Source of the DNA: Bacteroidota bacterium
Lineage (GTDB): Bacteria; CLD3; SB21
Length of the DNA: 64,000 bases
Assembly: GCA_037445875.1 (NCBI GenBank)
Contig: JBBIJR010000001.1
Location: 4,429 to 68,428 of the forward strand
Direction of reading: 5' to 3'
Positions within the stretch are counted from its first letter, which is position 1; every line of letters begins with the position of its first letter. Positions 1 to 64,000 of the stretch are shown piece by piece. The position numbers and the translations under genes were made by a program. Below the pieces are notes generated by a model. It saw only the letters and a program-made list of their open reading frames with translations, was not told the DNA's origin and searched no databases.

Positions 1-1017
1 CTGATCAGGTTCCAGAAGCCATGCATTTTCACCGTGCCGGAGAATTTCGGCCGTGTCTTCCAACCGCGGCGCCAGTACGACCGCACCGGCAGCGAGGTAA
101 TCGAACGTCTTGATCGGAAGTACGGTCGTGCCGCCTTCTTCCAGAGGTTTCCGCGTCGGGGGTATCAACAAGGCATCGGCGGCGCACAGGTAGGGACAGA
201 TTTCCGTCGGAGCCATCCACGGCACCCACCGGCAATTCGAGGCCCCGACGCGGACGGCTTGACGCTCCAGCCGTACCCGGTCCTGCAGAGCCCGCACACC
301 CACGATGCAGAATTCATATTCCGGCAGGGCGGCCGCCAAATCAAGGATCGACTCCACGCCTTTCTGCGGACCGGTGTTCCCCGCATAGACGATCACCTTC
401 CGGTCGGCAGGCAGGTTCAACCGTCTGCGGTACTCCGCGGGAGATGCGTCGTCCGTCCGTGCCGGGTGGTCCATCCCGTTGTGTACGGTGACCGTCCGCT
501 CGGGATCCGCTCCCAGTGCCAGCCAGTACCGTCGTGCCATCTCCGAATGCACGACCAAACCCACAAATGCACGATGCCGCGCCTGCAAGGCCACAACCCT
601 TCGATGTTCGCGTTCACCGTGCCGGCAGCGATATGTTTCATACAGGACACGCAGCCCGCAGCGCAGCGCCATCCGAAGGTGGCGGGCGTTTCGGACGCAT
701 ATCAGGCCGCAATTCAGGCGGGCGATGCGCCGGATCGTGAGATGGCTGAACGCCGCCCGATGCATCCGCAGGGCCATCGGCAGCGGTGAGACGGAGGAGA
801 CCATCGAGAGCGCATCCGACAGGCCGTAGTACCTCCGGATGCGCTCTATACGCTGTTCACCCGTCAGCCGCAAGTCCTTCCACGGCGCAGGAACAACCAG
901 CCTTACGCCCGTCGTTCGCCGCGCCATCGCATCGGCCGTTTTGGCGATCTGCTTTGCGGCCACGATACGGGAGGGGAATTCGAGATCCGAGAAATATACG
1001 ATATTTATAGCCTCCAT
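1..1017 (-). CDS. Glycosyltransferase family 4 (GT1-fold); partial, C-terminus runs off the window start
   Basis: Hand translation of the minus strand from ATG at 1017-1015 is open for 339 codons to position 1. It is absent from the ORF track only because it is edge-truncated. The C-terminal part reads ...VIVYAGNTGPQKGVESILDLAAALPEYEFCIVG...EEGGTTVLPIKTFDYLAAGAVVLAP...ENAWLLEPDQ, typical of the GT4 donor-binding region. Plus-strand ORFs 34..789 and 479..829 overlap it and are judged spurious. Confidence 0.6.
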   Translation of the reverse strand, partial: MEAINIVYFSDLEFPSRIVAAKQIAKTADAMARRTTGVRLVVPAPWKDLRLTGEQRIERIRRYYGLSDALSMVSSVSPLPMALRMHRAAFSHLTIRRIARLNCGLICVRNARHLRMALRCGLRVLYETYRCRHGEREHRRVVALQARHRAFVGLVVHSEMARRYWLALGADPERTVTVHNGMDHPARTDDASPAEYRRRLNLPADRKVIVYAGNTGPQKGVESILDLAAALPEYEFCIVGVRALQDRVRLERQAVRVGASNCRWVPWMAPTEICPYLCAADALLIPPTRKPLEEGGTTVLPIKTFDYLAAGAVVLAPRLEDTAEILRHGENAWLLEPDQ

Positions 1018-1026
1018 AGTCGTACC

Positions 1027-2331
1027 TTATGCGGCCACTTCCGCCGCTGCATCGACGGTACGTCGTACGGTGCGTTGCCGGTCGAAACCCACTCCCTCCC
1101 GTGTGCGATTGAATTCGTACACGTATCGCAAACCGTAATACATGAAGTTCGACGGTACCCAGCACACGACGGCATAGTATCCCCACAGCGGGTCGCCGGC
1201 CAGCAGAAATAACAGGAACGTCCACATCGAGATGTTCCGATTGGACTGTACCAGACGGAACCATACGTCGATCTTCCGATAGTCCTGAATCGTCTCACCG
1301 TGCCGGCGCGTGAACAGCCACCGCACAAGACGGTCCAGAAAATACGTCGGCACGACCCAGTACACGGCAAGCCACGCGAGCGCGTAAAAATCGCCGCCGG
1401 AGAAATAGAACGCCATTGCGATGTAGTAGCCGTTGGGATAGATCACATCCGAGACGTGGTCCAACTTGTCTCCGAGAGCGCTTGTCCGAAGGGTTAGTCG
1501 CGCCAGTTTTCCGTCCACCCCGTCGGTCACGCCTTTGGTAAGTGCCAGCGCCAGGGCCGTGAAAAAATTTCCGCTGAAAAAGAACGGCACGGCGCTGAAC
1601 GCCAGCACGATATTGAACAACGTGACGTGATTGGGTTGGATTCGCGTCCGGCAGATCAGGCGCGTAAGGGCGAACTCGAGTGGCGGATGGATGAACTTGG
1701 CCACGAGATCGTTGGTCCCCTTGTGCACGGCGCCTTTAAGCAGCCGGTGGACTGCCTCCGCATCGTCGTCGTTGCTCACCGTCTTCCAATAGACCGGTTG
1801 ATACGACCGCAGCCGCCGGTAGTACGGCTCCATGTCCTCGACGGAGAATCGCGTTCCCCGCGCTTCCACCTGCCGAACGAGACCCGTGAGCGTTGTCGGT
1901 ACCTGTCGTTCGATCGCGCCGAGTGCCGCCGGAGTCAGCAGGGCCAACACCGGATGATCTCCCGCTCGGCTGCACGCGACGGTAGCCGTCTTCAGACCGC
2001 TGAACGCGTGCGTGAGGCGCTCATCGTAAAGTGCATCGCCTTGGAGGATCAGAGCATCCACTCCACGTTCACGCATGTGAGAGACCAGATGCCCGACCGC
2101 TCCCAATCGATCGGTCCACGGATGCACGTGCACGCCCGGGTAGCGTTTCCAGAAATCGCGACGGATCAGACGGTCCAGCCGCCGTCCGGAGCCGACGACC
2201 AGATGAATCTCGGTGAGACCTTCTTCGGCAACCTGCCGCATGACACGTTCGGCCAGCGTCATGCCCCAGACGATGCGCCAGGATTCGGGAGCGGTGGCGT
2301 CAATCCAGACGAACGGCTTCGACGGTGTCAT
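1027..2331 (-). CDS. CDP-alcohol phosphatidyltransferase fused to an N-terminal degenerate nucleotidyltransferase-like domain (IPCT/DIPPS-like architecture)
   Basis: The C-terminal half has the CDP-OH phosphatidyltransferase signature DGVDGKLARLTLRTSALGDKLDHVSD (D-G-x2-A-R-x8-G-x3-D-x3-D) and multiple TM helices. The N-terminal ~220 aa resemble a sugar-phosphate nucleotidyltransferase fold (GMTLAERVMRQVAEEGLTEIHLVVG) but lack the G-x-G-x-R loop. Start chosen at MTPSKP, immediately after the stop of the upstream gene; the ORF track start at 2409 would overlap that gene by ~80 nt. Confidence 0.7.
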   Translation of the reverse strand: MTPSKPFVWIDATAPESWRIVWGMTLAERVMRQVAEEGLTEIHLVVGSGRRLDRLIRRDFWKRYPGVHVHPWTDRLGAVGHLVSHMRERGVDALILQGDALYDERLTHAFSGLKTATVACSRAGDHPVLALLTPAALGAIERQVPTTLTGLVRQVEARGTRFSVEDMEPYYRRLRSYQPVYWKTVSNDDDAEAVHRLLKGAVHKGTNDLVAKFIHPPLEFALTRLICRTRIQPNHVTLFNIVLAFSAVPFFFSGNFFTALALALTKGVTDGVDGKLARLTLRTSALGDKLDHVSDVIYPNGYYIAMAFYFSGGDFYALAWLAVYWVVPTYFLDRLVRWLFTRRHGETIQDYRKIDVWFRLVQSNRNISMWTFLLFLLAGDPLWGYYAVVCWVPSNFMYYGLRYVYEFNRTREGVGFDRQRTVRRTVDAAAEVAA

Positions 2332-3071
2332 ACGGCCACCGCCGCCGGCTGCTTGCGCCATTTCCACAGCGCAACCTGCAGATCCTCCTGCGTGTCCACG
2401 TCCTGCCACGGAAGCCCGTCAATATCCGCATAGAACATGACGTCCTGCCGGATCAGTTCGCGCACACCGTCGGAAAGCGCAAAAGCCCCGTGCGATTGGG
2501 CACGCTGCAGTGCGCCGAGCAGATCGTCTGTTCGAAAAAGAAAGAGCCCGCAATCGATAGCATCGTATTGTTTGAGTTCTTTGCCTATCTCGGCGATGCG
2601 GTTTCCGGTTCCCGTCCGCACCTTGGTGGCATCGTCCAGGTCGGCAATGTTCCAGATACACCGATCCACGGCGAGGACATTGCCGCCGGGGCCGGGAGCG
2701 TTGATGAGAGAGGGAATCTGAGGAACAAACCAGTGGTCGGCCATGGACAGGAGGAAGTGCTCGGACCGGACGTGCCGCAGGGCAGCGAGGACGGAAGTCC
2801 CGTTTCCCTTCTCCCAGGCGGTATTGTGCACCGGATGTACATCGGCGCGGAAAGACATGCCGCGGATCGCAAGGCGGAGTGTTCCGGCTGCGTAACCGGT
2901 CACGAGATGCACCCTCGTGACGCCCGCCTCAGCCAGGCTTTCCACAATATGGCCGATCAGCGGTCTGTCGGCCAGCGGGATCAGACATTTGTGACTCGCC
3001 GAAACGGTATGAGCTATGCGCGAGCCGCGTCCTGCCGCTATGACTACGGCTTCCTGGGTCCGATGGTTCAT
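2328..3071 (-). CDS. Sugar/alcohol-phosphate nucleotidyltransferase (cytidylyltransferase-like, NTP_transferase family)
   Basis: AVVIAAGRGSRI glycine-rich NTP-binding loop and nucleotidyltransferase-fold body (LVTGYAAGTL...GNG...DCGLFLF). Start chosen at MNHRTQEAVVIAAG; alternative start at 3125. Confidence 0.7.
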   Translation of the reverse strand: MNHRTQEAVVIAAGRGSRIAHTVSASHKCLIPLADRPLIGHIVESLAEAGVTRVHLVTGYAAGTLRLAIRGMSFRADVHPVHNTAWEKGNGTSVLAALRHVRSEHFLLSMADHWFVPQIPSLINAPGPGGNVLAVDRCIWNIADLDDATKVRTGTGNRIAEIGKELKQYDAIDCGLFLFRTDDLLGALQRAQSHGAFALSDGVRELIRQDVMFYADIDGLPWQDVDTQEDLQVALWKWRKQPAAVAV

Positions 3072-3219
3072 GCACTTTCCTCCTGCTGAATGCTGGAGTA
3101 AAGTTAAGAACCGCACATTAAGCACGTATTAAGGCCACATTAGAGAACTCTAATGCGGAAACCGTTGCGCCCGGGAACTTTTAGCCGTACTTTAGGCCAA
3201 CGCGACGGGATGACTCGGT

Positions 3220-3894
3220 ATGCGACTGCTGCTGATCGAAGATGACCGTAAGGTGGCCTCCTTCATCGTCAAGGGCCTCACGGAGTCGGGATACGTTGTG
3301 GACCCGGTCCACGACGGGGTCAAAGGCCTCGAGGCCGCGGAAGCCGAGGTGTACGACCTGGTGATCATCGACTGGATGTTGCCGGGTATGAACGGCCTCG
3401 ACGTTTGCCGACGCATTCGGGCATTCGCCCCGCACCTTCCGATCCTGTTCCTGACGGCCCGCGAGTCCGTACCGGATCGCGTGTCGGGCCTCGAAGCGGG
3501 AGCCGACGATTATCTGTGCAAGCCGTTTGCGTTTCTAGAACTGCTCGCCCGGATACGCGCCCTGCTTCGGCGCGGTTCAAGAATGGCCGAGGAACTGCGG
3601 ACCGGCGATCTGCTTATGAACGTCCATGAACGGAAGGTCACGCGGGGCGGACGAATCGTCGATCTCTCCAACAAGGAATTTGCGGTCCTGGAATATCTGC
3701 TGAGGAACAAGAACCGGCTGGTCACGCGTGCGACACTGACCGAACACGTGTGGAACGTGGATTTTGACCGGGGGACCAATCTGATCGACGTATATATCAA
3801 CTACCTGCGGAAAAAACTCGACGACCGCAAAGACAGTCCGATGATCCGCACGGTTCGCGGTGGCGGATACATGCTGGTCGAGGAGAACGCGTGA
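3220..3894 (+). CDS. Two-component response regulator, OmpR/winged-helix family
   Basis: MRLLLIEDDRKVASFIVKGL...DLVIIDWMLPGMNGLDVC receiver domain with a C-terminal winged-helix trans_reg_C domain (TRATLTEHVWNVDFD...IRTVRGGGY). Divergent from the upstream headgroup operon; 4-nt overlap with the downstream kinase. Confidence 0.85.
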   Translation: MRLLLIEDDRKVASFIVKGLTESGYVVDPVHDGVKGLEAAEAEVYDLVIIDWMLPGMNGLDVCRRIRAFAPHLPILFLTARESVPDRVSGLEAGADDYLCKPFAFLELLARIRALLRRGSRMAEELRTGDLLMNVHERKVTRGGRIVDLSNKEFAVLEYLLRNKNRLVTRATLTEHVWNVDFDRGTNLIDVYINYLRKKLDDRKDSPMIRTVRGGGYMLVEENA

Positions 3895-5300
3895 GCCTGC
3901 GGTACCGAACGCGCCTGATGCTCGCCTTCGTACTGCTGGGCCTCTTCATTGCGGTGTCGAGCTTTCTTGTGTATTACACGGTTTTCCGCGCCCAGCTCAC
4001 TCGTGCGCTGAGCAAGGAACTGCTCATCGAGGCGGAGGATTTTGCGGAGGACGTTGTCGTACGGGGAGACACGCTGGCGCTGCGGGCGGGCATCGAGTGG
4101 AATCACATCACGCATACGCACGTTTCCGACTACGCGCGGTTCGTGGAGATCGTGGACGGGCGATTTCGTACGATGCGCAAGACGGCCAACCTCGGATCGC
4201 GATCGCTGACCGATTTCTACGCTTTCGGACCGACGGCCGTGCCGGTAACGGTTAAATTCAGGCTGGATACGATGCGTGTGCGCTGCGCGGTCCTGCCTAT
4301 TGTGTCGGGCCAGCGCGCAGCGGGTTACGTTCTCGCCGCCGGCAGCACGCTACCCACTCGGCAGTACCTGCAGTTGTTCGAAAGCATCATGATCGGGTCG
4401 TTCATCCTCACGGGATGCATGGGGCTCCTGCTCTCATACCTACTGGCCGCCCGTATTACCCGCCCGCTCAAGCAGATCCGGGCCGCCGCGAAGAAGATGG
4501 ACCTTCAGACCCTCGGCCGCATCGGACCGCTCAAGGGCGGTGTCGAGGTCGAGCGCCTCGCCGACACCCTCAACGGCCTCTTCGAGCGCATCGAACGGTC
4601 CTTTCAGCAGATCAACGACTTTTCCTCCAACGTCTCTCACGAACTCCGCACGCCGCTGACCATCCTTAGAGGCAACATCGAAGTCGCGCTGGCCCGCGAA
4701 CGAACGCCGGAGGAGTACGTCCGCGTGTTGTCCGACCTGCTCGACGAAACCATCCACATCATTCGTCTGGTGGACAACATGCTGCTGCTTGCGCGCGCCG
4801 ACTCTGCGCCGCTTCGCATCGAACGGTTGCCCGTTGAGCTGGGCGGCCTCTGCCGGGAATTTCAGCGGGACTGGGAAACGCTCTGCGCCATGCGCGGACA
4901 AACCTTCGAATACCTCGTTCACGCCCCGGTCCGCGTTTCCGTCGACAGAAACCTGATCTACCAGTTGCTGCTCAACCTGATCGCCAACGCGTCGAAGTAT
5001 TCACCTGAGGGAAAGCACGTCACCTTGAGCGTCGATCGCGTCGCGTACAACGGAAGTCCGGTGGGCGTCCTTACGGTGACCGACCGGGGGATCGGCATCC
5101 CTCCAGCGGACCAACCTCGCGTGTTCGAGCGGTTCTATCGCGTGAACAAGGACCGTTCGCGCGAAACGGGGGGGACGGGCCTCGGTCTTTCCATCTGCAA
5201 GATGATCGTCGAACTGCACGAAGGCACGATCGACCTGACGAGTCGACCGGGAGATGGAACGACCGTGACCGTTCGCATTCCGGCGTCCAACAAATCTTGA
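3891..5300 (+). CDS. Sensor histidine kinase (HAMP-HisKA-HATPase_c), CusS/BaeS-like
   Basis: N-terminal TM helix, periplasmic domain, second TM, H-box SHELRTPLT, and G-boxes DRGIGIP / GGTGLGLSI. Confidence 0.85.
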   Translation: MSLRYRTRLMLAFVLLGLFIAVSSFLVYYTVFRAQLTRALSKELLIEAEDFAEDVVVRGDTLALRAGIEWNHITHTHVSDYARFVEIVDGRFRTMRKTANLGSRSLTDFYAFGPTAVPVTVKFRLDTMRVRCAVLPIVSGQRAAGYVLAAGSTLPTRQYLQLFESIMIGSFILTGCMGLLLSYLLAARITRPLKQIRAAAKKMDLQTLGRIGPLKGGVEVERLADTLNGLFERIERSFQQINDFSSNVSHELRTPLTILRGNIEVALARERTPEEYVRVLSDLLDETIHIIRLVDNMLLLARADSAPLRIERLPVELGGLCREFQRDWETLCAMRGQTFEYLVHAPVRVSVDRNLIYQLLLNLIANASKYSPEGKHVTLSVDRVAYNGSPVGVLTVTDRGIGIPPADQPRVFERFYRVNKDRSRETGGTGLGLSICKMIVELHEGTIDLTSRPGDGTTVTVRIPASNKS

Positions 5301-5340
5301 CGCGTTGGGCCGAGTGTGGGTGGCCGACCGTGCGCTCGAA

Positions 5341-6360
5341 TCAGGGCACAGCGTGCTCCAGCCGATAGAGTTTCACGGTTTTGTCGTAGCTCGCGCTCGC
5401 CAGCCATCGGCCGTCCGGGCTGAACGCCACCGAATAAACGTCGTTCCGGTGGTCGGAGAGGGTCTGTATGAGGGCGCCGTCCTGTACGTGCCACAGACGG
5501 ACCGTTTCGCCATTGTCACCGAATTCCCCGAAGAAGTTTTCGACGATTTCGCCAAGCCACGATTTGTTTCTGCCGCCGCTCGCCAGCCATTGTCCGTCCG
5601 GGCTGAAGGCGACGGAATAGATACACTCGGAACCTCCCGACAACGTGGTTTCTTCTGAACCGTCGTTGACGCACCAGATTTTCACGGTCTTGTCGTCGCT
5701 TCCGCTCGCAATCCTTTTTCCATCCGGGCTGAACGCGATCGATACGATCGCTTCGGAATGTCCCTTCAATGTCCTTTCGAGTGAACCGTCGTTTACGCGC
5801 CAGAGTTTGATCGTCCGGTCGTAGCTGCCGCTGGCCAGTCGTCGTCCGTCGGGACTGAATCGGACCGACCAGACGGTGAGGCCGTGTCCGACAAGGGTGT
5901 GCATGACGGTACCGTTCCTTGCGCTCCAGACCTTCACCGTTTTGTCGTTGCTTCCGCTCGCTATCCACCGGCCGTCGGGACTGAACGTGACCGACCACAC
6001 GGTTTCCAGATGTCCCGTGAGCGACCGAACGACCTGGCCGTCGCTCACGCGCCATATAAGGACGGACCCGTCGTAACTGCCGCCGGCCGTATACCGGCCG
6101 TCCGGACTCACCGCCACCGAGGTCAGCCCATCCGTGTAGCGCAGAGTTCTCTGAAGGGTCCCGTCACGCACGCGCCATATCCTGACGCAGCTATCCACGC
6201 CGGCGCTGGCACACCATTCACCGTCCGGACTGAAGGCGACCGCCCACAAGGGACCGGTGTGACCGTACAGCGTCGCGTGCTGACGTGCAATCAACGGCGA
6301 CCCCTCTTGCGCAACGACCAGACCGCAAAAACTGAAAAGCAACATCAGAGGACGAACCAT
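5341..6360 (-). CDS. Secreted WD40-repeat beta-propeller protein
   Basis: Signal peptide MVRPLMLLFSFCGLVVAQ followed by at least seven WD40 repeats (GH...SVAFSPDG...ASGS.D.T.K.W). Start chosen at the signal-peptide Met; ORF track start is 6444. Confidence 0.75.
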   Translation of the reverse strand: MVRPLMLLFSFCGLVVAQEGSPLIARQHATLYGHTGPLWAVAFSPDGEWCASAGVDSCVRIWRVRDGTLQRTLRYTDGLTSVAVSPDGRYTAGGSYDGSVLIWRVSDGQVVRSLTGHLETVWSVTFSPDGRWIASGSNDKTVKVWSARNGTVMHTLVGHGLTVWSVRFSPDGRRLASGSYDRTIKLWRVNDGSLERTLKGHSEAIVSIAFSPDGKRIASGSDDKTVKIWCVNDGSEETTLSGGSECIYSVAFSPDGQWLASGGRNKSWLGEIVENFFGEFGDNGETVRLWHVQDGALIQTLSDHRNDVYSVAFSPDGRWLASASYDKTVKLYRLEHAVP

Positions 6361-6838
6361 TCGGACGTGGCCTCCCATTATTACTAAAGGCAGCGGGGAG
6401 GGTTTATTATTCGGTTCCAAGTGCCTGTTCCATTTCGAGACCATTAATATCTTGAGTCCGTAGAGCGTTGCTTACGATATCGGGGCGAGGAAGTTTCATC
6501 AGATGGACAGCGGCGATTTTTTCCGGTCCGGGGTGAAAAAAAACTTGCTCCGTTGGGCACCCGCGGTTATGTTACTATTGAGGCGCGAAATAGTTTACGC
6601 ATCGCTCCAGCATTTGCAAGAAATGACTCCTCGAGATGATCGGGAAATGATCAGCGACTTCGTTTTTTTGGTGGCCTTGGAAAAACCGCCGAAGAAGACC
6701 AGCCTTCGCGCCTTAGATATCAGCGGAGAACGTGGAACACTCTGGAATCCAACGACTGGACTTGAAACCTACGGAGCTGTCCACCAGTAAGCGAACTCTG
6801 GTTCCGGCGTTTTTTCCACAGCCTTGATTTTTCTTTTC

Positions 6839-6872
6839 GTTCTTTTCTTTGCATCAAGGCAAAGAAAAGAAC
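6839..6872. promoter_or_regulatory. Perfect 14-bp inverted repeat (gttcttttctttgc-N6-gcaaagaaaagaac) in a divergent promoter region
   Basis: Read directly: 6839-6852 is the exact reverse complement of 6859-6872. It lies in an unusually AT-rich ~500 bp intergenic region between the divergently oriented WD40 gene and the S9-hydrolase gene. Confidence 0.4.
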
Positions 6873-6953
6873 ATCTCGGGTTGTGAATCCATCGTCGATG
6901 GATAGGGCTGCTGCCAACAATTTCGTGCTCCCTCTAGTAATCCAGGGGAGTGT

Positions 6954-7961
6954 TTGACGAAAGGAAACGATTTGAAGAAGGTCCTGCTCGGACTCACGGC
7001 GGCCGGTGTGCTGAGCCTCGCCATCGGACTGGCTACGGACCGCTCCAAACCGGCCGAAGAGGCGACATCGGCCGGTGCCGTACCATTGTTCGACTCGATC
7101 TCCCTGCCCGCCCTCGCCAGCCTGGAGGGAAACGGCGGAGACCTCAAGCCCGGCCGGGTACTCGACCGCAACGAGGCCTATACCCGATATTACATCACCT
7201 ACCGCGGCGGGGAACTCACGATCAGCGGCATTATGAACGTGCCTACGGGTAAAGGTCCGTTTCCGGTTCTCATTCTCAACCACGGCTTCATTCCGCCCCG
7301 CATTTACACCAACGGCCGCGGCCTGAAGCGGGAGCAGGATTATTTGGCGCGAAAGAAGTTCGTCGTGATCCATCCCGACTATCGAAACCACGCCGACTCC
7401 GACAAAGACACGCTGAACGATCTGAAGTTTCGACTGGGATATACCGAGGACGTGCTCCATCTCGTGGATGCGGTCCGCGGTTCCGATCTGCCGTATTTCG
7501 ACAAGGAGCGCATCGGGATGATGGGCCATTCGATGGGCGGAGGCATTGCCATGAACATCATGGTCACGCGGCCGGATCTGGTCAAGGCGATCGTACTGTA
7601 TGCACCGGTGAGCGCCGATGCGGCCGACAATTTTTATCGCTGGACCGCCCGCAGCGAGGCCGGACGAAAGATCCTGGATCGGTATGGCAGCCCCGCGTCC
7701 GCCCCGGATTTTTGGAGGAACCTCTCGGCGATGTCGTTCCTCGACCGTACGACCGCACCGGTACTGATCCACCACGGTATGCGGGATGAGAGTTGTCCTC
7801 CGGAATGGTCGGTGCGCCTGACGGACAGCCTGCAGGCATACGGAAAGACCGTCACCCTGCACACGTACGACGGAGAAAAACACGAGCTAATCGACCGGTG
7901 GCCGCTGATGATGCAGCGGACGGCGGATTTCTTCAATCAGTACCTCCGCCCGAGGCCGTGA
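6954..7961 (+). CDS. Alpha/beta hydrolase, prolyl-oligopeptidase (S9) / dienelactone-hydrolase-like, secreted
   Basis: N-terminal signal/lipoprotein-like segment, GHSMGGG nucleophile elbow, and downstream D and H catalytic residues. TTG start preceded by aggggag. Confidence 0.7.
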   Translation: MTKGNDLKKVLLGLTAAGVLSLAIGLATDRSKPAEEATSAGAVPLFDSISLPALASLEGNGGDLKPGRVLDRNEAYTRYYITYRGGELTISGIMNVPTGKGPFPVLILNHGFIPPRIYTNGRGLKREQDYLARKKFVVIHPDYRNHADSDKDTLNDLKFRLGYTEDVLHLVDAVRGSDLPYFDKERIGMMGHSMGGGIAMNIMVTRPDLVKAIVLYAPVSADAADNFYRWTARSEAGRKILDRYGSPASAPDFWRNLSAMSFLDRTTAPVLIHHGMRDESCPPEWSVRLTDSLQAYGKTVTLHTYDGEKHELIDRWPLMMQRTADFFNQYLRPRP

Positions 7962-7965
7962 ACGT

Positions 7966-8118
7966 ATGAAGAGAGAAGCCTGTCTGTTCTGCGGAAGACA
8001 CGAGGGGTTCGTGTTCGTGCACGGACATTATCACTGTGTCCGCTGCAACAGCGTGCAGGTGCGCTGCTGCGGAGGCGAGACTGCGCAATCCATCCCCCGC
8101 GGATTGAAAAGCTTCTAA
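7966..8118 (+). CDS. Small cysteine-rich zinc-ribbon protein (50 aa), below the ORF-track size cutoff
   Basis: Hand translation MKREACLFCGRHEGFVFVHGHYHCVRCNSVQVRCCGGETAQSIPRGLKSF contains two CxxC pairs (C6/C9 and C24/C27). It sits tightly between the hydrolase and a small membrane-protein gene. Confidence 0.4.
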   Translation: MKREACLFCGRHEGFVFVHGHYHCVRCNSVQVRCCGGETAQSIPRGLKSF

Positions 8119-8127
8119 AGGAGATCG

Positions 8128-8346
8128 ATGAACATGGAGAAGTTCGTGCGTCGGCTGCTGCCGCAACTGATCGGTTTCGGGTTAATGGTGGTCGGCTGGT
8201 ACATCAGCATCATCAACGTGGGCCTGGACAAGTTCATGGGTGCGACGATCGTCACGAGGTGGACACTGGCCGGGCTTGCCTCGATCCTTCTCGGCGCCTA
8301 CCTGCCGCAGATCTGGATCTGGGTATTGAACCGGATGGGGAAATAG
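8128..8346 (+). CDS. Small two-TM membrane protein
   Basis: 72 aa with two hydrophobic helices (LIGFGLMVVGWYISIINV and LAGLASILLGAYLPQIWIWVL). Confidence 0.4.
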   Translation: MNMEKFVRRLLPQLIGFGLMVVGWYISIINVGLDKFMGATIVTRWTLAGLASILLGAYLPQIWIWVLNRMGK

Positions 8347-8373
8347 CTCCGCAACCATCCTTACCTCCCCCGT

Positions 8374-11300
8374 TCACGCGTAGGTCAACCGCTCCGACGG
8401 CAACAGGACTTCAAAGACCGAGCCTTCGCCGGGCGTCGACCGCACCTCGATCTTCCCGCCGTGGCGTTGAACGATCCCGTACGCCTCGGACAGTCCCAGA
8501 CCGTACCCTCTCCCTACCTCGCGTGTCGTGAAAAACGGATCGAAAATCTTGTCGACATGCTCGGGGGGAATACCCACGCCGTTGTCCCGGATCCGAATCG
8601 TAACCCAGCGCCGCTGGCCAACCGTCTGCTCGCCGGTTGAAATCCATATCGTTCCACCGTCCGCGCGTTTGTCCTGGATCGCCTGAACGGCGTTGGTCAG
8701 TAGGTTCAGGATGGCCAGGTGAAATTGTCCGGTGAAGAGTCGAACCGGCGGAAGTTGTGCGAACTCGGTCCGTATGGCAATCGAAGGGAACTGGCCGAGG
8801 AACAGGTCGACGATCGTCTGAATCGACTGGGTCAGGTCCACGGTCCGCTCTTCCGGAGCGTCGAGATTGGAGAAGCGGAATAAATTACTCAGGATCTTCT
8901 TGATCCGCTGACCGCCGCCCATGGAAGCCTGCAGGGAGCGCTCCAACTCCTCGCGGTCCATGCTCCCCGTTTCACGCAACAAACCCTGGGCGTGTTCCAG
9001 ATTGCCCAGCATCACGCCGAGCGGGTTGTTGAGTTCGTGGGCCATGCCCGCCACGAGACGGCCCAGCGACGCCATCTTCTCGGCACGCATGATCTGCAGT
9101 TGCTGCTGCTTGATCTGCTCGTTCTTCTCGCGGATTTCCCGTGTCCGGCTTTCCACAAGTCGTTCGAGTTCGGCTTGCCGCTTTTCGATCGCGCGCATGC
9201 GTCCCCGGTAGATGAAGATCGCCCCCGCCGCTAACAGGGCCAGTCCCGCAAGTTTGAACCACGTCGCCTTCCAGAACGGCGGATGCACGATCAGGGGAAC
9301 TCGCAGCACCCGGTCGCTCCAGATGCCGTCCGGGTTCGCCGCACGTACTTCGAAAACGTACTCGCCGCCGGGCAGGTTCGTGTAGGAAACAAATCTCCGC
9401 GTCGTGGCCAGTTGCCAGCGGTCGTCCAGTCCGACCAGACGGGAGGAAAATGTGTTTCGCTCGGGTTGCGTGAAATCCAGCGCAGTGAATTCCAGCTCGA
9501 TCCGGTTGTCCGGCTCGAACAAGTCGATCGTCGGGACCGTCTGTCCGTTCAGCGGCGCGAAGACCGCACTGTCCCGGATTTTCCAGGAAGTCAGCACGAC
9601 GGGGGGTTGATACGTGCCGGTCCTCAGGCTGTCGGGATTGAAACGGTTGTACCCGTTGATACCGCCGAACCACAGGTCGCCGCGTGAGTCCGCGAGGAAG
9701 GCGCCGGTGAATTCGTTGCTTTGCAGACCATCCTGCGCCGTGTACGTCCGGACGGATTCGTTGACCGGATCGAAGCGAACGAGACCGCGGTGCGTGGTCA
9801 TCCAGAGATAACCCGGCCGGTCTTCCACGATGGCGTACACGACGTTGCTCGGCCATCCGTCCTGTTCCGTGTACCTCTTCCACGTATTCCCGGCGAGATC
9901 CAGCCGATTGAGTCCTCCGCCATACGTGCCGATCCATACGGTTCCCCTGCGGTCGCGATGCACCGCATAGACGCGGTTATCGGACAGTCCGGACGGATTG
10001 GAATCGTGATGCGTATAGTGCACGGTTTGCTGGGTCCGCGGGTCGAAAGCGTACAGCCCCTGGCCTTCCGTGCCCACCCAGATGCGCCCGTCGCGGTCTT
10101 CGTACAGTACGTACACAAGCGCCGACAGCGACGGGCCGTCCGGGTCCCGCTCCAGCGGGACACGTTCCACCTTTCCCGATGCCGCCGGACGGCGGAACAC
10201 GCCCGAACCCCACGTTCCGATCCAGAGGTGACCGCCGCGGTCTTCCAGCAACGCGGACGCCGAAGGATACCTTCCGCCGGGCGTGGTCGTCACAGCGATC
10301 TCGACTGCGGCAAACGGAGTTCCTCGAACCGACACCGCCAGCGGTCTATACAGCGTGCCTGCCCACAGACGGCCGGAACGGTCTTTGCACAGCGACCACA
10401 CGTACGAACTCATGAAGCCCGCCGTCGGCACTCGGGTTACAGCCCCGGAACGATCGTGGCGGAAGAGACCGCTGCCCCACGTACCGACGAACACGCTTCC
10501 ACCATCGCCTTCTGCGAACGACCACACCGTGCGGTTGCTTTCTTTTTCGTGGGGGGCAGGCAGCGAATAATGGCGGAACCGGTTCCGGCCCAAACCGCCC
10601 GGGTGGAACCTGCACACACCGCCCAGGCTCGTTCCTATCCACAGGTTGCCCGCCCGGTCCTGGTAGATGGCCCGCACGTCGTTCGCCGGGAGCGAGTTCG
10701 GATCGGACGCGTTGAACGTGTAGCGCTCGAAAAGCATGGTGCCGGCATCGTTCCCGCGTGCCCGATTCAACCCACCACCCGTGCCGACCCACATCGTACC
10801 CGCCCTGTCGCGGAAAATCCGCAGCACTCGGTCGTCCGAGAGGCTGCCCGGTACGTCGGACCGATACGCGTGCCGGACGAACCGGCCGGGCGATGTCATG
10901 ACATTCAGTCCGCCTCCCAATGTACCGATCCAGAGCCTGCCGTCGGCATCCTGCCCCAGATCGATCACGGAATTCTCACTGAGCGAATGCGGATCGGCCG
11001 CGTCACGTACGTACGTCGTGGCGTGTCCGTTGCGGCGATCCAGGCGCACGAGTCCGCGGGAGGTCCCGGCCCACACTACGTCGTTGCCGATCCACACGGC
11101 GTTCACCTGCGGAGGCGGTTCCCGTCCCAACGGCATGCGACGGATTCTTCCGCCGGCCAGCTCCACGACGTCGAGTCCCCCGTTGGTGCCCACCCACAGC
11201 AGACTGTCGCCGTCAAGGCTCAGGCAGAGGATCCGATTGTGGCTGAGCGAGGCTGGATCCGCCGGGTGGTGCCGGTAGACCGTGACATGCGGCGGATCCT

Positions 11301-11646
11301 GCGCGGCGTCGATGCGGTGCAGTCCTCCGGCATCGGTTCCTACCCACAGTACGCGCCCGCGCTGCCAGACGAAACACATGATGAAATTGTCCGTGACCAG
11401 CGGCGACGGTCCGGAATTGCGAAACACACGGAACTCATAGCCGTCGAACCGGTTGAGTCCGTCGGCGGTGGCGAGCCACAGGAACCCGTCTTCGTCCTCA
11501 CCCAGGTCGAACACCTGGCTCTGCGACAGGCCCTCGTCGAGCGAGTATCGGTCGAACTTCAGCGGCATCTCCTGCGCCGCGGCGAAAGAGGCCGGGAGAA
11601 CCAAGCCGATGAGCCATCGGACAACGCCGGAGAACGGTCGCACCAT
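8374..11646 (-). CDS. Hybrid-type sensor histidine kinase with N-terminal two-component regulator propeller (Reg_prop) repeats and a Y_Y_Y domain
   Basis: Signal peptide, then more than 12 repeats of D..G.LW.GT..GL..., then a Y_Y_Y-like segment, a TM helix, a coiled coil, the HisKA H-box MAHELNNPL, and HATPase_c boxes DNGVGIP / GYGLGLS. Confidence 0.85.
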
Positions 11647-11649
11647 GCA

Positions 11650-12519
11650 TCAAGTGTTGGTTTGGGTCAGGAACTGATAGATCGCCGAAAAATCCCTGTC
11701 GGCAAAGCCGCGGCCGCGCGCGAGTCCGTAGACCTGCTTCGCCGCGCCGAGCAACAGCAGCGGCACGACGTTCTCGTACGCCGCCTCGTCGGCCAGCTGC
11801 AGGTCCTTGTGCATCCACTGCAGGGGAAATTCGGGTTCGTAGTCTCCCCGTTCGATCTTGCCGCGTTTGAGCCCGAGGAACGGCGCCGTCACGGGGAGGT
11901 TGAGCAGCGTATCGAGCAATGTTTTCTGTGAAAGGCCGAGCGCCTGGCCCAGCACGAGCCCTTCGGCGAAGGCCAGCATCGACGAGGCGAGCATCGAATT
12001 GACCACGAGTTTCATGGACGCTCCGCAACCGTGGCCGCCGACGTGCACAATCGCACGGCCCATTGCTTCGAACAGCGGCCGGCACGTTTCGACGTCTTCC
12101 GCTTCGCCTCCCACGAGAAAGACCAACTGTCCGTTCTCCGCAGGAATCTTCGAGCCGGCCACGGGGGCATCGAGGAACCTAATACCTTTGCCGCGGCAAA
12201 GGCCGGCCATCCGGTGCGACAGCGCCGGGCTCACGGTGGAGCAGTCCACCCAGATCGCGTCCGGCCGCAGGGCGTTCACGAAGCCGCTTTCCCCCAGCGC
12301 CTTCACTTCGACCACCTCCGGCGTAGAGAGCATGGTGAACAGCACGTCGCATTCTGCCGCGGCATCGGCCACGCTGGGCGCCCAGTCCGCGCCTGCATCG
12401 AGCAAGGCCCGGGCCTTGTCGAGCGTGCGATTGTGAACGATCAGATCAAATCCCTTTTTCTGTAGATTGGCCGCCATGCGGCTTCCCATGATGCCAAGAC
12501 CGATGAATCCGATTTTCAT
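11650..12519 (-). CDS. NAD(P)-dependent oxidoreductase, 3-hydroxyisobutyrate dehydrogenase (HIBADH) family
   Basis: MKIGFIGLGIMGSRMAANL Rossmann motif and the HIBADH-family catalytic region GASMKLVVN; 4 nt upstream of the sensor kinase. Confidence 0.8.
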   Translation of the reverse strand: MKIGFIGLGIMGSRMAANLQKKGFDLIVHNRTLDKARALLDAGADWAPSVADAAAECDVLFTMLSTPEVVEVKALGESGFVNALRPDAIWVDCSTVSPALSHRMAGLCRGKGIRFLDAPVAGSKIPAENGQLVFLVGGEAEDVETCRPLFEAMGRAIVHVGGHGCGASMKLVVNSMLASSMLAFAEGLVLGQALGLSQKTLLDTLLNLPVTAPFLGLKRGKIERGDYEPEFPLQWMHKDLQLADEAAYENVVPLLLLGAAKQVYGLARGRGFADRDFSAIYQFLTQTNT

Positions 12520-12883
12520 GTGTACCTCGTGTGTTGGAATGTCCGGCCGTGGGCCAGCGCTGCAAGGTGATCGTCAACCGGTGATCCGGAGTGTACCTCA
12601 CAATATCAAAATCGCCCGCGTCTTTCAAGGACGAAAACGGGTTTCTATTGTTGGTCATGGGCCATGCACGCTCAACCCCTCTACTGGCTCAGTATTCGGA
12701 ATTCGTCGGGCCACCTGCTCGATGCGGCTCTCACTCTGCGTTTATCGACTGACCGTAAGTTGAAGCTTGTTTTACCGATCCAGGAAATGTACACTCTGTA
12801 TGTACGCTGTGTGTGTGCCGTCGGGCAGGTTTCATAGTCGAAACGCTTCTCTTTTCGTTAACCTATTCCCTGAAAGGAGCGAT

Positions 12884-13879
12884 ATGAGAAAACTGGTTGG
12901 GACACTTTTTCTTGCAGCAGTCCTGTTGGGCTGCGCAGAATCGGAAAACAAGCCTTTCCATTCTCTGATTTTCGTATCAAATGTCGATTCCGACGATATC
13001 TCCGTAATCGACGCCGTGACGATGGAAGTCACCACCCTCAATGCAACCGCCTTGTCTTTTGGCCTGAACGAACCCAGAAATCTTGCTGCGGACGGCAGCG
13101 GCGCGGTTGTCTACATTCCGGGACGCTTTTCGAATAATATTGTCGTTCTGGATGCCTCTGCACCCGCTTTGGAGCAGGAGATTGCCGGTACCGATTTCGA
13201 CGAGCCCTATGCGGTCGCGTTTTCTGCCACCGAAGCATGGGTGGTCAACAAAAAGGGCGGCGGGAGCTCCGTTGGCTCCGTGACGGTCATCAACATATCG
13301 TCTCGTGAGGTTGTTACGACGATCGATGATTCTTCGTTTTCCTCTCCGGAAGGTATTGCCATCGCCAACGGAAAGGCCTATGTGGCCAACCGTGGCAACG
13401 GCGCCGTCTCCATCGTGAGCATCTCGACCCGCTCCGTCCTTGACACCCTGATGCCGGGAGGAGAACCCCGCTACGCCGTCGCTACATCTGGCGGGGAATT
13501 CGTTTTCATTTCCAACTCTTCAGGAACCATCACAAAGATCAGAACCTCCGACGATGCCGTGGTCGGAACCGTAGGTGTGTACGGCAGTCGCAATCTGGCT
13601 CTGTCGCCTGACGGAAGCAAGCTGTACGCCGGAACGCAAAGTAATTCGATCGCCATTGTCAACACCGGCACATCCGATATAACCACGCTCACCGTACCCG
13701 GTGCGTTTTCCATTTACGGTGTCGCCATAGCCCGATCGGGTGACAGAGGATTTGCGACGGACGAGTCGAGAGACGTTGTGTATGTTTTCGATGCCGCGAT
13801 GGATACCCTACTGACCGCAGCGGGCAATCCCATAGAGCTTTCCGTCGGAAGTACACCGAGAGCGCTCGCAGCCAACTGA
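12884..13879 (+). CDS. Lipoprotein with YVTN-family beta-propeller repeats
   Basis: aaaggag RBS, signal peptide with a lipobox (LAAVLLGCAES), and repeated ~40-aa units with the Y-V-x-N pattern (KAYVANRGNGAVSIVS...). Confidence 0.65.
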   Translation: MRKLVGTLFLAAVLLGCAESENKPFHSLIFVSNVDSDDISVIDAVTMEVTTLNATALSFGLNEPRNLAADGSGAVVYIPGRFSNNIVVLDASAPALEQEIAGTDFDEPYAVAFSATEAWVVNKKGGGSSVGSVTVINISSREVVTTIDDSSFSSPEGIAIANGKAYVANRGNGAVSIVSISTRSVLDTLMPGGEPRYAVATSGGEFVFISNSSGTITKIRTSDDAVVGTVGVYGSRNLALSPDGSKLYAGTQSNSIAIVNTGTSDITTLTVPGAFSIYGVAIARSGDRGFATDESRDVVYVFDAAMDTLLTAAGNPIELSVGSTPRALAAN

Positions 13880-14298
13880 TCAGGCCGCCGGTCCGTCCGA
13901 AGGTCGCGACCCATCCACAAACGGAGGAGCGTTACCCGTCTCCCCTCTTTGCCGTATCATCGGCAAGGAGGGGTACGGGGCACTTGACGCCTAAGTGATC
14001 GTATAGCCTCCGCACGAAGCAAGGGCTCGTCCCTTATGGACTTCAGAGCCTCTTGCCCGACCTGCAACAAATAACCACCGGCACCCCTCTTGACTGAACA
14101 GTCCCGTGGGAACGAGATGCTGTGGACAAACACCATGGAAAGTGGATGACCGTCTCGTAGGACGGAGGGACGAAATAGGTTTTGGAACGGTTCGCCGGTC
14201 ACCGCAGCAGGAAAACACCAACCGTCGAACCGGCCAAACGTCGGATGGCAGTTGATCTCCGTTCAGGTGGGAAGGGTATTGCCGTAGTGCGGGAACGC

Positions 14299-15245
14299 CT
14301 ACAACGTCTTCACATGCACTTCGTCGTGGCCTTCGATAGGCTCGAGATGGGTAAGGATTTCGACTTCTTCGGGAAAGGTTTGCTGGATGCGCTTTTCGAT
14401 GCCGGTGGCCTGTTCGTGCGCCTGGGCGATCGAGATGCCGGCGGGGAACAACAGGTGCACTTCGATATTGAGTTTCGTCCCCGCGTTGCGGTGGCGCAGA
14501 TCGTGATAGCGTATGCCGAGCCGCCCGGCCTCTTCTTCCAGCAGCGCCACGAGCCGCTCGTGCACGCCGGGGTCGGCCTCGTCCATGAGTCCGCCGACCG
14601 ACCGCCGCATGAGCTTCCCTCCGGACCAGAGGATGTTCAATGCGACGAGGATCGCGACGATCGGATCGAACTCCCGCCGGCCCGTGGCCATTACGAGCGC
14701 CAATCCGACGATTACTCCGAGGCTCGTCCAGCTGTCCGTCAGGACGTGCTTTCCGTTGGCTTCGAGGATGAGGAACGGTACTTCCTGCCCTTGTGCACGA
14801 GATACCATCCGAGCACGGCGTTGACGACGGTGGCCAGCGCGACCCAGAGGGTCCCTTCGTCGATGCGCTCGATCTTCAGCCCTGCGATCCATTTCATCAC
14901 CGCTTCGTAGAGGATAAAGAGCGCGGCAATTACGATCATCGCGCCTTCGAAGCCCGCAGAGAAGAAACTGATCCGGTCGTGGCCGAATTGATGTCCCTGG
15001 TCGGGCGGCTGCGCGCTGAGCCAGAGGCTGTACGCCGCAAACGAGACGGCCAGCACATGGACGACCGACTCCGCCGCATCGGACAGAATGGCCGCGGAGC
15101 CCGTGATGAGATACGCATAGACCTTGGAGGCGAACATGAAAAAACCCACCCACAACGACCATCGCATCGCGGTGCGCGTATCGCGTAACGCGCGCTCATC
15201 GCGTTCGGGCGAGTCCAGCAAACGGTGGGGGTTAGCGGGAGACAT
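14299..15245 (-). pseudogene. Cation diffusion facilitator (CzcD-like) transporter interrupted by a frameshift
   Basis: The N-terminal 168 aa (TM1-4, ...VHKGRKY) are in ORF 14739..15245. The C-terminal part (SLILEANGKHVLTDSWTSLGVIVGLAL... through the cytoplasmic domain) continues in a different frame (ORF 14299..15162). The junction lies near 14773-14795. Confidence 0.55.
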
Positions 15246-15262
15246 GAAAGGTGACCCGGAGA

Positions 15263-16711
15263 CTATGCGCTCACTCGCGCGATGGCCGTCCGCAGCCGCC
15301 GCACGACGGCTTCACGCCCCAGAACCTCGAGCATCTCGAAGAGGCCCGGGCCGAGCGTAACGCCGGACACCGCCAGCCGAACGGGATGAATCAGATCGCT
15401 GGCCTTGATCGAAAGCGCCTCGGCGCAATCACGGAACACGGCCTCGAGCGCGTCGTGGGTAAACGACGGGACTTTATCCAATTCATCGGTCAAACGAACG
15501 AGATGGGACTTCGTCTCGGGTTTCCATCGCTTTCGGACGCCGTCGGGATCATACGAGTCGGGATCTTGGAAGAAGTAACCGGAGAACGTTACGATCTCGC
15601 CGACGAAGTTGATCCGCTCCTTCATCAAGGCAATGACCCGGAGAACGTACTCCCGCGGAAACGAAGAGAGACCCGATCGCTCGAGTTCCCCGGACAGCAG
15701 TTCGTAGATTTCATCGTCCGTCTTGCGGCGGATGTGCATCGTATTGAGCCAGTTCAGCTTCTCGAGATTGAATACGGCGCCGGCCTTGTGGATCCGGTCG
15801 ATCGAAAACTCGCGGATGAGCTCCTCCATCGTGAAAATTTCGCGCTCGTCGCCCGGGTTCCAACCGAGCAGCGCGATGAAATTCACCAGCGCTTCGCGCA
15901 GATATCCTTTCGGAGGATAGGCGCGGGCCTCGACGTCACCCTGACGCTTGCTCATCTTGCTGCGGTCCGGGTTGAGCAGCAGAGGGAGGTGGGCGAACTG
16001 CGGGACTTCCCAGCCGAAGTACCGGTACAGCAGCACATGCTTGGGCGTGCTGGACACCCATTCCTCGCCGCGGATGACGTGGGAGATTTGCATGTAGTGA
16101 TCGTCGACGACGTTGGCGAGATGATACGTGGGATAGCCGTCCGACTTGAGCAGCACCTGGTCGTCGATGTTGAAACTGGAGAACGCGACCTCGCCTCGGA
16201 TGAGATCGCTGAAACCCACCGTGGCATCGTCGGGCACTCTCATTCGGACCGTGTGCGGCTCCCCCGCTTCGAGTTTCTTCCGCGCCTCCTCGGCAGACAA
16301 CCTCAGGCACGTCCGGTCGTACTTCGGCGGCAGTTTGGATTTCTCCTGGAACTTCCTCATCTGGTCGAGCCGTTCGGCCGTGCAGAAGCACCGGTATGCC
16401 TTGCCCTCCTCGAGCAGGCGATCCACGTGCTGCCGGTACAGGTCCAGCCGCTCCGACTGGTAGTACGGCCCGAACGGCCCTCCGACGACCGGCCCTTCGT
16501 CGACTTCGATGCCCGCCCAGTTCAACATGTGCATGAAATCCTCGACGGCGCCCTCGACGTATCGCGAGCGGTCTGTGTCCTCGACGCGAAGGACGAACTT
16601 ACCGTCGTGATGGCGGGCAAACAGGTAATTATAGAGGGCTGTTCTCAAACCGCCGATGTGCAAAAAGCCTGTGGGGCTGGGTGCGTATCGCACGCGGACT
16701 TCCGTCGACAT
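15263..16711 (-). CDS. gltX: Glutamate--tRNA ligase
   Basis: RYAPSPTGFLHIGGLRTALYNYLFAR (HIGH motif) and KMSKR motif; class I aaRS of GluRS length. Confidence 0.9.
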   Translation of the reverse strand: MSTEVRVRYAPSPTGFLHIGGLRTALYNYLFARHHDGKFVLRVEDTDRSRYVEGAVEDFMHMLNWAGIEVDEGPVVGGPFGPYYQSERLDLYRQHVDRLLEEGKAYRCFCTAERLDQMRKFQEKSKLPPKYDRTCLRLSAEEARKKLEAGEPHTVRMRVPDDATVGFSDLIRGEVAFSSFNIDDQVLLKSDGYPTYHLANVVDDHYMQISHVIRGEEWVSSTPKHVLLYRYFGWEVPQFAHLPLLLNPDRSKMSKRQGDVEARAYPPKGYLREALVNFIALLGWNPGDEREIFTMEELIREFSIDRIHKAGAVFNLEKLNWLNTMHIRRKTDDEIYELLSGELERSGLSSFPREYVLRVIALMKERINFVGEIVTFSGYFFQDPDSYDPDGVRKRWKPETKSHLVRLTDELDKVPSFTHDALEAVFRDCAEALSIKASDLIHPVRLAVSGVTLGPGLFEMLEVLGREAVVRRLRTAIARVSA

Positions 16712-16735
16712 GCCTGCTCCGTGGGTGCTCTGTGG

Positions 16736-17965
16736 TTAGGTTAGTTTCTGGCGGATGCGCTCAAGGAGAACACGGGCAACGGCCTCCTTGCTCACCAGCG
16801 GGAGCCGTTCGGCTCCTTGTCCGTCGATGAGCGTGACCGCATTGGTGTCCGTTTCGAAACCTGCGCCCGGCTCGCGCGGATTATTGGCCACGACAAGGTC
16901 GAGGTGTTTGTCCTTCAGCTTTGCCGTGGCACGCTCGACGAGGTCTTCCGTCTCCAGTGCAAAACCGACCAGGACCCTGCGGCCTTTCTTGCTGCCCAAC
17001 CGCGCCAGGATATCCGTCGTCGGGACGAGTTCCAGCTGCGGGGCCGCGTTCGCCTTCTTGATCTTCTGCGCTTCCGTGCGGGCCGGTTTGAAATCGGCCA
17101 CGGCGGCGGCCATGACGACCGCATCGCACGCTTCCGCCAATTCCGCCACCCGCGCAGCCATATCGTCGGCCGAAGTGACGGTAACGAACTTCACGTCCGG
17201 CGGCGGGGTCAGATGCGACGGGCCGCTTACGAGTACGACCTCGGCTCCGCGCAGGACCGCCTCACGCGCGATCGCGTAGCCCATTCTGCCCGAGGAGAGG
17301 TTCGTCAACACTCGCACGGGATCCATGAACTCACGTGTCGGACCAGCGGTCACAAGTATCTTCCTTCCGCGGAACGCGTCGTCTCCAAGGAGCACCTTTT
17401 CCGTCTCCCAGTAGATGCGCTCCAGGTCGGCCAGACGGCCGATGCCCTCGTATCCCTCAGCGAGGAAACCGAATTCGGGCTCGACGAACCTTACGCCATG
17501 CGTTCGCAGTTTCTGCACATTCTCCTGCACGATCGGATTCGTCCACATCCCGTCGTTCATGGCCGGCGCCAATACCGTCGGCTTGCGGCAGGCCAGTGCG
17601 ATCGTGGACAGCACGTCGTCCGCGATGCCGTGCGCCATCTTACCGATGATGTTCGCGGTGGCCGGTGCGATCAGCATCACGTCGGGCCATTGGGCCAGAC
17701 GGATGTGCACGGTGCCCGTTGGCTCTGAAAAAGGATCGTAGGGGGGAAAAAGTTCGGTGGTGACGTTGTGGTTCGAAAGTGTCTCGACGGTCAGCGGGGT
17801 GACGAATTCACACGCTGTGCGGGTCATGACGGCACGCACCTCGGCGCCGCCCTTCACGAAGTGCCTGATGGCCTCACACGTTTTGTAAGCGCTGATCCCG
17901 CCGGAAATCCCGAGAAGAATTTTCTTTCCCCGGTAGCGTGCGCCGTCGTCGACCGATGGGTCCAT
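16736..17965 (-). CDS. coaBC: Bifunctional phosphopantothenoylcysteine decarboxylase / phosphopantothenate--cysteine ligase
   Basis: N-terminal flavoprotein domain (KKILLGISGGISAYK) and C-terminal DFP/CoaB domain; ~409 aa. Confidence 0.9.
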   Translation of the reverse strand: MDPSVDDGARYRGKKILLGISGGISAYKTCEAIRHFVKGGAEVRAVMTRTACEFVTPLTVETLSNHNVTTELFPPYDPFSEPTGTVHIRLAQWPDVMLIAPATANIIGKMAHGIADDVLSTIALACRKPTVLAPAMNDGMWTNPIVQENVQKLRTHGVRFVEPEFGFLAEGYEGIGRLADLERIYWETEKVLLGDDAFRGRKILVTAGPTREFMDPVRVLTNLSSGRMGYAIAREAVLRGAEVVLVSGPSHLTPPPDVKFVTVTSADDMAARVAELAEACDAVVMAAAVADFKPARTEAQKIKKANAAPQLELVPTTDILARLGSKKGRRVLVGFALETEDLVERATAKLKDKHLDLVVANNPREPGAGFETDTNAVTLIDGQGAERLPLVSKEAVARVLLERIRQKLT

Positions 17966-17983
17966 AGGGCACTCGCCACTCCC

Positions 17984-18268
17984 TTACTCGTCTTCCTGCT
18001 CGATGTATTCGTATTCGATGGAGTTGGCTACGAGTTCGTTCAGCGCCTGCACTACGGGCTTAGGCAGTTTGTCGAGATCGACCAGGTCTTCCCGGTTTAT
18101 TTCCGTTTCCTCCGTCTCGTTGACTTCCGTTCCTTCCGTCAACGTACGAACCTGAACCATCTGGTCATCGTTGATCTGCCTTGCGCGCTTGGCTGCTATG
18201 ATGACAGCCTCGTACACATTCTGCACCTTACCTTCGATACGGTCGAAGGGAAAAGCTTTGACCGGCAT
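17984..18268 (-). CDS. rpoZ: DNA-directed RNA polymerase subunit omega
   Basis: NVYEAVIIAAKRARQINDD is the omega core motif, followed by an acidic C-terminal tail. Start chosen at MPVKAF (ATG 18268-18266). Confidence 0.75.
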   Translation of the reverse strand: MPVKAFPFDRIEGKVQNVYEAVIIAAKRARQINDDQMVQVRTLTEGTEVNETEETEINREDLVDLDKLPKPVVQALNELVANSIEYEYIEQEDE

Positions 18269-18339
18269 GCACTTACTCCTTCTTGCTGTGAGGATTCTTC
18301 GCAAAGCCAACCCGAGTGTTAGGTCCCAACCCGGCACCC

Positions 18340-18905
18340 AATTCGGGCTGCAAATATATGATATTTAATGCCGCTAAGCAATACCTAAAAACAACCCAAT
18401 AAGCATTTGCGCAGTCTGGAGTTTATTCTATATAAAACAATTATTTGCGATAGATTTCAGTCACTGCGAGACAGCTTGGACTTATGTGCTTTATTGTTAA
18501 TTACTTAGCTGCGGGAGCGCGCGGTTTACGATGCGGTATTTTCGGTGCGATCGCAAAAACCCTACGCAAGCAAGCAATGATTTAACAATAGTATACAACG
18601 TCAATTCCTCTCATGTGGATAAAAAAACTTGACAATCATAGACCCTTTCTTAAATTAACGATTGTGTGGAGTTGAGAGAGGATTCTGTGAATAACTTGTG
18701 GAATGTTAATAAGATGTTTCGTAATTGGTCTCGCCTGTTAATAATCCCGAAACACTGAATGGTGCAGATTTCTTCACGCGATATTCACAAGTTATTGTTT
18801 AGTAATCAATTACGCTTCTCTCGGTTCCTTTCCAGTCTTCCACTACATATCCTCCTGGGTATAGCTGTTCTTTAATTTTCAATCATCACTGAAATGTGAA
18901 TAAGT
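18340..18905. other. oriC: Chromosomal replication origin (oriC) region: AT-rich, with DnaA boxes
   Basis: The only strongly AT-rich stretch in the window, immediately upstream of dnaA. Perfect DnaA box TTATCCACA (as tgtggataa) at 18614-18622. Single-mismatch boxes at 18686-18694 (tgtgaataa), 18781-18789 (atattcaca) and 18895-18903 (tgtgaataa). A-tracts and a T/A-rich segment at 18410-18470 are a possible unwinding element. Confidence 0.6.
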
Positions 18906-19006
18906 GTCTTGAAGAGGGGAGCATGGTCGAATACTCGTTGGCGCAGAATTACTCTGCAAGCTTAGGTCAACACCATGGGGATGGGAGTTCGGAAGGGGTT
19001 CTTCAG

Positions 19007-20398
19007 ATGGCAGAAGACGCTGCAACGCCCAAGATGGTCTGGGCGCAGTGTTGTGACATCATCAAAAGCCAGATCCCCAGTCCTTCGTACCGGACCTGGA
19101 TCAATCCGATCGTACCGCTGAAGATTGAGGATCAGAAACTGGTCGTGGCCATACCCAACCAGTTCTTCATCGAATGGCTGGAGGGACGTTACAGTCATCT
19201 GATCCAGTCGGCGCTGACGCTTGTGGTAGGTAACCACTTCGGCATCAGGTACGTCGTCAAGGAACATGACACCGCTCAGGCCGGTAACGGCCAGGACACC
19301 GGCGAGGCGCTGGCGTCCGTTCCGGTCGTTCCCATCCGCGTACTCGAATCCAGGGACGACCCGTTCGAGTCCAACCTCAACCCGCGGTACACCTTCGACA
19401 ACTATATCGAGGGCAACGGCAACAAGTTTGCCCGCGCCGCGGCGCTCGCGGTGTCGGAAAAACCCGGAAAGACGTCGTTCAATCCGCTGGTCATCTACGG
19501 AGGGGCCGGGCTCGGAAAGACCCACCTCATCCAGGGCATCGGCAACTACGTCAAGGCGAACTACCCGGACAAACGCATTGCGTACGTCACGAGCGAGAGT
19601 TTTACCAACGACTTCGTGACCGCCATCCGCAACGACAAGGTCCAGGAGTTCAGCCGCCTGTACCGCAATTTCGATCTCCTGATGGTGGATGACATTCAGT
19701 TCTTTGCCGACAAAGGCAAAACGCAGGAAGAGTTCTTCCACACCTTCAACACGCTTCACCAGATGGGCAAACAGATCGTACTCACGTCGGACCGCCCGCC
19801 GAAGGAACTCAAACACGTGGAGGAACGCCTCATTTCGCGATTCCAGTGGGGTCTCGTCACCGACATTCAGCCGCCGGATCTCGAGACGCGCATCGCCATC
19901 CTCCAAAAGCGCAGCGAGGAGGACGGCGTCTACCTGCCGCCCGATGTGTGCGAATTCGTGGCCATGAACATCACGTCCAATATCCGCGAACTGGAGGGTT
20001 CGCTGATCAAGTTGCTGGCGTACGCTTCCATCGCCAACACCGAACTGAGCCTCGACCTGGCCAAGTCGGTCCTCAAGGACACGATCGCGGTCAAGAAGAA
20101 GAACCTGTCCATCGAGATGGTGCAGAAGACCGTGGCGGACTACTACGGAATTGCGGAAGATCTGCTCAGGGCCAAGACGCGCAAGAAAGAGGTCGCCGAG
20201 GCGCGCCAGATCTGCATGTTCCTAATCAAGGAAGTGCTGGGATGCTCTCTAAAGACCATCGGTCTTCATTTCGGCGGGCGCGACCACTCGACGGTCATCC
20301 ACGCCTGCCGGCTCGTCGAAGAATGGGCGGCGGAAAATCCCAAAGTGCGTGACGATCTCGAAACGATCAAGCGCAAGATCGAGCTGGCCGGATTTTGA
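19007..20398 (+). CDS. dnaA: Chromosomal replication initiator protein DnaA
   Basis: Domain I (MVWAQCCDIIKSQIPSPSYRTWINPI), AAA+ Walker A GGAGLGKTHL, Walker B LLMVDDIQF, and C-terminal DNA-binding domain (HSTVIHACR). The ORF-track start (GTG 18896) lies inside a DnaA box. ATG 19007 (MAEDAATPKMVWAQC) or ATG 18923 are more plausible starts. Confidence 0.9.
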   Translation: MAEDAATPKMVWAQCCDIIKSQIPSPSYRTWINPIVPLKIEDQKLVVAIPNQFFIEWLEGRYSHLIQSALTLVVGNHFGIRYVVKEHDTAQAGNGQDTGEALASVPVVPIRVLESRDDPFESNLNPRYTFDNYIEGNGNKFARAAALAVSEKPGKTSFNPLVIYGGAGLGKTHLIQGIGNYVKANYPDKRIAYVTSESFTNDFVTAIRNDKVQEFSRLYRNFDLLMVDDIQFFADKGKTQEEFFHTFNTLHQMGKQIVLTSDRPPKELKHVEERLISRFQWGLVTDIQPPDLETRIAILQKRSEEDGVYLPPDVCEFVAMNITSNIRELEGSLIKLLAYASIANTELSLDLAKSVLKDTIAVKKKNLSIEMVQKTVADYYGIAEDLLRAKTRKKEVAEARQICMFLIKEVLGCSLKTIGLHFGGRDHSTVIHACRLVEEWAAENPKVRDDLETIKRKIELAGF

Positions 20399-20428
20399 AG
20401 GATCCTTTCACCTGATCCCACCAAAGAA

Positions 20429-20458
20429 GGGGCCTGTTCGTCAGGTCCCCTTTTTTTT
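20429..20458. terminator. Rho-independent (bidirectional) terminator between convergent dnaA and the REC-HK gene
   Basis: GC-rich hairpin ggggcctg-ttcgt-caggtcccc followed by T8 (20451-20458) on the plus strand. The complementary strand has the same stem followed by ttcttt. Confidence 0.55.
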
Positions 20459-21571
20459 GATCGGAAGTCTGAGTGTGAATTCGCTGCCCTCGCTTTCCGT
20501 GGATCGCACCGTAAGATCGCCGCGGTTGATGTATGCCAGATCGCGCGCAATGGGCAGTCCCAGGCCGGCCCCCTGCTGCTCCATCTCCGACCGGTTTACC
20601 TGGTAGAACTTCTCGAAAATGTACGAGATCTTGTCGGCCGGGATGCCAATGCCCGTGTCTTTGATGCAGATAAAGACGTCCTCGTCGTCCTGTTCGCACC
20701 GGATATGCACGGTCCCTTGCGGTTTGTTGAATTTCACGGCATTGTGGACCAGGCGTTCGATGACGTCGGCGAACTGGTCCACGTGTATTTCGACGGGAGG
20801 CAGCGGCGTACCGAGATCGGCGGTCAGGCGGATACCGGCGGCGGAGGCCATCTTCTCCAGCTTGGGCAGCAGGTGGCGCAGGATGTAACTCACGTCCACT
20901 TCCTGTTTCGCTTCTTTGAACTCCTTGATCGCATCGCCCGCCGCTATGCGCGCGGAGATGAGAAAGTCCTTCAAGAGCCCATCGAGCCTCTCCCCACTCC
21001 GCTGAATCCGCATCAGCAGTTCCTGCAATTCCGTCGGCTTGAACTCCATGCTGTCGTCGAGCAAAAGGTTGGTGGTGAGCTTAATGATGAAGAGAGGAGT
21101 GTTGACCTCGTGGGTGATCGTGGAGAGAATTTCCCGCTTCAGATGGTCCACCTCGTTCATCGCCTGATGGTGGGCCGACGAGCGGATTTCCTGCACCCGT
21201 TTCAGCTTGCCCCGAATGGACACAAGCAGATCTTCTTGTTCGATCGGCTTGGTCAGGAAATCGTCCGAACCGATCTCCTTGCTGTGCCGGCGTTTTTCGA
21301 TGTCGGAGTGGGCCGTCAGAAAAATGAACGGTATGGAGCGGAGATGTTCGAGCTTCTTCACCTGGTCGTAGAGTTCGAAGCCGTCCATGTTGGGCATAGA
21401 GATGTCGCTCACAATGAGGTCGGGGGTGAACTGCTTGAGTTTTTCCAGGGCATCGAAGCCGTTGACGGCAAGCGTCACATCGTAATGGCTCCGGCTCAGG
21501 TAGATGTTGATCAGCTGGCGGTTCTGGAAGTCGTCCTCGACGACCAGGATCTTGATGTGCTCTTCCGCCAT
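20441..21571 (-). CDS. Response-regulator receiver fused to a histidine kinase (REC-HisKA-HATPase_c)
   Basis: N-terminal receiver (ILVVEDDFQNRQL...DLIVSDISMPNMDGFEL), H-box ITHEVNTPL, and ATPase boxes KDTGIGIP / GAGLGLPI. Confidence 0.8.
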   Translation of the reverse strand: MAEEHIKILVVEDDFQNRQLINIYLSRSHYDVTLAVNGFDALEKLKQFTPDLIVSDISMPNMDGFELYDQVKKLEHLRSIPFIFLTAHSDIEKRRHSKEIGSDDFLTKPIEQEDLLVSIRGKLKRVQEIRSSAHHQAMNEVDHLKREILSTITHEVNTPLFIIKLTTNLLLDDSMEFKPTELQELLMRIQRSGERLDGLLKDFLISARIAAGDAIKEFKEAKQEVDVSYILRHLLPKLEKMASAAGIRLTADLGTPLPPVEIHVDQFADVIERLVHNAVKFNKPQGTVHIRCEQDDEDVFICIKDTGIGIPADKISYIFEKFYQVNRSEMEQQGAGLGLPIARDLAYINRGDLTVRSTESEGSEFTLRLPIKKKGT

Positions 21572-21584
21572 GGCGGCACCTCTT

Positions 21585-23687
21585 TCAACTGACCCGGCTG
21601 CCCTCGGTCACGGGCGCTTCCGGGATCAGCACTTTTAGTTGTTCGTCGTCGCCGACGGTCAATAGCATGCCCTGCGATTCAACGCCGCGGATTCTCGCCG
21701 GCTTCAAGTTGACCACGACGATCACCTGGCGCCCGACGAGTTCTTCCGGTCTGTAATGCTGCGCGAGGCCAGACACGATCTGCCGTTTCTCGAATCCGAG
21801 ATCGACCTGCAGTTTCAGGAGTTTATCCGAACCCTTGATCTTCTCCGCCTCCAGCACGCGTGCGGTGCGCAGGTCCAGTCTGGCGAATTCGTCGATCGAT
21901 ACGGCGGCAAGAAGCGGCGCGGTCCGGACGGGCTCCTCCCGTGCTTCTTTCGTGTCGAGCACGGCTCTGAGCCGGGCCGTCTGCATTGCGATCGCGCCGT
22001 CCTCGATTTTGGGGAACACAATCTCCGGCTGGCCGAGTACATGGCCCTCCGCCAGAAGCTCGACACCGATCGCCGACCAGCGCTGTCCCACCACCGATCC
22101 CGGCAGACCCAGCATGCGCCAGACCTTCTCGGAAGTGAACGGCAGGAACGGGTGCATCAGGACGGCCAGTGCTTTCACGACCTGCAGGCCGACATGGATC
22201 GAGGCTTCGCAGGCCGCACGATCGGTTTTGACCGTTTTCCACGGCTCGCTGTCGTTGAAATGTTTGTTGGCCGCACGCGAGAGGTCCATGAAGCGGCGGC
22301 ATGCGTCCCTTATTCGGAACCGCTCGATGAACTCACCCACCTCCGTCCGCGCCTTTCGCACTTCGTCGAGCATTTCCCGGTCCGGCCCGGCCGGCTTGTG
22401 CGCGGCCGGGACCTTTCCGTCGAACTGCCTCCGCGTGAACGTGAGGATGCGGTTGACGAAATTGCCCAGAATATCGGCGAGTTCGTTGTTGTTGCGCGCC
22501 TGGAAATCGCGCCAGGAGAAATCCGAGTCCTTGTTTTCGGGCAGGATCGAAGCCAGCGCGTACCGCAGCGGGTCCGGGTCGAACGCGTCCAAATAGTCCC
22601 GCACCCACACGGCATAGTTGCGGCTCGTCGAGAGTTTCTCGCCCTCGAGGTTGAGGAATTCGCACGCCGGAATCTCGGAAACGAGCACATACCGCTCGTT
22701 CTGCCGGCCGCGGTTGTATGCCATCGTGATGGCCGGAAACACGATCGCGTGGAACACAATGTTGTCTTTTCCAATGAAGTGGACCAGTTTGGTATCTTCA
22801 CGGAGCCAGTAGTCCTTCCAGCGGTCCGGTTGGCCGATATGACGGGCCCATGCCTTCGTGGCGGAGATGTACCCCAGCACGGCCTCGAACCACACGTAGA
22901 GCACCTTGCCCGCGGCCCCTTCCAGCACCCGTCCCTTACGGTCCCGTTCGGGCACGGGCACACCCCACTCGAGATCGCGCGTGATCGCCCGGTCCGTCAA
23001 GCCTTGTCGAAACCACCCCTGGCAGTAGTTGATCACGTTGTCCTTCCAGTCTTTCTTCTCCCCGATCCACCGCTCCAACTCTGCCTGGAACTCGCCGAGC
23101 GGCAGGTACCAATGCGTGGTCTCGCGCGCCACGGGTGTTGTGTTCGTCACCTTGCTTCGCGGATGGATCAACTGCATCTGGTTCAGATACGAACCGCATC
23201 GTTCGCACTGGTCGCCGCGGGCCTCGGTGAAACGGCACACGGGACACGTGCCTTCAACATAGCGGTCGGAGAGGAACATCCCCGCCTGCTCGTCGAACCA
23301 TTGCATCTCGGGCTTTCTGCGGAGGATGCCTTTCTCCTCCAGATCCAGAAAGAACCCCTGCGCAGTCTCGTGGTGAACGGGATCCGAAGTGCGCGAGTAG
23401 AAATCGAAGCTGATGCCCATGCGGGCAAATTCATCCTGAATGATCTTCGTGTACCGGTCGACCAGGTCGCGTGGTGAAGCGCCCTCTTTTTCGGCCTGGA
23501 TGGTAATGGGCACACCGTGTTCGTCGCTGCCGCAAATGTAGAGCACATCGCGACCCGTAAGACGCTGGTACCGGACGTAAATATCCGCCGGCAGATAGGC
23601 GCCCGTCAGGCGACCGATGTGGCTGGGACCGTTGGCGTAAGGCAACGCGCTGGTGACAAGAATTCGTTGATGCGGTTTGTCGCTCAT
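21585..23687 (-). CDS. metG: Methionine--tRNA ligase with C-terminal tRNA-binding (EMAP/Trbp111-like) domain
   Basis: ILVTSALPYANGPSHIGRLTGAYLPADIYVRYQRL (HIGH region), zinc knuckle CPVCRF...CERCG, KMSKS-equivalent region, and a C-terminal OB-fold tRNA-binding domain. Start chosen at MSDKPHQRILVTS. Confidence 0.9.
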   Translation of the reverse strand: MSDKPHQRILVTSALPYANGPSHIGRLTGAYLPADIYVRYQRLTGRDVLYICGSDEHGVPITIQAEKEGASPRDLVDRYTKIIQDEFARMGISFDFYSRTSDPVHHETAQGFFLDLEEKGILRRKPEMQWFDEQAGMFLSDRYVEGTCPVCRFTEARGDQCERCGSYLNQMQLIHPRSKVTNTTPVARETTHWYLPLGEFQAELERWIGEKKDWKDNVINYCQGWFRQGLTDRAITRDLEWGVPVPERDRKGRVLEGAAGKVLYVWFEAVLGYISATKAWARHIGQPDRWKDYWLREDTKLVHFIGKDNIVFHAIVFPAITMAYNRGRQNERYVLVSEIPACEFLNLEGEKLSTSRNYAVWVRDYLDAFDPDPLRYALASILPENKDSDFSWRDFQARNNNELADILGNFVNRILTFTRRQFDGKVPAAHKPAGPDREMLDEVRKARTEVGEFIERFRIRDACRRFMDLSRAANKHFNDSEPWKTVKTDRAACEASIHVGLQVVKALAVLMHPFLPFTSEKVWRMLGLPGSVVGQRWSAIGVELLAEGHVLGQPEIVFPKIEDGAIAMQTARLRAVLDTKEAREEPVRTAPLLAAVSIDEFARLDLRTARVLEAEKIKGSDKLLKLQVDLGFEKRQIVSGLAQHYRPEELVGRQVIVVVNLKPARIRGVESQGMLLTVGDDEQLKVLIPEAPVTEGSRVS

Positions 23688-23730
23688 GGTCGTTTCGGTG
23701 GATGAACGGCGGATCGCAGGCCGGTCCGGC

Positions 23731-24543
23731 TCATGCCGGATACACAACTTCCTGCTGCGCGCAGATCAGGCCGAGGGAGGCGTACCTGGATTGCAGATCG
23801 TTCTGGATCCGATCCAGTTCGCTGTCCGTTCGCAGGGGTTCGTGGTGGGTTAGGATCGTCTTCCCGGCTGTTATTTGCAGGGCATTCCGGCAGGCCATGT
23901 CGAACGTACTGTGGCCCCATCCGGCACGCGTTCGATACTCGTCGTCCAGGAACATTGCATCGTGGATCAGCACATCGCAGCCGTGCGCCCAGGCAACGAA
24001 ATCGCGGTTCGTCGCGTTGTCGATCGCCTCGTGATCGCTCGCATAAACAAGGGACGAAGTGCCGTCCGAGATGCGGAAGGCGTAACAGGGATCCGTATGA
24101 TTAAGCGGCTTGAAGGAGACCGTGAAACCGTTGATAACGGCATCGTGGGTCAGGCGGTGGAAGGAGAATTTCGAATTCAACGCTTCCCATCCGTTGAACG
24201 GTCCGTACGAACCGTCGAAATAGATATCCATGACTTCCTGCAGTTGCTCGGCTTTGAACGGGGAGTAGAAGTGATTAACGCTTTTCGGATGATGCACGGG
24301 TCCGAAATAATTGAGGCCTTGAATGTGGTCCCAATGAAAATGGGAAATCAGAATATGAAATTCGCCCATTTTGTTTTCCAGGGCGTCCGAATAGAACCCG
24401 ATGCCGAATCCCGCATCGATGACGAGGCTTCGCTCGCCGCTGCGCACTACGACGCACGGCGTATGGGCGCCGTACTTGAGGATGTCCTCCCCCGGAGCAC
24501 TGATGGATCCGCGGGTCCCGTAGAAAATGACTTCTAGAGCCAT
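23731..24543 (-). CDS. MBL-fold metallo-hydrolase
   Basis: MALEVIFYGTRGS... with HFHWDH (H-x-H-x-D-H) metal-binding motif. Start chosen at MALEV rather than the Arg/Gly-rich extension in the ORF track. Confidence 0.7.
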   Translation of the reverse strand: MALEVIFYGTRGSISAPGEDILKYGAHTPCVVVRSGERSLVIDAGFGIGFYSDALENKMGEFHILISHFHWDHIQGLNYFGPVHHPKSVNHFYSPFKAEQLQEVMDIYFDGSYGPFNGWEALNSKFSFHRLTHDAVINGFTVSFKPLNHTDPCYAFRISDGTSSLVYASDHEAIDNATNRDFVAWAHGCDVLIHDAMFLDDEYRTRAGWGHSTFDMACRNALQITAGKTILTHHEPLRTDSELDRIQNDLQSRYASLGLICAQQEVVYPA

Positions 24544-25436
24544 GCGTCTTCCCCCTCCCGCATGGCGCCGACTTCGATGGCTCCGGCCCTTCCGGACGAC
24601 TGCAGATGCGCCCGTGCCGCTTCGATCTTCTTGTCGACGTCGGCGTCCTTGTCTTCCGGTGCGTGGTGGCCAAGCACCACGCGCCGCACACCCGCCCGAA
24701 CCGCCACGTCCACGGCCATTTCCGGGCATGAGTGGCCCCAGTTCTCCTTGCCTCTGATCGTTTCCTTCGTAAAATGTGTGTCGTACACCATCAGGTCCGT
24801 ACCCGCCACGAACGCGGTCAGCGTTTCCTCAAAAGCTTTTTCCTTGCGGCCATATTCCTTCGGCTCCCAGTTCTTCATCAACGTACCAAGGTGATTGTTG
24901 GCGATCGGCGCCTGGTCCGTGATGATGCAGACCGATTTTCCGCCGTGCTCGATGCGGTAGCCGAGGGTCAAGCCCTGGTGGTTCAGCTCGACCGTGCGGA
25001 CCGTAGCCAACTCCAACTGAAAACTCTGATTGGGGTGGAGTTCCCGGAAATCGATCCGGTCGCGGAACAGGTCGAAGGGGATGGGAATGAGGCCTTTGTT
25101 GTGCTGGTGTTCGAACAGGGCCTTGATGGAGTACTTCTCCGATCGCGGTCCCATAATCGTAATGTGGGTATCGCTGGAAAAGAGCGGCGCAAAGAACGGA
25201 AACGCGAGGATGTGGTCCCAGTGCGTGTGCGTGATCAGGAAGTGGGCGCGGAAGTTCTTCTGTCCGCCGCGGACGATCTGAACGCCCTCCCGGAAGATGC
25301 CCGTACCGCCGTCGACGTAGATCGGGGACATGCCCTCAATGGTGATCTTGAAGGCCGTTGTATTGCCGCCGTACGCGACGCGACGCCGCGTCAGGATCGG
25401 GCGCGAGCCCCGTGTACCTAAGAGCGTAAACCGCAT
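24534..25436 (-). CDS. MBL-fold metallo-hydrolase (paralog, tandem with the previous)
   Basis: MRFTLLGTRGSRPI... with THTHWDH motif; 10-nt overlap with the downstream paralog. Confidence 0.7.
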   Translation of the reverse strand: MRFTLLGTRGSRPILTRRRVAYGGNTTAFKITIEGMSPIYVDGGTGIFREGVQIVRGGQKNFRAHFLITHTHWDHILAFPFFAPLFSSDTHITIMGPRSEKYSIKALFEHQHNKGLIPIPFDLFRDRIDFRELHPNQSFQLELATVRTVELNHQGLTLGYRIEHGGKSVCIITDQAPIANNHLGTLMKNWEPKEYGRKEKAFEETLTAFVAGTDLMVYDTHFTKETIRGKENWGHSCPEMAVDVAVRAGVRRVVLGHHAPEDKDADVDKKIEAARAHLQSSGRAGAIEVGAMREGEDAWL

Positions 25437-25448
25437 GTATCTTAAGAG

Positions 25449-26432
25449 CTAGATGGCCGGTCTTGGAAACTTGTGATCCTTAAAGAACGGATCGTTCTCC
25501 ATGAACTCCTTGAGCGGATTTTGAACGGCGCCGGACTCGACCTTTGCGTGCGTCTCACAGTGGCTCGACCGACAGCCCCCCTCACCACCTTGACAGTCGC
25601 CCGGACAGCCGTATACTTCATTCAGATCCAGACCCAGCAGAGTGGCCACTTCCTCCAGCCTCAGCGTTTCCCACTCTTCCTCGCTTCGGTGTTTGACATA
25701 GACCTTGTTGCCGATGATGTCCATATGCTTGATCTCCCCGGTGCCGCGGGCGGTTCGAAGCGAATCGCCGACGCCGGGAAATTTCGAGAGCGTGTTGACG
25801 TAGAAATCGCGCTCGTACGCCAGGCAGCATTTCAAACGCCCGCACAGACCCGTCAGCTTGGACGGATTCAACTGAAGGCCCTGGTCTCTGGCAAACTCCG
25901 TCGTGATGGGCTGGAAACCCTGCAGATGAGCGCTGCAGCACAGCTCCTTTCCACACGGACCGTATCCTCCGACACGTTTGGCCTCGTCGCGCACTCCGAT
26001 CTGGCGAAGTTCAATCCGTGTTCTGAATTCTGCGGCGAGGTCGCGAACGAGCGATCGGAAATCCACTCGCTTGTCGGCTGTGAAGTAAAACACAATGCGC
26101 CGCCGGTCGAACTGGTACTCGGCCTCGACGAGCTTCATTTTGAGGCCCGATTTCTCCACCTTTTGTCGGAAGATCTCCTCCGCCCGAACTTCATCCGCAC
26201 GGTTCTCACCCACTCGATGGATTTCGTCGGGATTGGCCAATCGGACGAACGTTCGGAGCTCCTTTTGAGGAACCAGCGCTTCCGGTGTTTCGCCCATGGT
26301 CACGACACCGAGGTCTACGCCCGATTCCGCTTGAACAATAACGTAATCGCCGACCTTGACGTGCAGATTGTGTTTATTGTCGAAAAAGTCTCGTCTGTGG
26401 GACTTGAACGTAACTTGTATGACGTTGGACAT
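25449..26432 (-). CDS. PSP1 C-terminal domain protein (RicT/YaaT-like)
   Basis: Conserved Cys cluster (CGKELCCSAHL...CGRLKCCLAYE, ...CPGDCQGGEGGC) typical of PSP1/RicT. Conserved gene order downstream of holB, as in Firmicutes yaaT. Confidence 0.75.
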   Translation of the reverse strand: MSNVIQVTFKSHRRDFFDNKHNLHVKVGDYVIVQAESGVDLGVVTMGETPEALVPQKELRTFVRLANPDEIHRVGENRADEVRAEEIFRQKVEKSGLKMKLVEAEYQFDRRRIVFYFTADKRVDFRSLVRDLAAEFRTRIELRQIGVRDEAKRVGGYGPCGKELCCSAHLQGFQPITTEFARDQGLQLNPSKLTGLCGRLKCCLAYERDFYVNTLSKFPGVGDSLRTARGTGEIKHMDIIGNKVYVKHRSEEEWETLRLEEVATLLGLDLNEVYGCPGDCQGGEGGCRSSHCETHAKVESGAVQNPLKEFMENDPFFKDHKFPRPAI

Positions 26433-26468
26433 GGACCATCTTTCGAATCGGCTTCCGGATGAAGGATA

Positions 26469-27590
26469 CTAGCGTGGAAGAACCAGTTTCCGCAGGCTCA
26501 GTCCCAGATTCAACAATACCAAATTAAGATAGATATTTCGTGAAAGAAGGTCAACAGCTTTTTCTATCTCAAGGATTGATTTTTCAACATTTGCCTGCGG
26601 AAAACTACGCAGAAAACGCTGGAGCCGGTCCCTCTTGTCCTGATTCGTGAGACGAGCTTCGACATGGGAAGGGGCGCTGTGGCGGACGTATAAGAGATCC
26701 TGAAACCACGTGAGCATGAGGGCCAGAATATCCGGAGTCAGCGAACGGTCCTTTCTATTCTCACCCGCCAGCGTGTCGGCGAAGTCCGGTAGAGTTCGCA
26801 CGTCCGGTGATAACACGGCAACGAGGAAGTCAAGCATCAGGTCGCGGCGACGGGTCAACTCGCCGGAGAGGAGGTGCAGCGCCCGGCCGTAATTGCCGTC
26901 GGACAGGCGGGCCACGACATGCGCCTCCACGATGTCCTGTCCCTTTCGTTCCACCAAAGCCTGCTCGATCTCGCGGTCGGAAGCCGGGTGGAGTTTGACC
27001 ACCTGACAGCGCGAGACGATCGTGGGCAGCACCTGGTGAACCTGCGTTGTCGTCAGAAAATACAGGCTCTTCTCCGGAGGTTCCTCGAGTATCTTCAGAA
27101 GCGCATTGGCCGCTTCCGCGTTCATCTCTTCGATGAACGTGACTAGAAATACCTTCCTACCGCCCTCGAAAGACCGAAGAGACATTTCCCGCAGAAGACC
27201 CCGCACCGAATTTTTCTCCGGCTGATCCGGATCACCGATGTGGATACTGCCGCCCGACACCTTTACCCGCGTGTACGATTCGACCGCCTTTGCGTCAAGA
27301 AATTCGCGAATGTCGTCTTCCGATGTGGATTTCAACGTCGGAAAGTAGTAGTGCACATCCGGGTGCTGAAAGGACGAAACCTTTCTGCAGGACGCACACG
27401 TTCCGCAGGGTTCGAATCGTTCCGCGTCCGGCGAGGAGCACATGAAGAACTTCGCCGCCTCGAGCGCAAGTTCCTCCGCGCCCAGTCCTTCCTCTCCGAC
27501 CAGCAGGTATGCATGGGCCAGTCTATCGTTCCGAAAGGCGCGGTACAGCTGTTGTTTGGCCCGCTCCTGGCCAACGACGTTGGACAGCAT
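26469..27590 (-). CDS. holB: DNA polymerase III subunit delta' (clamp-loader AAA+ protein)
   Basis: HAYLLVGEEGLGAEELA with the zinc-module cysteines (CGTCASC), then AAA+ lid and sensor regions. Start chosen at MLSNVVGQERAKQQL. Confidence 0.75.
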   Translation of the reverse strand: MLSNVVGQERAKQQLYRAFRNDRLAHAYLLVGEEGLGAEELALEAAKFFMCSSPDAERFEPCGTCASCRKVSSFQHPDVHYYFPTLKSTSEDDIREFLDAKAVESYTRVKVSGGSIHIGDPDQPEKNSVRGLLREMSLRSFEGGRKVFLVTFIEEMNAEAANALLKILEEPPEKSLYFLTTTQVHQVLPTIVSRCQVVKLHPASDREIEQALVERKGQDIVEAHVVARLSDGNYGRALHLLSGELTRRRDLMLDFLVAVLSPDVRTLPDFADTLAGENRKDRSLTPDILALMLTWFQDLLYVRHSAPSHVEARLTNQDKRDRLQRFLRSFPQANVEKSILEIEKAVDLLSRNIYLNLVLLNLGLSLRKLVLPR

Positions 27591-27861
27591 GTGTTTTTTC
27601 TCCGTTTGGCAGTATAAAGATAAGAAAACGAGCATTGGAAAAAAGAGGAAGATTCTGGAAAGCGGGACGAACGCGAACAGCATGGATGCCTGCTTGGATG
27701 TTGCCTTCCATTCGGGGAATCCGTACATTAGAATATAATATCACGGCACACCGGTTCCGGTCATTTCGAATCACCTAGGCGCGTTCTTCGGGTGCGCTTC
27801 GGAACGGGTTCAGAACATCGAAGACCGCGTGTGAGCGCCACCGAACACAACAAAGAATCGG

Positions 27862-28569
27862 ATGAAAAAGGGTGCATTCAAGGATCGGGTTTGTGTCATC
27901 ACCGGAGCCTCCGGCGGACTGGGGCGCGCGGTGGCCACGCGGTTCCTGGAAGCCGGTGCGATTGTGGTCGGTCTGGCCCGGCAGCGGCCCGGCCAGTTGA
28001 CCGGCGAGTACACGGGCCGGTGGAGATTCAAGAAGGCGGACGCATCGGACAACAAGCAGATCGTGACGGTTTTCCGCCAGATCGGCAAGGAACTGGGACG
28101 CATCGACGCGCTGATCAATCTGATCGGCGGCATCTATCCCTGGTCCAACCTGAACGAGGTGGCTCTAGAAACGTGGGAACGAACGTTCGCCGTCAATTTG
28201 ACCAGCACGTATCTATGCTGCCGCGAAGCGCTCAAGATCATGATCCCGCAGAACAGCGGCAGTATTGTCAACGTCGGTGCACTGGCGGCCTTGCGGGGCG
28301 GGGCGCAGGCCGGACCGTACGGGGCGGCCAAAGCCGCCGTAATCAACCTCACCGAAACCGTTGCCGAAGAGAACAAGACCCACAACATTCGCGCCAACGT
28401 GATCGTACCCGGCATCATCGACACCCCGGCCAACCGGGAGGCCATGCCCGACGCCGACACCTCCAGGTGGGTCCGCCCGGAAGCGCTGAGCGAAGTCCTG
28501 CTGTTCCTCGCCTCCGACGACTCTGCACCGATCAACGGTTCGATCATCCGCGTAACGGGAAAGTTCTGA
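27862..28569 (+). CDS. SDR-family oxidoreductase
   Basis: [16 protein letters not shown] (TGxxxGxG) and downstream YGAAK catalytic motif. Confidence 0.8.
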
Positions 28570-28570
28570 G

Positions 28571-29338
28571 ATGGCGTCTCCGTGGCGTCTCGACGGCCGC
28601 ACCGCAGTGGTCACCGGAGCGACCAGAGGCATCGGTCGCGCCGTGGCGGAGGAACTGCTAGGCCTGGGGGCCGAGGTGCTGATTGTGGCGCGCGGTTCCT
28701 TCGAAATACAACAGACGGTGAACGCCTGGCGGCAACAAGGAAAGAATGCCCGCGGCGTTCCAGGGGACGTTACCCAACCGGCGGACCGTGAACGGCTCGT
28801 CAAAGAAGTGAGCAATACCTGGGGCCGCCTCGACATCCCCGTCAACAACGCCGGCACCAACATCCGGAAGAAAGCGCTCGACTATACGCCGGATGAGGTG
28901 GACAGCATCTTTCAGACGAATCTCGTGTCGGTGTTCGAACTTACGCGGCAACTGTATCCCATGCTGAAAGCGGGCACTGAACCGGCGATCGTTCATGTGT
29001 CCTCTGTCGCGGCGCTCACCCATTTGCGGACAGGCACCGTCTACGCGATGACCAAGGCGGCCTTGCTGCAGTTAACCCGCAACCTGGCCGTGGAGTGGGC
29101 ATCGGATGGAATCCGCGTCAACGCCGTAGCCCCGTGGTACATTCAAACACCGCTGGCGGAGCAGGTTCTGGCCGACGCCGAATACCGGGGTGAAGTGATC
29201 CGGCGAACGCCGATGGGCCGCATCGGGCAGCCGGCCGAAGTGGCGCGTACGGTGGCCTTCCTGTGCATGCCGGCCTCATCGTATATCACGGGCCAGTGCA
29301 TCGCTGTGGACGGCGGGTTTACCGTTTACGGATTCTGA
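28571..29338 (+). CDS. SDR-family oxidoreductase
   Basis: [19 protein letters not shown] and YAMTKAAL (YxxxK) motifs; 1-nt gap from the previous SDR. Confidence 0.8.
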
Positions 29339-29359
29339 ACCTCGATCGAAAGGACATCC

Positions 29360-30508
29360 TTGGCTCACGGCTTGAATTCAATCATCACAGGCCTGATCGT
29401 GTTCATTGCTTGCTCGACACAAAGCCAGACGCCCGTGGGCATCGAAAACGCTTTTCCAGGCCTCACCTTCACCAGACCGGTGTTCCTCACCTGTGCGCCG
29501 GATGGTACCGACAGGTTGTTCGTAGTGGAACAGACCGGACGCATCCTCGTGTTCGCCAATGAAACCGGAGCATCGTCAACCGGGAAGTTCCTCGACATCG
29601 GCGAGTCCTTGAGCAGCGACGGAGGAGAAGAGGGATTGCTGGGACTGGCGTTCCATCCGCAGTATGCGTCCAACGGCTATTTCTTCGTGAACTACACCGC
29701 GCCCAATCCGCGGCGGACCGTTGTGGCCAGGTTTCGGGTCGATGGGACAGACCCCGATCGCGCGGACCCTTCGAGCGAAGTGCGGATCATCGAGATCTTC
29801 CAGCCGTATGCCAACCACAACGGAGGGATGATTTTTTTCGGCGCCGACGGCTATCTGTACATCGGGATGGGCGACGGCGGCAGCGCGGGCGATCCAGCCA
29901 ATCGCGCCCAGAACCTCGACAGCCTTCTCGGAAAGATCCTGCGCATCGATGTGAACAGTACTACGGACAGCACGGCGTACGGTATTCCGCCAGACAATCC
30001 TCTGATCGGGACCGGCCACCGGCTCGAGATCTTCGCCTGGGGCATTCGCAATCCGTGGCGCATGAGCCAGGACGCCGACGGCCGGATCTGGATGGGCGAC
30101 GTCGGCCAGAATGCATGGGAGGAAATCGCGATCGTGGACAAAGGGCAGAATCACGGATGGAGGATCATGGAAGGCCTTCATTGTTATCAGCCGAGCTCCG
30201 GCTGCGATACGGGCGGACTCACGCTGCCTCTGGTTGAATACAGCCACGGTTCCGGCAATTGTTCCGTGACCGGCGGCTACGTGTACCGGGGAAGTCGGCG
30301 ACCGGACCTGTCCGGCGCGTACCTGTACGGCGACTGGTGTACGGGCCATCTGCGCATGCTCGTATACCGGAACGGAGCGGTCGTCCGGGATTCGCTGCTC
30401 CTGGACACGCCCTTGATGATCTCCTCGTTCGGCGAAGACCGAGAGGGGGAACTCTACATGCTCGATTACCTTGGCGGCACCGTCTGGCGCCTGGTTCCGG
30501 AAAATTGA
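29360..30508 (+). CDS. PQQ-dependent sugar dehydrogenase (soluble glucose/sorbosone dehydrogenase, YliI-like six-bladed beta-propeller)
   Basis: Signal peptide, then the hallmark segments FVVEQTGRILVF, GLLGLAFHPQYASNGYFFVNYT, HNGGMIFFGADGYLYIGMGDGG and WGIRNPWRMSQD. Confidence 0.75.
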   Translation: MAHGLNSIITGLIVFIACSTQSQTPVGIENAFPGLTFTRPVFLTCAPDGTDRLFVVEQTGRILVFANETGASSTGKFLDIGESLSSDGGEEGLLGLAFHPQYASNGYFFVNYTAPNPRRTVVARFRVDGTDPDRADPSSEVRIIEIFQPYANHNGGMIFFGADGYLYIGMGDGGSAGDPANRAQNLDSLLGKILRIDVNSTTDSTAYGIPPDNPLIGTGHRLEIFAWGIRNPWRMSQDADGRIWMGDVGQNAWEEIAIVDKGQNHGWRIMEGLHCYQPSSGCDTGGLTLPLVEYSHGSGNCSVTGGYVYRGSRRPDLSGAYLYGDWCTGHLRMLVYRNGAVVRDSLLLDTPLMISSFGEDREGELYMLDYLGGTVWRLVPEN

Positions 30509-30520
30509 CAAAGGAGGACT

Positions 30521-32569
30521 ATGTTTCGCATCAACATCATAGCCGGCGCGGCGATGTGGGTCCTTGCCTCAACGGTCCCTGTCGAAGCGCAGTATTCCCT
30601 GCAATCGGCGTTCCCCAATTTGTCCGCGTTCACGAGACCGATTGAATTGGTTCATGCCGGAGACGGCACCAATCGATTTTTCCTGGTCGAGCAGGACGGA
30701 CGAATCTGGGTGTTCGAGAACAGCGCGTCGACCATGATACGCCGGCTGTTCCTCGACCTCAGCGATTCGGTCTCCCAGGGCGGCAGCGAGACGGGTTTGC
30801 TGGGGCTCGCCTTTCATCCGGATTATGAGAACAACGGGTACTTCTACGTGAACTACACCCGCACCGCCGGATCGCTGAAAAGCTACATCACCCGTTTTCA
30901 AGTCAGTTCATCCAATCCCGATTCGGCGGACGAGAGCAGCGGTCTGATCCTGATCGTGCAGAACCAGCCCTATTCGAACCACAACGGCGGCAAGGTCGCC
31001 TTTGGTCTCGATGGGTACCTGTACATCGCCCTGGGCGACGGCGGCAGCAGCGGCGATCCGCAGGGCAACGGCCAGAACCGCTCCACGATCCTAGGCAAGA
31101 TTCTGCGCATCGACGTCGACGACACTTCCGGCGGCCGCAACTATGCCATTCCGCCGACGAACCCGTACTATCAGAACACCGAGGGATTCCGCGAGGAGAT
31201 CTATTCGTACGGCATGCGCAACCCATGGAAATTCAGCTTCGATCCTCTGACGGGCCGCCTGTGGTGCGCGGACGTGGGACAAAGCAGCCGCGAAGAAGTC
31301 GATATCATCGACAACGGAGGCAACTACGGTTGGAACAAGATGGAGGGCTTTCTTTGTTATCCCAGTTCCTCGTGCGACACGGCGGGGCACGGTTTTCTGC
31401 GGCCGGTCTGGGATTATCCTCGGTCGCAGGGTCTTTCGGTGACGGGCGGTTACGTCTATCGCGGAACGGCCATACCGAACCTGGTACACAAGTACGTGTA
31501 CGGCGACTACGGGAGCGGCCGCATCTGGGCCCTCTCATTCAACGGGACGTCGTTCACCAATACGGAACTTCTCGACTCGCCTTACTCGATCAGTTCGTTT
31601 GGCGTCGACACGGCGGGCACAATCTATATTGTTTCGTACGGCACGGGCGTGATCTATAAGCTGACGGGCTCTTCGAGCGGGCTTACACTCCTCTCGCCGA
31701 ACGACGGTGAATCCTACGATCCCGGGGGCCAACTCGATATTCAGTGGCTCGCGACCGGACCGGCCAATATCGATTTGTTCTTCAAATCCGCTCCCGGCGC
31801 TGCGTGGGACACCATAGCCGCGAACGTGAATGCGGCCGATGGTTCGTACAGCTGGACGGTCCCGTCGTACGCGACGAACAAAGCGCGGATCCGCGCGTCG
31901 GAGAGCGGCGGCGCCTTGACGGACAGCAGCGATGGGTATTTTACAATTCGTCTCGCGTTGATCGCCGCATCGCGTTCGTCAATTGATTTGGACACCGTGT
32001 TCACTTCGGATATCGGGCTCGATACGCTGACGATCTGGAATCCGGGTACGGCGGAACTCGTGATCGACAGCCTACGTACCCGGACGGCGGTGTTTACGGC
32101 GACTCGAGATAGCTTTACTCTCGCCGCGTCTTCGTCCGATACGATTTCGGTAGTGTGTTCCTCATCCCAGTTGGGAGAATTCACCGACACGTTGACGATT
32201 TTCCATCGAGGCGACGGACCTTCGCTCGAGATTCCTCTGCACGTCGTATTCGTGCAGAATCCCAATTCGATCGGCGGCGGCACAAAGCCGCTCAAGTTCG
32301 TCCTGTATCCGAATCGCCCGAATCCCTTTAACAATTCCACAGTCATCAGTTACCAATTATCAGGGAATACAAGAGCCGTTCTGCGGATTTACAACCTGCT
32401 CGGGCAAGAGGTGCGCACACTGGTGAACGGGCAACAAACGGCCGGGCATCACGAAGTGTCGTGGGACGGACGGGACAATTTCGGCAGGACGGTCGCGTCG
32501 GGTGTGTATCTGTACCGGCTGGAAGCAGGCGGGCAGGTCAGGACGAAGAAGCTTGTTCTTTTGAAGTAG
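30521..32569 (+). CDS. PQQ-dependent sugar dehydrogenase paralog with a C-terminal Ser/Thr-rich Ig-like region and a T9SS C-terminal sorting domain
   Basis: Same GSDH hallmark segments (FLVEQDGRIWVF, GLLGLAFHPDYENNGYFYVNYT, HNGGKVAFGLDGYLYIALGDGG). The protein ends ...YPNRPNPFNNSTVISYQL...RIYNLLGQEVRTLVNG...GVYLYRLEAGGQVRTKKLVLLK (Por secretion tail). Confidence 0.75.
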   Translation: MFRINIIAGAAMWVLASTVPVEAQYSLQSAFPNLSAFTRPIELVHAGDGTNRFFLVEQDGRIWVFENSASTMIRRLFLDLSDSVSQGGSETGLLGLAFHPDYENNGYFYVNYTRTAGSLKSYITRFQVSSSNPDSADESSGLILIVQNQPYSNHNGGKVAFGLDGYLYIALGDGGSSGDPQGNGQNRSTILGKILRIDVDDTSGGRNYAIPPTNPYYQNTEGFREEIYSYGMRNPWKFSFDPLTGRLWCADVGQSSREEVDIIDNGGNYGWNKMEGFLCYPSSSCDTAGHGFLRPVWDYPRSQGLSVTGGYVYRGTAIPNLVHKYVYGDYGSGRIWALSFNGTSFTNTELLDSPYSISSFGVDTAGTIYIVSYGTGVIYKLTGSSSGLTLLSPNDGESYDPGGQLDIQWLATGPANIDLFFKSAPGAAWDTIAANVNAADGSYSWTVPSYATNKARIRASESGGALTDSSDGYFTIRLALIAASRSSIDLDTVFTSDIGLDTLTIWNPGTAELVIDSLRTRTAVFTATRDSFTLAASSSDTISVVCSSSQLGEFTDTLTIFHRGDGPSLEIPLHVVFVQNPNSIGGGTKPLKFVLYPNRPNPFNNSTVISYQLSGNTRAVLRIYNLLGQEVRTLVNGQQTAGHHEVSWDGRDNFGRTVASGVYLYRLEAGGQVRTKKLVLLK

Positions 32570-32963
32570 GGCGATGCTCTGAGATTGACAATCGAGAATT
32601 GGCTCACCGCTCAAGATGTCTCGCTGCGCTCACACTTGTCCCGAGGAAGCCGAGGGATGACATCCCCCCACCGCCATGTGAATGGCGTACGGTGGACATC
32701 TGCGACCACGCGTGAATGCCCTTCCTGCCGGGTTGGGTGGTGTCATGCCGAGCGCTCCGCAGGAGTGCGAGACATCCGGGGTGGCCCGATGGACTTGGGC
32801 CCCCCGCATGTCGACATGGCACAACCCCACCGCGTGGCAGCAGAGGCACGGACCGCAGGTCGAGCCGTTTCTGACGCAACCTGAAGCTGCGGCAACATCC
32901 TTTTTGAAATGGTGCGAAAGATAAGGGGATTTGACAATGGAGAAATGAAATCGGAATGGCACC

Positions 32964-34079
32964 ATGAACAAAAGCGAACGGTTGATCAGGGACCTCCTTG
33001 CCAGCGCAGGCGTCGAGGTCGGCGGCACGCGGCCCTGGGACCTCCAGGTGCACAACGAGGGGTTCTACCGGAGAGTCATCCGGGAATCCGCGCTGGGACT
33101 GGGCGAATCGTATATGGACGGCTGGTGGGATTGCGAGGCCCTCGATGAAATGATCAGCCTCATCCTCGGGGCCCGTCTCGAAGAACGTATTCGCGGGAAT
33201 TGGACGATATACCTGCACGCCCTGCGCGCCCGCCTGTTCAATCTGCAGAAACCTTCGCGAGCTTTTCAGATCGGGGAACGACATTACGACCTGGGCAACG
33301 AATTCTACCAGGCCATGCTTGACACGCGTATGAACTACACGTGCGCGTACTGGAAGGACGCGACCACCCTCGATGAAGCTCAGGAGGCGAAACTCGACCT
33401 CGTGTGCCGCAAGCTGAACCTGCAGCCCGGCCAGCGAGTGCTCGAATTGGGCTGCGGATGGGGCGGCTTCGCTCGGTACGCCGCCGAAAAGTACGGCGTC
33501 AGCATCCTCGGCGTCACGGTTTCGAAGGAGCAGGCGGAACTCGGCATGCAGATGTGCCGAGGCCTACCCGTGGAACTGCAACTGGCCGACTACCGTACGG
33601 TGCAGGGAACCTACGACGCGGTCGTTTCGATCGGCATCATGGAGCACGTGGGATACAAGAACTATCGGACGTACATGGAGGTCGTCGACCGAACGCTGAA
33701 AGAGGACGGTGTGGCCTTTATTCACACGATCGGAGGAAACGAGAGCCGGCAAACGGCCAATGCATGGAGCACAAAGTACATTTTTCCGAACGCCGTTCTG
33801 CCGTCGATCGCCCAGCTGGCACAGGCCATGGAGGGTATCCTCGTCATCGAGGACCTGCATAACATCGGTCCGCATTATGACCGGACCCTGATGGCCTGGT
33901 ATGAGAACTTCGAGCGCAACTGGCCCCGGTTCCGAGATCCATACGGCGACCGATTCTACCGGATGTGGCGGTTCTATTTGTTGTCCAGCGCCGGAGGTTT
34001 CCGGGCACGCGCCAACCAATTGTGGCAGATCGTGCTGACCCGCCCGCCGTCTCCGCAGCCGAATTGCCGTTTCACGTGA
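32964..34079 (+). CDS. cfa: Cyclopropane-fatty-acyl-phospholipid synthase family SAM-dependent methyltransferase
   Basis: CFA-synthase N-terminal region (FYRRVIRESALGLGESYMDGWWDC), SAM motif VLELGCGWGG, and CMAS-family C-terminal region. Confidence 0.8.
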   Translation: MNKSERLIRDLLASAGVEVGGTRPWDLQVHNEGFYRRVIRESALGLGESYMDGWWDCEALDEMISLILGARLEERIRGNWTIYLHALRARLFNLQKPSRAFQIGERHYDLGNEFYQAMLDTRMNYTCAYWKDATTLDEAQEAKLDLVCRKLNLQPGQRVLELGCGWGGFARYAAEKYGVSILGVTVSKEQAELGMQMCRGLPVELQLADYRTVQGTYDAVVSIGIMEHVGYKNYRTYMEVVDRTLKEDGVAFIHTIGGNESRQTANAWSTKYIFPNAVLPSIAQLAQAMEGILVIEDLHNIGPHYDRTLMAWYENFERNWPRFRDPYGDRFYRMWRFYLLSSAGGFRARANQLWQIVLTRPPSPQPNCRFT

Positions 34080-34081
34080 GC

Positions 34082-35053
34082 ATGGTCATGCAACTCCGGA
34101 ATGTCATTGTCGTAGGCGGCGGACCCGCCGGTTCGTCCTGCGCGTGGCGGTTACGCCGGCACGGTCGCGACTGCCTGGTCCTCGACCGCTCGGTGTTTCC
34201 CCGCACGAAACTCTGCGCAGGATGGATCACGCCTGCCGTCCTGCGAGATCTCGAATTCACCGTGAACGAGTACCCGCACGGCCTTGTGACGTTCCGATCG
34301 CTGTGCGTCCACGTGAACGGAAGGCACTGGCGCATTCCCACGACGCAGCATTCCATACGCAGGTACGAATTCGATGAATGGCTGCTCCGCCGATCGGGTG
34401 CGGCGGTCGAACGGTACGACGTCAAGCGTATTGAACGGACCTCGGTGGGTTTCCGCATCGACGATCGCTTCGAATGCCGCTACCTCGTCGGAGCGGGAGG
34501 AACGCATTGCCCGGTTGCGCGGACGTTCTTCGACGATCTCAATCCCCGCGGTCGTGACACCCTCATCGTCACCCAGGAGGCAGAGTTCGAGCACGAGGTG
34601 GTCAACCCGGACTGCCATTTGTGGTTTTTCGAGGAGGGGCTCCCCGGATATTCCTGGTACGTGCCCAAGGCCGCCGATCACGTGAACGTCGGAGTCGGCG
34701 GGTCTGTCTCACTTCTGGACCAGCACCGGGACCGTATTCGCCGTCACTGGGACCTCCTGGTCCAAAAACTGAGCAGAGAAGGGTTCATTAAGAACACGCC
34801 GGAGCCCAAAGGTCACAGTTATTACCTTCGTGATCGTCGGCGGGTCGTGCAGATGAACGGCGCCTTCGTCATCGGCGACGCGGCCGGTCTGGCCACGGTG
34901 GACATGGGAGAGGGCATCCATCCGGCCATCCAGAGCGGACTGCTCGCCGCGTACGCCATCGTGCATAACCGGCCGCTGAGTCTGAATTCGATAAGGGATT
35001 ATAGTTTCATTCCTCGTTTTCTCCTCCATCTCGTGGGGCGGTTTGCGGCGTGA
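34082..35053 (+). CDS. FAD-dependent oxidoreductase, geranylgeranyl-reductase-like
   Basis: NVIVVGGGPAGSSCAWRL (GxGxxG dinucleotide motif) and KLCAGWI; start 2 nt after the cfa stop, suggesting co-transcription. Confidence 0.65.
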   Translation: MVMQLRNVIVVGGGPAGSSCAWRLRRHGRDCLVLDRSVFPRTKLCAGWITPAVLRDLEFTVNEYPHGLVTFRSLCVHVNGRHWRIPTTQHSIRRYEFDEWLLRRSGAAVERYDVKRIERTSVGFRIDDRFECRYLVGAGGTHCPVARTFFDDLNPRGRDTLIVTQEAEFEHEVVNPDCHLWFFEEGLPGYSWYVPKAADHVNVGVGGSVSLLDQHRDRIRRHWDLLVQKLSREGFIKNTPEPKGHSYYLRDRRRVVQMNGAFVIGDAAGLATVDMGEGIHPAIQSGLLAAYAIVHNRPLSLNSIRDYSFIPRFLLHLVGRFAA

Positions 35054-35167
35054 TCCGGATGATCGTCCGCCCAACTTCGACTATTTCGTTTGAAAGTGAA
35101 GGTCGTTTTGCGGATATTTTGCGGGCAAAACGGTTCGTACCTTGAATCACGGTAGAAAGTCGGTGAC

Positions 35168-36814
35168 ATGAGAATCATCAAAGCCCCACGAGGCGGTCGG
35201 ATTGTCTGCAAGGGGTGGCAGCAGGAAGCGGCCATGCGGATGCTGATGAACAATCTCGATCCCGAGGTCGCGGAGAACCCCGAAGAACTCGTCGTGTACG
35301 GCGGCAGCGGCAAGGCCGCGCGCAACTGGGATTGCTTCGACGCCATCGTGCGGAGTCTTCAGCAACTGAACGGCGACGAAACTTTGCTTGTTCAGTCCGG
35401 CAAACCCGTCGGTGTGTTCCATACACACCCGGACGCCCCGCGCGTGATCCTGGCCAACTCGAACATCGTACCGCACTGGGCGACGTGGGAGAATTTCCGC
35501 CATTACGAAAAACTCGGGCTTACGATGTACGGCCAGATGACCGCCGGCAGCTGGATTTACATCGGCACGCAGGGCATCCTGCAGGGTACGTACGAAACGT
35601 TTGCCGAATGCGCGCGCCAGCATTTTGGCGGTTCCCTAAAAGGGACGATCACCCTGACGGCCGGTCTCGGCGGCATGGGCGGCGCGCAGCCGCTCGCCGT
35701 CACCCTCAACGGCGGCGTGGCGATCATAGTAGAAGTCGACCCGCACCGGATCCAACGGCGGCTCGACACGGGCTACTGCGATGAAATGGTGGGCGACCTC
35801 GACGAAGCGTGGAGAAAGGCGGAGGAATTCAAACGCAGGAAGGAAGCGCGCTCCATCGGGCTGCTCGGCAATGCGGCGGTTGTATTGCCGGAGATGATCC
35901 GGCGCAGGTACAGGCCGGATATCGTAACCGATCAGACCTCTGCGCATGATGCGCTGAACGGATACGTGCCGGCCGGACTGGAAGTCGGACAACTGGCGGA
36001 ATACCGGCAGAAGAAACCCGACGACTACATACGCCGGGCCATGGAGTCGATGGCCGTGCACGTTCGCGCGATGCTCGATTTTCAACAGCGCGGCTCGGTC
36101 GTCTTCGATTACGGCAATAACATCCGCGCACAGGCGAAGAAGCAGGGGGTGAGCAACGCCTTCGATTTCCCCGGTTTTGTCCCCGCCTTCATCCGGCCGC
36201 TGTTCTGCGAAGGCCAGGGCCCGTTCCGCTGGGTGGCGTTGTCCGGTGATCCGGAGGATATCTATACAACCGACCGTGCGATCATGGAGGCCTTTCCGGA
36301 AAAAGAATCGCTCCGCCGCTGGTTGACGGAGGCGCGGGAGAAAGTGCATTTCCAGGGCCTGCCGAGCCGCATCTGCTGGCTTGGATACGGTGAGCGCGAC
36401 CGCGCCGGCCTGATCTTCAACGAACTGGTGAAATCGGGCAAGGTCAAGGCGCCGATCGTCATCGGACGCGACCACCTCGATTGCGGTTCCGTCGCTTCGC
36501 CCAACCGCGAGACCGAGGCCATGAGGGACGGCAGCGACGCCATCGCCGATTGGCCGATGCTGAATTTTGCCATCAACGCGGTGAACGGTGCGACGTGGGT
36601 GTCGCTGCACCACGGCGGCGGTGTAGGCATCGGATACTCTCTGCACGCCGGAATGGTCATTGTCGCCGACGGGACCGACGCAGCGGCCGTCCGGCTCAAA
36701 CGTGTGCTGACGTCGGATCCCGGCATGGGTATCGTGCGCCACGCGGACGCCGGATACGAAGAAGCCATCGAGGTTGCCCGGACACGGGGCGTTGCGATCC
36801 CGATGATGAAATAG
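35168..36814 (+). CDS. hutU: Urocanate hydratase
   Basis: [51 protein letters not shown] is diagnostic for urocanase; full length ~548 aa. Confidence 0.9.
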
Positions 36815-36822
36815 TACTGCCT

Positions 36823-37785
36823 ATGCGCCGCGCACAGGTCAGAGTAGCCGGTAATCAACGGCCGGAACGACTCGACACATTTCTGGCTCACACCGTCGAG
36901 CACGTCTCCCGTTCCCGCATACAGCAGCTGATCGAATCCGGTCTGGTCACCGTCAACGGCCGTCAGCCTCCTAAATCGTACCGGGTCCGGCCCGACGATC
37001 TCATCGACGTCACCCTGCCGCTGCCGGAAAAAGTCGAGGCCGTTCCCGAAGCCATTCCCCTGCGGATCGTCTACGAAGACGCGGACGTGGTCGTCGTCAA
37101 CAAGGACGCCGGTATGGTCGTACACCCCGCATTCTCCAACTACTCCGGCACGCTCGTCAACGCACTGCTTCATCACATTCAGGACCTGTCCGGGATCAAC
37201 GGCGAGCTGCGTCCGGGTATCGTGCACCGCATCGACAAGGAAACCAGCGGGCTGCTGCTCGTAGCTAAACACGATCGTGCGCACAGGTTCCTCAGCCGGC
37301 TTTTTCGCGAGCACCGGATCGAGCGCGAATACTGGGCCATCGTATGGGGCAGACCGAGGAAGAAGAAGGATACGATTCGTACGCTGATCGGCCGCCATCC
37401 GAAGGAGCGAAAACGGTTTGCCGTCGTGAAGGATGGAAAAGAGGCCGTGACCCATTACGAGGTGGTCGAGGCCTTTGATTTCCTCTCGCTCATCCGGGTG
37501 CACCTGGAAACCGGCCGCACGCACCAGATCCGTGTGCACATGGCGCACCTGGGCCACCCGGTGTTCGGGGACAAGAAATACGGAGGGAACAATCCGAATC
37601 TGGCGGGCGGGGAGCGGAGGAAACGGGTGCTGGCGGAGCGCTTGCTTTCCCTCATGCCGCGTCAGGCGCTGCACGCCCGGACGCTCGGTTTTTTTCACCC
37701 GACACGAAAAGAGCAGCTCACTTTTGGCTTGGAACTGCCGGAGGATTTTCGCCGGGTGTTGGACGAACTTAAGACAGGCGCCTGA
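36823..37785 (+). CDS. rluD: RluA/RluD-family 23S rRNA pseudouridine synthase
   Basis: N-terminal S4 domain (RLDTFLAHTVEHVSRSRIQQLIESGLVTVNG) and catalytic HRIDKETSGLLLVAK motif. Start chosen at ATG 36823; the ORF-track extension overlaps hutU. Confidence 0.85.
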   Translation: MRRAQVRVAGNQRPERLDTFLAHTVEHVSRSRIQQLIESGLVTVNGRQPPKSYRVRPDDLIDVTLPLPEKVEAVPEAIPLRIVYEDADVVVVNKDAGMVVHPAFSNYSGTLVNALLHHIQDLSGINGELRPGIVHRIDKETSGLLLVAKHDRAHRFLSRLFREHRIEREYWAIVWGRPRKKKDTIRTLIGRHPKERKRFAVVKDGKEAVTHYEVVEAFDFLSLIRVHLETGRTHQIRVHMAHLGHPVFGDKKYGGNNPNLAGGERRKRVLAERLLSLMPRQALHARTLGFFHPTRKEQLTFGLELPEDFRRVLDELKTGA

Positions 37786-37975
37786 AACACGGTTCGTGAA
37801 GAAGAACGAGTTTTCTCGCCCATAAAGAGGCATGTCTGGAGAGCATGATAGAAGACGTGCGGCACGTCCGAGTGCCTCATGCTTTGCCAACCGTCTCGAG
37901 ATCCACCGAGTGGTCGGGTCCCCACGCATCCGGTTTGTGACCGCCCGCTGTCGACATCGGTCGCTTCAGCAAGAA

Positions 37976-38752
37976 TCAGAATTCCAGCGATTCTGCAGCC
38001 CGGATCTCGAGGGTCTCGGCGTCTTGCAGAAACACGGCCACACCCAGGTGATCCTCCACCCATTCGTTCTCCGGTCGAATCGACAACCGAAACGTGATCG
38101 GGGACTGATCCTCAACGGTGCCCAGCCGCTCGAGCCGTCGCACCACAAAATCGTGCCGAAGCTCCCTGCCTGCATTCTCACCCCGGCGGACGGCCGTCAC
38201 CAGGTCGTTCTCGAAGATCGCGGCCATCACGTTACAGCGGCCCAATGCGGATGACGGCACCACGGTGACGTCCACGTCGGCACCGTTTCGGCTGAGTACC
38301 ACGGAGGCGCCGCTCGATTCCGATTGCCGTTTCCGGATTTCGTCGAGAATCCGGCTTTCGTTCGACCCGACGCACTCGGCCTTACCCTGAATAACCACTT
38401 GGGGAGTGTACAAACTGCTGAGTTGAAAGGCCTCTGCGTATTTATTCTGGCGGCGCGTGAAGGCCTTATTCGCAAATGGATCTTTCCACCCGATGTAGTC
38501 CCAGTAGTCCACGTGATAGGCCAGAGGAACCACTCGGTAACGGTAGGCTCCATCGTTCCCTAGCCGGCTCAACAGCCGGTCCGCCGCCGGGCAACTCGAG
38601 CATCCCTCGGACGTAAAGAGCTCCAGCACCACCTTGTTTGTGACTTCTTCGGACGGTTCGGGCAATCGATCAAGGGTCGGATCCTCTTTGGTCTCAACCC
38701 ATACCAAAGTGCCCATAACGACCACCCCAAGTGCCGCGATCTTCCAGAACAT
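37976..38752 (-). CDS. DUF1223-family thioredoxin-fold protein, secreted
   Basis: Signal peptide, then VVLELFTSEGCSSCPAADRLL...LAYHVDYWDYIGWKDPFA, characteristic of DUF1223. Confidence 0.65.
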   Translation of the reverse strand: MFWKIAALGVVVMGTLVWVETKEDPTLDRLPEPSEEVTNKVVLELFTSEGCSSCPAADRLLSRLGNDGAYRYRVVPLAYHVDYWDYIGWKDPFANKAFTRRQNKYAEAFQLSSLYTPQVVIQGKAECVGSNESRILDEIRKRQSESSGASVVLSRNGADVDVTVVPSSALGRCNVMAAIFENDLVTAVRRGENAGRELRHDFVVRRLERLGTVEDQSPITFRLSIRPENEWVEDHLGVAVFLQDAETLEIRAAESLEF

Positions 38753-38896
38753 GAAAGTCCTTTCTGTTTGCCGGTTGGAATACTAACGCTGCTGCCGCTG
38801 CAATCATTCCCGGCAGAAAAACTCTTGCAATTATTCATGATGTGGACGAAATTAGACTTCGAATTCCTTTCTCGCCACCCGGCCTTTCACATCGTC

Positions 38897-41056
38897 ATGG
38901 ATGATACGGTAAAAATCGAACGCCTGGGTCGCTTCAAAGTTATCGGCACGCTGGGACAGGGCGCGATGGGCATCGTCTACAAGGCCGTGGACGAGGTCAT
39001 CGACCGCACCGTGGCCATCAAGACCCTGCGCCTCGGCCATGACCTGAGCGAAGCGCAGATCGCCGAGTTCAAGCACCGGTTTCGTCTGGAGGCGCAACTC
39101 GCAGGCAAATTATCGCACCCCAACGTGGTGACGATCTACGACGTAGGGGAAGCGGGGGACCTGTCGTACATCGCCATGGAATTCGTCGACGGCAAGACCC
39201 TCGAGTACCTGATCGCCCACCAGCCGCCCAACTGGGAATCGCTTCAATCCATCGAATTCATGATGGAGGTGATGCTGCAGACCTGCGACGGACTGAACTT
39301 CGCCCACGAGCAGAACGTCACCCATCGGGACATCAAGCCCGCTAACATCATCATCTCGAAGAACGGCCATGTCAAGATCATGGATTTCGGCATTGCGAAG
39401 ATCTCCTCTTCCACGGGAACGGCCGTTGGGACGATCATCGGCACGCCGGGGTACATGTCGCCCGAGCAGATCGCGGGGCGTACCGTGGACGAACGCAGCG
39501 ATATTTTCTCGCTGGGTACCGTGTTCTACGAGCTGCTGACCGGAAAAAAGGCCTTCACCGGCAACAACATCACCGAGGTCATGTACAAGGTGATGAACGA
39601 GAACCCGACGCCCGTGCAGGTCGTCAACCCGCTGATCCCGCCGGTCTTCGACAACATCATCAGCCGGAGCCTGCGGCGCAACGCGGACGAACGCTACCGC
39701 AGCGTGGACCTCATGGCGCGGGACATCCGGAAGATCAAGCAGACGATCCAGCTTTCACGAACGATCTACGTGGACGGCGACCTCGTCGGTCCGCACGACA
39801 CCGTGCCGTTCTTACAGCGGCTCGGCATCAAGGACCTGAGGAAAGTGATCCTCGGACTCTCTGCCTACGGACTGCTCATGACGGTGCTGATGGTCGTTGC
39901 GTTCTGGACGGGGGGCGGCCGGTTCGACCGCATTGCCCGCTCCCTGACCAGCGTGCAGCCCGCCTCGATGAGGCTCGCGGTCAACGTTCCCGATGCGGAG
40001 ATCTTTCTCGACGACACCCGCCTGGCCAATCGCGGCGGGGCCGTACGGCTCGACACGGTCACCGTGGGTGAACACAAGCTGACCATCCGGCGCGAGGGAT
40101 ACGAGACGTACCAGACCGCGCTGGTATTCGGTGTGGGAGAGTCCAAGGACGTGAACGCCACTCTCCTGCTGGCGCCCTCCGAGATTCCGGCCAACGTCGA
40201 CACTTCGTATCTTACCGTGACGAGCGATCCCCCGATGGGCCGCGTGGAAACCAGCACCGGCCGCTTCGTCGGTTACACCCCCTTCGAGGAGCACATGTTC
40301 CCGGGGGGCAAGTATACTCTGCTGATCCACCGCCCGGACCACTTTACCTCCAAACGGGACGTCTCGCTGCGGCGCAACCGTGTTTCGTCCATCGATGTCC
40401 GTCTCGAGAAACACAAGGGTACCGTCTCTCTTGATGGCCTCCAGCCCGCCGGCGCTTCGTTGTTCGTGCACAACCGTGCCTTGCCGCGCACGGGCCGAGG
40501 AAATGCGTACCGTATCAGCGTGGGGGAACAGGTAGTGACCGTGAAGGCGGACGGTTACGTGCCCCTGGAAAAGAAGCTCACGATCGTGCGGGACAGCACC
40601 ATCGTGCTCACGGATTCCCTCAGTCCGACGTTCGGGATGCTGTGGGTGAAGTCGAACCCATCCGGTGCGGAGGTCTTCTTGAACGGGACGGATCGGTCGG
40701 TCGGTCGGACACCGTTGCTGGCCGGCCCACTGGTGGCCCACGGGCACACGGTCAAACTCAGCCTGAGGAGTGAATCACGATCCAGGCAGGTGCGGGTAGT
40801 ACAAAACGATACGACGGAAGTGCTGGTCACTTTTTCGCGTCCGAACGGATACCTCGACGTCGTGACCGAACCGCCCGGCGCGACCCTCTTCATCAACACC
40901 ATCCGCGAGCGCGATTTCCAGTCGCCGGGTTTGCTGGAAATCAAGCCGGGGTGGTACAAGATCCGTCTCTCGCATCCTAACTATCGCAAGTTCTACGAAA
41001 CCACCGTGAAAGTTCGACCGGAACAGGTTGTCAAAATAATCCACCGGTTCGAATAG
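38897..41056 (+). CDS. Serine/threonine protein kinase with TM segment and C-terminal PEGA domains
   Basis: Hanks kinase motifs GTLGQGAMGIVYKA, VAIK, HRDIKPANI, DFGIA and GTPGYMSPE, then a TM helix, then repeated PEGA-like modules (..GYETYQTALV.., ..PDHFTSKRDVSL.., ..PNYRKFYETTVKV..). Confidence 0.8.
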   Translation: MDDTVKIERLGRFKVIGTLGQGAMGIVYKAVDEVIDRTVAIKTLRLGHDLSEAQIAEFKHRFRLEAQLAGKLSHPNVVTIYDVGEAGDLSYIAMEFVDGKTLEYLIAHQPPNWESLQSIEFMMEVMLQTCDGLNFAHEQNVTHRDIKPANIIISKNGHVKIMDFGIAKISSSTGTAVGTIIGTPGYMSPEQIAGRTVDERSDIFSLGTVFYELLTGKKAFTGNNITEVMYKVMNENPTPVQVVNPLIPPVFDNIISRSLRRNADERYRSVDLMARDIRKIKQTIQLSRTIYVDGDLVGPHDTVPFLQRLGIKDLRKVILGLSAYGLLMTVLMVVAFWTGGGRFDRIARSLTSVQPASMRLAVNVPDAEIFLDDTRLANRGGAVRLDTVTVGEHKLTIRREGYETYQTALVFGVGESKDVNATLLLAPSEIPANVDTSYLTVTSDPPMGRVETSTGRFVGYTPFEEHMFPGGKYTLLIHRPDHFTSKRDVSLRRNRVSSIDVRLEKHKGTVSLDGLQPAGASLFVHNRALPRTGRGNAYRISVGEQVVTVKADGYVPLEKKLTIVRDSTIVLTDSLSPTFGMLWVKSNPSGAEVFLNGTDRSVGRTPLLAGPLVAHGHTVKLSLRSESRSRQVRVVQNDTTEVLVTFSRPNGYLDVVTEPPGATLFINTIRERDFQSPGLLEIKPGWYKIRLSHPNYRKFYETTVKVRPEQVVKIIHRFE

Positions 41057-41077
41057 TCCCCTCGTCGAGGATTGGAG

Positions 41078-41518
41078 TCAATTCAGTCGGACGTCCACCT
41101 CGGCGTGCTCGACGGTGTAGCACGTGACACCCCCGCAGTAATCGTCCTCGTCCACCCCGATCCCATCCCCATCCACTGCGACCACCGTATCTCCGTCGGA
41201 ACGAATATACAGCGCAAGGACCGAGTAGTCCTGATCGGCGGGAAGGACATAGGTAGTGCCGGCCGTCGTCAACGTATCCATCAACACGAGGTCGCCGTTT
41301 TCAAAGTCGCCGCGGAAAACCCAGACCGGAACGGCCGGGTTGCGGCTGTTGATGCTCGAGCGAACGACCAACTGGCCCTCGGTCGGGCGGACATCCACGC
41401 AGTCGCCCGGAGCCGTTATGCAGTCCTCGTCACTCTGCCACCAGGATTCGCATCCGAAGAACACCGCAGCAGCAATCAACGCCGTCAGGACCCCCCCCTT
41501 CCATCTCCGATTCGTCAT
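41078..41518 (-). CDS. Hypothetical lipoprotein
   Basis: Signal peptide with lipobox (AAVFFGCESW); no recognisable family. Confidence 0.4.
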   Translation of the reverse strand: MTNRRWKGGVLTALIAAAVFFGCESWWQSDEDCITAPGDCVDVRPTEGQLVVRSSINSRNPAVPVWVFRGDFENGDLVLMDTLTTAGTTYVLPADQDYSVLALYIRSDGDTVVAVDGDGIGVDEDDYCGGVTCYTVEHAEVDVRLN

Positions 41519-42081
41519 AGCTGACCTCCGACCCCAACATAGACCCGATGGCCGTCCGATGTGCGAGCGTCGGAGTACTGATAGCCGAATCGCACGAACA
41601 CGTAGCGGCTGAATTTGTACGACAGGCCTCCCCGGACAAGCGGAGTGAGTCCCTCTTTCTTTTCGATCTTGTGGCCCAGGAATGTCCCTTCACCTGTGCC
41701 GCGGTAATCTACGAACGTCAGACCGGCGCCGGCCGTAAGAAAGACATCCCACCGGTTGTTGATCCAGAACTTCTTGTCAAGGCCTGCAGCCAGCAGGAAT
41801 CGGTATTCCTGCAGTTGAAAATAGAAGTGGCTGCCGGCCTGCACAAGCACGGCCCTGGCGTACGGCCGGGCGTGAAAGGTGCCGAACAGGCCGAGAAACC
41901 TCTCTCCGCTGATCGAGTAACGGTAGAAAGCGCCGATCGACACGTCGTGGTCGAGAAAAGGCACTTCCACCAGCGCGGAATGCCTGTGACGGCTCTCGTA
42001 CGTCATGGCCCCTCCGCGATCAAACTGTCCGAAGAGCATCGCCGGCTGCGTCAACGCAAGCAGTAACAACCATCTTTTCAT
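41515..42081 (-). CDS. Outer-membrane beta-barrel protein (OmpW/porin_2-like)
   Basis: Signal peptide MKRWLLLLALTQPAMLFGQ, alternating amphipathic strands, and a C-terminal aromatic-rich strand (YVGVGGQL). Confidence 0.45.
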   Translation of the reverse strand: MKRWLLLLALTQPAMLFGQFDRGGAMTYESRHRHSALVEVPFLDHDVSIGAFYRYSISGERFLGLFGTFHARPYARAVLVQAGSHFYFQLQEYRFLLAAGLDKKFWINNRWDVFLTAGAGLTFVDYRGTGEGTFLGHKIEKKEGLTPLVRGGLSYKFSRYVFVRFGYQYSDARTSDGHRVYVGVGGQL

Positions 42082-42156
42082 CGGAACTCCTGTTTCGTAC
42101 AAGGGCTCGGACGTTCGCTCGCCCTGTTATGGCCCATTCGTCCGGGGCGGCGGCAA

Positions 42157-43212
42157 CTATGCGACGGTAATGTCCTTGTCAAGATAGACGTCCTGGATGG
42201 TGTGGAGCAGTTTGGCTCCTTCCTGCATCGGACGCTGGAAGGCCTTGCGGCCGGAGATCAGCCCCATGCCGCCGGCCCGCTTGTTGATCACAGCCGTTTC
42301 CACCGCCTCCGCCAGGTCGCTCGCTCCCTTGGACTCGCCCCCGGAGTTGATCAATCCGGCCCGGCCCATGTAGCAGTTGGCCACCTGATACCGCGTAAGA
42401 TCGATCGGATGCTCGCTGGTCAACTCGGTGTACACTTTCTTGTGCGTCTTGCCGAATTTGAGGGCCTCGTATCCGCCGTTGTTGGTGGGCAACTTCTGCT
42501 TGATGATGTCCGCCTGGAACGTTACGCCGAGGTGATTGGCCTGGCCCGTCAGGTCGGCCGATGTATGATAGTCCTTCTCCGGTGTCTTGAAAGCGCTGTT
42601 GCGCGTATAGCACCAGAGGATCGTTACCATGCCGAGTTCATGAGCGTACGCAAACGCCTCGCTGATTTCCTGAATCTGGCGCGTGGACTCCGCGGAGCCA
42701 AAATACACGGTGGCCCCCACCGCGGCCGCTCCCATGTCCCACGCCTGCTTGACGGAACCGAACAGGATCTGGTCGTACCGGTTCGGGTAGGAGAGGAACT
42801 CGTTGTGATTGATCTTGACGATGAACGGTATCTTGTGGACGAATTTACGGGCGCACGCGCCCAGCACACCGAAGGTCGAAGCTACTGCATTGCAGCCGCC
42901 CTCGATGGCCAGTTTCACAATGTTCTCCGGATCAAAATAGATGGGATTGGGGGCAAACGACGCGCCGGCGGAGTGCTCGATGCCCTGGTCCACCGGCAGG
43001 ATGGACAGGTAGCCCGTCCCGGTCAGTCGGCCGGTGTTGAACAGTTGCTGCAGGTTTCGCAGGACCTGCGGATTGCGATCGCTGTCCTTCCAGATGCGGT
43101 CCACAAAATCCGGGCCCGGCAGGTGAAGCTGATCTTTGGAAATGCCTTTGCACTGATGCTTGAGCAAGAAATCGGCGCGTTCACCGATGAGGTCTTGAAG
43201 GGATTTCATCAT
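42157..43212 (-). CDS. fbaB: Class I fructose-bisphosphate aldolase (FbaB/DhnA family)
   Basis: Near-colinear similarity to E. coli FbaB recalled from memory ([31 protein letters not shown], ...[13 protein letters not shown]...DVYLD..IT.A). Confidence 0.85.
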
Positions 43213-43226
43213 GGCTGATTCTCCGG

Positions 43227-44504
43227 TTAAGGTTTAGCTTTTTCGCCTTCACGTAACAGACGCGCGGGTTGTTTCCGTTCGACAGCGACGGTGCCGACGC
43301 CGTCTGCGAATTCGATCGAGGCCGCCTCTCCAACGGTCAGCCGCTGCACGCTCGAAACCACCCGTCCGGCCTGCCGTGTGATCGTGTATCCGCGGCTCAG
43401 CGTGTTGTGCGGGTTGAGATTCTGCAGGTGCCGCGCCAGATTGGCGATGTGCTGTTGAGCGAGCCGGAACTCGTTGGCCACATGGAACTGCAGCCGCCGG
43501 TCCAGTTCGTCAGCCAACTGGCGGTACTGCGCGACGAGGTTCTCGGGTTGGCGGAACGCATAGTGGTTCTGGATTTCCCGGACCGCCCTGCGCAGGTCCC
43601 GGACATGTTCGACGGTTCCCTGCTTCAATCCGTCGCGCAGGTCGTTCAGCCGCTGTTTCACTTCGCTTCGGTCCGGCGCCACGAGCTCGGCCGCCGCGGA
43701 GGGCGTGGCGGCCCGCACGTCGGAAACGAAATCGGCGATCGTGAAGTCGACTTCGTGACCGACCGCGCTGATGACGGGGATGGAACAGGCGAAGATCGCC
43801 CGTGCGACTCTTTCTTCGTTGAACGCCCACAGATCTTCGAGCGATCCTCCACCCCGCCCCACGATTAACACGTCGGCCTGGCCCCAGCGTTCCATGTCGC
43901 GGATGGCTCCGACGATCTCGTCCGCGGCTCCCGGTCCCTGAACGTTGACCGGAGCGAGAACGATCCGAATCCCCGGCCACCGCCGGTGAATAACGCTGAC
44001 GATGTCGCGGATGGCCGCCCCCGTCGGCGACGTGACGACGCCCACCGTTCCGGGGAACTCGGGCACGGGTTGCTTGTGCGCAGGATCGAACAGGCCCTCG
44101 TCGTACAATTTCCGCTTCAGTTTCTCCAACGCCAGCTGGAGCGCTCCGATGCCCTGCGGTTGCAGGTCCTGGACCACGATCTGGTACACCCCGCCCTTTT
44201 CGTACACGGCCAACCGTCCCTTCACGATCACCTTGATGCCCTCACGGAAAACAACGCTGATCTTCTCGGCCTGCGACCGCCACAGGACGCAGCGGATCTG
44301 CGCTCCCTCGTCCTTCAACGTGAAATATGTATGACCGGATCGGTGAACGGAGAGATTGGAGATCTCACCTTCGACCACCAGAAGAGGAAGTCCTTCCTCG
44401 AGGAGGAACTTGATACGGCGGGTGATTTCCGTAACGGTAAAGACGTGCGGTTGGGGAGGAGAGGTGTCTTCGTTGCCGGTGAGAGAAAAGAGGTCCATCG
44501 TCAT
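43227..44504 (-). CDS. xseA: Exodeoxyribonuclease VII large subunit
   Basis: N-terminal OB-fold ([44 protein letters not shown]) and catalytic core ([12 protein letters not shown]...GRGGGS). Start chosen at MTMDLF. Confidence 0.85.
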
Positions 44505-44512
44505 GTCCGGCC

Positions 44513-45100
44513 TTACAGTTTCATGACCCAGGAACATCCTGCGAGTACATAGGCGCCGTTGATGTCCGAGCGGGAACTGCTGGCGAACGGAGAACCCATC
44601 AGGCCGAAGCCGATGTGCGGAGCCAGCAGCGAGCGCGATCCCACGGACGTACGGTAGGCAAGGAGGCCAAACACGCTGAGCGTCTTCAGCTTTCTGCTGT
44701 CCCTGAAGTAGATATTGCCGGATACGCCCAGGCTCCAGACCAGGCCCTGGCCGATCATGTCGGAATAGTGATTAAGCGTCGCCGCCCCGCCGATTCCGTG
44801 AATCCATTCCCTCGATGACGACCGGCCGATGGTGTCGTTCTTGAACGTCTCCCATCTCGAACTGTACCCACCGATCAGTGTGACCGTTTGGCGCGAGGTC
44901 TTTTGCTTTTTCGTGGTTACCTGAAATTCCCACAGCGGGCCCGTGAGGTTATTGAAACTCGTCATGAAACCGACGAACTGCGTCGTTTTGATCTTCGGTT
45001 TGTCCTTCCGCGTGGTGACTTTTCGCTGCGCTTCCGCCGCAGCCGGAGCCGCCCACGCCACGCACCATCCGATCACCAGCCAACGATGCAGCGGGTTCAT
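44513..45100 (-). CDS. Hypothetical outer-membrane beta-barrel protein
   Basis: Signal peptide (WLVIGWCVAWAAPAAAEAQ), alternating-hydrophobic strands, and a C-terminal aromatic residue. Confidence 0.4.
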   Translation of the reverse strand: MNPLHRWLVIGWCVAWAAPAAAEAQRKVTTRKDKPKIKTTQFVGFMTSFNNLTGPLWEFQVTTKKQKTSRQTVTLIGGYSSRWETFKNDTIGRSSSREWIHGIGGAATLNHYSDMIGQGLVWSLGVSGNIYFRDSRKLKTLSVFGLLAYRTSVGSRSLLAPHIGFGLMGSPFASSSRSDINGAYVLAGCSWVMKL

Positions 45101-45795
45101 GGATTGGTCTTTTCGTACTTCTTCAACTGATACCCGTCCGGCACCTCCAACCGGAATAGATCGTCCTTAATCTTTCCGTTCAATTTGAAGTCGGAAAATT
45201 CCCAGATCGTGGCATCGCCGTCGGATTCCTGCAGTTCTGCGCCGTACGGCAGCCAGAGATCGTCACGGATGAGCACGATGATCTTTTCCAGTTTGCCGTG
45301 CAACGGTGTGTTTTTCAGCGGCGTCAACTCCATGCGGTAGGAGCCGAATTTCTTGTCGGATGTCCGCGGGTCTACCTGTACATCGAAGAGGGTCTCCAGT
45401 TGATCGGCCGAATTGCCAAAACCCATCATGTAGTGCGAAACGTTGAGTTCCGATTCGCCCGTGGTCGTGACCGTTTTGTTCTTATGGTTGACGATCCAGA
45501 CCTGTTGGTCGTTGATGATGTACTCGTTCTCGTCGGACGAACTCGGATCCAGCCGGTATTTTCCCGGTTTCACGTAGTAAAAGCGGGCGCGGGTCACGAC
45601 TTCCTTTTCCATGAACGAAGAGATCTTCCTCTGTTTCATCCGTGCCTGAAGCGTCGTGAGCGCCTCGTTCGCGCTTTTCATGTTCGCCAATACGGTCTTC
45701 TTTTCTTCGTCGCCCGGTTTGGAAAACGCCACACCGGCGAGAAGAAGAGCGCAAAGGATCCAGGAGAGAACGGGCAGGAAACGCGAGGTAACCAT
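45097..45795 (-). CDS. LolA-like outer-membrane lipoprotein-sorting protein
   Basis: Signal peptide MVTSRFLPVLSWILCALLLAGVAFS, then a LolA-fold-like ~200-aa body. Start chosen at ATG 45795; the ORF-track N-terminal extension is not protein-like. Confidence 0.55.
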   Translation of the reverse strand: MVTSRFLPVLSWILCALLLAGVAFSKPGDEEKKTVLANMKSANEALTTLQARMKQRKISSFMEKEVVTRARFYYVKPGKYRLDPSSSDENEYIINDQQVWIVNHKNKTVTTTGESELNVSHYMMGFGNSADQLETLFDVQVDPRTSDKKFGSYRMELTPLKNTPLHGKLEKIIVLIRDDLWLPYGAELQESDGDATIWEFSDFKLNGKIKDDLFRLEVPDGYQLKKYEKTNP

Positions 45796-45954
45796 GATCG
45801 GTTCTTTCAGCTTTCGATGATGTTTTGCAAGGCATGAATACCTTCGGACGTGTTCGGGTAACCTTGCGGGGGGAAGATACCCAATTTGGTTTTTTGACGC
45901 AACGAATAATGTCGCCCCCGTTGAATTGTTTCCCGATTCGCCGTATCTTCGCGC

Positions 45955-46425
45955 ATGAAACCGACCGTGAAGATCCAACCCGACACATTTGCCCCCCTTC
46001 CCAAACACGTGGCGGAAGGCCTGCGTACGCGCATTGCCCATCATCAGACCCAGGGGATCTTCGGCTTCCGCATCGAGGACGTGCGGGAACAGTTCTGCCT
46101 GATGGTGCTCCCCTATCGGGAGGAGATCACCAACGGCGTCCGCAGCCGCGGCACGGTGCACGGCGGCATCGTCGCTTCGCTGGCGGACACGGCGGCCGCC
46201 ATTGCCCTGGCCACCTGTTTCGAGGGACAGATGAGCTTTGCCACCGTGGACCTGCACGTCACGTACGTCGCTCGTGCACAGTCATCGCTGTACGCGTACG
46301 CCCGCGTTATCCGCAAGGGCTCTCGCATCAATGTCTGCGACGTGGAGATCGCCGATGAGTCCGGCCAGCTCGTGGCCAAAGCGATCGTCAATTTCATCCT
46401 CACCAAAGCCGTCGAACCGAAGTGA
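45955..46425 (+). CDS. PaaI/MenI-family hotdog-fold acyl-CoA thioesterase
   Basis: GTVHGGIVASLADTAAAIAL motif of the PaaI thioesterase family. Confidence 0.75.
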   Translation: MKPTVKIQPDTFAPLPKHVAEGLRTRIAHHQTQGIFGFRIEDVREQFCLMVLPYREEITNGVRSRGTVHGGIVASLADTAAAIALATCFEGQMSFATVDLHVTYVARAQSSLYAYARVIRKGSRINVCDVEIADESGQLVAKAIVNFILTKAVEPK

Positions 46426-46474
46426 AAGTCTGTCGGTGAAGAATTCCCTCTGGGCCCCTCCCAGGGCCTGGTTC

Positions 46475-47446
46475 ATGATATTTCGCATCCTTGCCGTGGT
46501 CGTCTGGTCCGTGATGACGGTCACCGTGAGCACCGCCGCCGCCTTTCTCGAAAGCGGCCGGCTGGACTGGCTGAACTATCTTCTGACCCTGGCCATCGCC
46601 TCGACGGTGCAGGGGTTCCCCGCTCACATCGTGAACGAGATCATGGACTGGCAGACCGGGGCCGACCGCTTCAGGAAACTCGGAGAAAAATCGGGCGGCA
46701 GCAAGGTGCTCAAGGCGGGCCTGGCCACGGTGCCTCAACTGTGGTGGATGTTCGGGGTTACGTCGCTGATCGGTTTCCTGCTGATCGCACTGCTGTACTT
46801 CCGGACGGGTCCGGCGGTGATAGTTTTTTTTGCCGTCGGATATTTTGTGAGTTTGTTTTATACCTTGCCTCCTTTCCGTTTCTCTTACCGGCCGTTCGCC
46901 GGTGAGTGGCTCGGCGGATTCCCCGGCGTTGTGCTCACTATCACGGGGACGTATTATGTGCAGACCGGCCGTATTTCCGCGCGGGCGCTGTTTCTCGCTG
47001 TCTGGATCGGCCTCGTATACGTATCGATCATGGTCCTTTTTCACTATCTTGACTACGAAGGCGACCGGCAAGCCAGACCGATGAAACGCACCACGATTGT
47101 CTTTCTCGGTCTGCGGCGGAGCAAGCGGTACGTCCTGGCTCTTCTCCTTCTCGCGGGCGTCCTGTCGACGGCTCAGGCGTGGAAATCGCCGCCGCTCTAC
47201 TGGCTGATGCCCTTGTCGGTTGCGGTCTATGGGATCATCCACCTTCGATGCGACCCGTCCTCTGCGGAATCGGTTGTGCGACAGGGACGCCTGTTGACCT
47301 ACGCCGTCATGGCCTTCTCGTTGGCCTTTTCCGTGACGGCCGAACCGCGGCTCGCCGTGGCCGGACTGATGACCCTGGCGGCGTTCTATTTGCACAAGAA
47401 GTTTGGTAAACTCCGGAGCCTTAAACCGGCAAAGGAACCTTCGTGA
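46475..47446 (+). CDS. UbiA-superfamily prenyltransferase-like membrane protein (atypical first Asp-rich motif)
   Basis: Eight or nine TM helices. The second motif YLDYEGDRQA (DxxxD) is present. The first motif is NEIMDWQTGAD rather than the canonical NDxxDxxxD. Its 3' 108 nt are duplicated at 50478-50585. Confidence 0.7.
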   Translation: MIFRILAVVVWSVMTVTVSTAAAFLESGRLDWLNYLLTLAIASTVQGFPAHIVNEIMDWQTGADRFRKLGEKSGGSKVLKAGLATVPQLWWMFGVTSLIGFLLIALLYFRTGPAVIVFFAVGYFVSLFYTLPPFRFSYRPFAGEWLGGFPGVVLTITGTYYVQTGRISARALFLAVWIGLVYVSIMVLFHYLDYEGDRQARPMKRTTIVFLGLRRSKRYVLALLLLAGVLSTAQAWKSPPLYWLMPLSVAVYGIIHLRCDPSSAESVVRQGRLLTYAVMAFSLAFSVTAEPRLAVAGLMTLAAFYLHKKFGKLRSLKPAKEPS

Positions 47447-47491
47447 AATTCGAATACTCCGAGTGGCAGGCGGATCTCATCAAGCAGAACA
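47339..47491. repeat. Direct repeat copy 1 (153 bp, ~97% identical to 50478..50630)
   Basis: Aligned by eye: gccgaaccgcggctcgccgtggccgga...aaaggaaccttcgtgaaattcgaatactccgagtggc.ggcggatctcatcaagcagaaca, with 5 mismatches over 153 bp. It spans the UbiA gene 3' end plus the first ~48 nt of a vWA-gene CDS. Confidence 0.8.
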
Positions 47492-47548
47492 ATTCGGCGA
47501 TCCGCCCTCCCCTATCGACTTGATGGCAACGATCAGCGGGTTGGACGG
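47449..47548 (+). pseudogene. Relic of a vWA-domain gene: the first 14 codons of the 50582 gene joined out of frame to a diverged internal segment
   Basis: 47449-47491 matches 50582-50630 (VKFEYSEWQADLIKQN). 47492-47540 then matches 50969-51020 at ~83% (caattcggcgatcc...gatggc.acgatcagc). The intervening 338 nt are missing, which is not a multiple of 3, and a stop follows. Confidence 0.55.
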
Positions 47549-47569
47549 GTTCCCGCTTGTTAGGACCGT

Positions 47570-49492
47570 TCATCGGACCAAGGCCATCTTTATCGTTCGC
47601 GTCTGTCGTCCGACCCGCAGGCGGCAGAAGTAAACCCCGCTGGCCAAGGCGCGGCCCGAACGGTCGCGACCGTCCCAGACCACGACGTGCGGTCCGGCAT
47701 TCTGGGTATCGCTTACGAGCGTCGAGACATGCTGTCCCAATGCGTTGTAGATGGACAGCGTCACAGGGCCGGCCATCGAAAGATCATAATGAATGCGCGT
47801 AGTGGGATTGAACGGATTCGGGAAATTCTGGTGCAGGCTGAAGAGCCAAAGGCGTCCCGTCTCGCGGCCGACGGACACTGGTTGGGTTGTCCACTCGGCT
47901 TGTTCCATCAAATGTCCATAGTGAGGTGGGAGGATGTCCTCGAGCGGCCGTCCGTAGCCGTCCAGGGTCCACGCTTTGGCATCGACGACCGCGCGGAACG
48001 CGCGGCGGTAGATCAGCCGGGCTCGGACGCGATAGGACTGCGATGAATCCGGGATCGAAAACGTATAGGTCGTGGTGTCGGAAGCGAACGGCGCAATTCG
48101 ATCGTCGGATACGATACCCGTCGCGTCGGTGTAAAAGACGGGGCTCGCGCCCGTGGAATCGTGATTGATTTTGCCGTAGAATTTACCGGGAAGACCGGCA
48201 TAATACCCAAGATGTGGATCGCCAACGCCGCCGAGCGGGTGAACGGTTTGAGATCCTGTGAACACGAGCGCCGTCGAATCCGTTTCACGCCACGCCTCAA
48301 CGAGCAGGATCATGTTGCGGAAAGTTACTCCGGTCGGCACATGGTGTCCCGTCGCATGGTTGGTGATGACCCCTTCCACGCGGAGCGTCGTATCGTCCTT
48401 TTCGACGTGAAGGTCCAGCGTGACGGCATTTTCCAGGTACCACGCCGTCGTACCTTCGAACCAATGACTGCGAATCGTCGATGAATCGCGAACGACCGGG
48501 TCAACCGTGCAGATTTGGGTCGCACCGTAGGAGGGCATATGGCACGTCACACACGTGGCGAAGTGGGCGGAGGACGTGTCGGCGTAGGGACTTGCCAGCC
48601 ATTCCAGGTACGTGGGCTCGGAAATGACACCGTTGGGTTCTTCAAAATCACCGTCATCGTCCGGATCGTTCTTGTCTTGATGACACGACGCGCATACGGC
48701 GGCCGTGAGCTGGGGTTGGTACGAAGGACGCATTAATGGCGCGGTAAAGTAACTGACGTCTCCGAGCACCCCATATTGGACCTGGCTAGAAACGGGAGAT
48801 GGTCGGGTAAAGGTGACGACGCCCGGATAGATGCCGGGAAAATTTGTTCTGGTTTCATCTATGTGCGCGATCTTGTGGCATACCTCGCAGGACACGCCGG
48901 CGAGCGCATTGGCGGAAGGACTGTTGAAATCGTCGAGCAGCGTGAAAGGATCGTCAATCCAGACCTGCGGCTGATGGCAGGACGCACATTCGGAATTTGG
49001 ATTGATGCTCGCATGGTGGGAGTCCCGTGTATAGACAAAACCTCCCATGCCGCCCGATGTGCCGGTACCGTTATAGATGTCGTACACCCATGTATTCAAC
49101 CCGGCATGAGCCATGGCGGATGTGGTCCATTGACTCCATTGATCCGGGTGACAGGCGCCGCACGTCGATGGATCCATGAACGTGTAGGAATTGTTGGTAT
49201 CCTGGGGGACACGTTCCATCACAAGGAGCAAACTGTCTTCAGGTGTGCTGGTTATGGCAGAGCCATTGTAAAAGGCCGGTTTGGCCCCGACGACAACAAG
49301 AGAGGTCCCGCTCGCCTCGGCCAGATGGAAATATCCGTTGGAGTCGGTGGTCGTTCGAATCGTGGTGGCCCGAACAGAAACCAAGGCGCCGACCACAGGG
49401 CTCATATTGCCCTCTTCTTTCAACCAGCCCGATACCTGGGCAAAAACCGACGATGGCCATAGAGTCAATACCAGCATGAACCGAAGACTCAT
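47570..49492 (-). CDS. T9SS-sorted multiheme (pentaheme) c-type cytochrome with N-terminal carboxypeptidase-regulatory-like domain
   Basis: Signal peptide MSLRFMLVLTLWPSSVFAQ. Five CxxCH motifs: CGACH, CASCH, CEVCH, CASCH, CVTCH. C-terminal Por secretion tail (NFPNPFNPTTRIHYDL...LSIYNALGQHVSTL...GVYFCRLRVGRQTRTIKMALVR). Confidence 0.75.
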   Translation of the reverse strand: MSLRFMLVLTLWPSSVFAQVSGWLKEEGNMSPVVGALVSVRATTIRTTTDSNGYFHLAEASGTSLVVVGAKPAFYNGSAITSTPEDSLLLVMERVPQDTNNSYTFMDPSTCGACHPDQWSQWTTSAMAHAGLNTWVYDIYNGTGTSGGMGGFVYTRDSHHASINPNSECASCHQPQVWIDDPFTLLDDFNSPSANALAGVSCEVCHKIAHIDETRTNFPGIYPGVVTFTRPSPVSSQVQYGVLGDVSYFTAPLMRPSYQPQLTAAVCASCHQDKNDPDDDGDFEEPNGVISEPTYLEWLASPYADTSSAHFATCVTCHMPSYGATQICTVDPVVRDSSTIRSHWFEGTTAWYLENAVTLDLHVEKDDTTLRVEGVITNHATGHHVPTGVTFRNMILLVEAWRETDSTALVFTGSQTVHPLGGVGDPHLGYYAGLPGKFYGKINHDSTGASPVFYTDATGIVSDDRIAPFASDTTTYTFSIPDSSQSYRVRARLIYRRAFRAVVDAKAWTLDGYGRPLEDILPPHYGHLMEQAEWTTQPVSVGRETGRLWLFSLHQNFPNPFNPTTRIHYDLSMAGPVTLSIYNALGQHVSTLVSDTQNAGPHVVVWDGRDRSGRALASGVYFCRLRVGRQTRTIKMALVR

Positions 49493-50477
49493 GTCAATCT
49501 CCCGGATTGGATGCCGATGCGTACAGTTTGCCCGTGGACGAATCGCCAATACGTCTGTACATCCCTATTCCTTCGGGCCGCACGTCATGGTTTCACATGG
49601 TTGATCGCTGCGTTACTCGTCCCAAAACCGATCCATCTCCTCGAGGGTCGAATCCTTCATTTCGCGGTTCATCTCCGGCTCGTTTTCTCTCCGCACACCG
49701 CCCGGAGGAAGGAAATGTCCGTCACGTCTTTCATGGGCGCGAGACACAGCGGAGTGTCGATGTCAATCGGGCCGATGCGCAAGGAATTAGCATACGGAAA
49801 TAGCGGCTGAATATCAACACGCACAGGGACGGATCGAGCAAAGAAAAGTCCCGGCCTTACGCCCGATGGCCTCATCAACCAGCGCCGGCCTTGTCAGGTT
49901 GCCCTTGCCTTTGCATGGGCCTTTTCCTATTTTCTCCCAAGGGAGAGATACCGGAAGAAACACGCAGCCGGTGTCCTCTTATCTTTGGATTCACACCGGC
50001 CGGTATCCTTCCACGGAATAGAGCCTTCTTCTTAAGGAGGCCCGTGATAAAACGGGTGAAAACATCGCTGGCGATCTGCTCGTCGTCTTGTCGTGTGATA
50101 TGGTTTCGATTGCCGCACGGTCAACGTGATCGAAGGAATCGTCGTTCGCGCGTATTCGTATCTTCCCGTCGCTTGCGCGCGCGTGCGCATCCAGGGCTAA
50201 AATGAATTCGTGCTGACCGTCACGGATGGGCACTTCACGCTCGTCACCGACCTCGACCATGGAACGAACGTCAAGATGACGGCAGGCAACACCCAACTGA
50301 CCGACCAGTGGCGCGAGTCCAAACACTCCCGGGCCGTCTCTAATCCGATATTCCTGCAGATCTACAACGGCACGGACGTCAACGGCACGTCAGGGGTGTA
50401 TCCGATCCTGTGGAGGAAACCGGCGACAACATCATCGTCAACAACAGCGACGGCCATTGCGCCTTTTATTTGCTGCC

Positions 50478-50630
50478 GCCGAACCGCGGCTCGCCGTGGC
50501 CGGACCGATGACCCTGGCGGCGTTCTGTTTGCACAAGAAGTTTGATAAACTCCGGAGCCTCAAACCGGCAAAGGAACCTTCGTGAAATTCGAATACTCCG
50601 AGTGGCGGGCGGATCTCATCAAGCAGAACA
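50478..50630. repeat. Direct repeat copy 2 (153 bp), covering the start of the intact vWA gene
   Basis: See copy 1. The flanks differ on both sides (47330-47338 vs 50469-50477; 47492 onward vs 50631 onward). Confidence 0.8.
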
Positions 50631-51676
50631 TGAAGTTCGAGGATCTGCTCAACTTGTTCAACCAGCTGTTGCTGTACACCAACGGCGATGTGGCCGAGGC
50701 CCTTCGATGGATGACGGAACTCGACAAGCACCATCACATTTTCTCCGGCGAAATGGGCTTCGACGAGTTTTACCAGCGACTGAAGGACGAGGGTTACATC
50801 CGGGAAGAATCACCGGACCGGCCGGTGCTGACACCCAGGGGTGAAAAGAAGATCCGGCAGGACTCGCTGGACGAGATCTTCTCTTCGCTGAAGAAATCGC
50901 CGCACGGACTGCACGAAACGCCGCATACGGGCAAGGGCGTCGAGCGTCTGAGCGAAACAAAACCGTACCAATTCGGCGATCCCCCTTCGAATATCGACCT
51001 GATGGCCACGATCAGCAACGCGATGAAACACAGTACGTACGACGAGATCGATCTGCGCGAGGACGATTTTGAGGTATACGAAAGCGAGCACCTCACGTCC
51101 TGTGCGACCGTCCTGGCGATCGACACCAGCCACAGCATGGTGTTGTACGGCGAGGATCGTATCACGCCGGCCAAGAAGGTCGCGCTCGCGCTGGTGGAAC
51201 TCATCCTGAGCCGGTATCCGAAGGACAGTCTCGATGTGATCACCTTCGGAGACGACGCTCAGCCCATCGACCCGGAGGACATCCCGTACATCGAGGTCGG
51301 CCCCTTTCACACCAACACCAAAGCGGGGTTGCGTCTCGCGCGCCAGCTCCTGCGAAAGCGGCGCAACCGCAACCGGCAGATCTTCATGATCACCGACGGA
51401 AAACCGTCCTGTATATGGGAAGAGGGCCGTCTCTACAAGAACCCCTTCGGGCTCGACCGAAAGATCATCAACCAGACCCTCCAGGAGGCCGCCCAGTGCC
51501 GCAAGGACGAAGTCGTGATTTCTACGTTCATGATCGCGGATGATCCTTCCTTGACGCGCTTTGTGGACACTTTGACCAAAGTCAACAAGGGGCGCGCCTT
51601 CTACGCAGGCCTCAGCGAACTGGGCCAGTACATTTTTGTGGACTACATACGGAACCGGCGGAAGAATCTGAGGTAA
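50582..51676 (+). CDS. von Willebrand factor A (vWA) domain protein, CoxE/ChlD-like
   Basis: MIDAS motif LAIDTSHSM with downstream T and D residues (ITDGKPS). GTG start preceded by aaaggaacc; alternative ATG at 50630. Confidence 0.75.
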   Translation: MKFEYSEWRADLIKQNMKFEDLLNLFNQLLLYTNGDVAEALRWMTELDKHHHIFSGEMGFDEFYQRLKDEGYIREESPDRPVLTPRGEKKIRQDSLDEIFSSLKKSPHGLHETPHTGKGVERLSETKPYQFGDPPSNIDLMATISNAMKHSTYDEIDLREDDFEVYESEHLTSCATVLAIDTSHSMVLYGEDRITPAKKVALALVELILSRYPKDSLDVITFGDDAQPIDPEDIPYIEVGPFHTNTKAGLRLARQLLRKRRNRNRQIFMITDGKPSCIWEEGRLYKNPFGLDRKIINQTLQEAAQCRKDEVVISTFMIADDPSLTRFVDTLTKVNKGRAFYAGLSELGQYIFVDYIRNRRKNLR

Positions 51677-51736
51677 CGCCCCACCACGCACACACACGCC
51701 TTACCCGATGTAGCGGCCGAGGCTCGGTCTCTGAAG

Positions 51737-52246
51737 CTATTTCTCGGCCAACAACTTGAATTCAGGCAGTCTCATCCTGTATTCCTTGCGTACGGACTCA
51801 GTCGTCTCATCCGCGTTCGGTTGGTCATCGGAATACGAGTCCGTCAGCTGGAGCGTCGTCGTGCCCCCTGTGCCCGATTGGAGGAAGAACCGAATGGAGC
51901 AGACGTAGTGTCCCTTGTCCGGTTCCCAGATGAACCGGAGTTCCTCGCCCGCTTTGGCAAAGGACACGATCATCGTTCCGTGGTCCCCGGCCAGCGTGCC
52001 TGCGGCATGATCACCCACCACGGCCAGCGAAACGCCTTTCCCATCGTCGAACGTGAACTGGCTCAGCGTGCGGATTCCATCCGGTGACGTCAACCGGGAC
52101 CAGACCTTGTCTGCCGCGGCCTTGATTTCTATCTTTACCGAGACCGATACGAAAGCACTCTTCTTCGTGGGCATGTCCTGCGGAACGGAGCCGCCCGTCT
52201 GACAGCTCCCCAGCAGGACAAAAGCAAAAAAGGTTGCAGTGCGCAT
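51737..52246 (-). CDS. Hypothetical lipoprotein, SRPBCC/AHSA1-like fold suspected
   Basis: Signal peptide with lipobox (FAFVLLGSCQTG). ~150-aa body with an alpha/beta pattern resembling activator-of-Hsp90 ATPase / polyketide-cyclase-like proteins; weak. Confidence 0.45.
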   Translation of the reverse strand: MRTATFFAFVLLGSCQTGGSVPQDMPTKKSAFVSVSVKIEIKAAADKVWSRLTSPDGIRTLSQFTFDDGKGVSLAVVGDHAAGTLAGDHGTMIVSFAKAGEELRFIWEPDKGHYVCSIRFFLQSGTGGTTTLQLTDSYSDDQPNADETTESVRKEYRMRLPEFKLLAEK

Positions 52247-52543
52247 GAACTTGCTCCTCATGGGTTGGTTGATGACGTGAGTGTGATCCAGCGGTGGCCT
52301 TGCCTGGATGGAAAAGCCGACCGTCCTTTTCTGAAGCCTCAGCCGGTGTGGAAATGTACTGAACACCCATCCGTATTGCAAGCTCGTCGCTCCGAACGCT
52401 TCCAGACATAATACTTGACACTTCGAACCTCTCCGAGTTATTCTAAGGATGGCTGTCCGCATCCGATCAGGAGGGTCGAGGTTCGGTCCCGCCCTTGCTC
52501 TTTCGCGCATCGTTCGAGGATAACCACTGTCCTTCACAAAAAT

Positions 52544-53854
52544 ATGCCGGGTATGAGTTCCATCATCCGCCTTTTGCCCATCGCAGGTTTGTTACTGATG
52601 CCGGTTCTTCATGCGCAGACTACGATCGAATTTGATCGTATCACGCTCGAGCAGGGTTTGTCCATGAATACGGTCAACGCGATCGTACAGGATGCAGACG
52701 GATTCATCTGGTTCGCCACGTCAAACGGGTTGAATCGCTACGACGGCCACTCGATCACGATCTGGCACAACGATCCCGCGGACAGCCAGAGTCTTCCGTT
52801 CCCTCGCGTGCAGGTCGCCTGCATGGATGCGCGCGGGCGACTGTGGGTTGGCACGTTCGGAGGCGGGATTGGCCTGCTGGACGAAGGGACCGGGACGTTC
52901 CGGAATATCCGGAGGAACGGCGCTCCGCACGGTCTTACGTCCAACTATATACGCAGCCTCCACACTTCGGACGCGGATCCCGATATCTTGTGGGTCGGCA
53001 CAAACGACGCGGGAGTATGTGCGCTGGACCTGAACCGAATGGAGTTCCTCACGCTTCCACCGTTGCCTCAGACCGCCGTCATCCATTCGCTGGTTTCCGA
53101 CGAGCATCGGAACCTGTGGTCGGGCACCAGCCGCGGGCTGATGCTTTTCGATCGTTCGGCCGGGCGCTGGCTCCCGTTCGCTCTGAGCGACGGACCCGCT
53201 CCCCAGGTCTTTGCCACGGCAAGGGACGCGCGAGGCACGCTGTGGCTGGGAACCGATCGAGGATTGATGGAGTGGGACACGCGCGCGCGGAGGGTGGTGC
53301 GCATCTTTACCTACCATCCCCATGCGCCGGCATCGCTGTCCAACAATCAGGTCTGGGCGATCGCTTCCGATACTTCCGCCGGCATCCTGTGGGTCGGTAC
53401 CGACAACGGGCTCAACCGGATATACACATCCTCCGGCCGTGTCGATCGTTTCATGCACGATCCCCTCAATCCCCGCAGCGTGGCTCACAACATCACCTGG
53501 GCGTTGTACCGCGACCGTGCGGGTGACATTTGGGGAGGAACGTACGGCGGAGGCGCCTATCGAATCGACAGGGCCAAGGAGACCTTCCATCACATCCGGG
53601 TCGATCCAGGCGCGCCTATCAGTATCTCCGCCAATGACGTCTATTCGTTGTTTGAAGACCGCCTCGGTTACCTGTGGGTGGGGACGGACGCTGGTTTGGA
53701 CGTCCTGCATCGTGGCGACCGGAAGCGACGGATTTACCCGGCTCTTCGATTCGGTGCGTTTCCACGGATTCCTCGTTCTTTTCTTGAAGACCGCGACGGC
53801 CACGTTTGGATTGGAACCATCGGATCCGGGCTGTCCCTCCGCGGCCGTATCTAA
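52544..53854 (+). CDS. Truncated two-component regulator propeller (Reg_prop) protein lacking Y_Y_Y and kinase domains
   Basis: Signal peptide plus ~9 Reg_prop repeats homologous to the N-terminus of the 8374..11646 sensor kinase (FIWFATSNGLNRYDG, LWVGTFGGGIGLLD, ...). It ends abruptly at GSGLSLRGRI* without a TM or kinase, so it is probably a gene fragment. Confidence 0.6.
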   Translation: MPGMSSIIRLLPIAGLLLMPVLHAQTTIEFDRITLEQGLSMNTVNAIVQDADGFIWFATSNGLNRYDGHSITIWHNDPADSQSLPFPRVQVACMDARGRLWVGTFGGGIGLLDEGTGTFRNIRRNGAPHGLTSNYIRSLHTSDADPDILWVGTNDAGVCALDLNRMEFLTLPPLPQTAVIHSLVSDEHRNLWSGTSRGLMLFDRSAGRWLPFALSDGPAPQVFATARDARGTLWLGTDRGLMEWDTRARRVVRIFTYHPHAPASLSNNQVWAIASDTSAGILWVGTDNGLNRIYTSSGRVDRFMHDPLNPRSVAHNITWALYRDRAGDIWGGTYGGGAYRIDRAKETFHHIRVDPGAPISISANDVYSLFEDRLGYLWVGTDAGLDVLHRGDRKRRIYPALRFGAFPRIPRSFLEDRDGHVWIGTIGSGLSLRGRI

Positions 53855-54028
53855 GCCGGCCCCATCTTCATGGGATTTCCCACCCGTCCTCTTTCCTCTA
53901 TTTTTTGTGTGATTCAAGTCGTTCCGAGGACCTGTCTGTAAACCCGACGCACTTCAGTTTCGTTCCGGATTGCTCGGAGTAAGCCATCAATCGTTCTGCT
54001 AACTAAGAAGCTAACTAAGGAGTATGCC

Positions 54029-55792
54029 ATGAAAGCCCTCTGTGCGTTGTTTCTGCTGAGTGTGACGCCCATCTACGCCGCCTTCGGTCAATGGGTAACG
54101 GGCGGGCCCGATGGGGCCACGGTGAACTGTGTGACTATCGATGGTTCGAATGTCTTTGTGGGAACGGCCACCACCGGGCCATTTCGGTCCACGAATGGCG
54201 GCTCGGCCTGGACGGCCGCCAATCAAGGAATCGGAGACGTGTACGTCTACGCGATCCTGATAGACGGGAGCAACGCGTTCGCCGCTACCAACGACGGCGC
54301 GTATCTGTCCACCGATGACGGGGTAACCTGGATCGGAATCAACAACGGCCTGACCAACCAGTTCGTCAACGCCATCGCTCTCAGCGGTCCCGTGCTCTAT
54401 GCCGGAACCAACGCTGGCGTGTTCAAATCCACCGACAACGGTTCTAGTTGGACGGAAATCAACAACGGACTAACCAATACGTTGGTAAACGCCGTCGCCG
54501 TCACCGGTCCAACGGTCTTCGCAGGAACAAGCGGCGGCGCATTTATCTCCACCAATGAAGGATCCACGTGGGTGGAGTCGGACAGCGGGTTGACCGCCGT
54601 GTATGTGACGGCGTTCACCGTGAGCGGATCCAACGTCTACGCGGGAACGTTCGACGGCGGTGTCTTCGTTTCTACAAACGGCGGAATCAGTTGGAGTCCT
54701 TCCAACGCGGGACTGACGTCCACCAGCGTACTATCGTTGGCTTCCGAAGGATCTACCGTCGTGGCCGGGACGAGCACGAGCGGCGCCTTTCTATCGACGG
54801 ACAATGGCGCCAACTGGAATGCCATCACCAACGGACTCACAACGCCCGATGTTCGTGGTATCGACTTAAACGGCTCGACCCTCGTTGCCGGCACGACTGG
54901 AGGAGTGTTCGTTTCAACCAACGGAGGGTCTAGCTGGCAAGTCTCGAATGGCGGGCTGGTGGGCACGATTGTTTGGGCCATGGCAACCGAGGGTTCGACT
55001 CTATTCGTGGGCACGCAGGCGTATGGTATCTCCGTTTCTTCCAATGACGGATTGAGCTGGACGACAGCTAACAACGGTCTCTCGAGTCCCACCGTTCGGT
55101 CGTTCACCGTGAATCCATCCGGCGTCTTTGCCGGAACTCAAGATGCCGGTGTTTACCGTTCTACCGACGCCGGGGCAACCTGGTTTGCTGCCAACGGCGG
55201 AATCACAAGCTCCGGTGTCATCGCCCTGACGACCAGCGGCTCGAATCTGTTTGCCGGGTCGAACACGGGGGCTTATCGGTCCACCGATAACGGTGCCAAC
55301 TGGACCGCGGTCAACTCGGGATTAACGGATACATACGTCACTTCACTGCTCTCGACAGGATCAACCGTTCTGGCAGGAACCCAGAGCGGCGGAGTGTTCC
55401 GAACGACCGATAACGGCGCGAATTGGATCGATGCCAACAACGGGCTGACCTATCCGGCCATTCGCACGCTGGCGGTGAACGGTCCAATCGTGTACGTCGG
55501 AACGCAAGGCGGCATCTTCACGTCGACCGATGAGGGAGTTAGCTGGAATCTGCTTTCGTATGTGACGAACGTTAACAGCTTTGCTTTTTCAGGGACGGCC
55601 ATCCTGGCGGCTGTCGGCGGTTATGGAATGCTCCTCTCCACGGACGGCGGAGCCAATTGGGATTTCATAAACGAAGGTCTGCCGACTTGCGGGTCCTGTC
55701 CGCTGCGGTATTTTTGCACTTTCAGCAACAACGCGCGAAGAATCCGGCGCTTCGTATTACGGAATCATGGAACTGTCGGGAAATGTGGGTGA
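54029..55792 (+). CDS. Secreted BNR/Ycf48-like repeat beta-propeller protein
   Basis: aaggag RBS, signal peptide, and ~13 tandem ~40-aa repeats of the form (F.STD.G.SW...N.GLT...V..L...G....AGT..G). The ORF leaves this pattern after ...FINEGLPT and ends in non-protein-like sequence, suggesting a frame disruption near 55680-55767. Confidence 0.6.
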   Translation: MKALCALFLLSVTPIYAAFGQWVTGGPDGATVNCVTIDGSNVFVGTATTGPFRSTNGGSAWTAANQGIGDVYVYAILIDGSNAFAATNDGAYLSTDDGVTWIGINNGLTNQFVNAIALSGPVLYAGTNAGVFKSTDNGSSWTEINNGLTNTLVNAVAVTGPTVFAGTSGGAFISTNEGSTWVESDSGLTAVYVTAFTVSGSNVYAGTFDGGVFVSTNGGISWSPSNAGLTSTSVLSLASEGSTVVAGTSTSGAFLSTDNGANWNAITNGLTTPDVRGIDLNGSTLVAGTTGGVFVSTNGGSSWQVSNGGLVGTIVWAMATEGSTLFVGTQAYGISVSSNDGLSWTTANNGLSSPTVRSFTVNPSGVFAGTQDAGVYRSTDAGATWFAANGGITSSGVIALTTSGSNLFAGSNTGAYRSTDNGANWTAVNSGLTDTYVTSLLSTGSTVLAGTQSGGVFRTTDNGANWIDANNGLTYPAIRTLAVNGPIVYVGTQGGIFTSTDEGVSWNLLSYVTNVNSFAFSGTAILAAVGGYGMLLSTDGGANWDFINEGLPTCGSCPLRYFCTFSNNARRIRRFVLRNHGTVGKCG

Positions 55793-56057
55793 ACAGGTTG
55801 TTGACGCCTCCCCCGCATTGGCACGAACGTTCACGGGAAATCACGGCGACGGGGCACTCAGTACGAACGGCTATGCCAACCAATCCAACTGGGTCGGGCT
55901 TGCAAGCGGAGAGGTCACTTCGGCTGCGGGCTCAACGTTCCGCGGGGGATATTGGGTGACCTCCGCTAGCGGATTGGTGACCTCAGTCCGGGTTTCCTTT
56001 GAAGTAGGTTCGCGAACAGCACAATTCGGATTTCGCGGCGTAAGAACGGCGCCCTAG
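55668..56057 (+). pseudogene. C-terminal fragment of an FGE-sulfatase / C-type-lectin-fold (DUF323 or Fib_succ_major-like) domain
   Basis: Hand translation of frame 0 from 55668 gives ...GASYYGIMELSGNVGEQVVD...NWVGLASG...TFRGGYWVTSA...SVRVSFEVGSRTAQFGFRGVRTAP*. This matches the C-terminal half of FGE-like domains (YDMSGNVWEWV ... RGGSW ... GFRCV). The N-terminal half of the domain is absent. Confidence 0.45.
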
Positions 56058-56060
56058 TTC

Positions 56061-57945
56061 GTGCGCACGTCCGTGAAGGCTATCCGACCGGTCTGGATTT
56101 GGGCGATTGCGCTCCCGACGGTGGTCTGGATCGGACAGGATCTTCAGAGTCAAGTCCGATACGCGACTTCAGTTACTAGCTTCAGTTCCGAGTACAACGC
56201 TTCGCCCGGTAACTGGTCCGCTTACCAGACAGTCGGCGCGCCCAACACATACCCGTCCTATGGCGACCTCAGTACGGCCTGGGCCAGCCTGACCGCCGAC
56301 GGTCAGCGGGAGTTCCTCGAGTTGAGCTACGCCTTCCCTCCGCCTTCCCCGATCACAACCATTCGAATCTACGAGACCTTCAATCCGGGTGCGGTGGATA
56401 CCGTCTACGTGAAGAACCCGGGGACCGGACAGTGGGTGAAAGTGTGGGAAGGTACGGCCAGTCCGGCCCCCGCAGCGGCCAGGATCTTCACCGTGAATTT
56501 TCCGGTAACTGCTTTCAACGTGGGGCAGATCCGCATTGCTCTGAATTCTCCGGCCGTTGCCGGCTGGAACGAAATCGATGCCGTCGGAATCTCGAACGAT
56601 ACCGATCCCACGAAATATCACGGAGGCGCGTACGATGGACACGACGATATCATTGCATCTTTTTCCAACCTGGACGGCGTTTCCCCTGCATCGGCAAAAT
56701 TCCTGGGGGGGGTCGTTCGACGGCTTCTCGGAGGTATCGTCGGCGTTTGGCGCACTCGACGGGACAGCCCCGTCCGCCGCGAAGTTCATCGGTGGATCCT
56801 ATGACGGACAGGACGAGGAAGTGGGCGCTTTTGCGTCGCTGGACGGTATTCCGCCCAACATCGTCAAATTCCGCGGTGGTTCCCATGACGGCCATGCGCT
56901 GCTCTCCGGCAGTCTGTCGGGCTTCAATGGCGGCACTCCTTCCGCTTCCAAATTCCACGGCGGCTCCTACGATGGCCATTCTCAGATCGCCTCTCGCGGG
57001 CTGGGATTCAACGGCGACACGGCAAGTCTGGCCAAGTTCTACGGAGGACCTCATGACGGCTTCGCCCATCTGGCTTCTGCGTTCGGAAATCTGATGGGTG
57101 TGTCGCCGACCCTGTCGAAGTACGTGGGTGGCTACGATGACGGATACACATTGTCTACTTCCGGACTGACGTACTTTGCAGGACCACCCGATCCGTCCAA
57201 GTACCTCGGCGGCATCGATGACGGCTACGCGCAGTTGGTCGGCCCGTTCTCCAATTTCGCCGGCCTGTCACCCTCGATAACCAAGTACGCGGGTGGTCCG
57301 GGGGACGGCTACGGGTTCGAATTCTCCGAAATCGACATTTCGCTGCCGGTGGAACTGGCGTCCTTTCAAGTAGCGGTCATACCCGGGCGCGGCGTCGTGA
57401 GACTCCAATGGCGCACGGAATCGGAAATCGACAACGCATACTGGTTGGTCATGCGGCGAACGGCTTCGGACTCTCTCCGCACCGTCACCCAACTTCGCGG
57501 CATGGGCACGAAAGCGTCGTCAACCGAATACGAGTGGACGGACCGTGAACTGGAACTCGACACACTGTATTACTACCGCCTGGCTGATGTTTCGTATAAC
57601 GGCTCGATCACGCACCATGACGAACTGGCCGTACGTGTGGACGCTCCGGACGAGGTAGAGCTGTTCGGCAACTTCCCCAATCCATTCAATCCCGAAACGT
57701 CCATCCGGTTTGCCCTTCCGCGGAAAGCCGAAGTCTATCTCGTTGTTTACAATTCTCTGGGCCAGCAGGTGAAGGTCCTCTCGAGTCGGAGCTTCTCCGC
57801 AGGGTTCCATACCCTTCGCTGGGACGGCACCAACGAGTCCGGCCGATTCGTGTCGAGCGGTGTGTACCTCTATCGCTTGCTGATCCGATTGTCCGATCCC
57901 CCACAGCGCCGGATCCGCACCGGCCGTATGATGCTCGTACGTTGA
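56061..57945 (+). CDS. T9SS-sorted surface protein with an N-terminal discoidin-like domain and ~9 tandem 28-aa K(F/Y)xGGxxDG repeats, interrupted by a +1 frameshift at a poly-G tract
   Basis: ORFs 56061..56804 and 56557..57945 carry the same repeat family in two frames (KYHGGAYDGHDD..., KFIGGSYDGQDE..., KFRGGSHDGHAL..., KFHGGSYDGHSQ...). The frames meet exactly at the G8 run 56705-56712; 7 or 10 G would restore one ORF. C-terminal Por secretion tail (GNFPNPFNPETSIRFAL...VVYNSLGQQVKVL...GVYLYRL). Confidence 0.65.
56705..56712 (+). repeat. Homopolymeric G8 tract inside a coding repeat
   Basis: Read directly as ttcctgggggggg tcg. It encodes the Gly-Gly of a repeat unit and is the site of the frame change. 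Confidence 0.9.
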
Positions 57946-57948
57946 AAT

Positions 57949-57988
57949 GTCAAGAATTATCTCTTGTTTTCTTGATTGTATTCTTGAC
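57949..57988. promoter_or_regulatory. Inverted repeat gtcaagaat-N22-attcttgac overlapping a TTGACA hexamer upstream of the RHH antitoxin gene
   Basis: Perfect 9-bp arms at 57949-57957 and 57980-57988. TTGACA at 57984-57989, ~50 nt upstream of the antitoxin ATG (58039). Confidence 0.35.
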
Positions 57989-58038
57989 AAGGCTACGTTC
58001 TTTTCTTACCTTTCCCAAGAGTCAAACGCGGCCGCTGC

Positions 58039-58300
58039 CATGCCACGACGCACCTACAAGAAGATCAAGATCGGAACTATGCTGGGGAAAAAGGCCCTGG
58101 AAAAACTTAAGGAACAGGCTGTCCGCGAAGGCCGCTCCATGAGTGCCGTGCTTGAGACCGCGATTCTAAGTTACGAGTCGACGGAGCAGACAGCCAGGGT
58201 ATTGAGCCGACAGGCCCTGGAGCGGTTTCTCGATCTTCGCTTCAACCTCTCCCTCGCAGATTGGAAGACGATCCTCGAGGAAGATTTCTACGAGCAATGA
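58039..58300 (+). CDS. Ribbon-helix-helix (CopG/VapB-like) antitoxin
   Basis: MPRRTYKKIKIGTMLGKKALEKLKEQAVREGRSMSAVLETAI is a typical RHH beta-strand plus two helices. The stop TGA overlaps the toxin ATG (ATGA at 58297-58300). Confidence 0.6.
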
Positions 58301-58797
58301 TGCTGGATGACATTCGAGACGGCCAGCTCGTCTTGATTGACGCCAACATCGTGCTTTATGCGATAAGCCGGGCATCCGGTCAGTGCGCCGCTTTCTTGCG
58401 CCGAGTAGCCAATCGTGACGTTGTGGGGACCATACCCGTTATCCAGTGGGCTGAAATCATGCATCGTTTGATGATTGCAGAGGCCAGAGATCATGCCTGG
58501 ATATCGGGCACAAACCCGGCCAGCCAACTATCCAGCCAGCCCCATCGCATTCGAGCGCTCAGAAGATATGCTGAGGCTGTAAGAGACCTGATGGCGTCTG
58601 GAATACAGGTGGAGCCCGTCGAGAGGGATGACCTCTTGTCTGCCCTGCACCTTCAGAAGCAGTGGGGTCTTATGACGAACGACGCGCTCCTCGTGGCCGT
58701 GGCTGAACGCATGCGGGTCGTTGCAGTGGCCAGCGCCGATCGCCGACTGGCTGACATTGATTTTCTACGAGTGTACGCCCCGAGCGACTTGGCCTAA
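58297..58797 (+). CDS. vapC: PIN-domain ribonuclease toxin (VapC-like)
   Basis: LIDANIVLYA (first acidic residue), ...MTNDALLVAVAERM... and ADRRLADI (PIN acidic residues). 4-nt start/stop overlap with the antitoxin. Confidence 0.75.
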   Translation: MMLDDIRDGQLVLIDANIVLYAISRASGQCAAFLRRVANRDVVGTIPVIQWAEIMHRLMIAEARDHAWISGTNPASQLSSQPHRIRALRRYAEAVRDLMASGIQVEPVERDDLLSALHLQKQWGLMTNDALLVAVAERMRVVAVASADRRLADIDFLRVYAPSDLA

Positions 58798-58871
58798 AGC
58801 CTGCGGACTGCTTGCTCCTGTGGTCAATCGGCCGTACATTCTGCAAAACGGCCTGCCATTCGGAGACCACC

Positions 58872-59249
58872 ATGATCCGTTCAACTATTCTTGCACTTTC
58901 TCTCGTTGCCAGCTTGCCCCAACCGTACTGGCTGGACGGCACCTGGACCGGAACCGGCTACCAACTCGGTACCCACGGTACCTGGGCCATCCGGCTCACA
59001 TGCACGCCCGCCCGCGGAGAGTATTCCGTGCAATATCCGTCGCTAAGCTGCGGCGGTTACTTGCAGCCGGTTTCTGTGGAGGAGAACCGTGTGGAGTTCA
59101 TCGAGTATATCACGTACGGTACAGAGTCCTGCATCCAGGGCGGCACACTCGTGATCACGCGCGTCGACCAGCGGCACATCACGTACTCGTACTTCATGCC
59201 CGGCACCAACCAGGTCGAGGCGTTTTCGACGCTCACTCGGGAACCGTAA
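58872..59249 (+). CDS. Hypothetical small secreted protein
   Basis: Signal peptide MIRSTILALSLVASLP; ~125 aa with no recognisable family. Confidence 0.4.
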   Translation: MIRSTILALSLVASLPQPYWLDGTWTGTGYQLGTHGTWAIRLTCTPARGEYSVQYPSLSCGGYLQPVSVEENRVEFIEYITYGTESCIQGGTLVITRVDQRHITYSYFMPGTNQVEAFSTLTREP

Positions 59250-59261
59250 CGGCCGGATTCG

Positions 59262-60044
59262 GTGCCCGTCGCCATCACGCGTGAAGTTCCCTCGAGCCTG
59301 GATCGCTGCGAGCTCACGCACATCAAACGCCGACCGATCGATGTTGTTCGCGCCCGCGAACAACATGCCGCGTATGAGCAGGCGCTGACCGATCTCGGCT
59401 GCAGGATCGTGAAGCTCCCCGAAGACGCCGGCATGCCGGATTCCGTCTTTGTGGAGGACACGGCGGTGGTGGTTGACGAATGCGCCATCGTCGCGCGGCC
59501 CGGTGCACCGTCAAGAAGCCGGGAAACGGCTGACGTTGCCACGGTCCTGAGACCTTTCAGGTCTGTGCACTCCATCGTCGAACCCGCGACACTGGACGGC
59601 GGCGATGTCCTGCGCATCGGCCGCAAGGTCTTCATTGGAGCGAGCCGTCGAACCAATCGCGACGGTGTCGCCCAGCTTCGCGCGATTCTGGAGCCGCGGG
59701 ATTACCGCGTCATCGTTTGCACCGTGCGGGGGTGCCTTCATCTCAAGTCCGCGGTAACGCAGGTTGGGCCCTCCACCGTGTTGATCAACCGGAACTGGAC
59801 CGACGTTGCCGCATTCCGTGAATACGAGATCATCGACGTGGATCCCGACGAACCCCATGCGGCCAACGCCTTGTGGGTCCATGCAACGGTGGTCCATCCC
59901 GCGGCGTTCCCCCGAACCCGTGAACGACTGGAACGGGCCGGAGTTTTGGTACGTCCTGTCAATCTGTCCGAACTGGCCAAGGCAGAAGCCGGCGTCACTT
60001 GTTGCAGTTTGATCGTTCATGAGCCCAAACCGGGAGAGAAGTAG
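59262..60044 (+). CDS. Dimethylarginine dimethylaminohydrolase (DDAH) / amidinotransferase-superfamily enzyme
   Basis: DDAH-like pattern: REVPSSLDRCELTHIKR, DSVFVEDTAVV, LDGGDVL, and C-terminal catalytic Cys (GVTCCSLIVHE). Confidence 0.75.
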   Translation: MPVAITREVPSSLDRCELTHIKRRPIDVVRAREQHAAYEQALTDLGCRIVKLPEDAGMPDSVFVEDTAVVVDECAIVARPGAPSRSRETADVATVLRPFRSVHSIVEPATLDGGDVLRIGRKVFIGASRRTNRDGVAQLRAILEPRDYRVIVCTVRGCLHLKSAVTQVGPSTVLINRNWTDVAAFREYEIIDVDPDEPHAANALWVHATVVHPAAFPRTRERLERAGVLVRPVNLSELAKAEAGVTCCSLIVHEPKPGEK

Positions 60045-60205
60045 CCAGCGGCGATGTCGAGTCTCGCGACGACCTGCTCGTTCCGATCAACGGCTGGATC
60101 GTCATCCAGAGGAATCGCGAAAGTCCACAATTACCCGCCCGAACGCGTGTGGATCTATGAAGGAAATCGTTGTCCGCTGCCCTGTTCAAAATTCACGGAG
60201 GAGGT

Positions 60206-61257
60206 ATGGGGAAAGCGATCGCCCTACTATTTCTGCTGACGGCGTCCGCCGTTGCACAGTATGACGGATCCTATTCCGAGGTCTTCTTCGGCCGCCAGCC
60301 GAGTGCCCGCGTCGAAGCGATGGGCCGGGGTTCAGTCGCTTTGTTCGCCGACGGTTTCTCATCCTTCTACAATCCGGCTCTGCTCTCCGAAGTCGGGAAG
60401 GCGACTGTGAGCCTGAGCGACGCCCGGCCCTATTACCTGCTCGACAAGGCCCTATACGTTCGTTGGGGGATCCTGGCGCGTTCGACCGCGTGTGGTTCTG
60501 GGAACAAGTCTTTTTCACTTCGACGCCGGCCCCTCACGCGACATACTCGATTCGACCGGTAACGTAATCGGAATCGCTGACCCCTGGAACACCACAGTGA
60601 CCCTGTCCGCAACGACAACGCTTTCGAAGAATCTTTCCATGGGTGTTTCCCTGAATCGGCTGACCGATCACGTGAGAGATGGCTCGGACGCTCTCTCCTC
60701 CGCTGAGGCAAACGCCTACACTATGGACATTGGTCTGCTGTTTGGTCGTACATTCGGCGACCATATCGTGCGGGTGGGGCTCGCCTGCCTTAACGTTTTC
60801 TCGGAGCGATTTGACTATGGGTCGTGGACAGCCGACTGGGATATGCCGCGGCCGCTCCGCGTCGGCATCAGTCTGGAACGACTATCGATTCCACGGCGAA
60901 CTCCGCACACTGAGCACGACGGTCCACGTACAGTACGAGGATGTGACCAACTACCGGTACTTCACATCGTGGGGCGGTGGTGTAGAAGCAAACATCATGG
61001 AAGTGGTAGCGCTTCGATACGGATACTATCGATTCACCGTGGACGATCTTGGAAGCCGCACAAACAAGAACCAGATGGGAAAGAACACGTTTGGAGTAGG
61101 GGTCTGCGTCCCACTCAATCGTTTCTCATCTGTTCCCTTGAGTGTTGGTTTCGATGCAGTCGCCATGCAACAGCCCAGCGCAGCGACGACATTCGACGAC
61201 TGGGACAATTTCAAGGTCTACAGCGTGACGCTGCGCTGGATCGCCGGGAGTCATTGA
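60206..61257 (+). pseudogene. PorV/FadL-like outer-membrane beta-barrel gene disrupted by two frameshifts
   Basis: N-terminal signal peptide and the family motif ARVEAMGRGSVALFADGFSSFYNPALL in frame 2 (60170..60562). The middle beta-strands are in frame 0 (60492 up to ~60890). The C-terminal third is in frame 1 (60679..61257, ...YSVTLRWIAGSH). Junctions lie near 60470-60500 and 60870-60900. Confidence 0.5.
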
Positions 61258-61392
61258 GACCATCTTCCACGTCGAACCCGGCGTCATGCGGTGGAAGTTT
61301 GCGAAGAGGGCGCGTCTCCGCATACGTCGCGGCCGCGGCCAGCAAGAGCCGCGGTTACTTCTTTTCCGTCGACGAACTCGCGGGCGGAGCAC

Positions 61393-61827
61393 CTACCCGT
61401 TCTCGTCCATCCATCCTTTCTTCAGATCCGCTTCCGGCACGCTGGACAGGTACGGCTTGATATCAAGGACCGGCGTGCCGTCGAGCATGTCGACCCCTTG
61501 CACGTGAAGCATGCGGCCTTCACGCCTCAGAATCCGCACAACCGTGAGACCAATTGGATTAGGTCTGCGGGGAGAACGCGTGGAAAAGACTCCGTGCGGA
61601 CGCGACGCCGTTGGCGGCTTGCTCATCAAGTCGTACCCTTCCGACCGGTCGAACACCCAGATCACGAACACGTGCGAGAATCCTTCGATATCCGTTAGTC
61701 CTTCCTCGTACTCGGGCAGCAGTTCAAGCCTCCCTTCCGCTTCGTGTTTCGCTCCCGGCCCTTTGGGAATTTGCGCCGTGTCCGAGTAAGGGCTTCGTAC
61801 GTATCCGATCGATTTCATTGACAGCAT
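61393..61827 (-). CDS. tsaA: tRNA (N6-threonylcarbamoyladenosine37) methyltransferase TsaA/TrmO (YaeB family)
   Basis: IGYVRSPYSDTAQIPKG...GFSHVFVIWVFDRS...RSPRRPNPIGLTVVRIL...LDGTPVLDIKPY, diagnostic of the YaeB/TrmO family. Confidence 0.75.
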   Translation of the reverse strand: MLSMKSIGYVRSPYSDTAQIPKGPGAKHEAEGRLELLPEYEEGLTDIEGFSHVFVIWVFDRSEGYDLMSKPPTASRPHGVFSTRSPRRPNPIGLTVVRILRREGRMLHVQGVDMLDGTPVLDIKPYLSSVPEADLKKGWMDENG

Positions 61828-62455
61828 GCGGTTCTCCTGCGTTGCGGATGCGGGCCGATGGTACATCCTCGGAGGGTGCCGATGTGCGCCACTTCTTCAA
61901 TAGTATAGACAGGCTTCGCCTGATCTCGACGGTGGACTCGATGCGGAGTCCGGCGTCCTGCGCGAGGGCGAGTGAATGCTCGAAATCCCGTTTCGACACA
62001 TGTCCTTTCGGCTCCGAGAACAGAAGGAGCGCGCCGGGTTTCATCGCACGATGGATCTCGGCAAAAAGACGGCCTCGATCGGGAACTTCGTGAACCATGG
62101 CAAACGCCAGACCGAAATCGATCTTGCCGTCATACTCCCGGATGTGAAGGGATTGCTCCGACGCTTTGATCGTCACGATGCGATCGAGCACGCCAGCTTT
62201 TTGGGCGCGCTGCCTGAGTTTTTGCAGCATCTTCTCCTGGATGTCCACGCAGATCACTTTTCCGTTCGGCCCGACCCGCCGTGCGAGCGTAAGCGTGAAA
62301 TAGCCCATTCCCGGACCGACCTCGAGTACCGCCATGCCCTCGCGCACGTAAGGACCAAGAACTTGCTCCGGAGGGTGGCTGAATTTCCTGAACGGGATGA
62401 GCAGAAGGTATCCCACCCACCAGGGACAGACGTGCGGTGTGCGTTCCTTCTTCAT
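61724..62455 (-). CDS. Class I SAM-dependent methyltransferase
   Basis: VLEVGPGMGYFTLTLA (motif I) with downstream motif II/III pattern. The 3' end overlaps the tsaA start by ~100 nt, so the true stop or start is uncertain. Confidence 0.65.
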   Translation of the reverse strand: MKKERTPHVCPWWVGYLLLIPFRKFSHPPEQVLGPYVREGMAVLEVGPGMGYFTLTLARRVGPNGKVICVDIQEKMLQKLRQRAQKAGVLDRIVTIKASEQSLHIREYDGKIDFGLAFAMVHEVPDRGRLFAEIHRAMKPGALLLFSEPKGHVSKRDFEHSLALAQDAGLRIESTVEIRRSLSILLKKWRTSAPSEDVPSARIRNAGEPHAVNEIDRIRTKPLLGHGANSQRAGSETRSGREA

Positions 62456-62483
62456 GGTTGAATGCCGTTTCGATGCGTCCTGT

Positions 62484-62903
62484 CTACTCGTCCTGATCGA
62501 TGAACCATGCTTCGAGCCCGGGAGGTCGCGTCTCGTCTTCAGGGGAATAAATGTAGCCGGACAGGCGGCCGTAGTTGTCCAGATCGCCTGCGATCAGAAA
62601 TGTTCCCTCGAGCGCTCGTCCGCCGTCGATGAACCGGATTCGCAACACCTTGATCCGGTCCGACGTCACCGGCACGATCCTCCCGGTTCCCTGTACCGTC
62701 ACGCCTCCCACGGTACGTTCAATGTCGAGGAGGCTGTCGCCCATGGATACCACGACGGTCCCGGTATAAGTGGCGATGGAATCGGGATACCGGCCGATCA
62801 TCTGGTATCGCCCAACAAGAAAACCGTAAAGGTCTTCATCCTGCGCCGTCAAGGAAAACGGTACGGCCAGAACTGCGATCATCATGAATAGCGAAGTCTT
62901 CAT
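62484..62903 (-). CDS. Hypothetical secreted protein
   Basis: Signal peptide MKTSLFMMIAVLAVPFSLTAQ; 139 aa with no family recognised. Confidence 0.4.
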   Translation of the reverse strand: MKTSLFMMIAVLAVPFSLTAQDEDLYGFLVGRYQMIGRYPDSIATYTGTVVVSMGDSLLDIERTVGGVTVQGTGRIVPVTSDRIKVLRIRFIDGGRALEGTFLIAGDLDNYGRLSGYIYSPEDETRPPGLEAWFIDQDE

Positions 62904-63083
62904 GCGATTCCTCGTTGACGATTACATAAACGTAAGTAAAGTGAGTGAAGTTATCAAGGCAGGAGGGAGCTAATTTGTTTGTTGAGCGCGAAGTCTGTAC
63001 ATTGTCTCGGCGGTTCTTTTGGCGAATCCGGCCCAGTCGCCCATGATAGGGGACGAAAAGATCACTACATTGAGGAGTAACCT

Positions 63084-63569
63084 ATGGAAGAAGACGCTGA
63101 GGATCCAGAATACAACCGTAGCGAGACAATCAATGGATTGCTCCAAACGGTGTGGCTCATCAATATGCTTCCTCTGGGCATTGCCATGTTCTTTTTCAGC
63201 AGTATCGCGTTCGCAGTGACCTTCCCGTTGAGCATTGTCGTGTGGATCGCTTTCGGCAAAAGGCCCATTCATCGGACGCCGCCTGCCAATTTCTTTTTCC
63301 TTCTATTCTGGGGGGCCTACATGAATGTCCCCCTGCACTCGGAGATGAAGTTCACTCGCATCGTCTTTTATTTGATGAGCGATTTTCGAATGGTTGTGGA
63401 CAACCCCTACAGAGATCTTTTTCGCCTGCTCGTCCGGGGCAGGGCGCATCCCGCGGCAGGATTTGCATATCCTCCGCTCGCACGACTGGCGGGACTTGCC
63501 ATGTACGCGCTCTCCGTCATGCCCTTCATTTCATTGGGCTGGGGGATTTACGGTGCGACGGCTGGCTGA
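63084..63569 (+). CDS. Hypothetical integral membrane protein
   Basis: Four predicted TM helices (LINMLPLGIAMFFFSSIAFAV, PLSIVVWIAFG, NFFFLLFWGAYM, LAGLAMYALSVMPFISLGW). Confidence 0.4.
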   Translation: MEEDAEDPEYNRSETINGLLQTVWLINMLPLGIAMFFFSSIAFAVTFPLSIVVWIAFGKRPIHRTPPANFFFLLFWGAYMNVPLHSEMKFTRIVFYLMSDFRMVVDNPYRDLFRLLVRGRAHPAAGFAYPPLARLAGLAMYALSVMPFISLGWGIYGATAG

Positions 63570-63702
63570 ACCGGTCTTCAAGCAACAACGGCGGTGTCAA
63601 GCATCTCTCAGTCTACAATGGCCATCCACCAAGGACGGCGTTGCTTTTCCTTCGATCTTGTGTCGGAGGTTCTCTCGCTCCGATGCGCCGGTTTCTTTTC
63701 TT

Positions 63703-63998
63703 CTATGGGTTGGTCGGGCGGATATCGATTTCGCTGATCATCGTACGCTGAGGCATTTTGAGAGCCGACACGACCGCCGCCGCAACGTCCTCGGGTTTGA
63801 TCATGTTTTTCTTCCCGACATGCGGCGAGAACCCGGTATCCACGGAACCGGGGCATACGGACAACACGCGGACGCCGTTTTTTCGTTCTTCCAGCATCAG
63901 GCACTGGCTGAACGCCCGTAAGGCCCACTTCGTAGCCGCATAACCGCTGCCATCCACGAAGGCGTTCTTGCCCGCGAGCGAGGCGATGTTGACGACGA
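63703..63998 (-). CDS. SDR-family oxidoreductase, C-terminal part (N-terminus beyond the window end)
   Basis: YAATKWAL (YxxxK catalytic motif) followed by PGSVDT. The reading frame stays open upstream to the window edge. Confidence 0.6.
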   Translation of the reverse strand, partial: VVNIASLAGKNAFVDGSGYAATKWALRAFSQCLMLEERKNGVRVLSVCPGSVDTGFSPHVGKKNMIKPEDVAAAVVSALKMPQRTMISEIDIRPTNP

Positions 63999-64000
63999 AG

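Follow-up and report, generated by a model that had tools for sequence, protein, structure and literature searches.

A 28-residue repeat protein gene of the T9SS cargo type, split at a G8 run in a damaged three-gene cassette

A T9SS cargo gene built around a 28-residue repeat is split between two reading frames at a run of eight G in the 64-kb stretch of DNA analysed here (the window). The reading we favour, with a probability of about 0.5, is that this G8 is a genuine mutation by which a gene of a decaying cluster was recently inactivated, and not a regulatory switch; the cassette would then be defunct in this genome. Assembly error ranks second and phase variation is unlikely. Judged by the searches described below, the repeat is a previously undescribed, rare family that is absent from the domain databases searched, and the gene that carries it appears to stand third in a conserved gene cassette found in T9SS-bearing (FCB-group) bacteria.

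The run at 56705-56712 (plus strand) consists of exactly eight G by sequence count; the first-pass annotation named a G8 tract at the correct positions, although the string it wrote out shows nine letters. Relative to the in-frame CTG GGG GGG TCG it contains one surplus G, at codons 215-217 within the second repeat unit. ORF A (56061-56804, plus strand; GTG start, 247 aa) is in frame until the G run and then continues as a 33-codon out-of-frame tail, and the in-frame continuation of the target gene lies in the frame of ORF B (56707-57945, plus strand). ORF B is open from 56557, and the ORFs 56061-56804 and 56557-57945 overlap in different frames. The 436-aa protein in public records (P0001) was called from an internal ATG of ORF B and is a fragment, not to be taken as a real product. 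Deletion of one G yields a continuous 627-aa product (...SPASAKFLGGSFDGFSEV...) with the repeat register exactly kept, and ten G likewise restore the frame, with 628 aa and one extra Gly, which bears out the earlier proposal of a single gene split at the G8 run and made continuous by 7 or 10 G. The tract is also, as proposed, the sole break in 1.9 kb of gene: apart from the extra G there is no other stop, all repeat invariants are kept and the C-terminal domains are modelled confidently. Since the gene is otherwise pristine, the lesion is either very recent or not real. No other alleles turned up when metagenomes were scanned with residues 30-440, and genome contigs searched with the joined protein gave sorting-domain matches only and no close relatives.

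The joined 627-aa protein consists of a putative signal peptide, a PAPPA/discoidin-like domain, the repeat array, an FN3-like domain and a T9SS C-terminal sorting domain. This architecture is shared with P0002, an intact homologue of 717 aa with 46% identity across 95% of the query. The putative Sec signal peptide (MRTSVKAIRPVWIWAIALPTVVWIGQDLQ; 56061-56147, plus strand) was read by eye from a hydrophobic stretch behind a basic N-terminus, and its position agrees with that of the P0002 signal peptide. The putative PAPPA-type (PF25900), discoidin-like domain (56154-56600, plus strand) shows 69% identity to the same region of P0002, which has a precomputed PF25900 match. Precomputed Pfam assigns PF25900 to more than 60 homologues, five of which also match PF00754. 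The discoidin-like N-terminus proposed earlier has its matches in these homologues; the window sequence itself has no PF00754 match in Pfam; the Pfam copy run on it does not include the PF25900 model, and P0002 is likewise unmatched there. A PDB search with a profile of this domain returned only sorting-domain relatives (T9SS CTD 8glj, PG93) and did not reach PAPP-A.

Behind the array, the FN3-like/Ig-like domain (57343-57681, plus strand) starts at LPVELASF; it is modelled by AF2 with a pLDDT of ~90, and has Foldseek matches to tandem FN3 domains and a weak Kre9_KNH Ig-like match. It is followed by the T9SS type A C-terminal sorting domain (FlgD_ig-like; 57682-57942, plus strand), which scores 41.9 bits against PF13860 FlgD_ig (cut-off 27), a borderline 23.4 bits against TIGR04183 (cut-off 23) and 14.3 bits against PF18962 (cut-off 27). 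The sorting domain of P0002 behaves in the same way against the T9SS sorting models. The last ~200 residues form an Ig-like beta-sandwich (AF2 pLDDT about 90), and the best Foldseek match of the C-terminal region is the C-terminal region of PorU (6za2, E = 5.7e-7). AF2, Foldseek and PF13860/TIGR04183 therefore agree with the earlier description of a T9SS cargo with an FN3-like region and a sorting tail. Further CTD cargo genes in the window are intact, and it also contains a PorV/PorQ-family gene that is broken; no core T9SS genes were seen within its 64 kb, and Rfam and tRNA scans found no RNA genes in it. From the established pathway, the protein encoded with seven G would be exported by Sec, after which the T9SS would recognize the Ig-like sorting domain at its C-terminus. 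The protein would probably be displayed on the cell surface, exposing a PAPPA/discoidin-like jelly-roll head, a rigid beta-solenoid of nine 28-residue coils and an FN3-like spacer.

The array (56613-57366, plus strand) comprises eight full units and one partial unit, close to the nine consecutive copies counted by the first-pass annotation. Its K[FY]xGG anchors lie at residues 185, 213, 241, 269, 297, 325, 353, 380 and 408 of the joined protein, with spacings of 28, 28, 28, 28, 28, 28, 27 and 28, and the ninth unit gives way halfway through to the beginning of the following domain (DISLPVELASF). The unit consensus is K[FY]xGGxxDG[FYH]x9LxGx6, in which K1, G4, D8 and G9 are invariant. These invariant positions, together with the recurrence of the unit in unrelated proteins, place the 28-aa periodicity far beyond chance. 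Tandem Repeats Finder detected no DNA-level repeat in the target gene, which rules out a recent repeat expansion; as the units are dissimilar at the DNA level, the array is old. Copy number differs among relatives, with arrays of 6, 7, 9 and 12 units.

The repeat matched nothing in Pfam and NCBIfam at E <= 1, including the RTX (HemolysinCabind) and YD models, the beta-roll and YD families being those to which the repeat might have been traced. The newer precomputed Pfam annotates nothing across the repeats of relatives, a PDB search with the repeat profile gave a chance match only (E = 0.58), and we found no paper containing GGSYDG, GGSFDG or GGxxDG. The earlier view that the repeat belongs to no described family therefore stands. 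A profile search retrieved 282 of 1.84 billion representatives at E <= 1e-3, and a homologue search with a 56-column repeat profile returned a single fragment. Each unit is predicted to form one coil of a beta-solenoid. For the 7-unit array of a relative, P0112, AF2 gave a pLDDT of 90 and a pTM of 0.86, each unit containing strands 11, 4 and 3 residues long; only two of the five models were confident. In the array of the window itself, for which the first-pass annotation had suggested a structure prediction, the strands recur with this period too, at a pLDDT of only 50-66. Foldseek matches of the solenoid model were weak and none was significant (best E = 0.6, TM 0.1-0.4), nearly all being to beta-helices or solenoids.

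All five repeat proteins whose loci were looked up, on seven contigs, are encoded directly behind an FGE-like gene, which is absent beside PAPPA-only proteins at the loci looked up. The encoded proteins (~530 aa) are orthologous, with 42-55% identity, and at least 523 relatives occur in metagenomes. Conversely, at 31 of 60 FGE-like loci the ORF that follows has the motif within its initial 120 aa, vs 9 of 269 other ORFs (odds ratio 31, p = 4e-19). In 20 of these 31 cases it is preceded by Q, at residues ~21-28. Most relatives carry a single motif at the mature N-terminus, directly after the signal peptide, and the 28-aa unit is its tandem form. The FGE-like protein is only weakly related to FGEs at the level of the fold: it matches PF03781 weakly and FGE structures in the PDB at E ~4e-5, over its N-terminal half only; it matches GldK at E = 1.3e-6 and TvpA (2y3c) at 0.04. 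A conserved pair of active-site cysteines is the mark of a catalytic formylglycine-generating enzyme; the C-terminal region common to all five aligned FGE-like sequences (alignment A5) contains no invariant Cys. Orthologues at three loci (L099, L112 and L114) have a 3' variable region of a diversity-generating retroelement (DGR), with mismatches at template adenines. A DGR acting in the window itself was considered and rejected, since the window contains neither a repeat of 55686-56060 nor an RT motif. The cassette would thus consist of a beta-propeller T9SS cargo protein (gene 1), a secreted ~530-aa protein of the FGE-sulfatase (C-type-lectin-like) fold (gene 2) and, as gene 3, the target, a T9SS cargo with the K/Q-[YF]-x-G-G-x-x-D-G motif.

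In the window both partner genes are damaged. Gene 1, a BNR/sortilin-type beta-propeller T9SS cargo gene (Pfam Sortilin-Vps10, BNR), is preserved over its 5' 80% (54029-55678, plus strand), where tblastn aligns residues 1-551 of the 687-aa protein of the homologous locus L001 at 47% identity. Homologue residues 552-687, sorting domain included, are missing, and the ORF continues out of frame to 55792. Of gene 2, the FGE-sulfatase-fold gene, a 3' remnant is left (55686-56057, plus strand), corresponding to residues 394-520 of the 520-aa L001 protein at 56% identity. This remnant aligns with four orthologues, has the FGE-fold DGR variable protein TvpA (2y3c) as its best PDB match, and ends in a stop 3 nt before the start codon of the target. 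The two tblastn matches abut at 55678/55686 and shift from frame 2 to frame 3, which places at 55679-55685 (plus strand) the junction of a deletion of ~1.6 kb relative to L001 that cost gene 1 its tail and gene 2 three quarters of its length, fusing the two out of frame upstream of the target. As the L001 reference is only ~47-56% identical at the protein level, a lineage-specific rearrangement may account for this junction instead of a recent deletion.

A PorV/PorQ-family outer-membrane gene 2.3 kb downstream of the target (60206-61257, plus strand) is broken as well. It lies in three frames, which when joined match NF033709 PorV_fam at E = 1.8e-20 in a single stretch (model positions 10-298 of 326), and its two frameshifts, near 60450 and 60875, are not at long homopolymers, the longest nearby runs being 3-5 nt. 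A frame scan based on codon usage flagged just three abnormal changes of frame on the same strand, at 56.65, 60.53 and 60.86 kb, a further candidate at 8.03 kb being an ordinary gene boundary. Two other homopolymers, C8 at 41491 and G7 at 5168, lie in frame, and overlapping ORF pairs at 23.7-25.4, 27.8-29.3, 33.0-35.1 and 41.1-42.1 kb are separate intact genes, so that low assembly quality throughout was rejected as a sole explanation.

The tract itself looks like a product of chance. Runs of at least eight G are not over-represented in the window (1 observed vs 1.25-2.3 expected), and the underlying seven G are expected from a chance CTG-GGG-GGG, coding for Leu-Gly-Gly, given that GGG makes up 17% of Gly codons and that the gene has nine Gly-Gly pairs; the other eight avoid GGG-GGG. 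Gene 3 would then have gained one G in this run, and the extra G leaves ORF A without the sorting domain and ORF B without the signal peptide. Because the cassette around it is partly deleted, the run is a chance one and the PorV-like gene is frameshifted too, the G8 is most likely a real inactivating mutation, and we infer that the lesions are biological and not artefacts of assembly.

A live alternative, already raised by the first-pass annotation and in our view possible rather than probable, is that the real genome has seven G and an intact 627-aa gene, and that the extra G, and possibly the deletion and the frameshifts as well, are consensus errors in a metagenome-assembled contig. Homopolymers are a classic site of indel errors and the rest of the target gene is perfectly conserved. 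The sequence occurs only once in public records, on a single NCBI contig, and therefore has no independent corroboration; four lesions within 7 kb could equally arise from a mis-assembled, low-coverage or strain-mixed stretch. However, the two PorV-like frameshifts and the clean 1.6-kb deletion do not lie at long homopolymer runs, and the remaining ~54 kb, which include the C8 and G7 runs mentioned above, are without frameshift candidates. Moreover, random indels would not single out T9SS-related genes while sparing the intervening toxin-antitoxin and metabolic genes.

The first-pass annotation leaned towards slipped-strand phase variation, with the surface protein switched on at 7 or 10 G and off at 8 or 9 G. 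Poly-G/C switches are well established in surface-protein genes of other bacteria, the present tract lies within the coding region of a surface-exposed protein, and one tract length gives a perfect ORF. We nevertheless consider such a switch unlikely: the tract is not enriched beyond the chance expectation given above, it sits one third into the gene and not near the start, and the gene of the intact 46%-identical homologue P0002 has no homopolymer of 6 or more. In addition, the conserved partner genes directly upstream are destroyed and the PorV-family gene is frameshifted. An ON state would therefore lack the cassette, and a switch makes little sense where the cassette is already wrecked. 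Recoding at the G run, in which programmed +1 frameshifting of the ribosome or slippage during transcription would yield a single protein, is highly improbable, since, although GGG-G may let the P-site tRNA-Gly re-pair in the +1 frame, which makes a low background of frame restoration plausible, a plain reading of the sequence reveals no evident stimulatory element, the next zero-frame codon is GUC and not a stop, the homologue lacks the tract and has its whole coding sequence in one frame, and the family has no conserved recoding site.

The leucine-rich repeat (LRR) surface proteins of Flavobacterium psychrophilum are T9SS type A cargo with solenoid repeat ectodomains (PMC10392669). Like the present family, they combine a signal peptide at the N-terminus with short repeats, in varying number, that form a solenoid (by prediction in the present family) and with a type IX sorting domain at the C-terminus; for both, surface display and a binding role are presumed. 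The window repeat is unrelated to theirs, being 28 aa long, all-beta by prediction, marked by a GG..DG turn and matched by no Pfam or NCBIfam model. Its units are not hypervariable cassettes, and linkage to an FGE-fold gene, present in the window family, is not described for the LRR loci. By prediction, the window repeat resembles the RTX GGxGxD beta-roll, ice-binding proteins, tapirins and CsgA/FapC in its glycine-rich turns containing Asp, in forming a single coil per unit and in the stacking of parallel strands. The beta-solenoid/beta-roll class is the one to which nearly all Foldseek matches of the model pointed, none of them significant. In contrast to RTX repeats of 9 or 18 residues, the predicted window coil has 28 residues with one 11-residue strand. 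The poly-G/C contingency genes of Campylobacter, Neisseria and Haemophilus likewise have a G homopolymer in a surface-protein ORF whose length sets the frame, whereas the window tract is neither enriched nor conserved and the cassette around it is destroyed.

The upstream partner shares the FGE-sulfatase fold with PorK/GldK, which are non-catalytic FGE-fold (C-type-lectin-like) proteins of the T9SS (PMC12421860), and with Treponema denticola TvpA (2y3c). It is not an orthologue of PorK/GldK (28 bits vs a cut-off of 350); a further conserved domain of ~150 aa occupies its N-terminus, and no lipoprotein signal is evident. The 3' DGR variable region of its orthologues at three loci is a further likeness to TvpA, itself a DGR variable protein. 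It differs from PorK/GldK and TvpA in being specifically paired with motif-bearing cargo genes, a pairing that we did not find described. Tentatively, and with the odds against it, we suggest that the [KQ][YF]xGGxxDG element and the upstream ~530-aa FGE/C-type-lectin-fold protein could form an undescribed two-component surface system of T9SS-bearing bacteria. The motif, whether it occurs once, as one coil at the start of the mature protein, or iterated into a solenoid of several coils, would serve as a cognate docking or recognition element (less likely as a modification site), and the lectin-fold protein would be hyper-diversified by a DGR in some lineages. If this were true, tandem arrays would be multivalent scaffolds by which a variable binding protein is presented at the cell surface in several copies, and this proposed role as a scaffold for several partner copies is where they would resemble the scaffoldin of cohesin/dockerin systems.

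For this genome the result is an ordinary one, namely one surface-protein cassette that is apparently dying or mis-assembled. For the family, the 28-residue unit recurs across uncultured FCB-group bacteria, its predicted beta-solenoid coil would be of a new kind, and it shows tight linkage to an FGE-fold family of which some members are targets of diversity-generating retroelements. The gene pairing offers a testable hypothesis on how some T9SS cargo and lectin-fold binding proteins cooperate, and a new domain model would give a handle on several hundred proteins now labelled 'hypothetical' or 'T9SS sorting domain-containing'.

The repeat surface-protein gene at 56061-57945 (+) is split by a run of eight G (56705-56712), as the first-pass annotation had described: the two overlapping ORFs, ORF A (56061-56804, +), which starts at a GTG, and ORF B (+), open from 56557 and ending with the stop at 57943-57945, are in different frames. 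Removing one G fuses them, by conceptual translation, into a protein of 627 aa in which a perfect repeat unit, ...SPASAKFLGGSFDGFSEV..., spans the join. It had also been proposed that 7 or 10 G would give one gene, which is correct since 7 G yields the 627-aa product and 10 G remains in frame with one added Gly. The sole other G/C run of at least eight in the window is a C8 at 41491-41498 (G8 on the minus strand). It is in frame and forms codons 7-9 (K-G-G) of a small ORF on the minus strand (41078-41518), whose N-terminus resembles a signal peptide or a transmembrane segment and which is ATGA-coupled to an ORF resembling an OMP beta-barrel (41515-42102).

The joined protein bears out the proposed layout of a discoidin-like N-terminal domain, about nine 28-residue copies, and an FN3-like region with a Por secretion tail. 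K[FY]xGG anchors span residues 185-408 with spacings of 28, 28, 28, 28, 28, 28, 27 and 28, so that eight units are complete and the ninth merges straight into the next domain. Since the units lack similarity at the DNA level, the array is considered ancient and a recent repeat expansion was ruled out. The last ~90 residues match FlgD_ig (41.9 bits) and narrowly pass TIGR04183, the T9SS (type IX secretion system) type A sorting domain (23.4 bits, cut-off 23). AlphaFold2 modelling of the in-frame part (window:56707-57942) folds the last ~200 residues into two Ig-like domains (pLDDT ~90), matched by Foldseek to the PorU C-terminal region and FN3 tandems. The N-terminal domain (~residues 32-180) had no match in the local Pfam copy, which is without PF25900 and also misses the domain in P0002, an intact homologue of 717 aa. 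In precomputed annotations, P0002 and more than 60 further homologues carry PF25900 (PAPPA, a name taken from the scarf domain of pappalysin-1; PMC9780223), and a few of them also match discoidin PF00754; the N-terminal domains of the joined protein and P0002 are 69% identical. P0002 (46% identity, 95% coverage) shares this architecture, its array comprising 12 units, thus the single-ORF form exists in nature.

The unit consensus is KYxGGSYDGFsxxxxxxxxLxGxxxxxx, with K1, G4, D8 and G9 invariant. That the repeat falls outside described families is supported: no Pfam or NCBIfam model, RTX and YD included, matched at E <= 1, newer precomputed Pfam has no annotation over the repeats of relatives, no PDB sequence matched and the motif was not found in the literature. 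The family is real yet rare: of 1.84 billion representatives, a 2-unit profile picks out 282 at E <= 1e-3, of which 69 reach E <= 1e-10. Many relatives are ~400 aa long and contain exactly 7 x 28 aa, after which comes either an FN3-like and a sorting domain or a different domain that carries a dockerin-like tail. Seven-unit proteins without a T9SS sorting domain (P0109-P0111, P0113, P0114, P0077 and P0116) end in a conserved ~130-aa domain and a dockerin-like DxNxDGxxD tail (PF00404 on P0114). Other relatives have periods of 22-32 aa, and in giant proteins (P0121, 4857 aa with 27 copies; P0125, P0128, P0130 and P0137) the core KYxGGxxDG occurs once per 113-117 aa, alternating with Ig/PKD-like domains. 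In another set, proteins of 800-2600 aa, there are exactly three copies, spaced ~210 aa apart.

The 7-unit array of the relative P0112 was modelled by AlphaFold2 from an alignment that included units 3-9 of the joined protein, resulting in a mean pLDDT of 90 and a pTM of 0.86, confident in just two of five models, with strands of 11, 4 and 3 residues in every unit. The joined protein's own array displays the same strand periodicity at a pLDDT of only 50-66. Foldseek found nothing significant in the PDB for the array model; nearly every weak match is to a beta-helix or solenoid (tapirin, GlmU/LpxD, SufBD, ice-binding proteins, pectate lyase, CsgA/FapC, RTX). The models suggest that the array is probably a beta-solenoid of a new kind, in which each unit forms one coil.

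In the locus of P0002, a BNR/sortilin propeller gene with sorting domain (687 aa) is followed by a gene for an FGE-sulfatase-fold protein (520 aa), and the stop of this second gene overlaps the P0002 start. Such an FGE-like gene (520-541 aa) lies immediately upstream on the same strand for all five repeat proteins looked up, on seven contigs, and was found immediately upstream at none of the loci looked up for PAPPA-domain proteins without repeats. The FGE-like proteins are mutually orthologous (42-55% identity), distant from true FGE (PDB E ~4e-5) and GldK (28 bits, cut-off 350), and the five aligned sequences have no invariant Cys in their C-terminal region. Conversely, scanning metagenomes with the aligned FGE-like proteins gave at least 523 relatives; 80 loci were kept and the 60 with at least 600 bp downstream were counted. 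The motif [FYHW]xGGxx[DR]G occurs in the first 120 residues of 31/60 next ORFs versus 9/269 other ORFs of the same loci (odds ratio 31, p = 4e-19), and a looser motif in 39/60. The typical downstream protein has a signal peptide ending in ...AQ and then YTGGSYDGY or YxGGNGRGD, and most of the downstream genes code for secreted proteins with (A)Q-Y-x-G-G-x-x-D-G-[YF] or Q-Y-x-G-G-N-G-R-G-D at the mature N-terminus. The first motif residue lies at ~residues 21-28 and follows a Q in 20 of the 31 cases. Minimal forms of about 230-280 aa consist of the motif, an LPVEL... FN3-like domain and a T9SS sorting domain. At four loci (L064, L076, L094 and L095) the next gene is instead another FGE-like paralogue, the second at the locus. 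The 28-aa repeat is thus an iterated version of the N-terminal element that marks the partners of the FGE-fold family.

Three of the 80 loci contain a diversity-generating retroelement (DGR), with a reverse transcriptase-like ORF directly downstream of the FGE-like gene and a template repeat (L112, 6329-6481 vs 8301-8453; L099, 3574-3726 vs 5546-5698; L114, ~6389-6532 vs 8367-8510). Mismatches to the last ~150 bp of the FGE-like gene are nearly confined to template adenines (18/20, 15/15 and 24/26); the orthologues at these loci are variable proteins of a DGR. TvpA, an FGE-fold DGR variable protein, is the top PDB match for the FGE-like remnant in the window, and PorK carries a repurposed, non-catalytic FGE fold (PMC12421860). 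Together these suggest that the FGE-like neighbour is a binding protein rather than an enzyme. A speculative extension, to which we give little weight, is that the motif, or the solenoid built from it, docks the FGE/lectin-fold protein and that tandem arrays form multivalent scaffolds.

Upstream of the repeat gene the cassette is damaged. By tblastn with the proteins of the P0002 locus, 54029-55678 codes for propeller residues 1-551 of 687 and 55686-56054, seven bases on and in another frame, for FGE-like residues 394-520. As these segments abut with the intervening residues missing, a deletion of ~1.6 kb relative to the P0002 locus is deduced, which cost the propeller its sorting domain and the FGE-like gene three quarters of its length, and joined the last 127 codons of the latter out of frame to the propeller gene (54029-56057, junction 55679-55685). 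A PorV/PorQ-family outer-membrane gene 2.3 kb downstream of the repeat gene (60206-61257, +) is split over three frames, with changes near 60450 and 60875, neither at long homopolymer runs; conceptual joining gives one continuous NF033709 match (E = 1.8e-20). In a codon-usage frame scan, abnormal frame changes on the same strand were confined to 56.65, 60.53 and 60.86 kb, and candidates elsewhere in the window were dismissed as ordinary gene boundaries or separate intact genes. Other T9SS cargo genes are intact, as are toxin-antitoxin and metabolic genes between the lesions. Two such cargo genes encode a multihaem c-type cytochrome with sorting domain (47570-49549, -) and a glucose/sorbosone dehydrogenase with Ig-like and sorting domains (30521-32569, +); the latter has a relative, P0266, of at least 90% identity in a JGI metagenome. 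A ribbon-helix-helix and PIN-domain toxin-antitoxin pair directly 3' of the repeat gene (57947-58797, +) appears intact. The ~1 kb at 49565-50580 has no ORF of at least 120 aa and no Rfam or tRNA match.

We favour, at a probability of roughly one half, that the G8 is a real, recent inactivation inside a decaying cassette. The repeat gene has no fault besides the extra G, which means that the lesion arose very recently or is not real; this same integrity speaks for an assembly or consensus error, which we regard as a serious though less probable source of the extra G. The first-pass suggestion of a phase-variation switch is not supported and rather improbable: G runs of at least eight occur in the window at chance frequency (1 observed, 1.25-2.3 expected), the P0002 gene has no homopolymer of at least 6, and the cassette partners are gone. 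The tract reads CTG-GGG-GGG(+G), GGG makes up 17% of the Gly codons, and the other eight of the gene's nine Gly-Gly pairs use other codons; with GGG-GGG explicable by codon use, chance-level runs and no tract in P0002, a selected switch is unsupported. Scans of genome contigs and metagenomes found no second allele. Recoding across the run, by which the eight-G gene would still be read through, is very improbable.

Following established T9SS biology, the intact protein would leave the cytoplasm through Sec, pass the T9SS via its C-terminal domain and be displayed on the cell surface, where the predicted fold would place a PAPPA/discoidin-like head atop a solenoid stalk with an FN3-like spacer. 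With eight G, ORF A would give a 247-aa periplasmic fragment without sorting domain and ORF B a product without signal peptide, hence neither would reach the surface route. The gene at this locus is probably dead, or else artefactual. What appears to be new is a putative solenoid-type repeat, hitherto undescribed, in a T9SS cargo protein, together with a new gene linkage; the repeat family and its FGE-fold partner merit a domain model.
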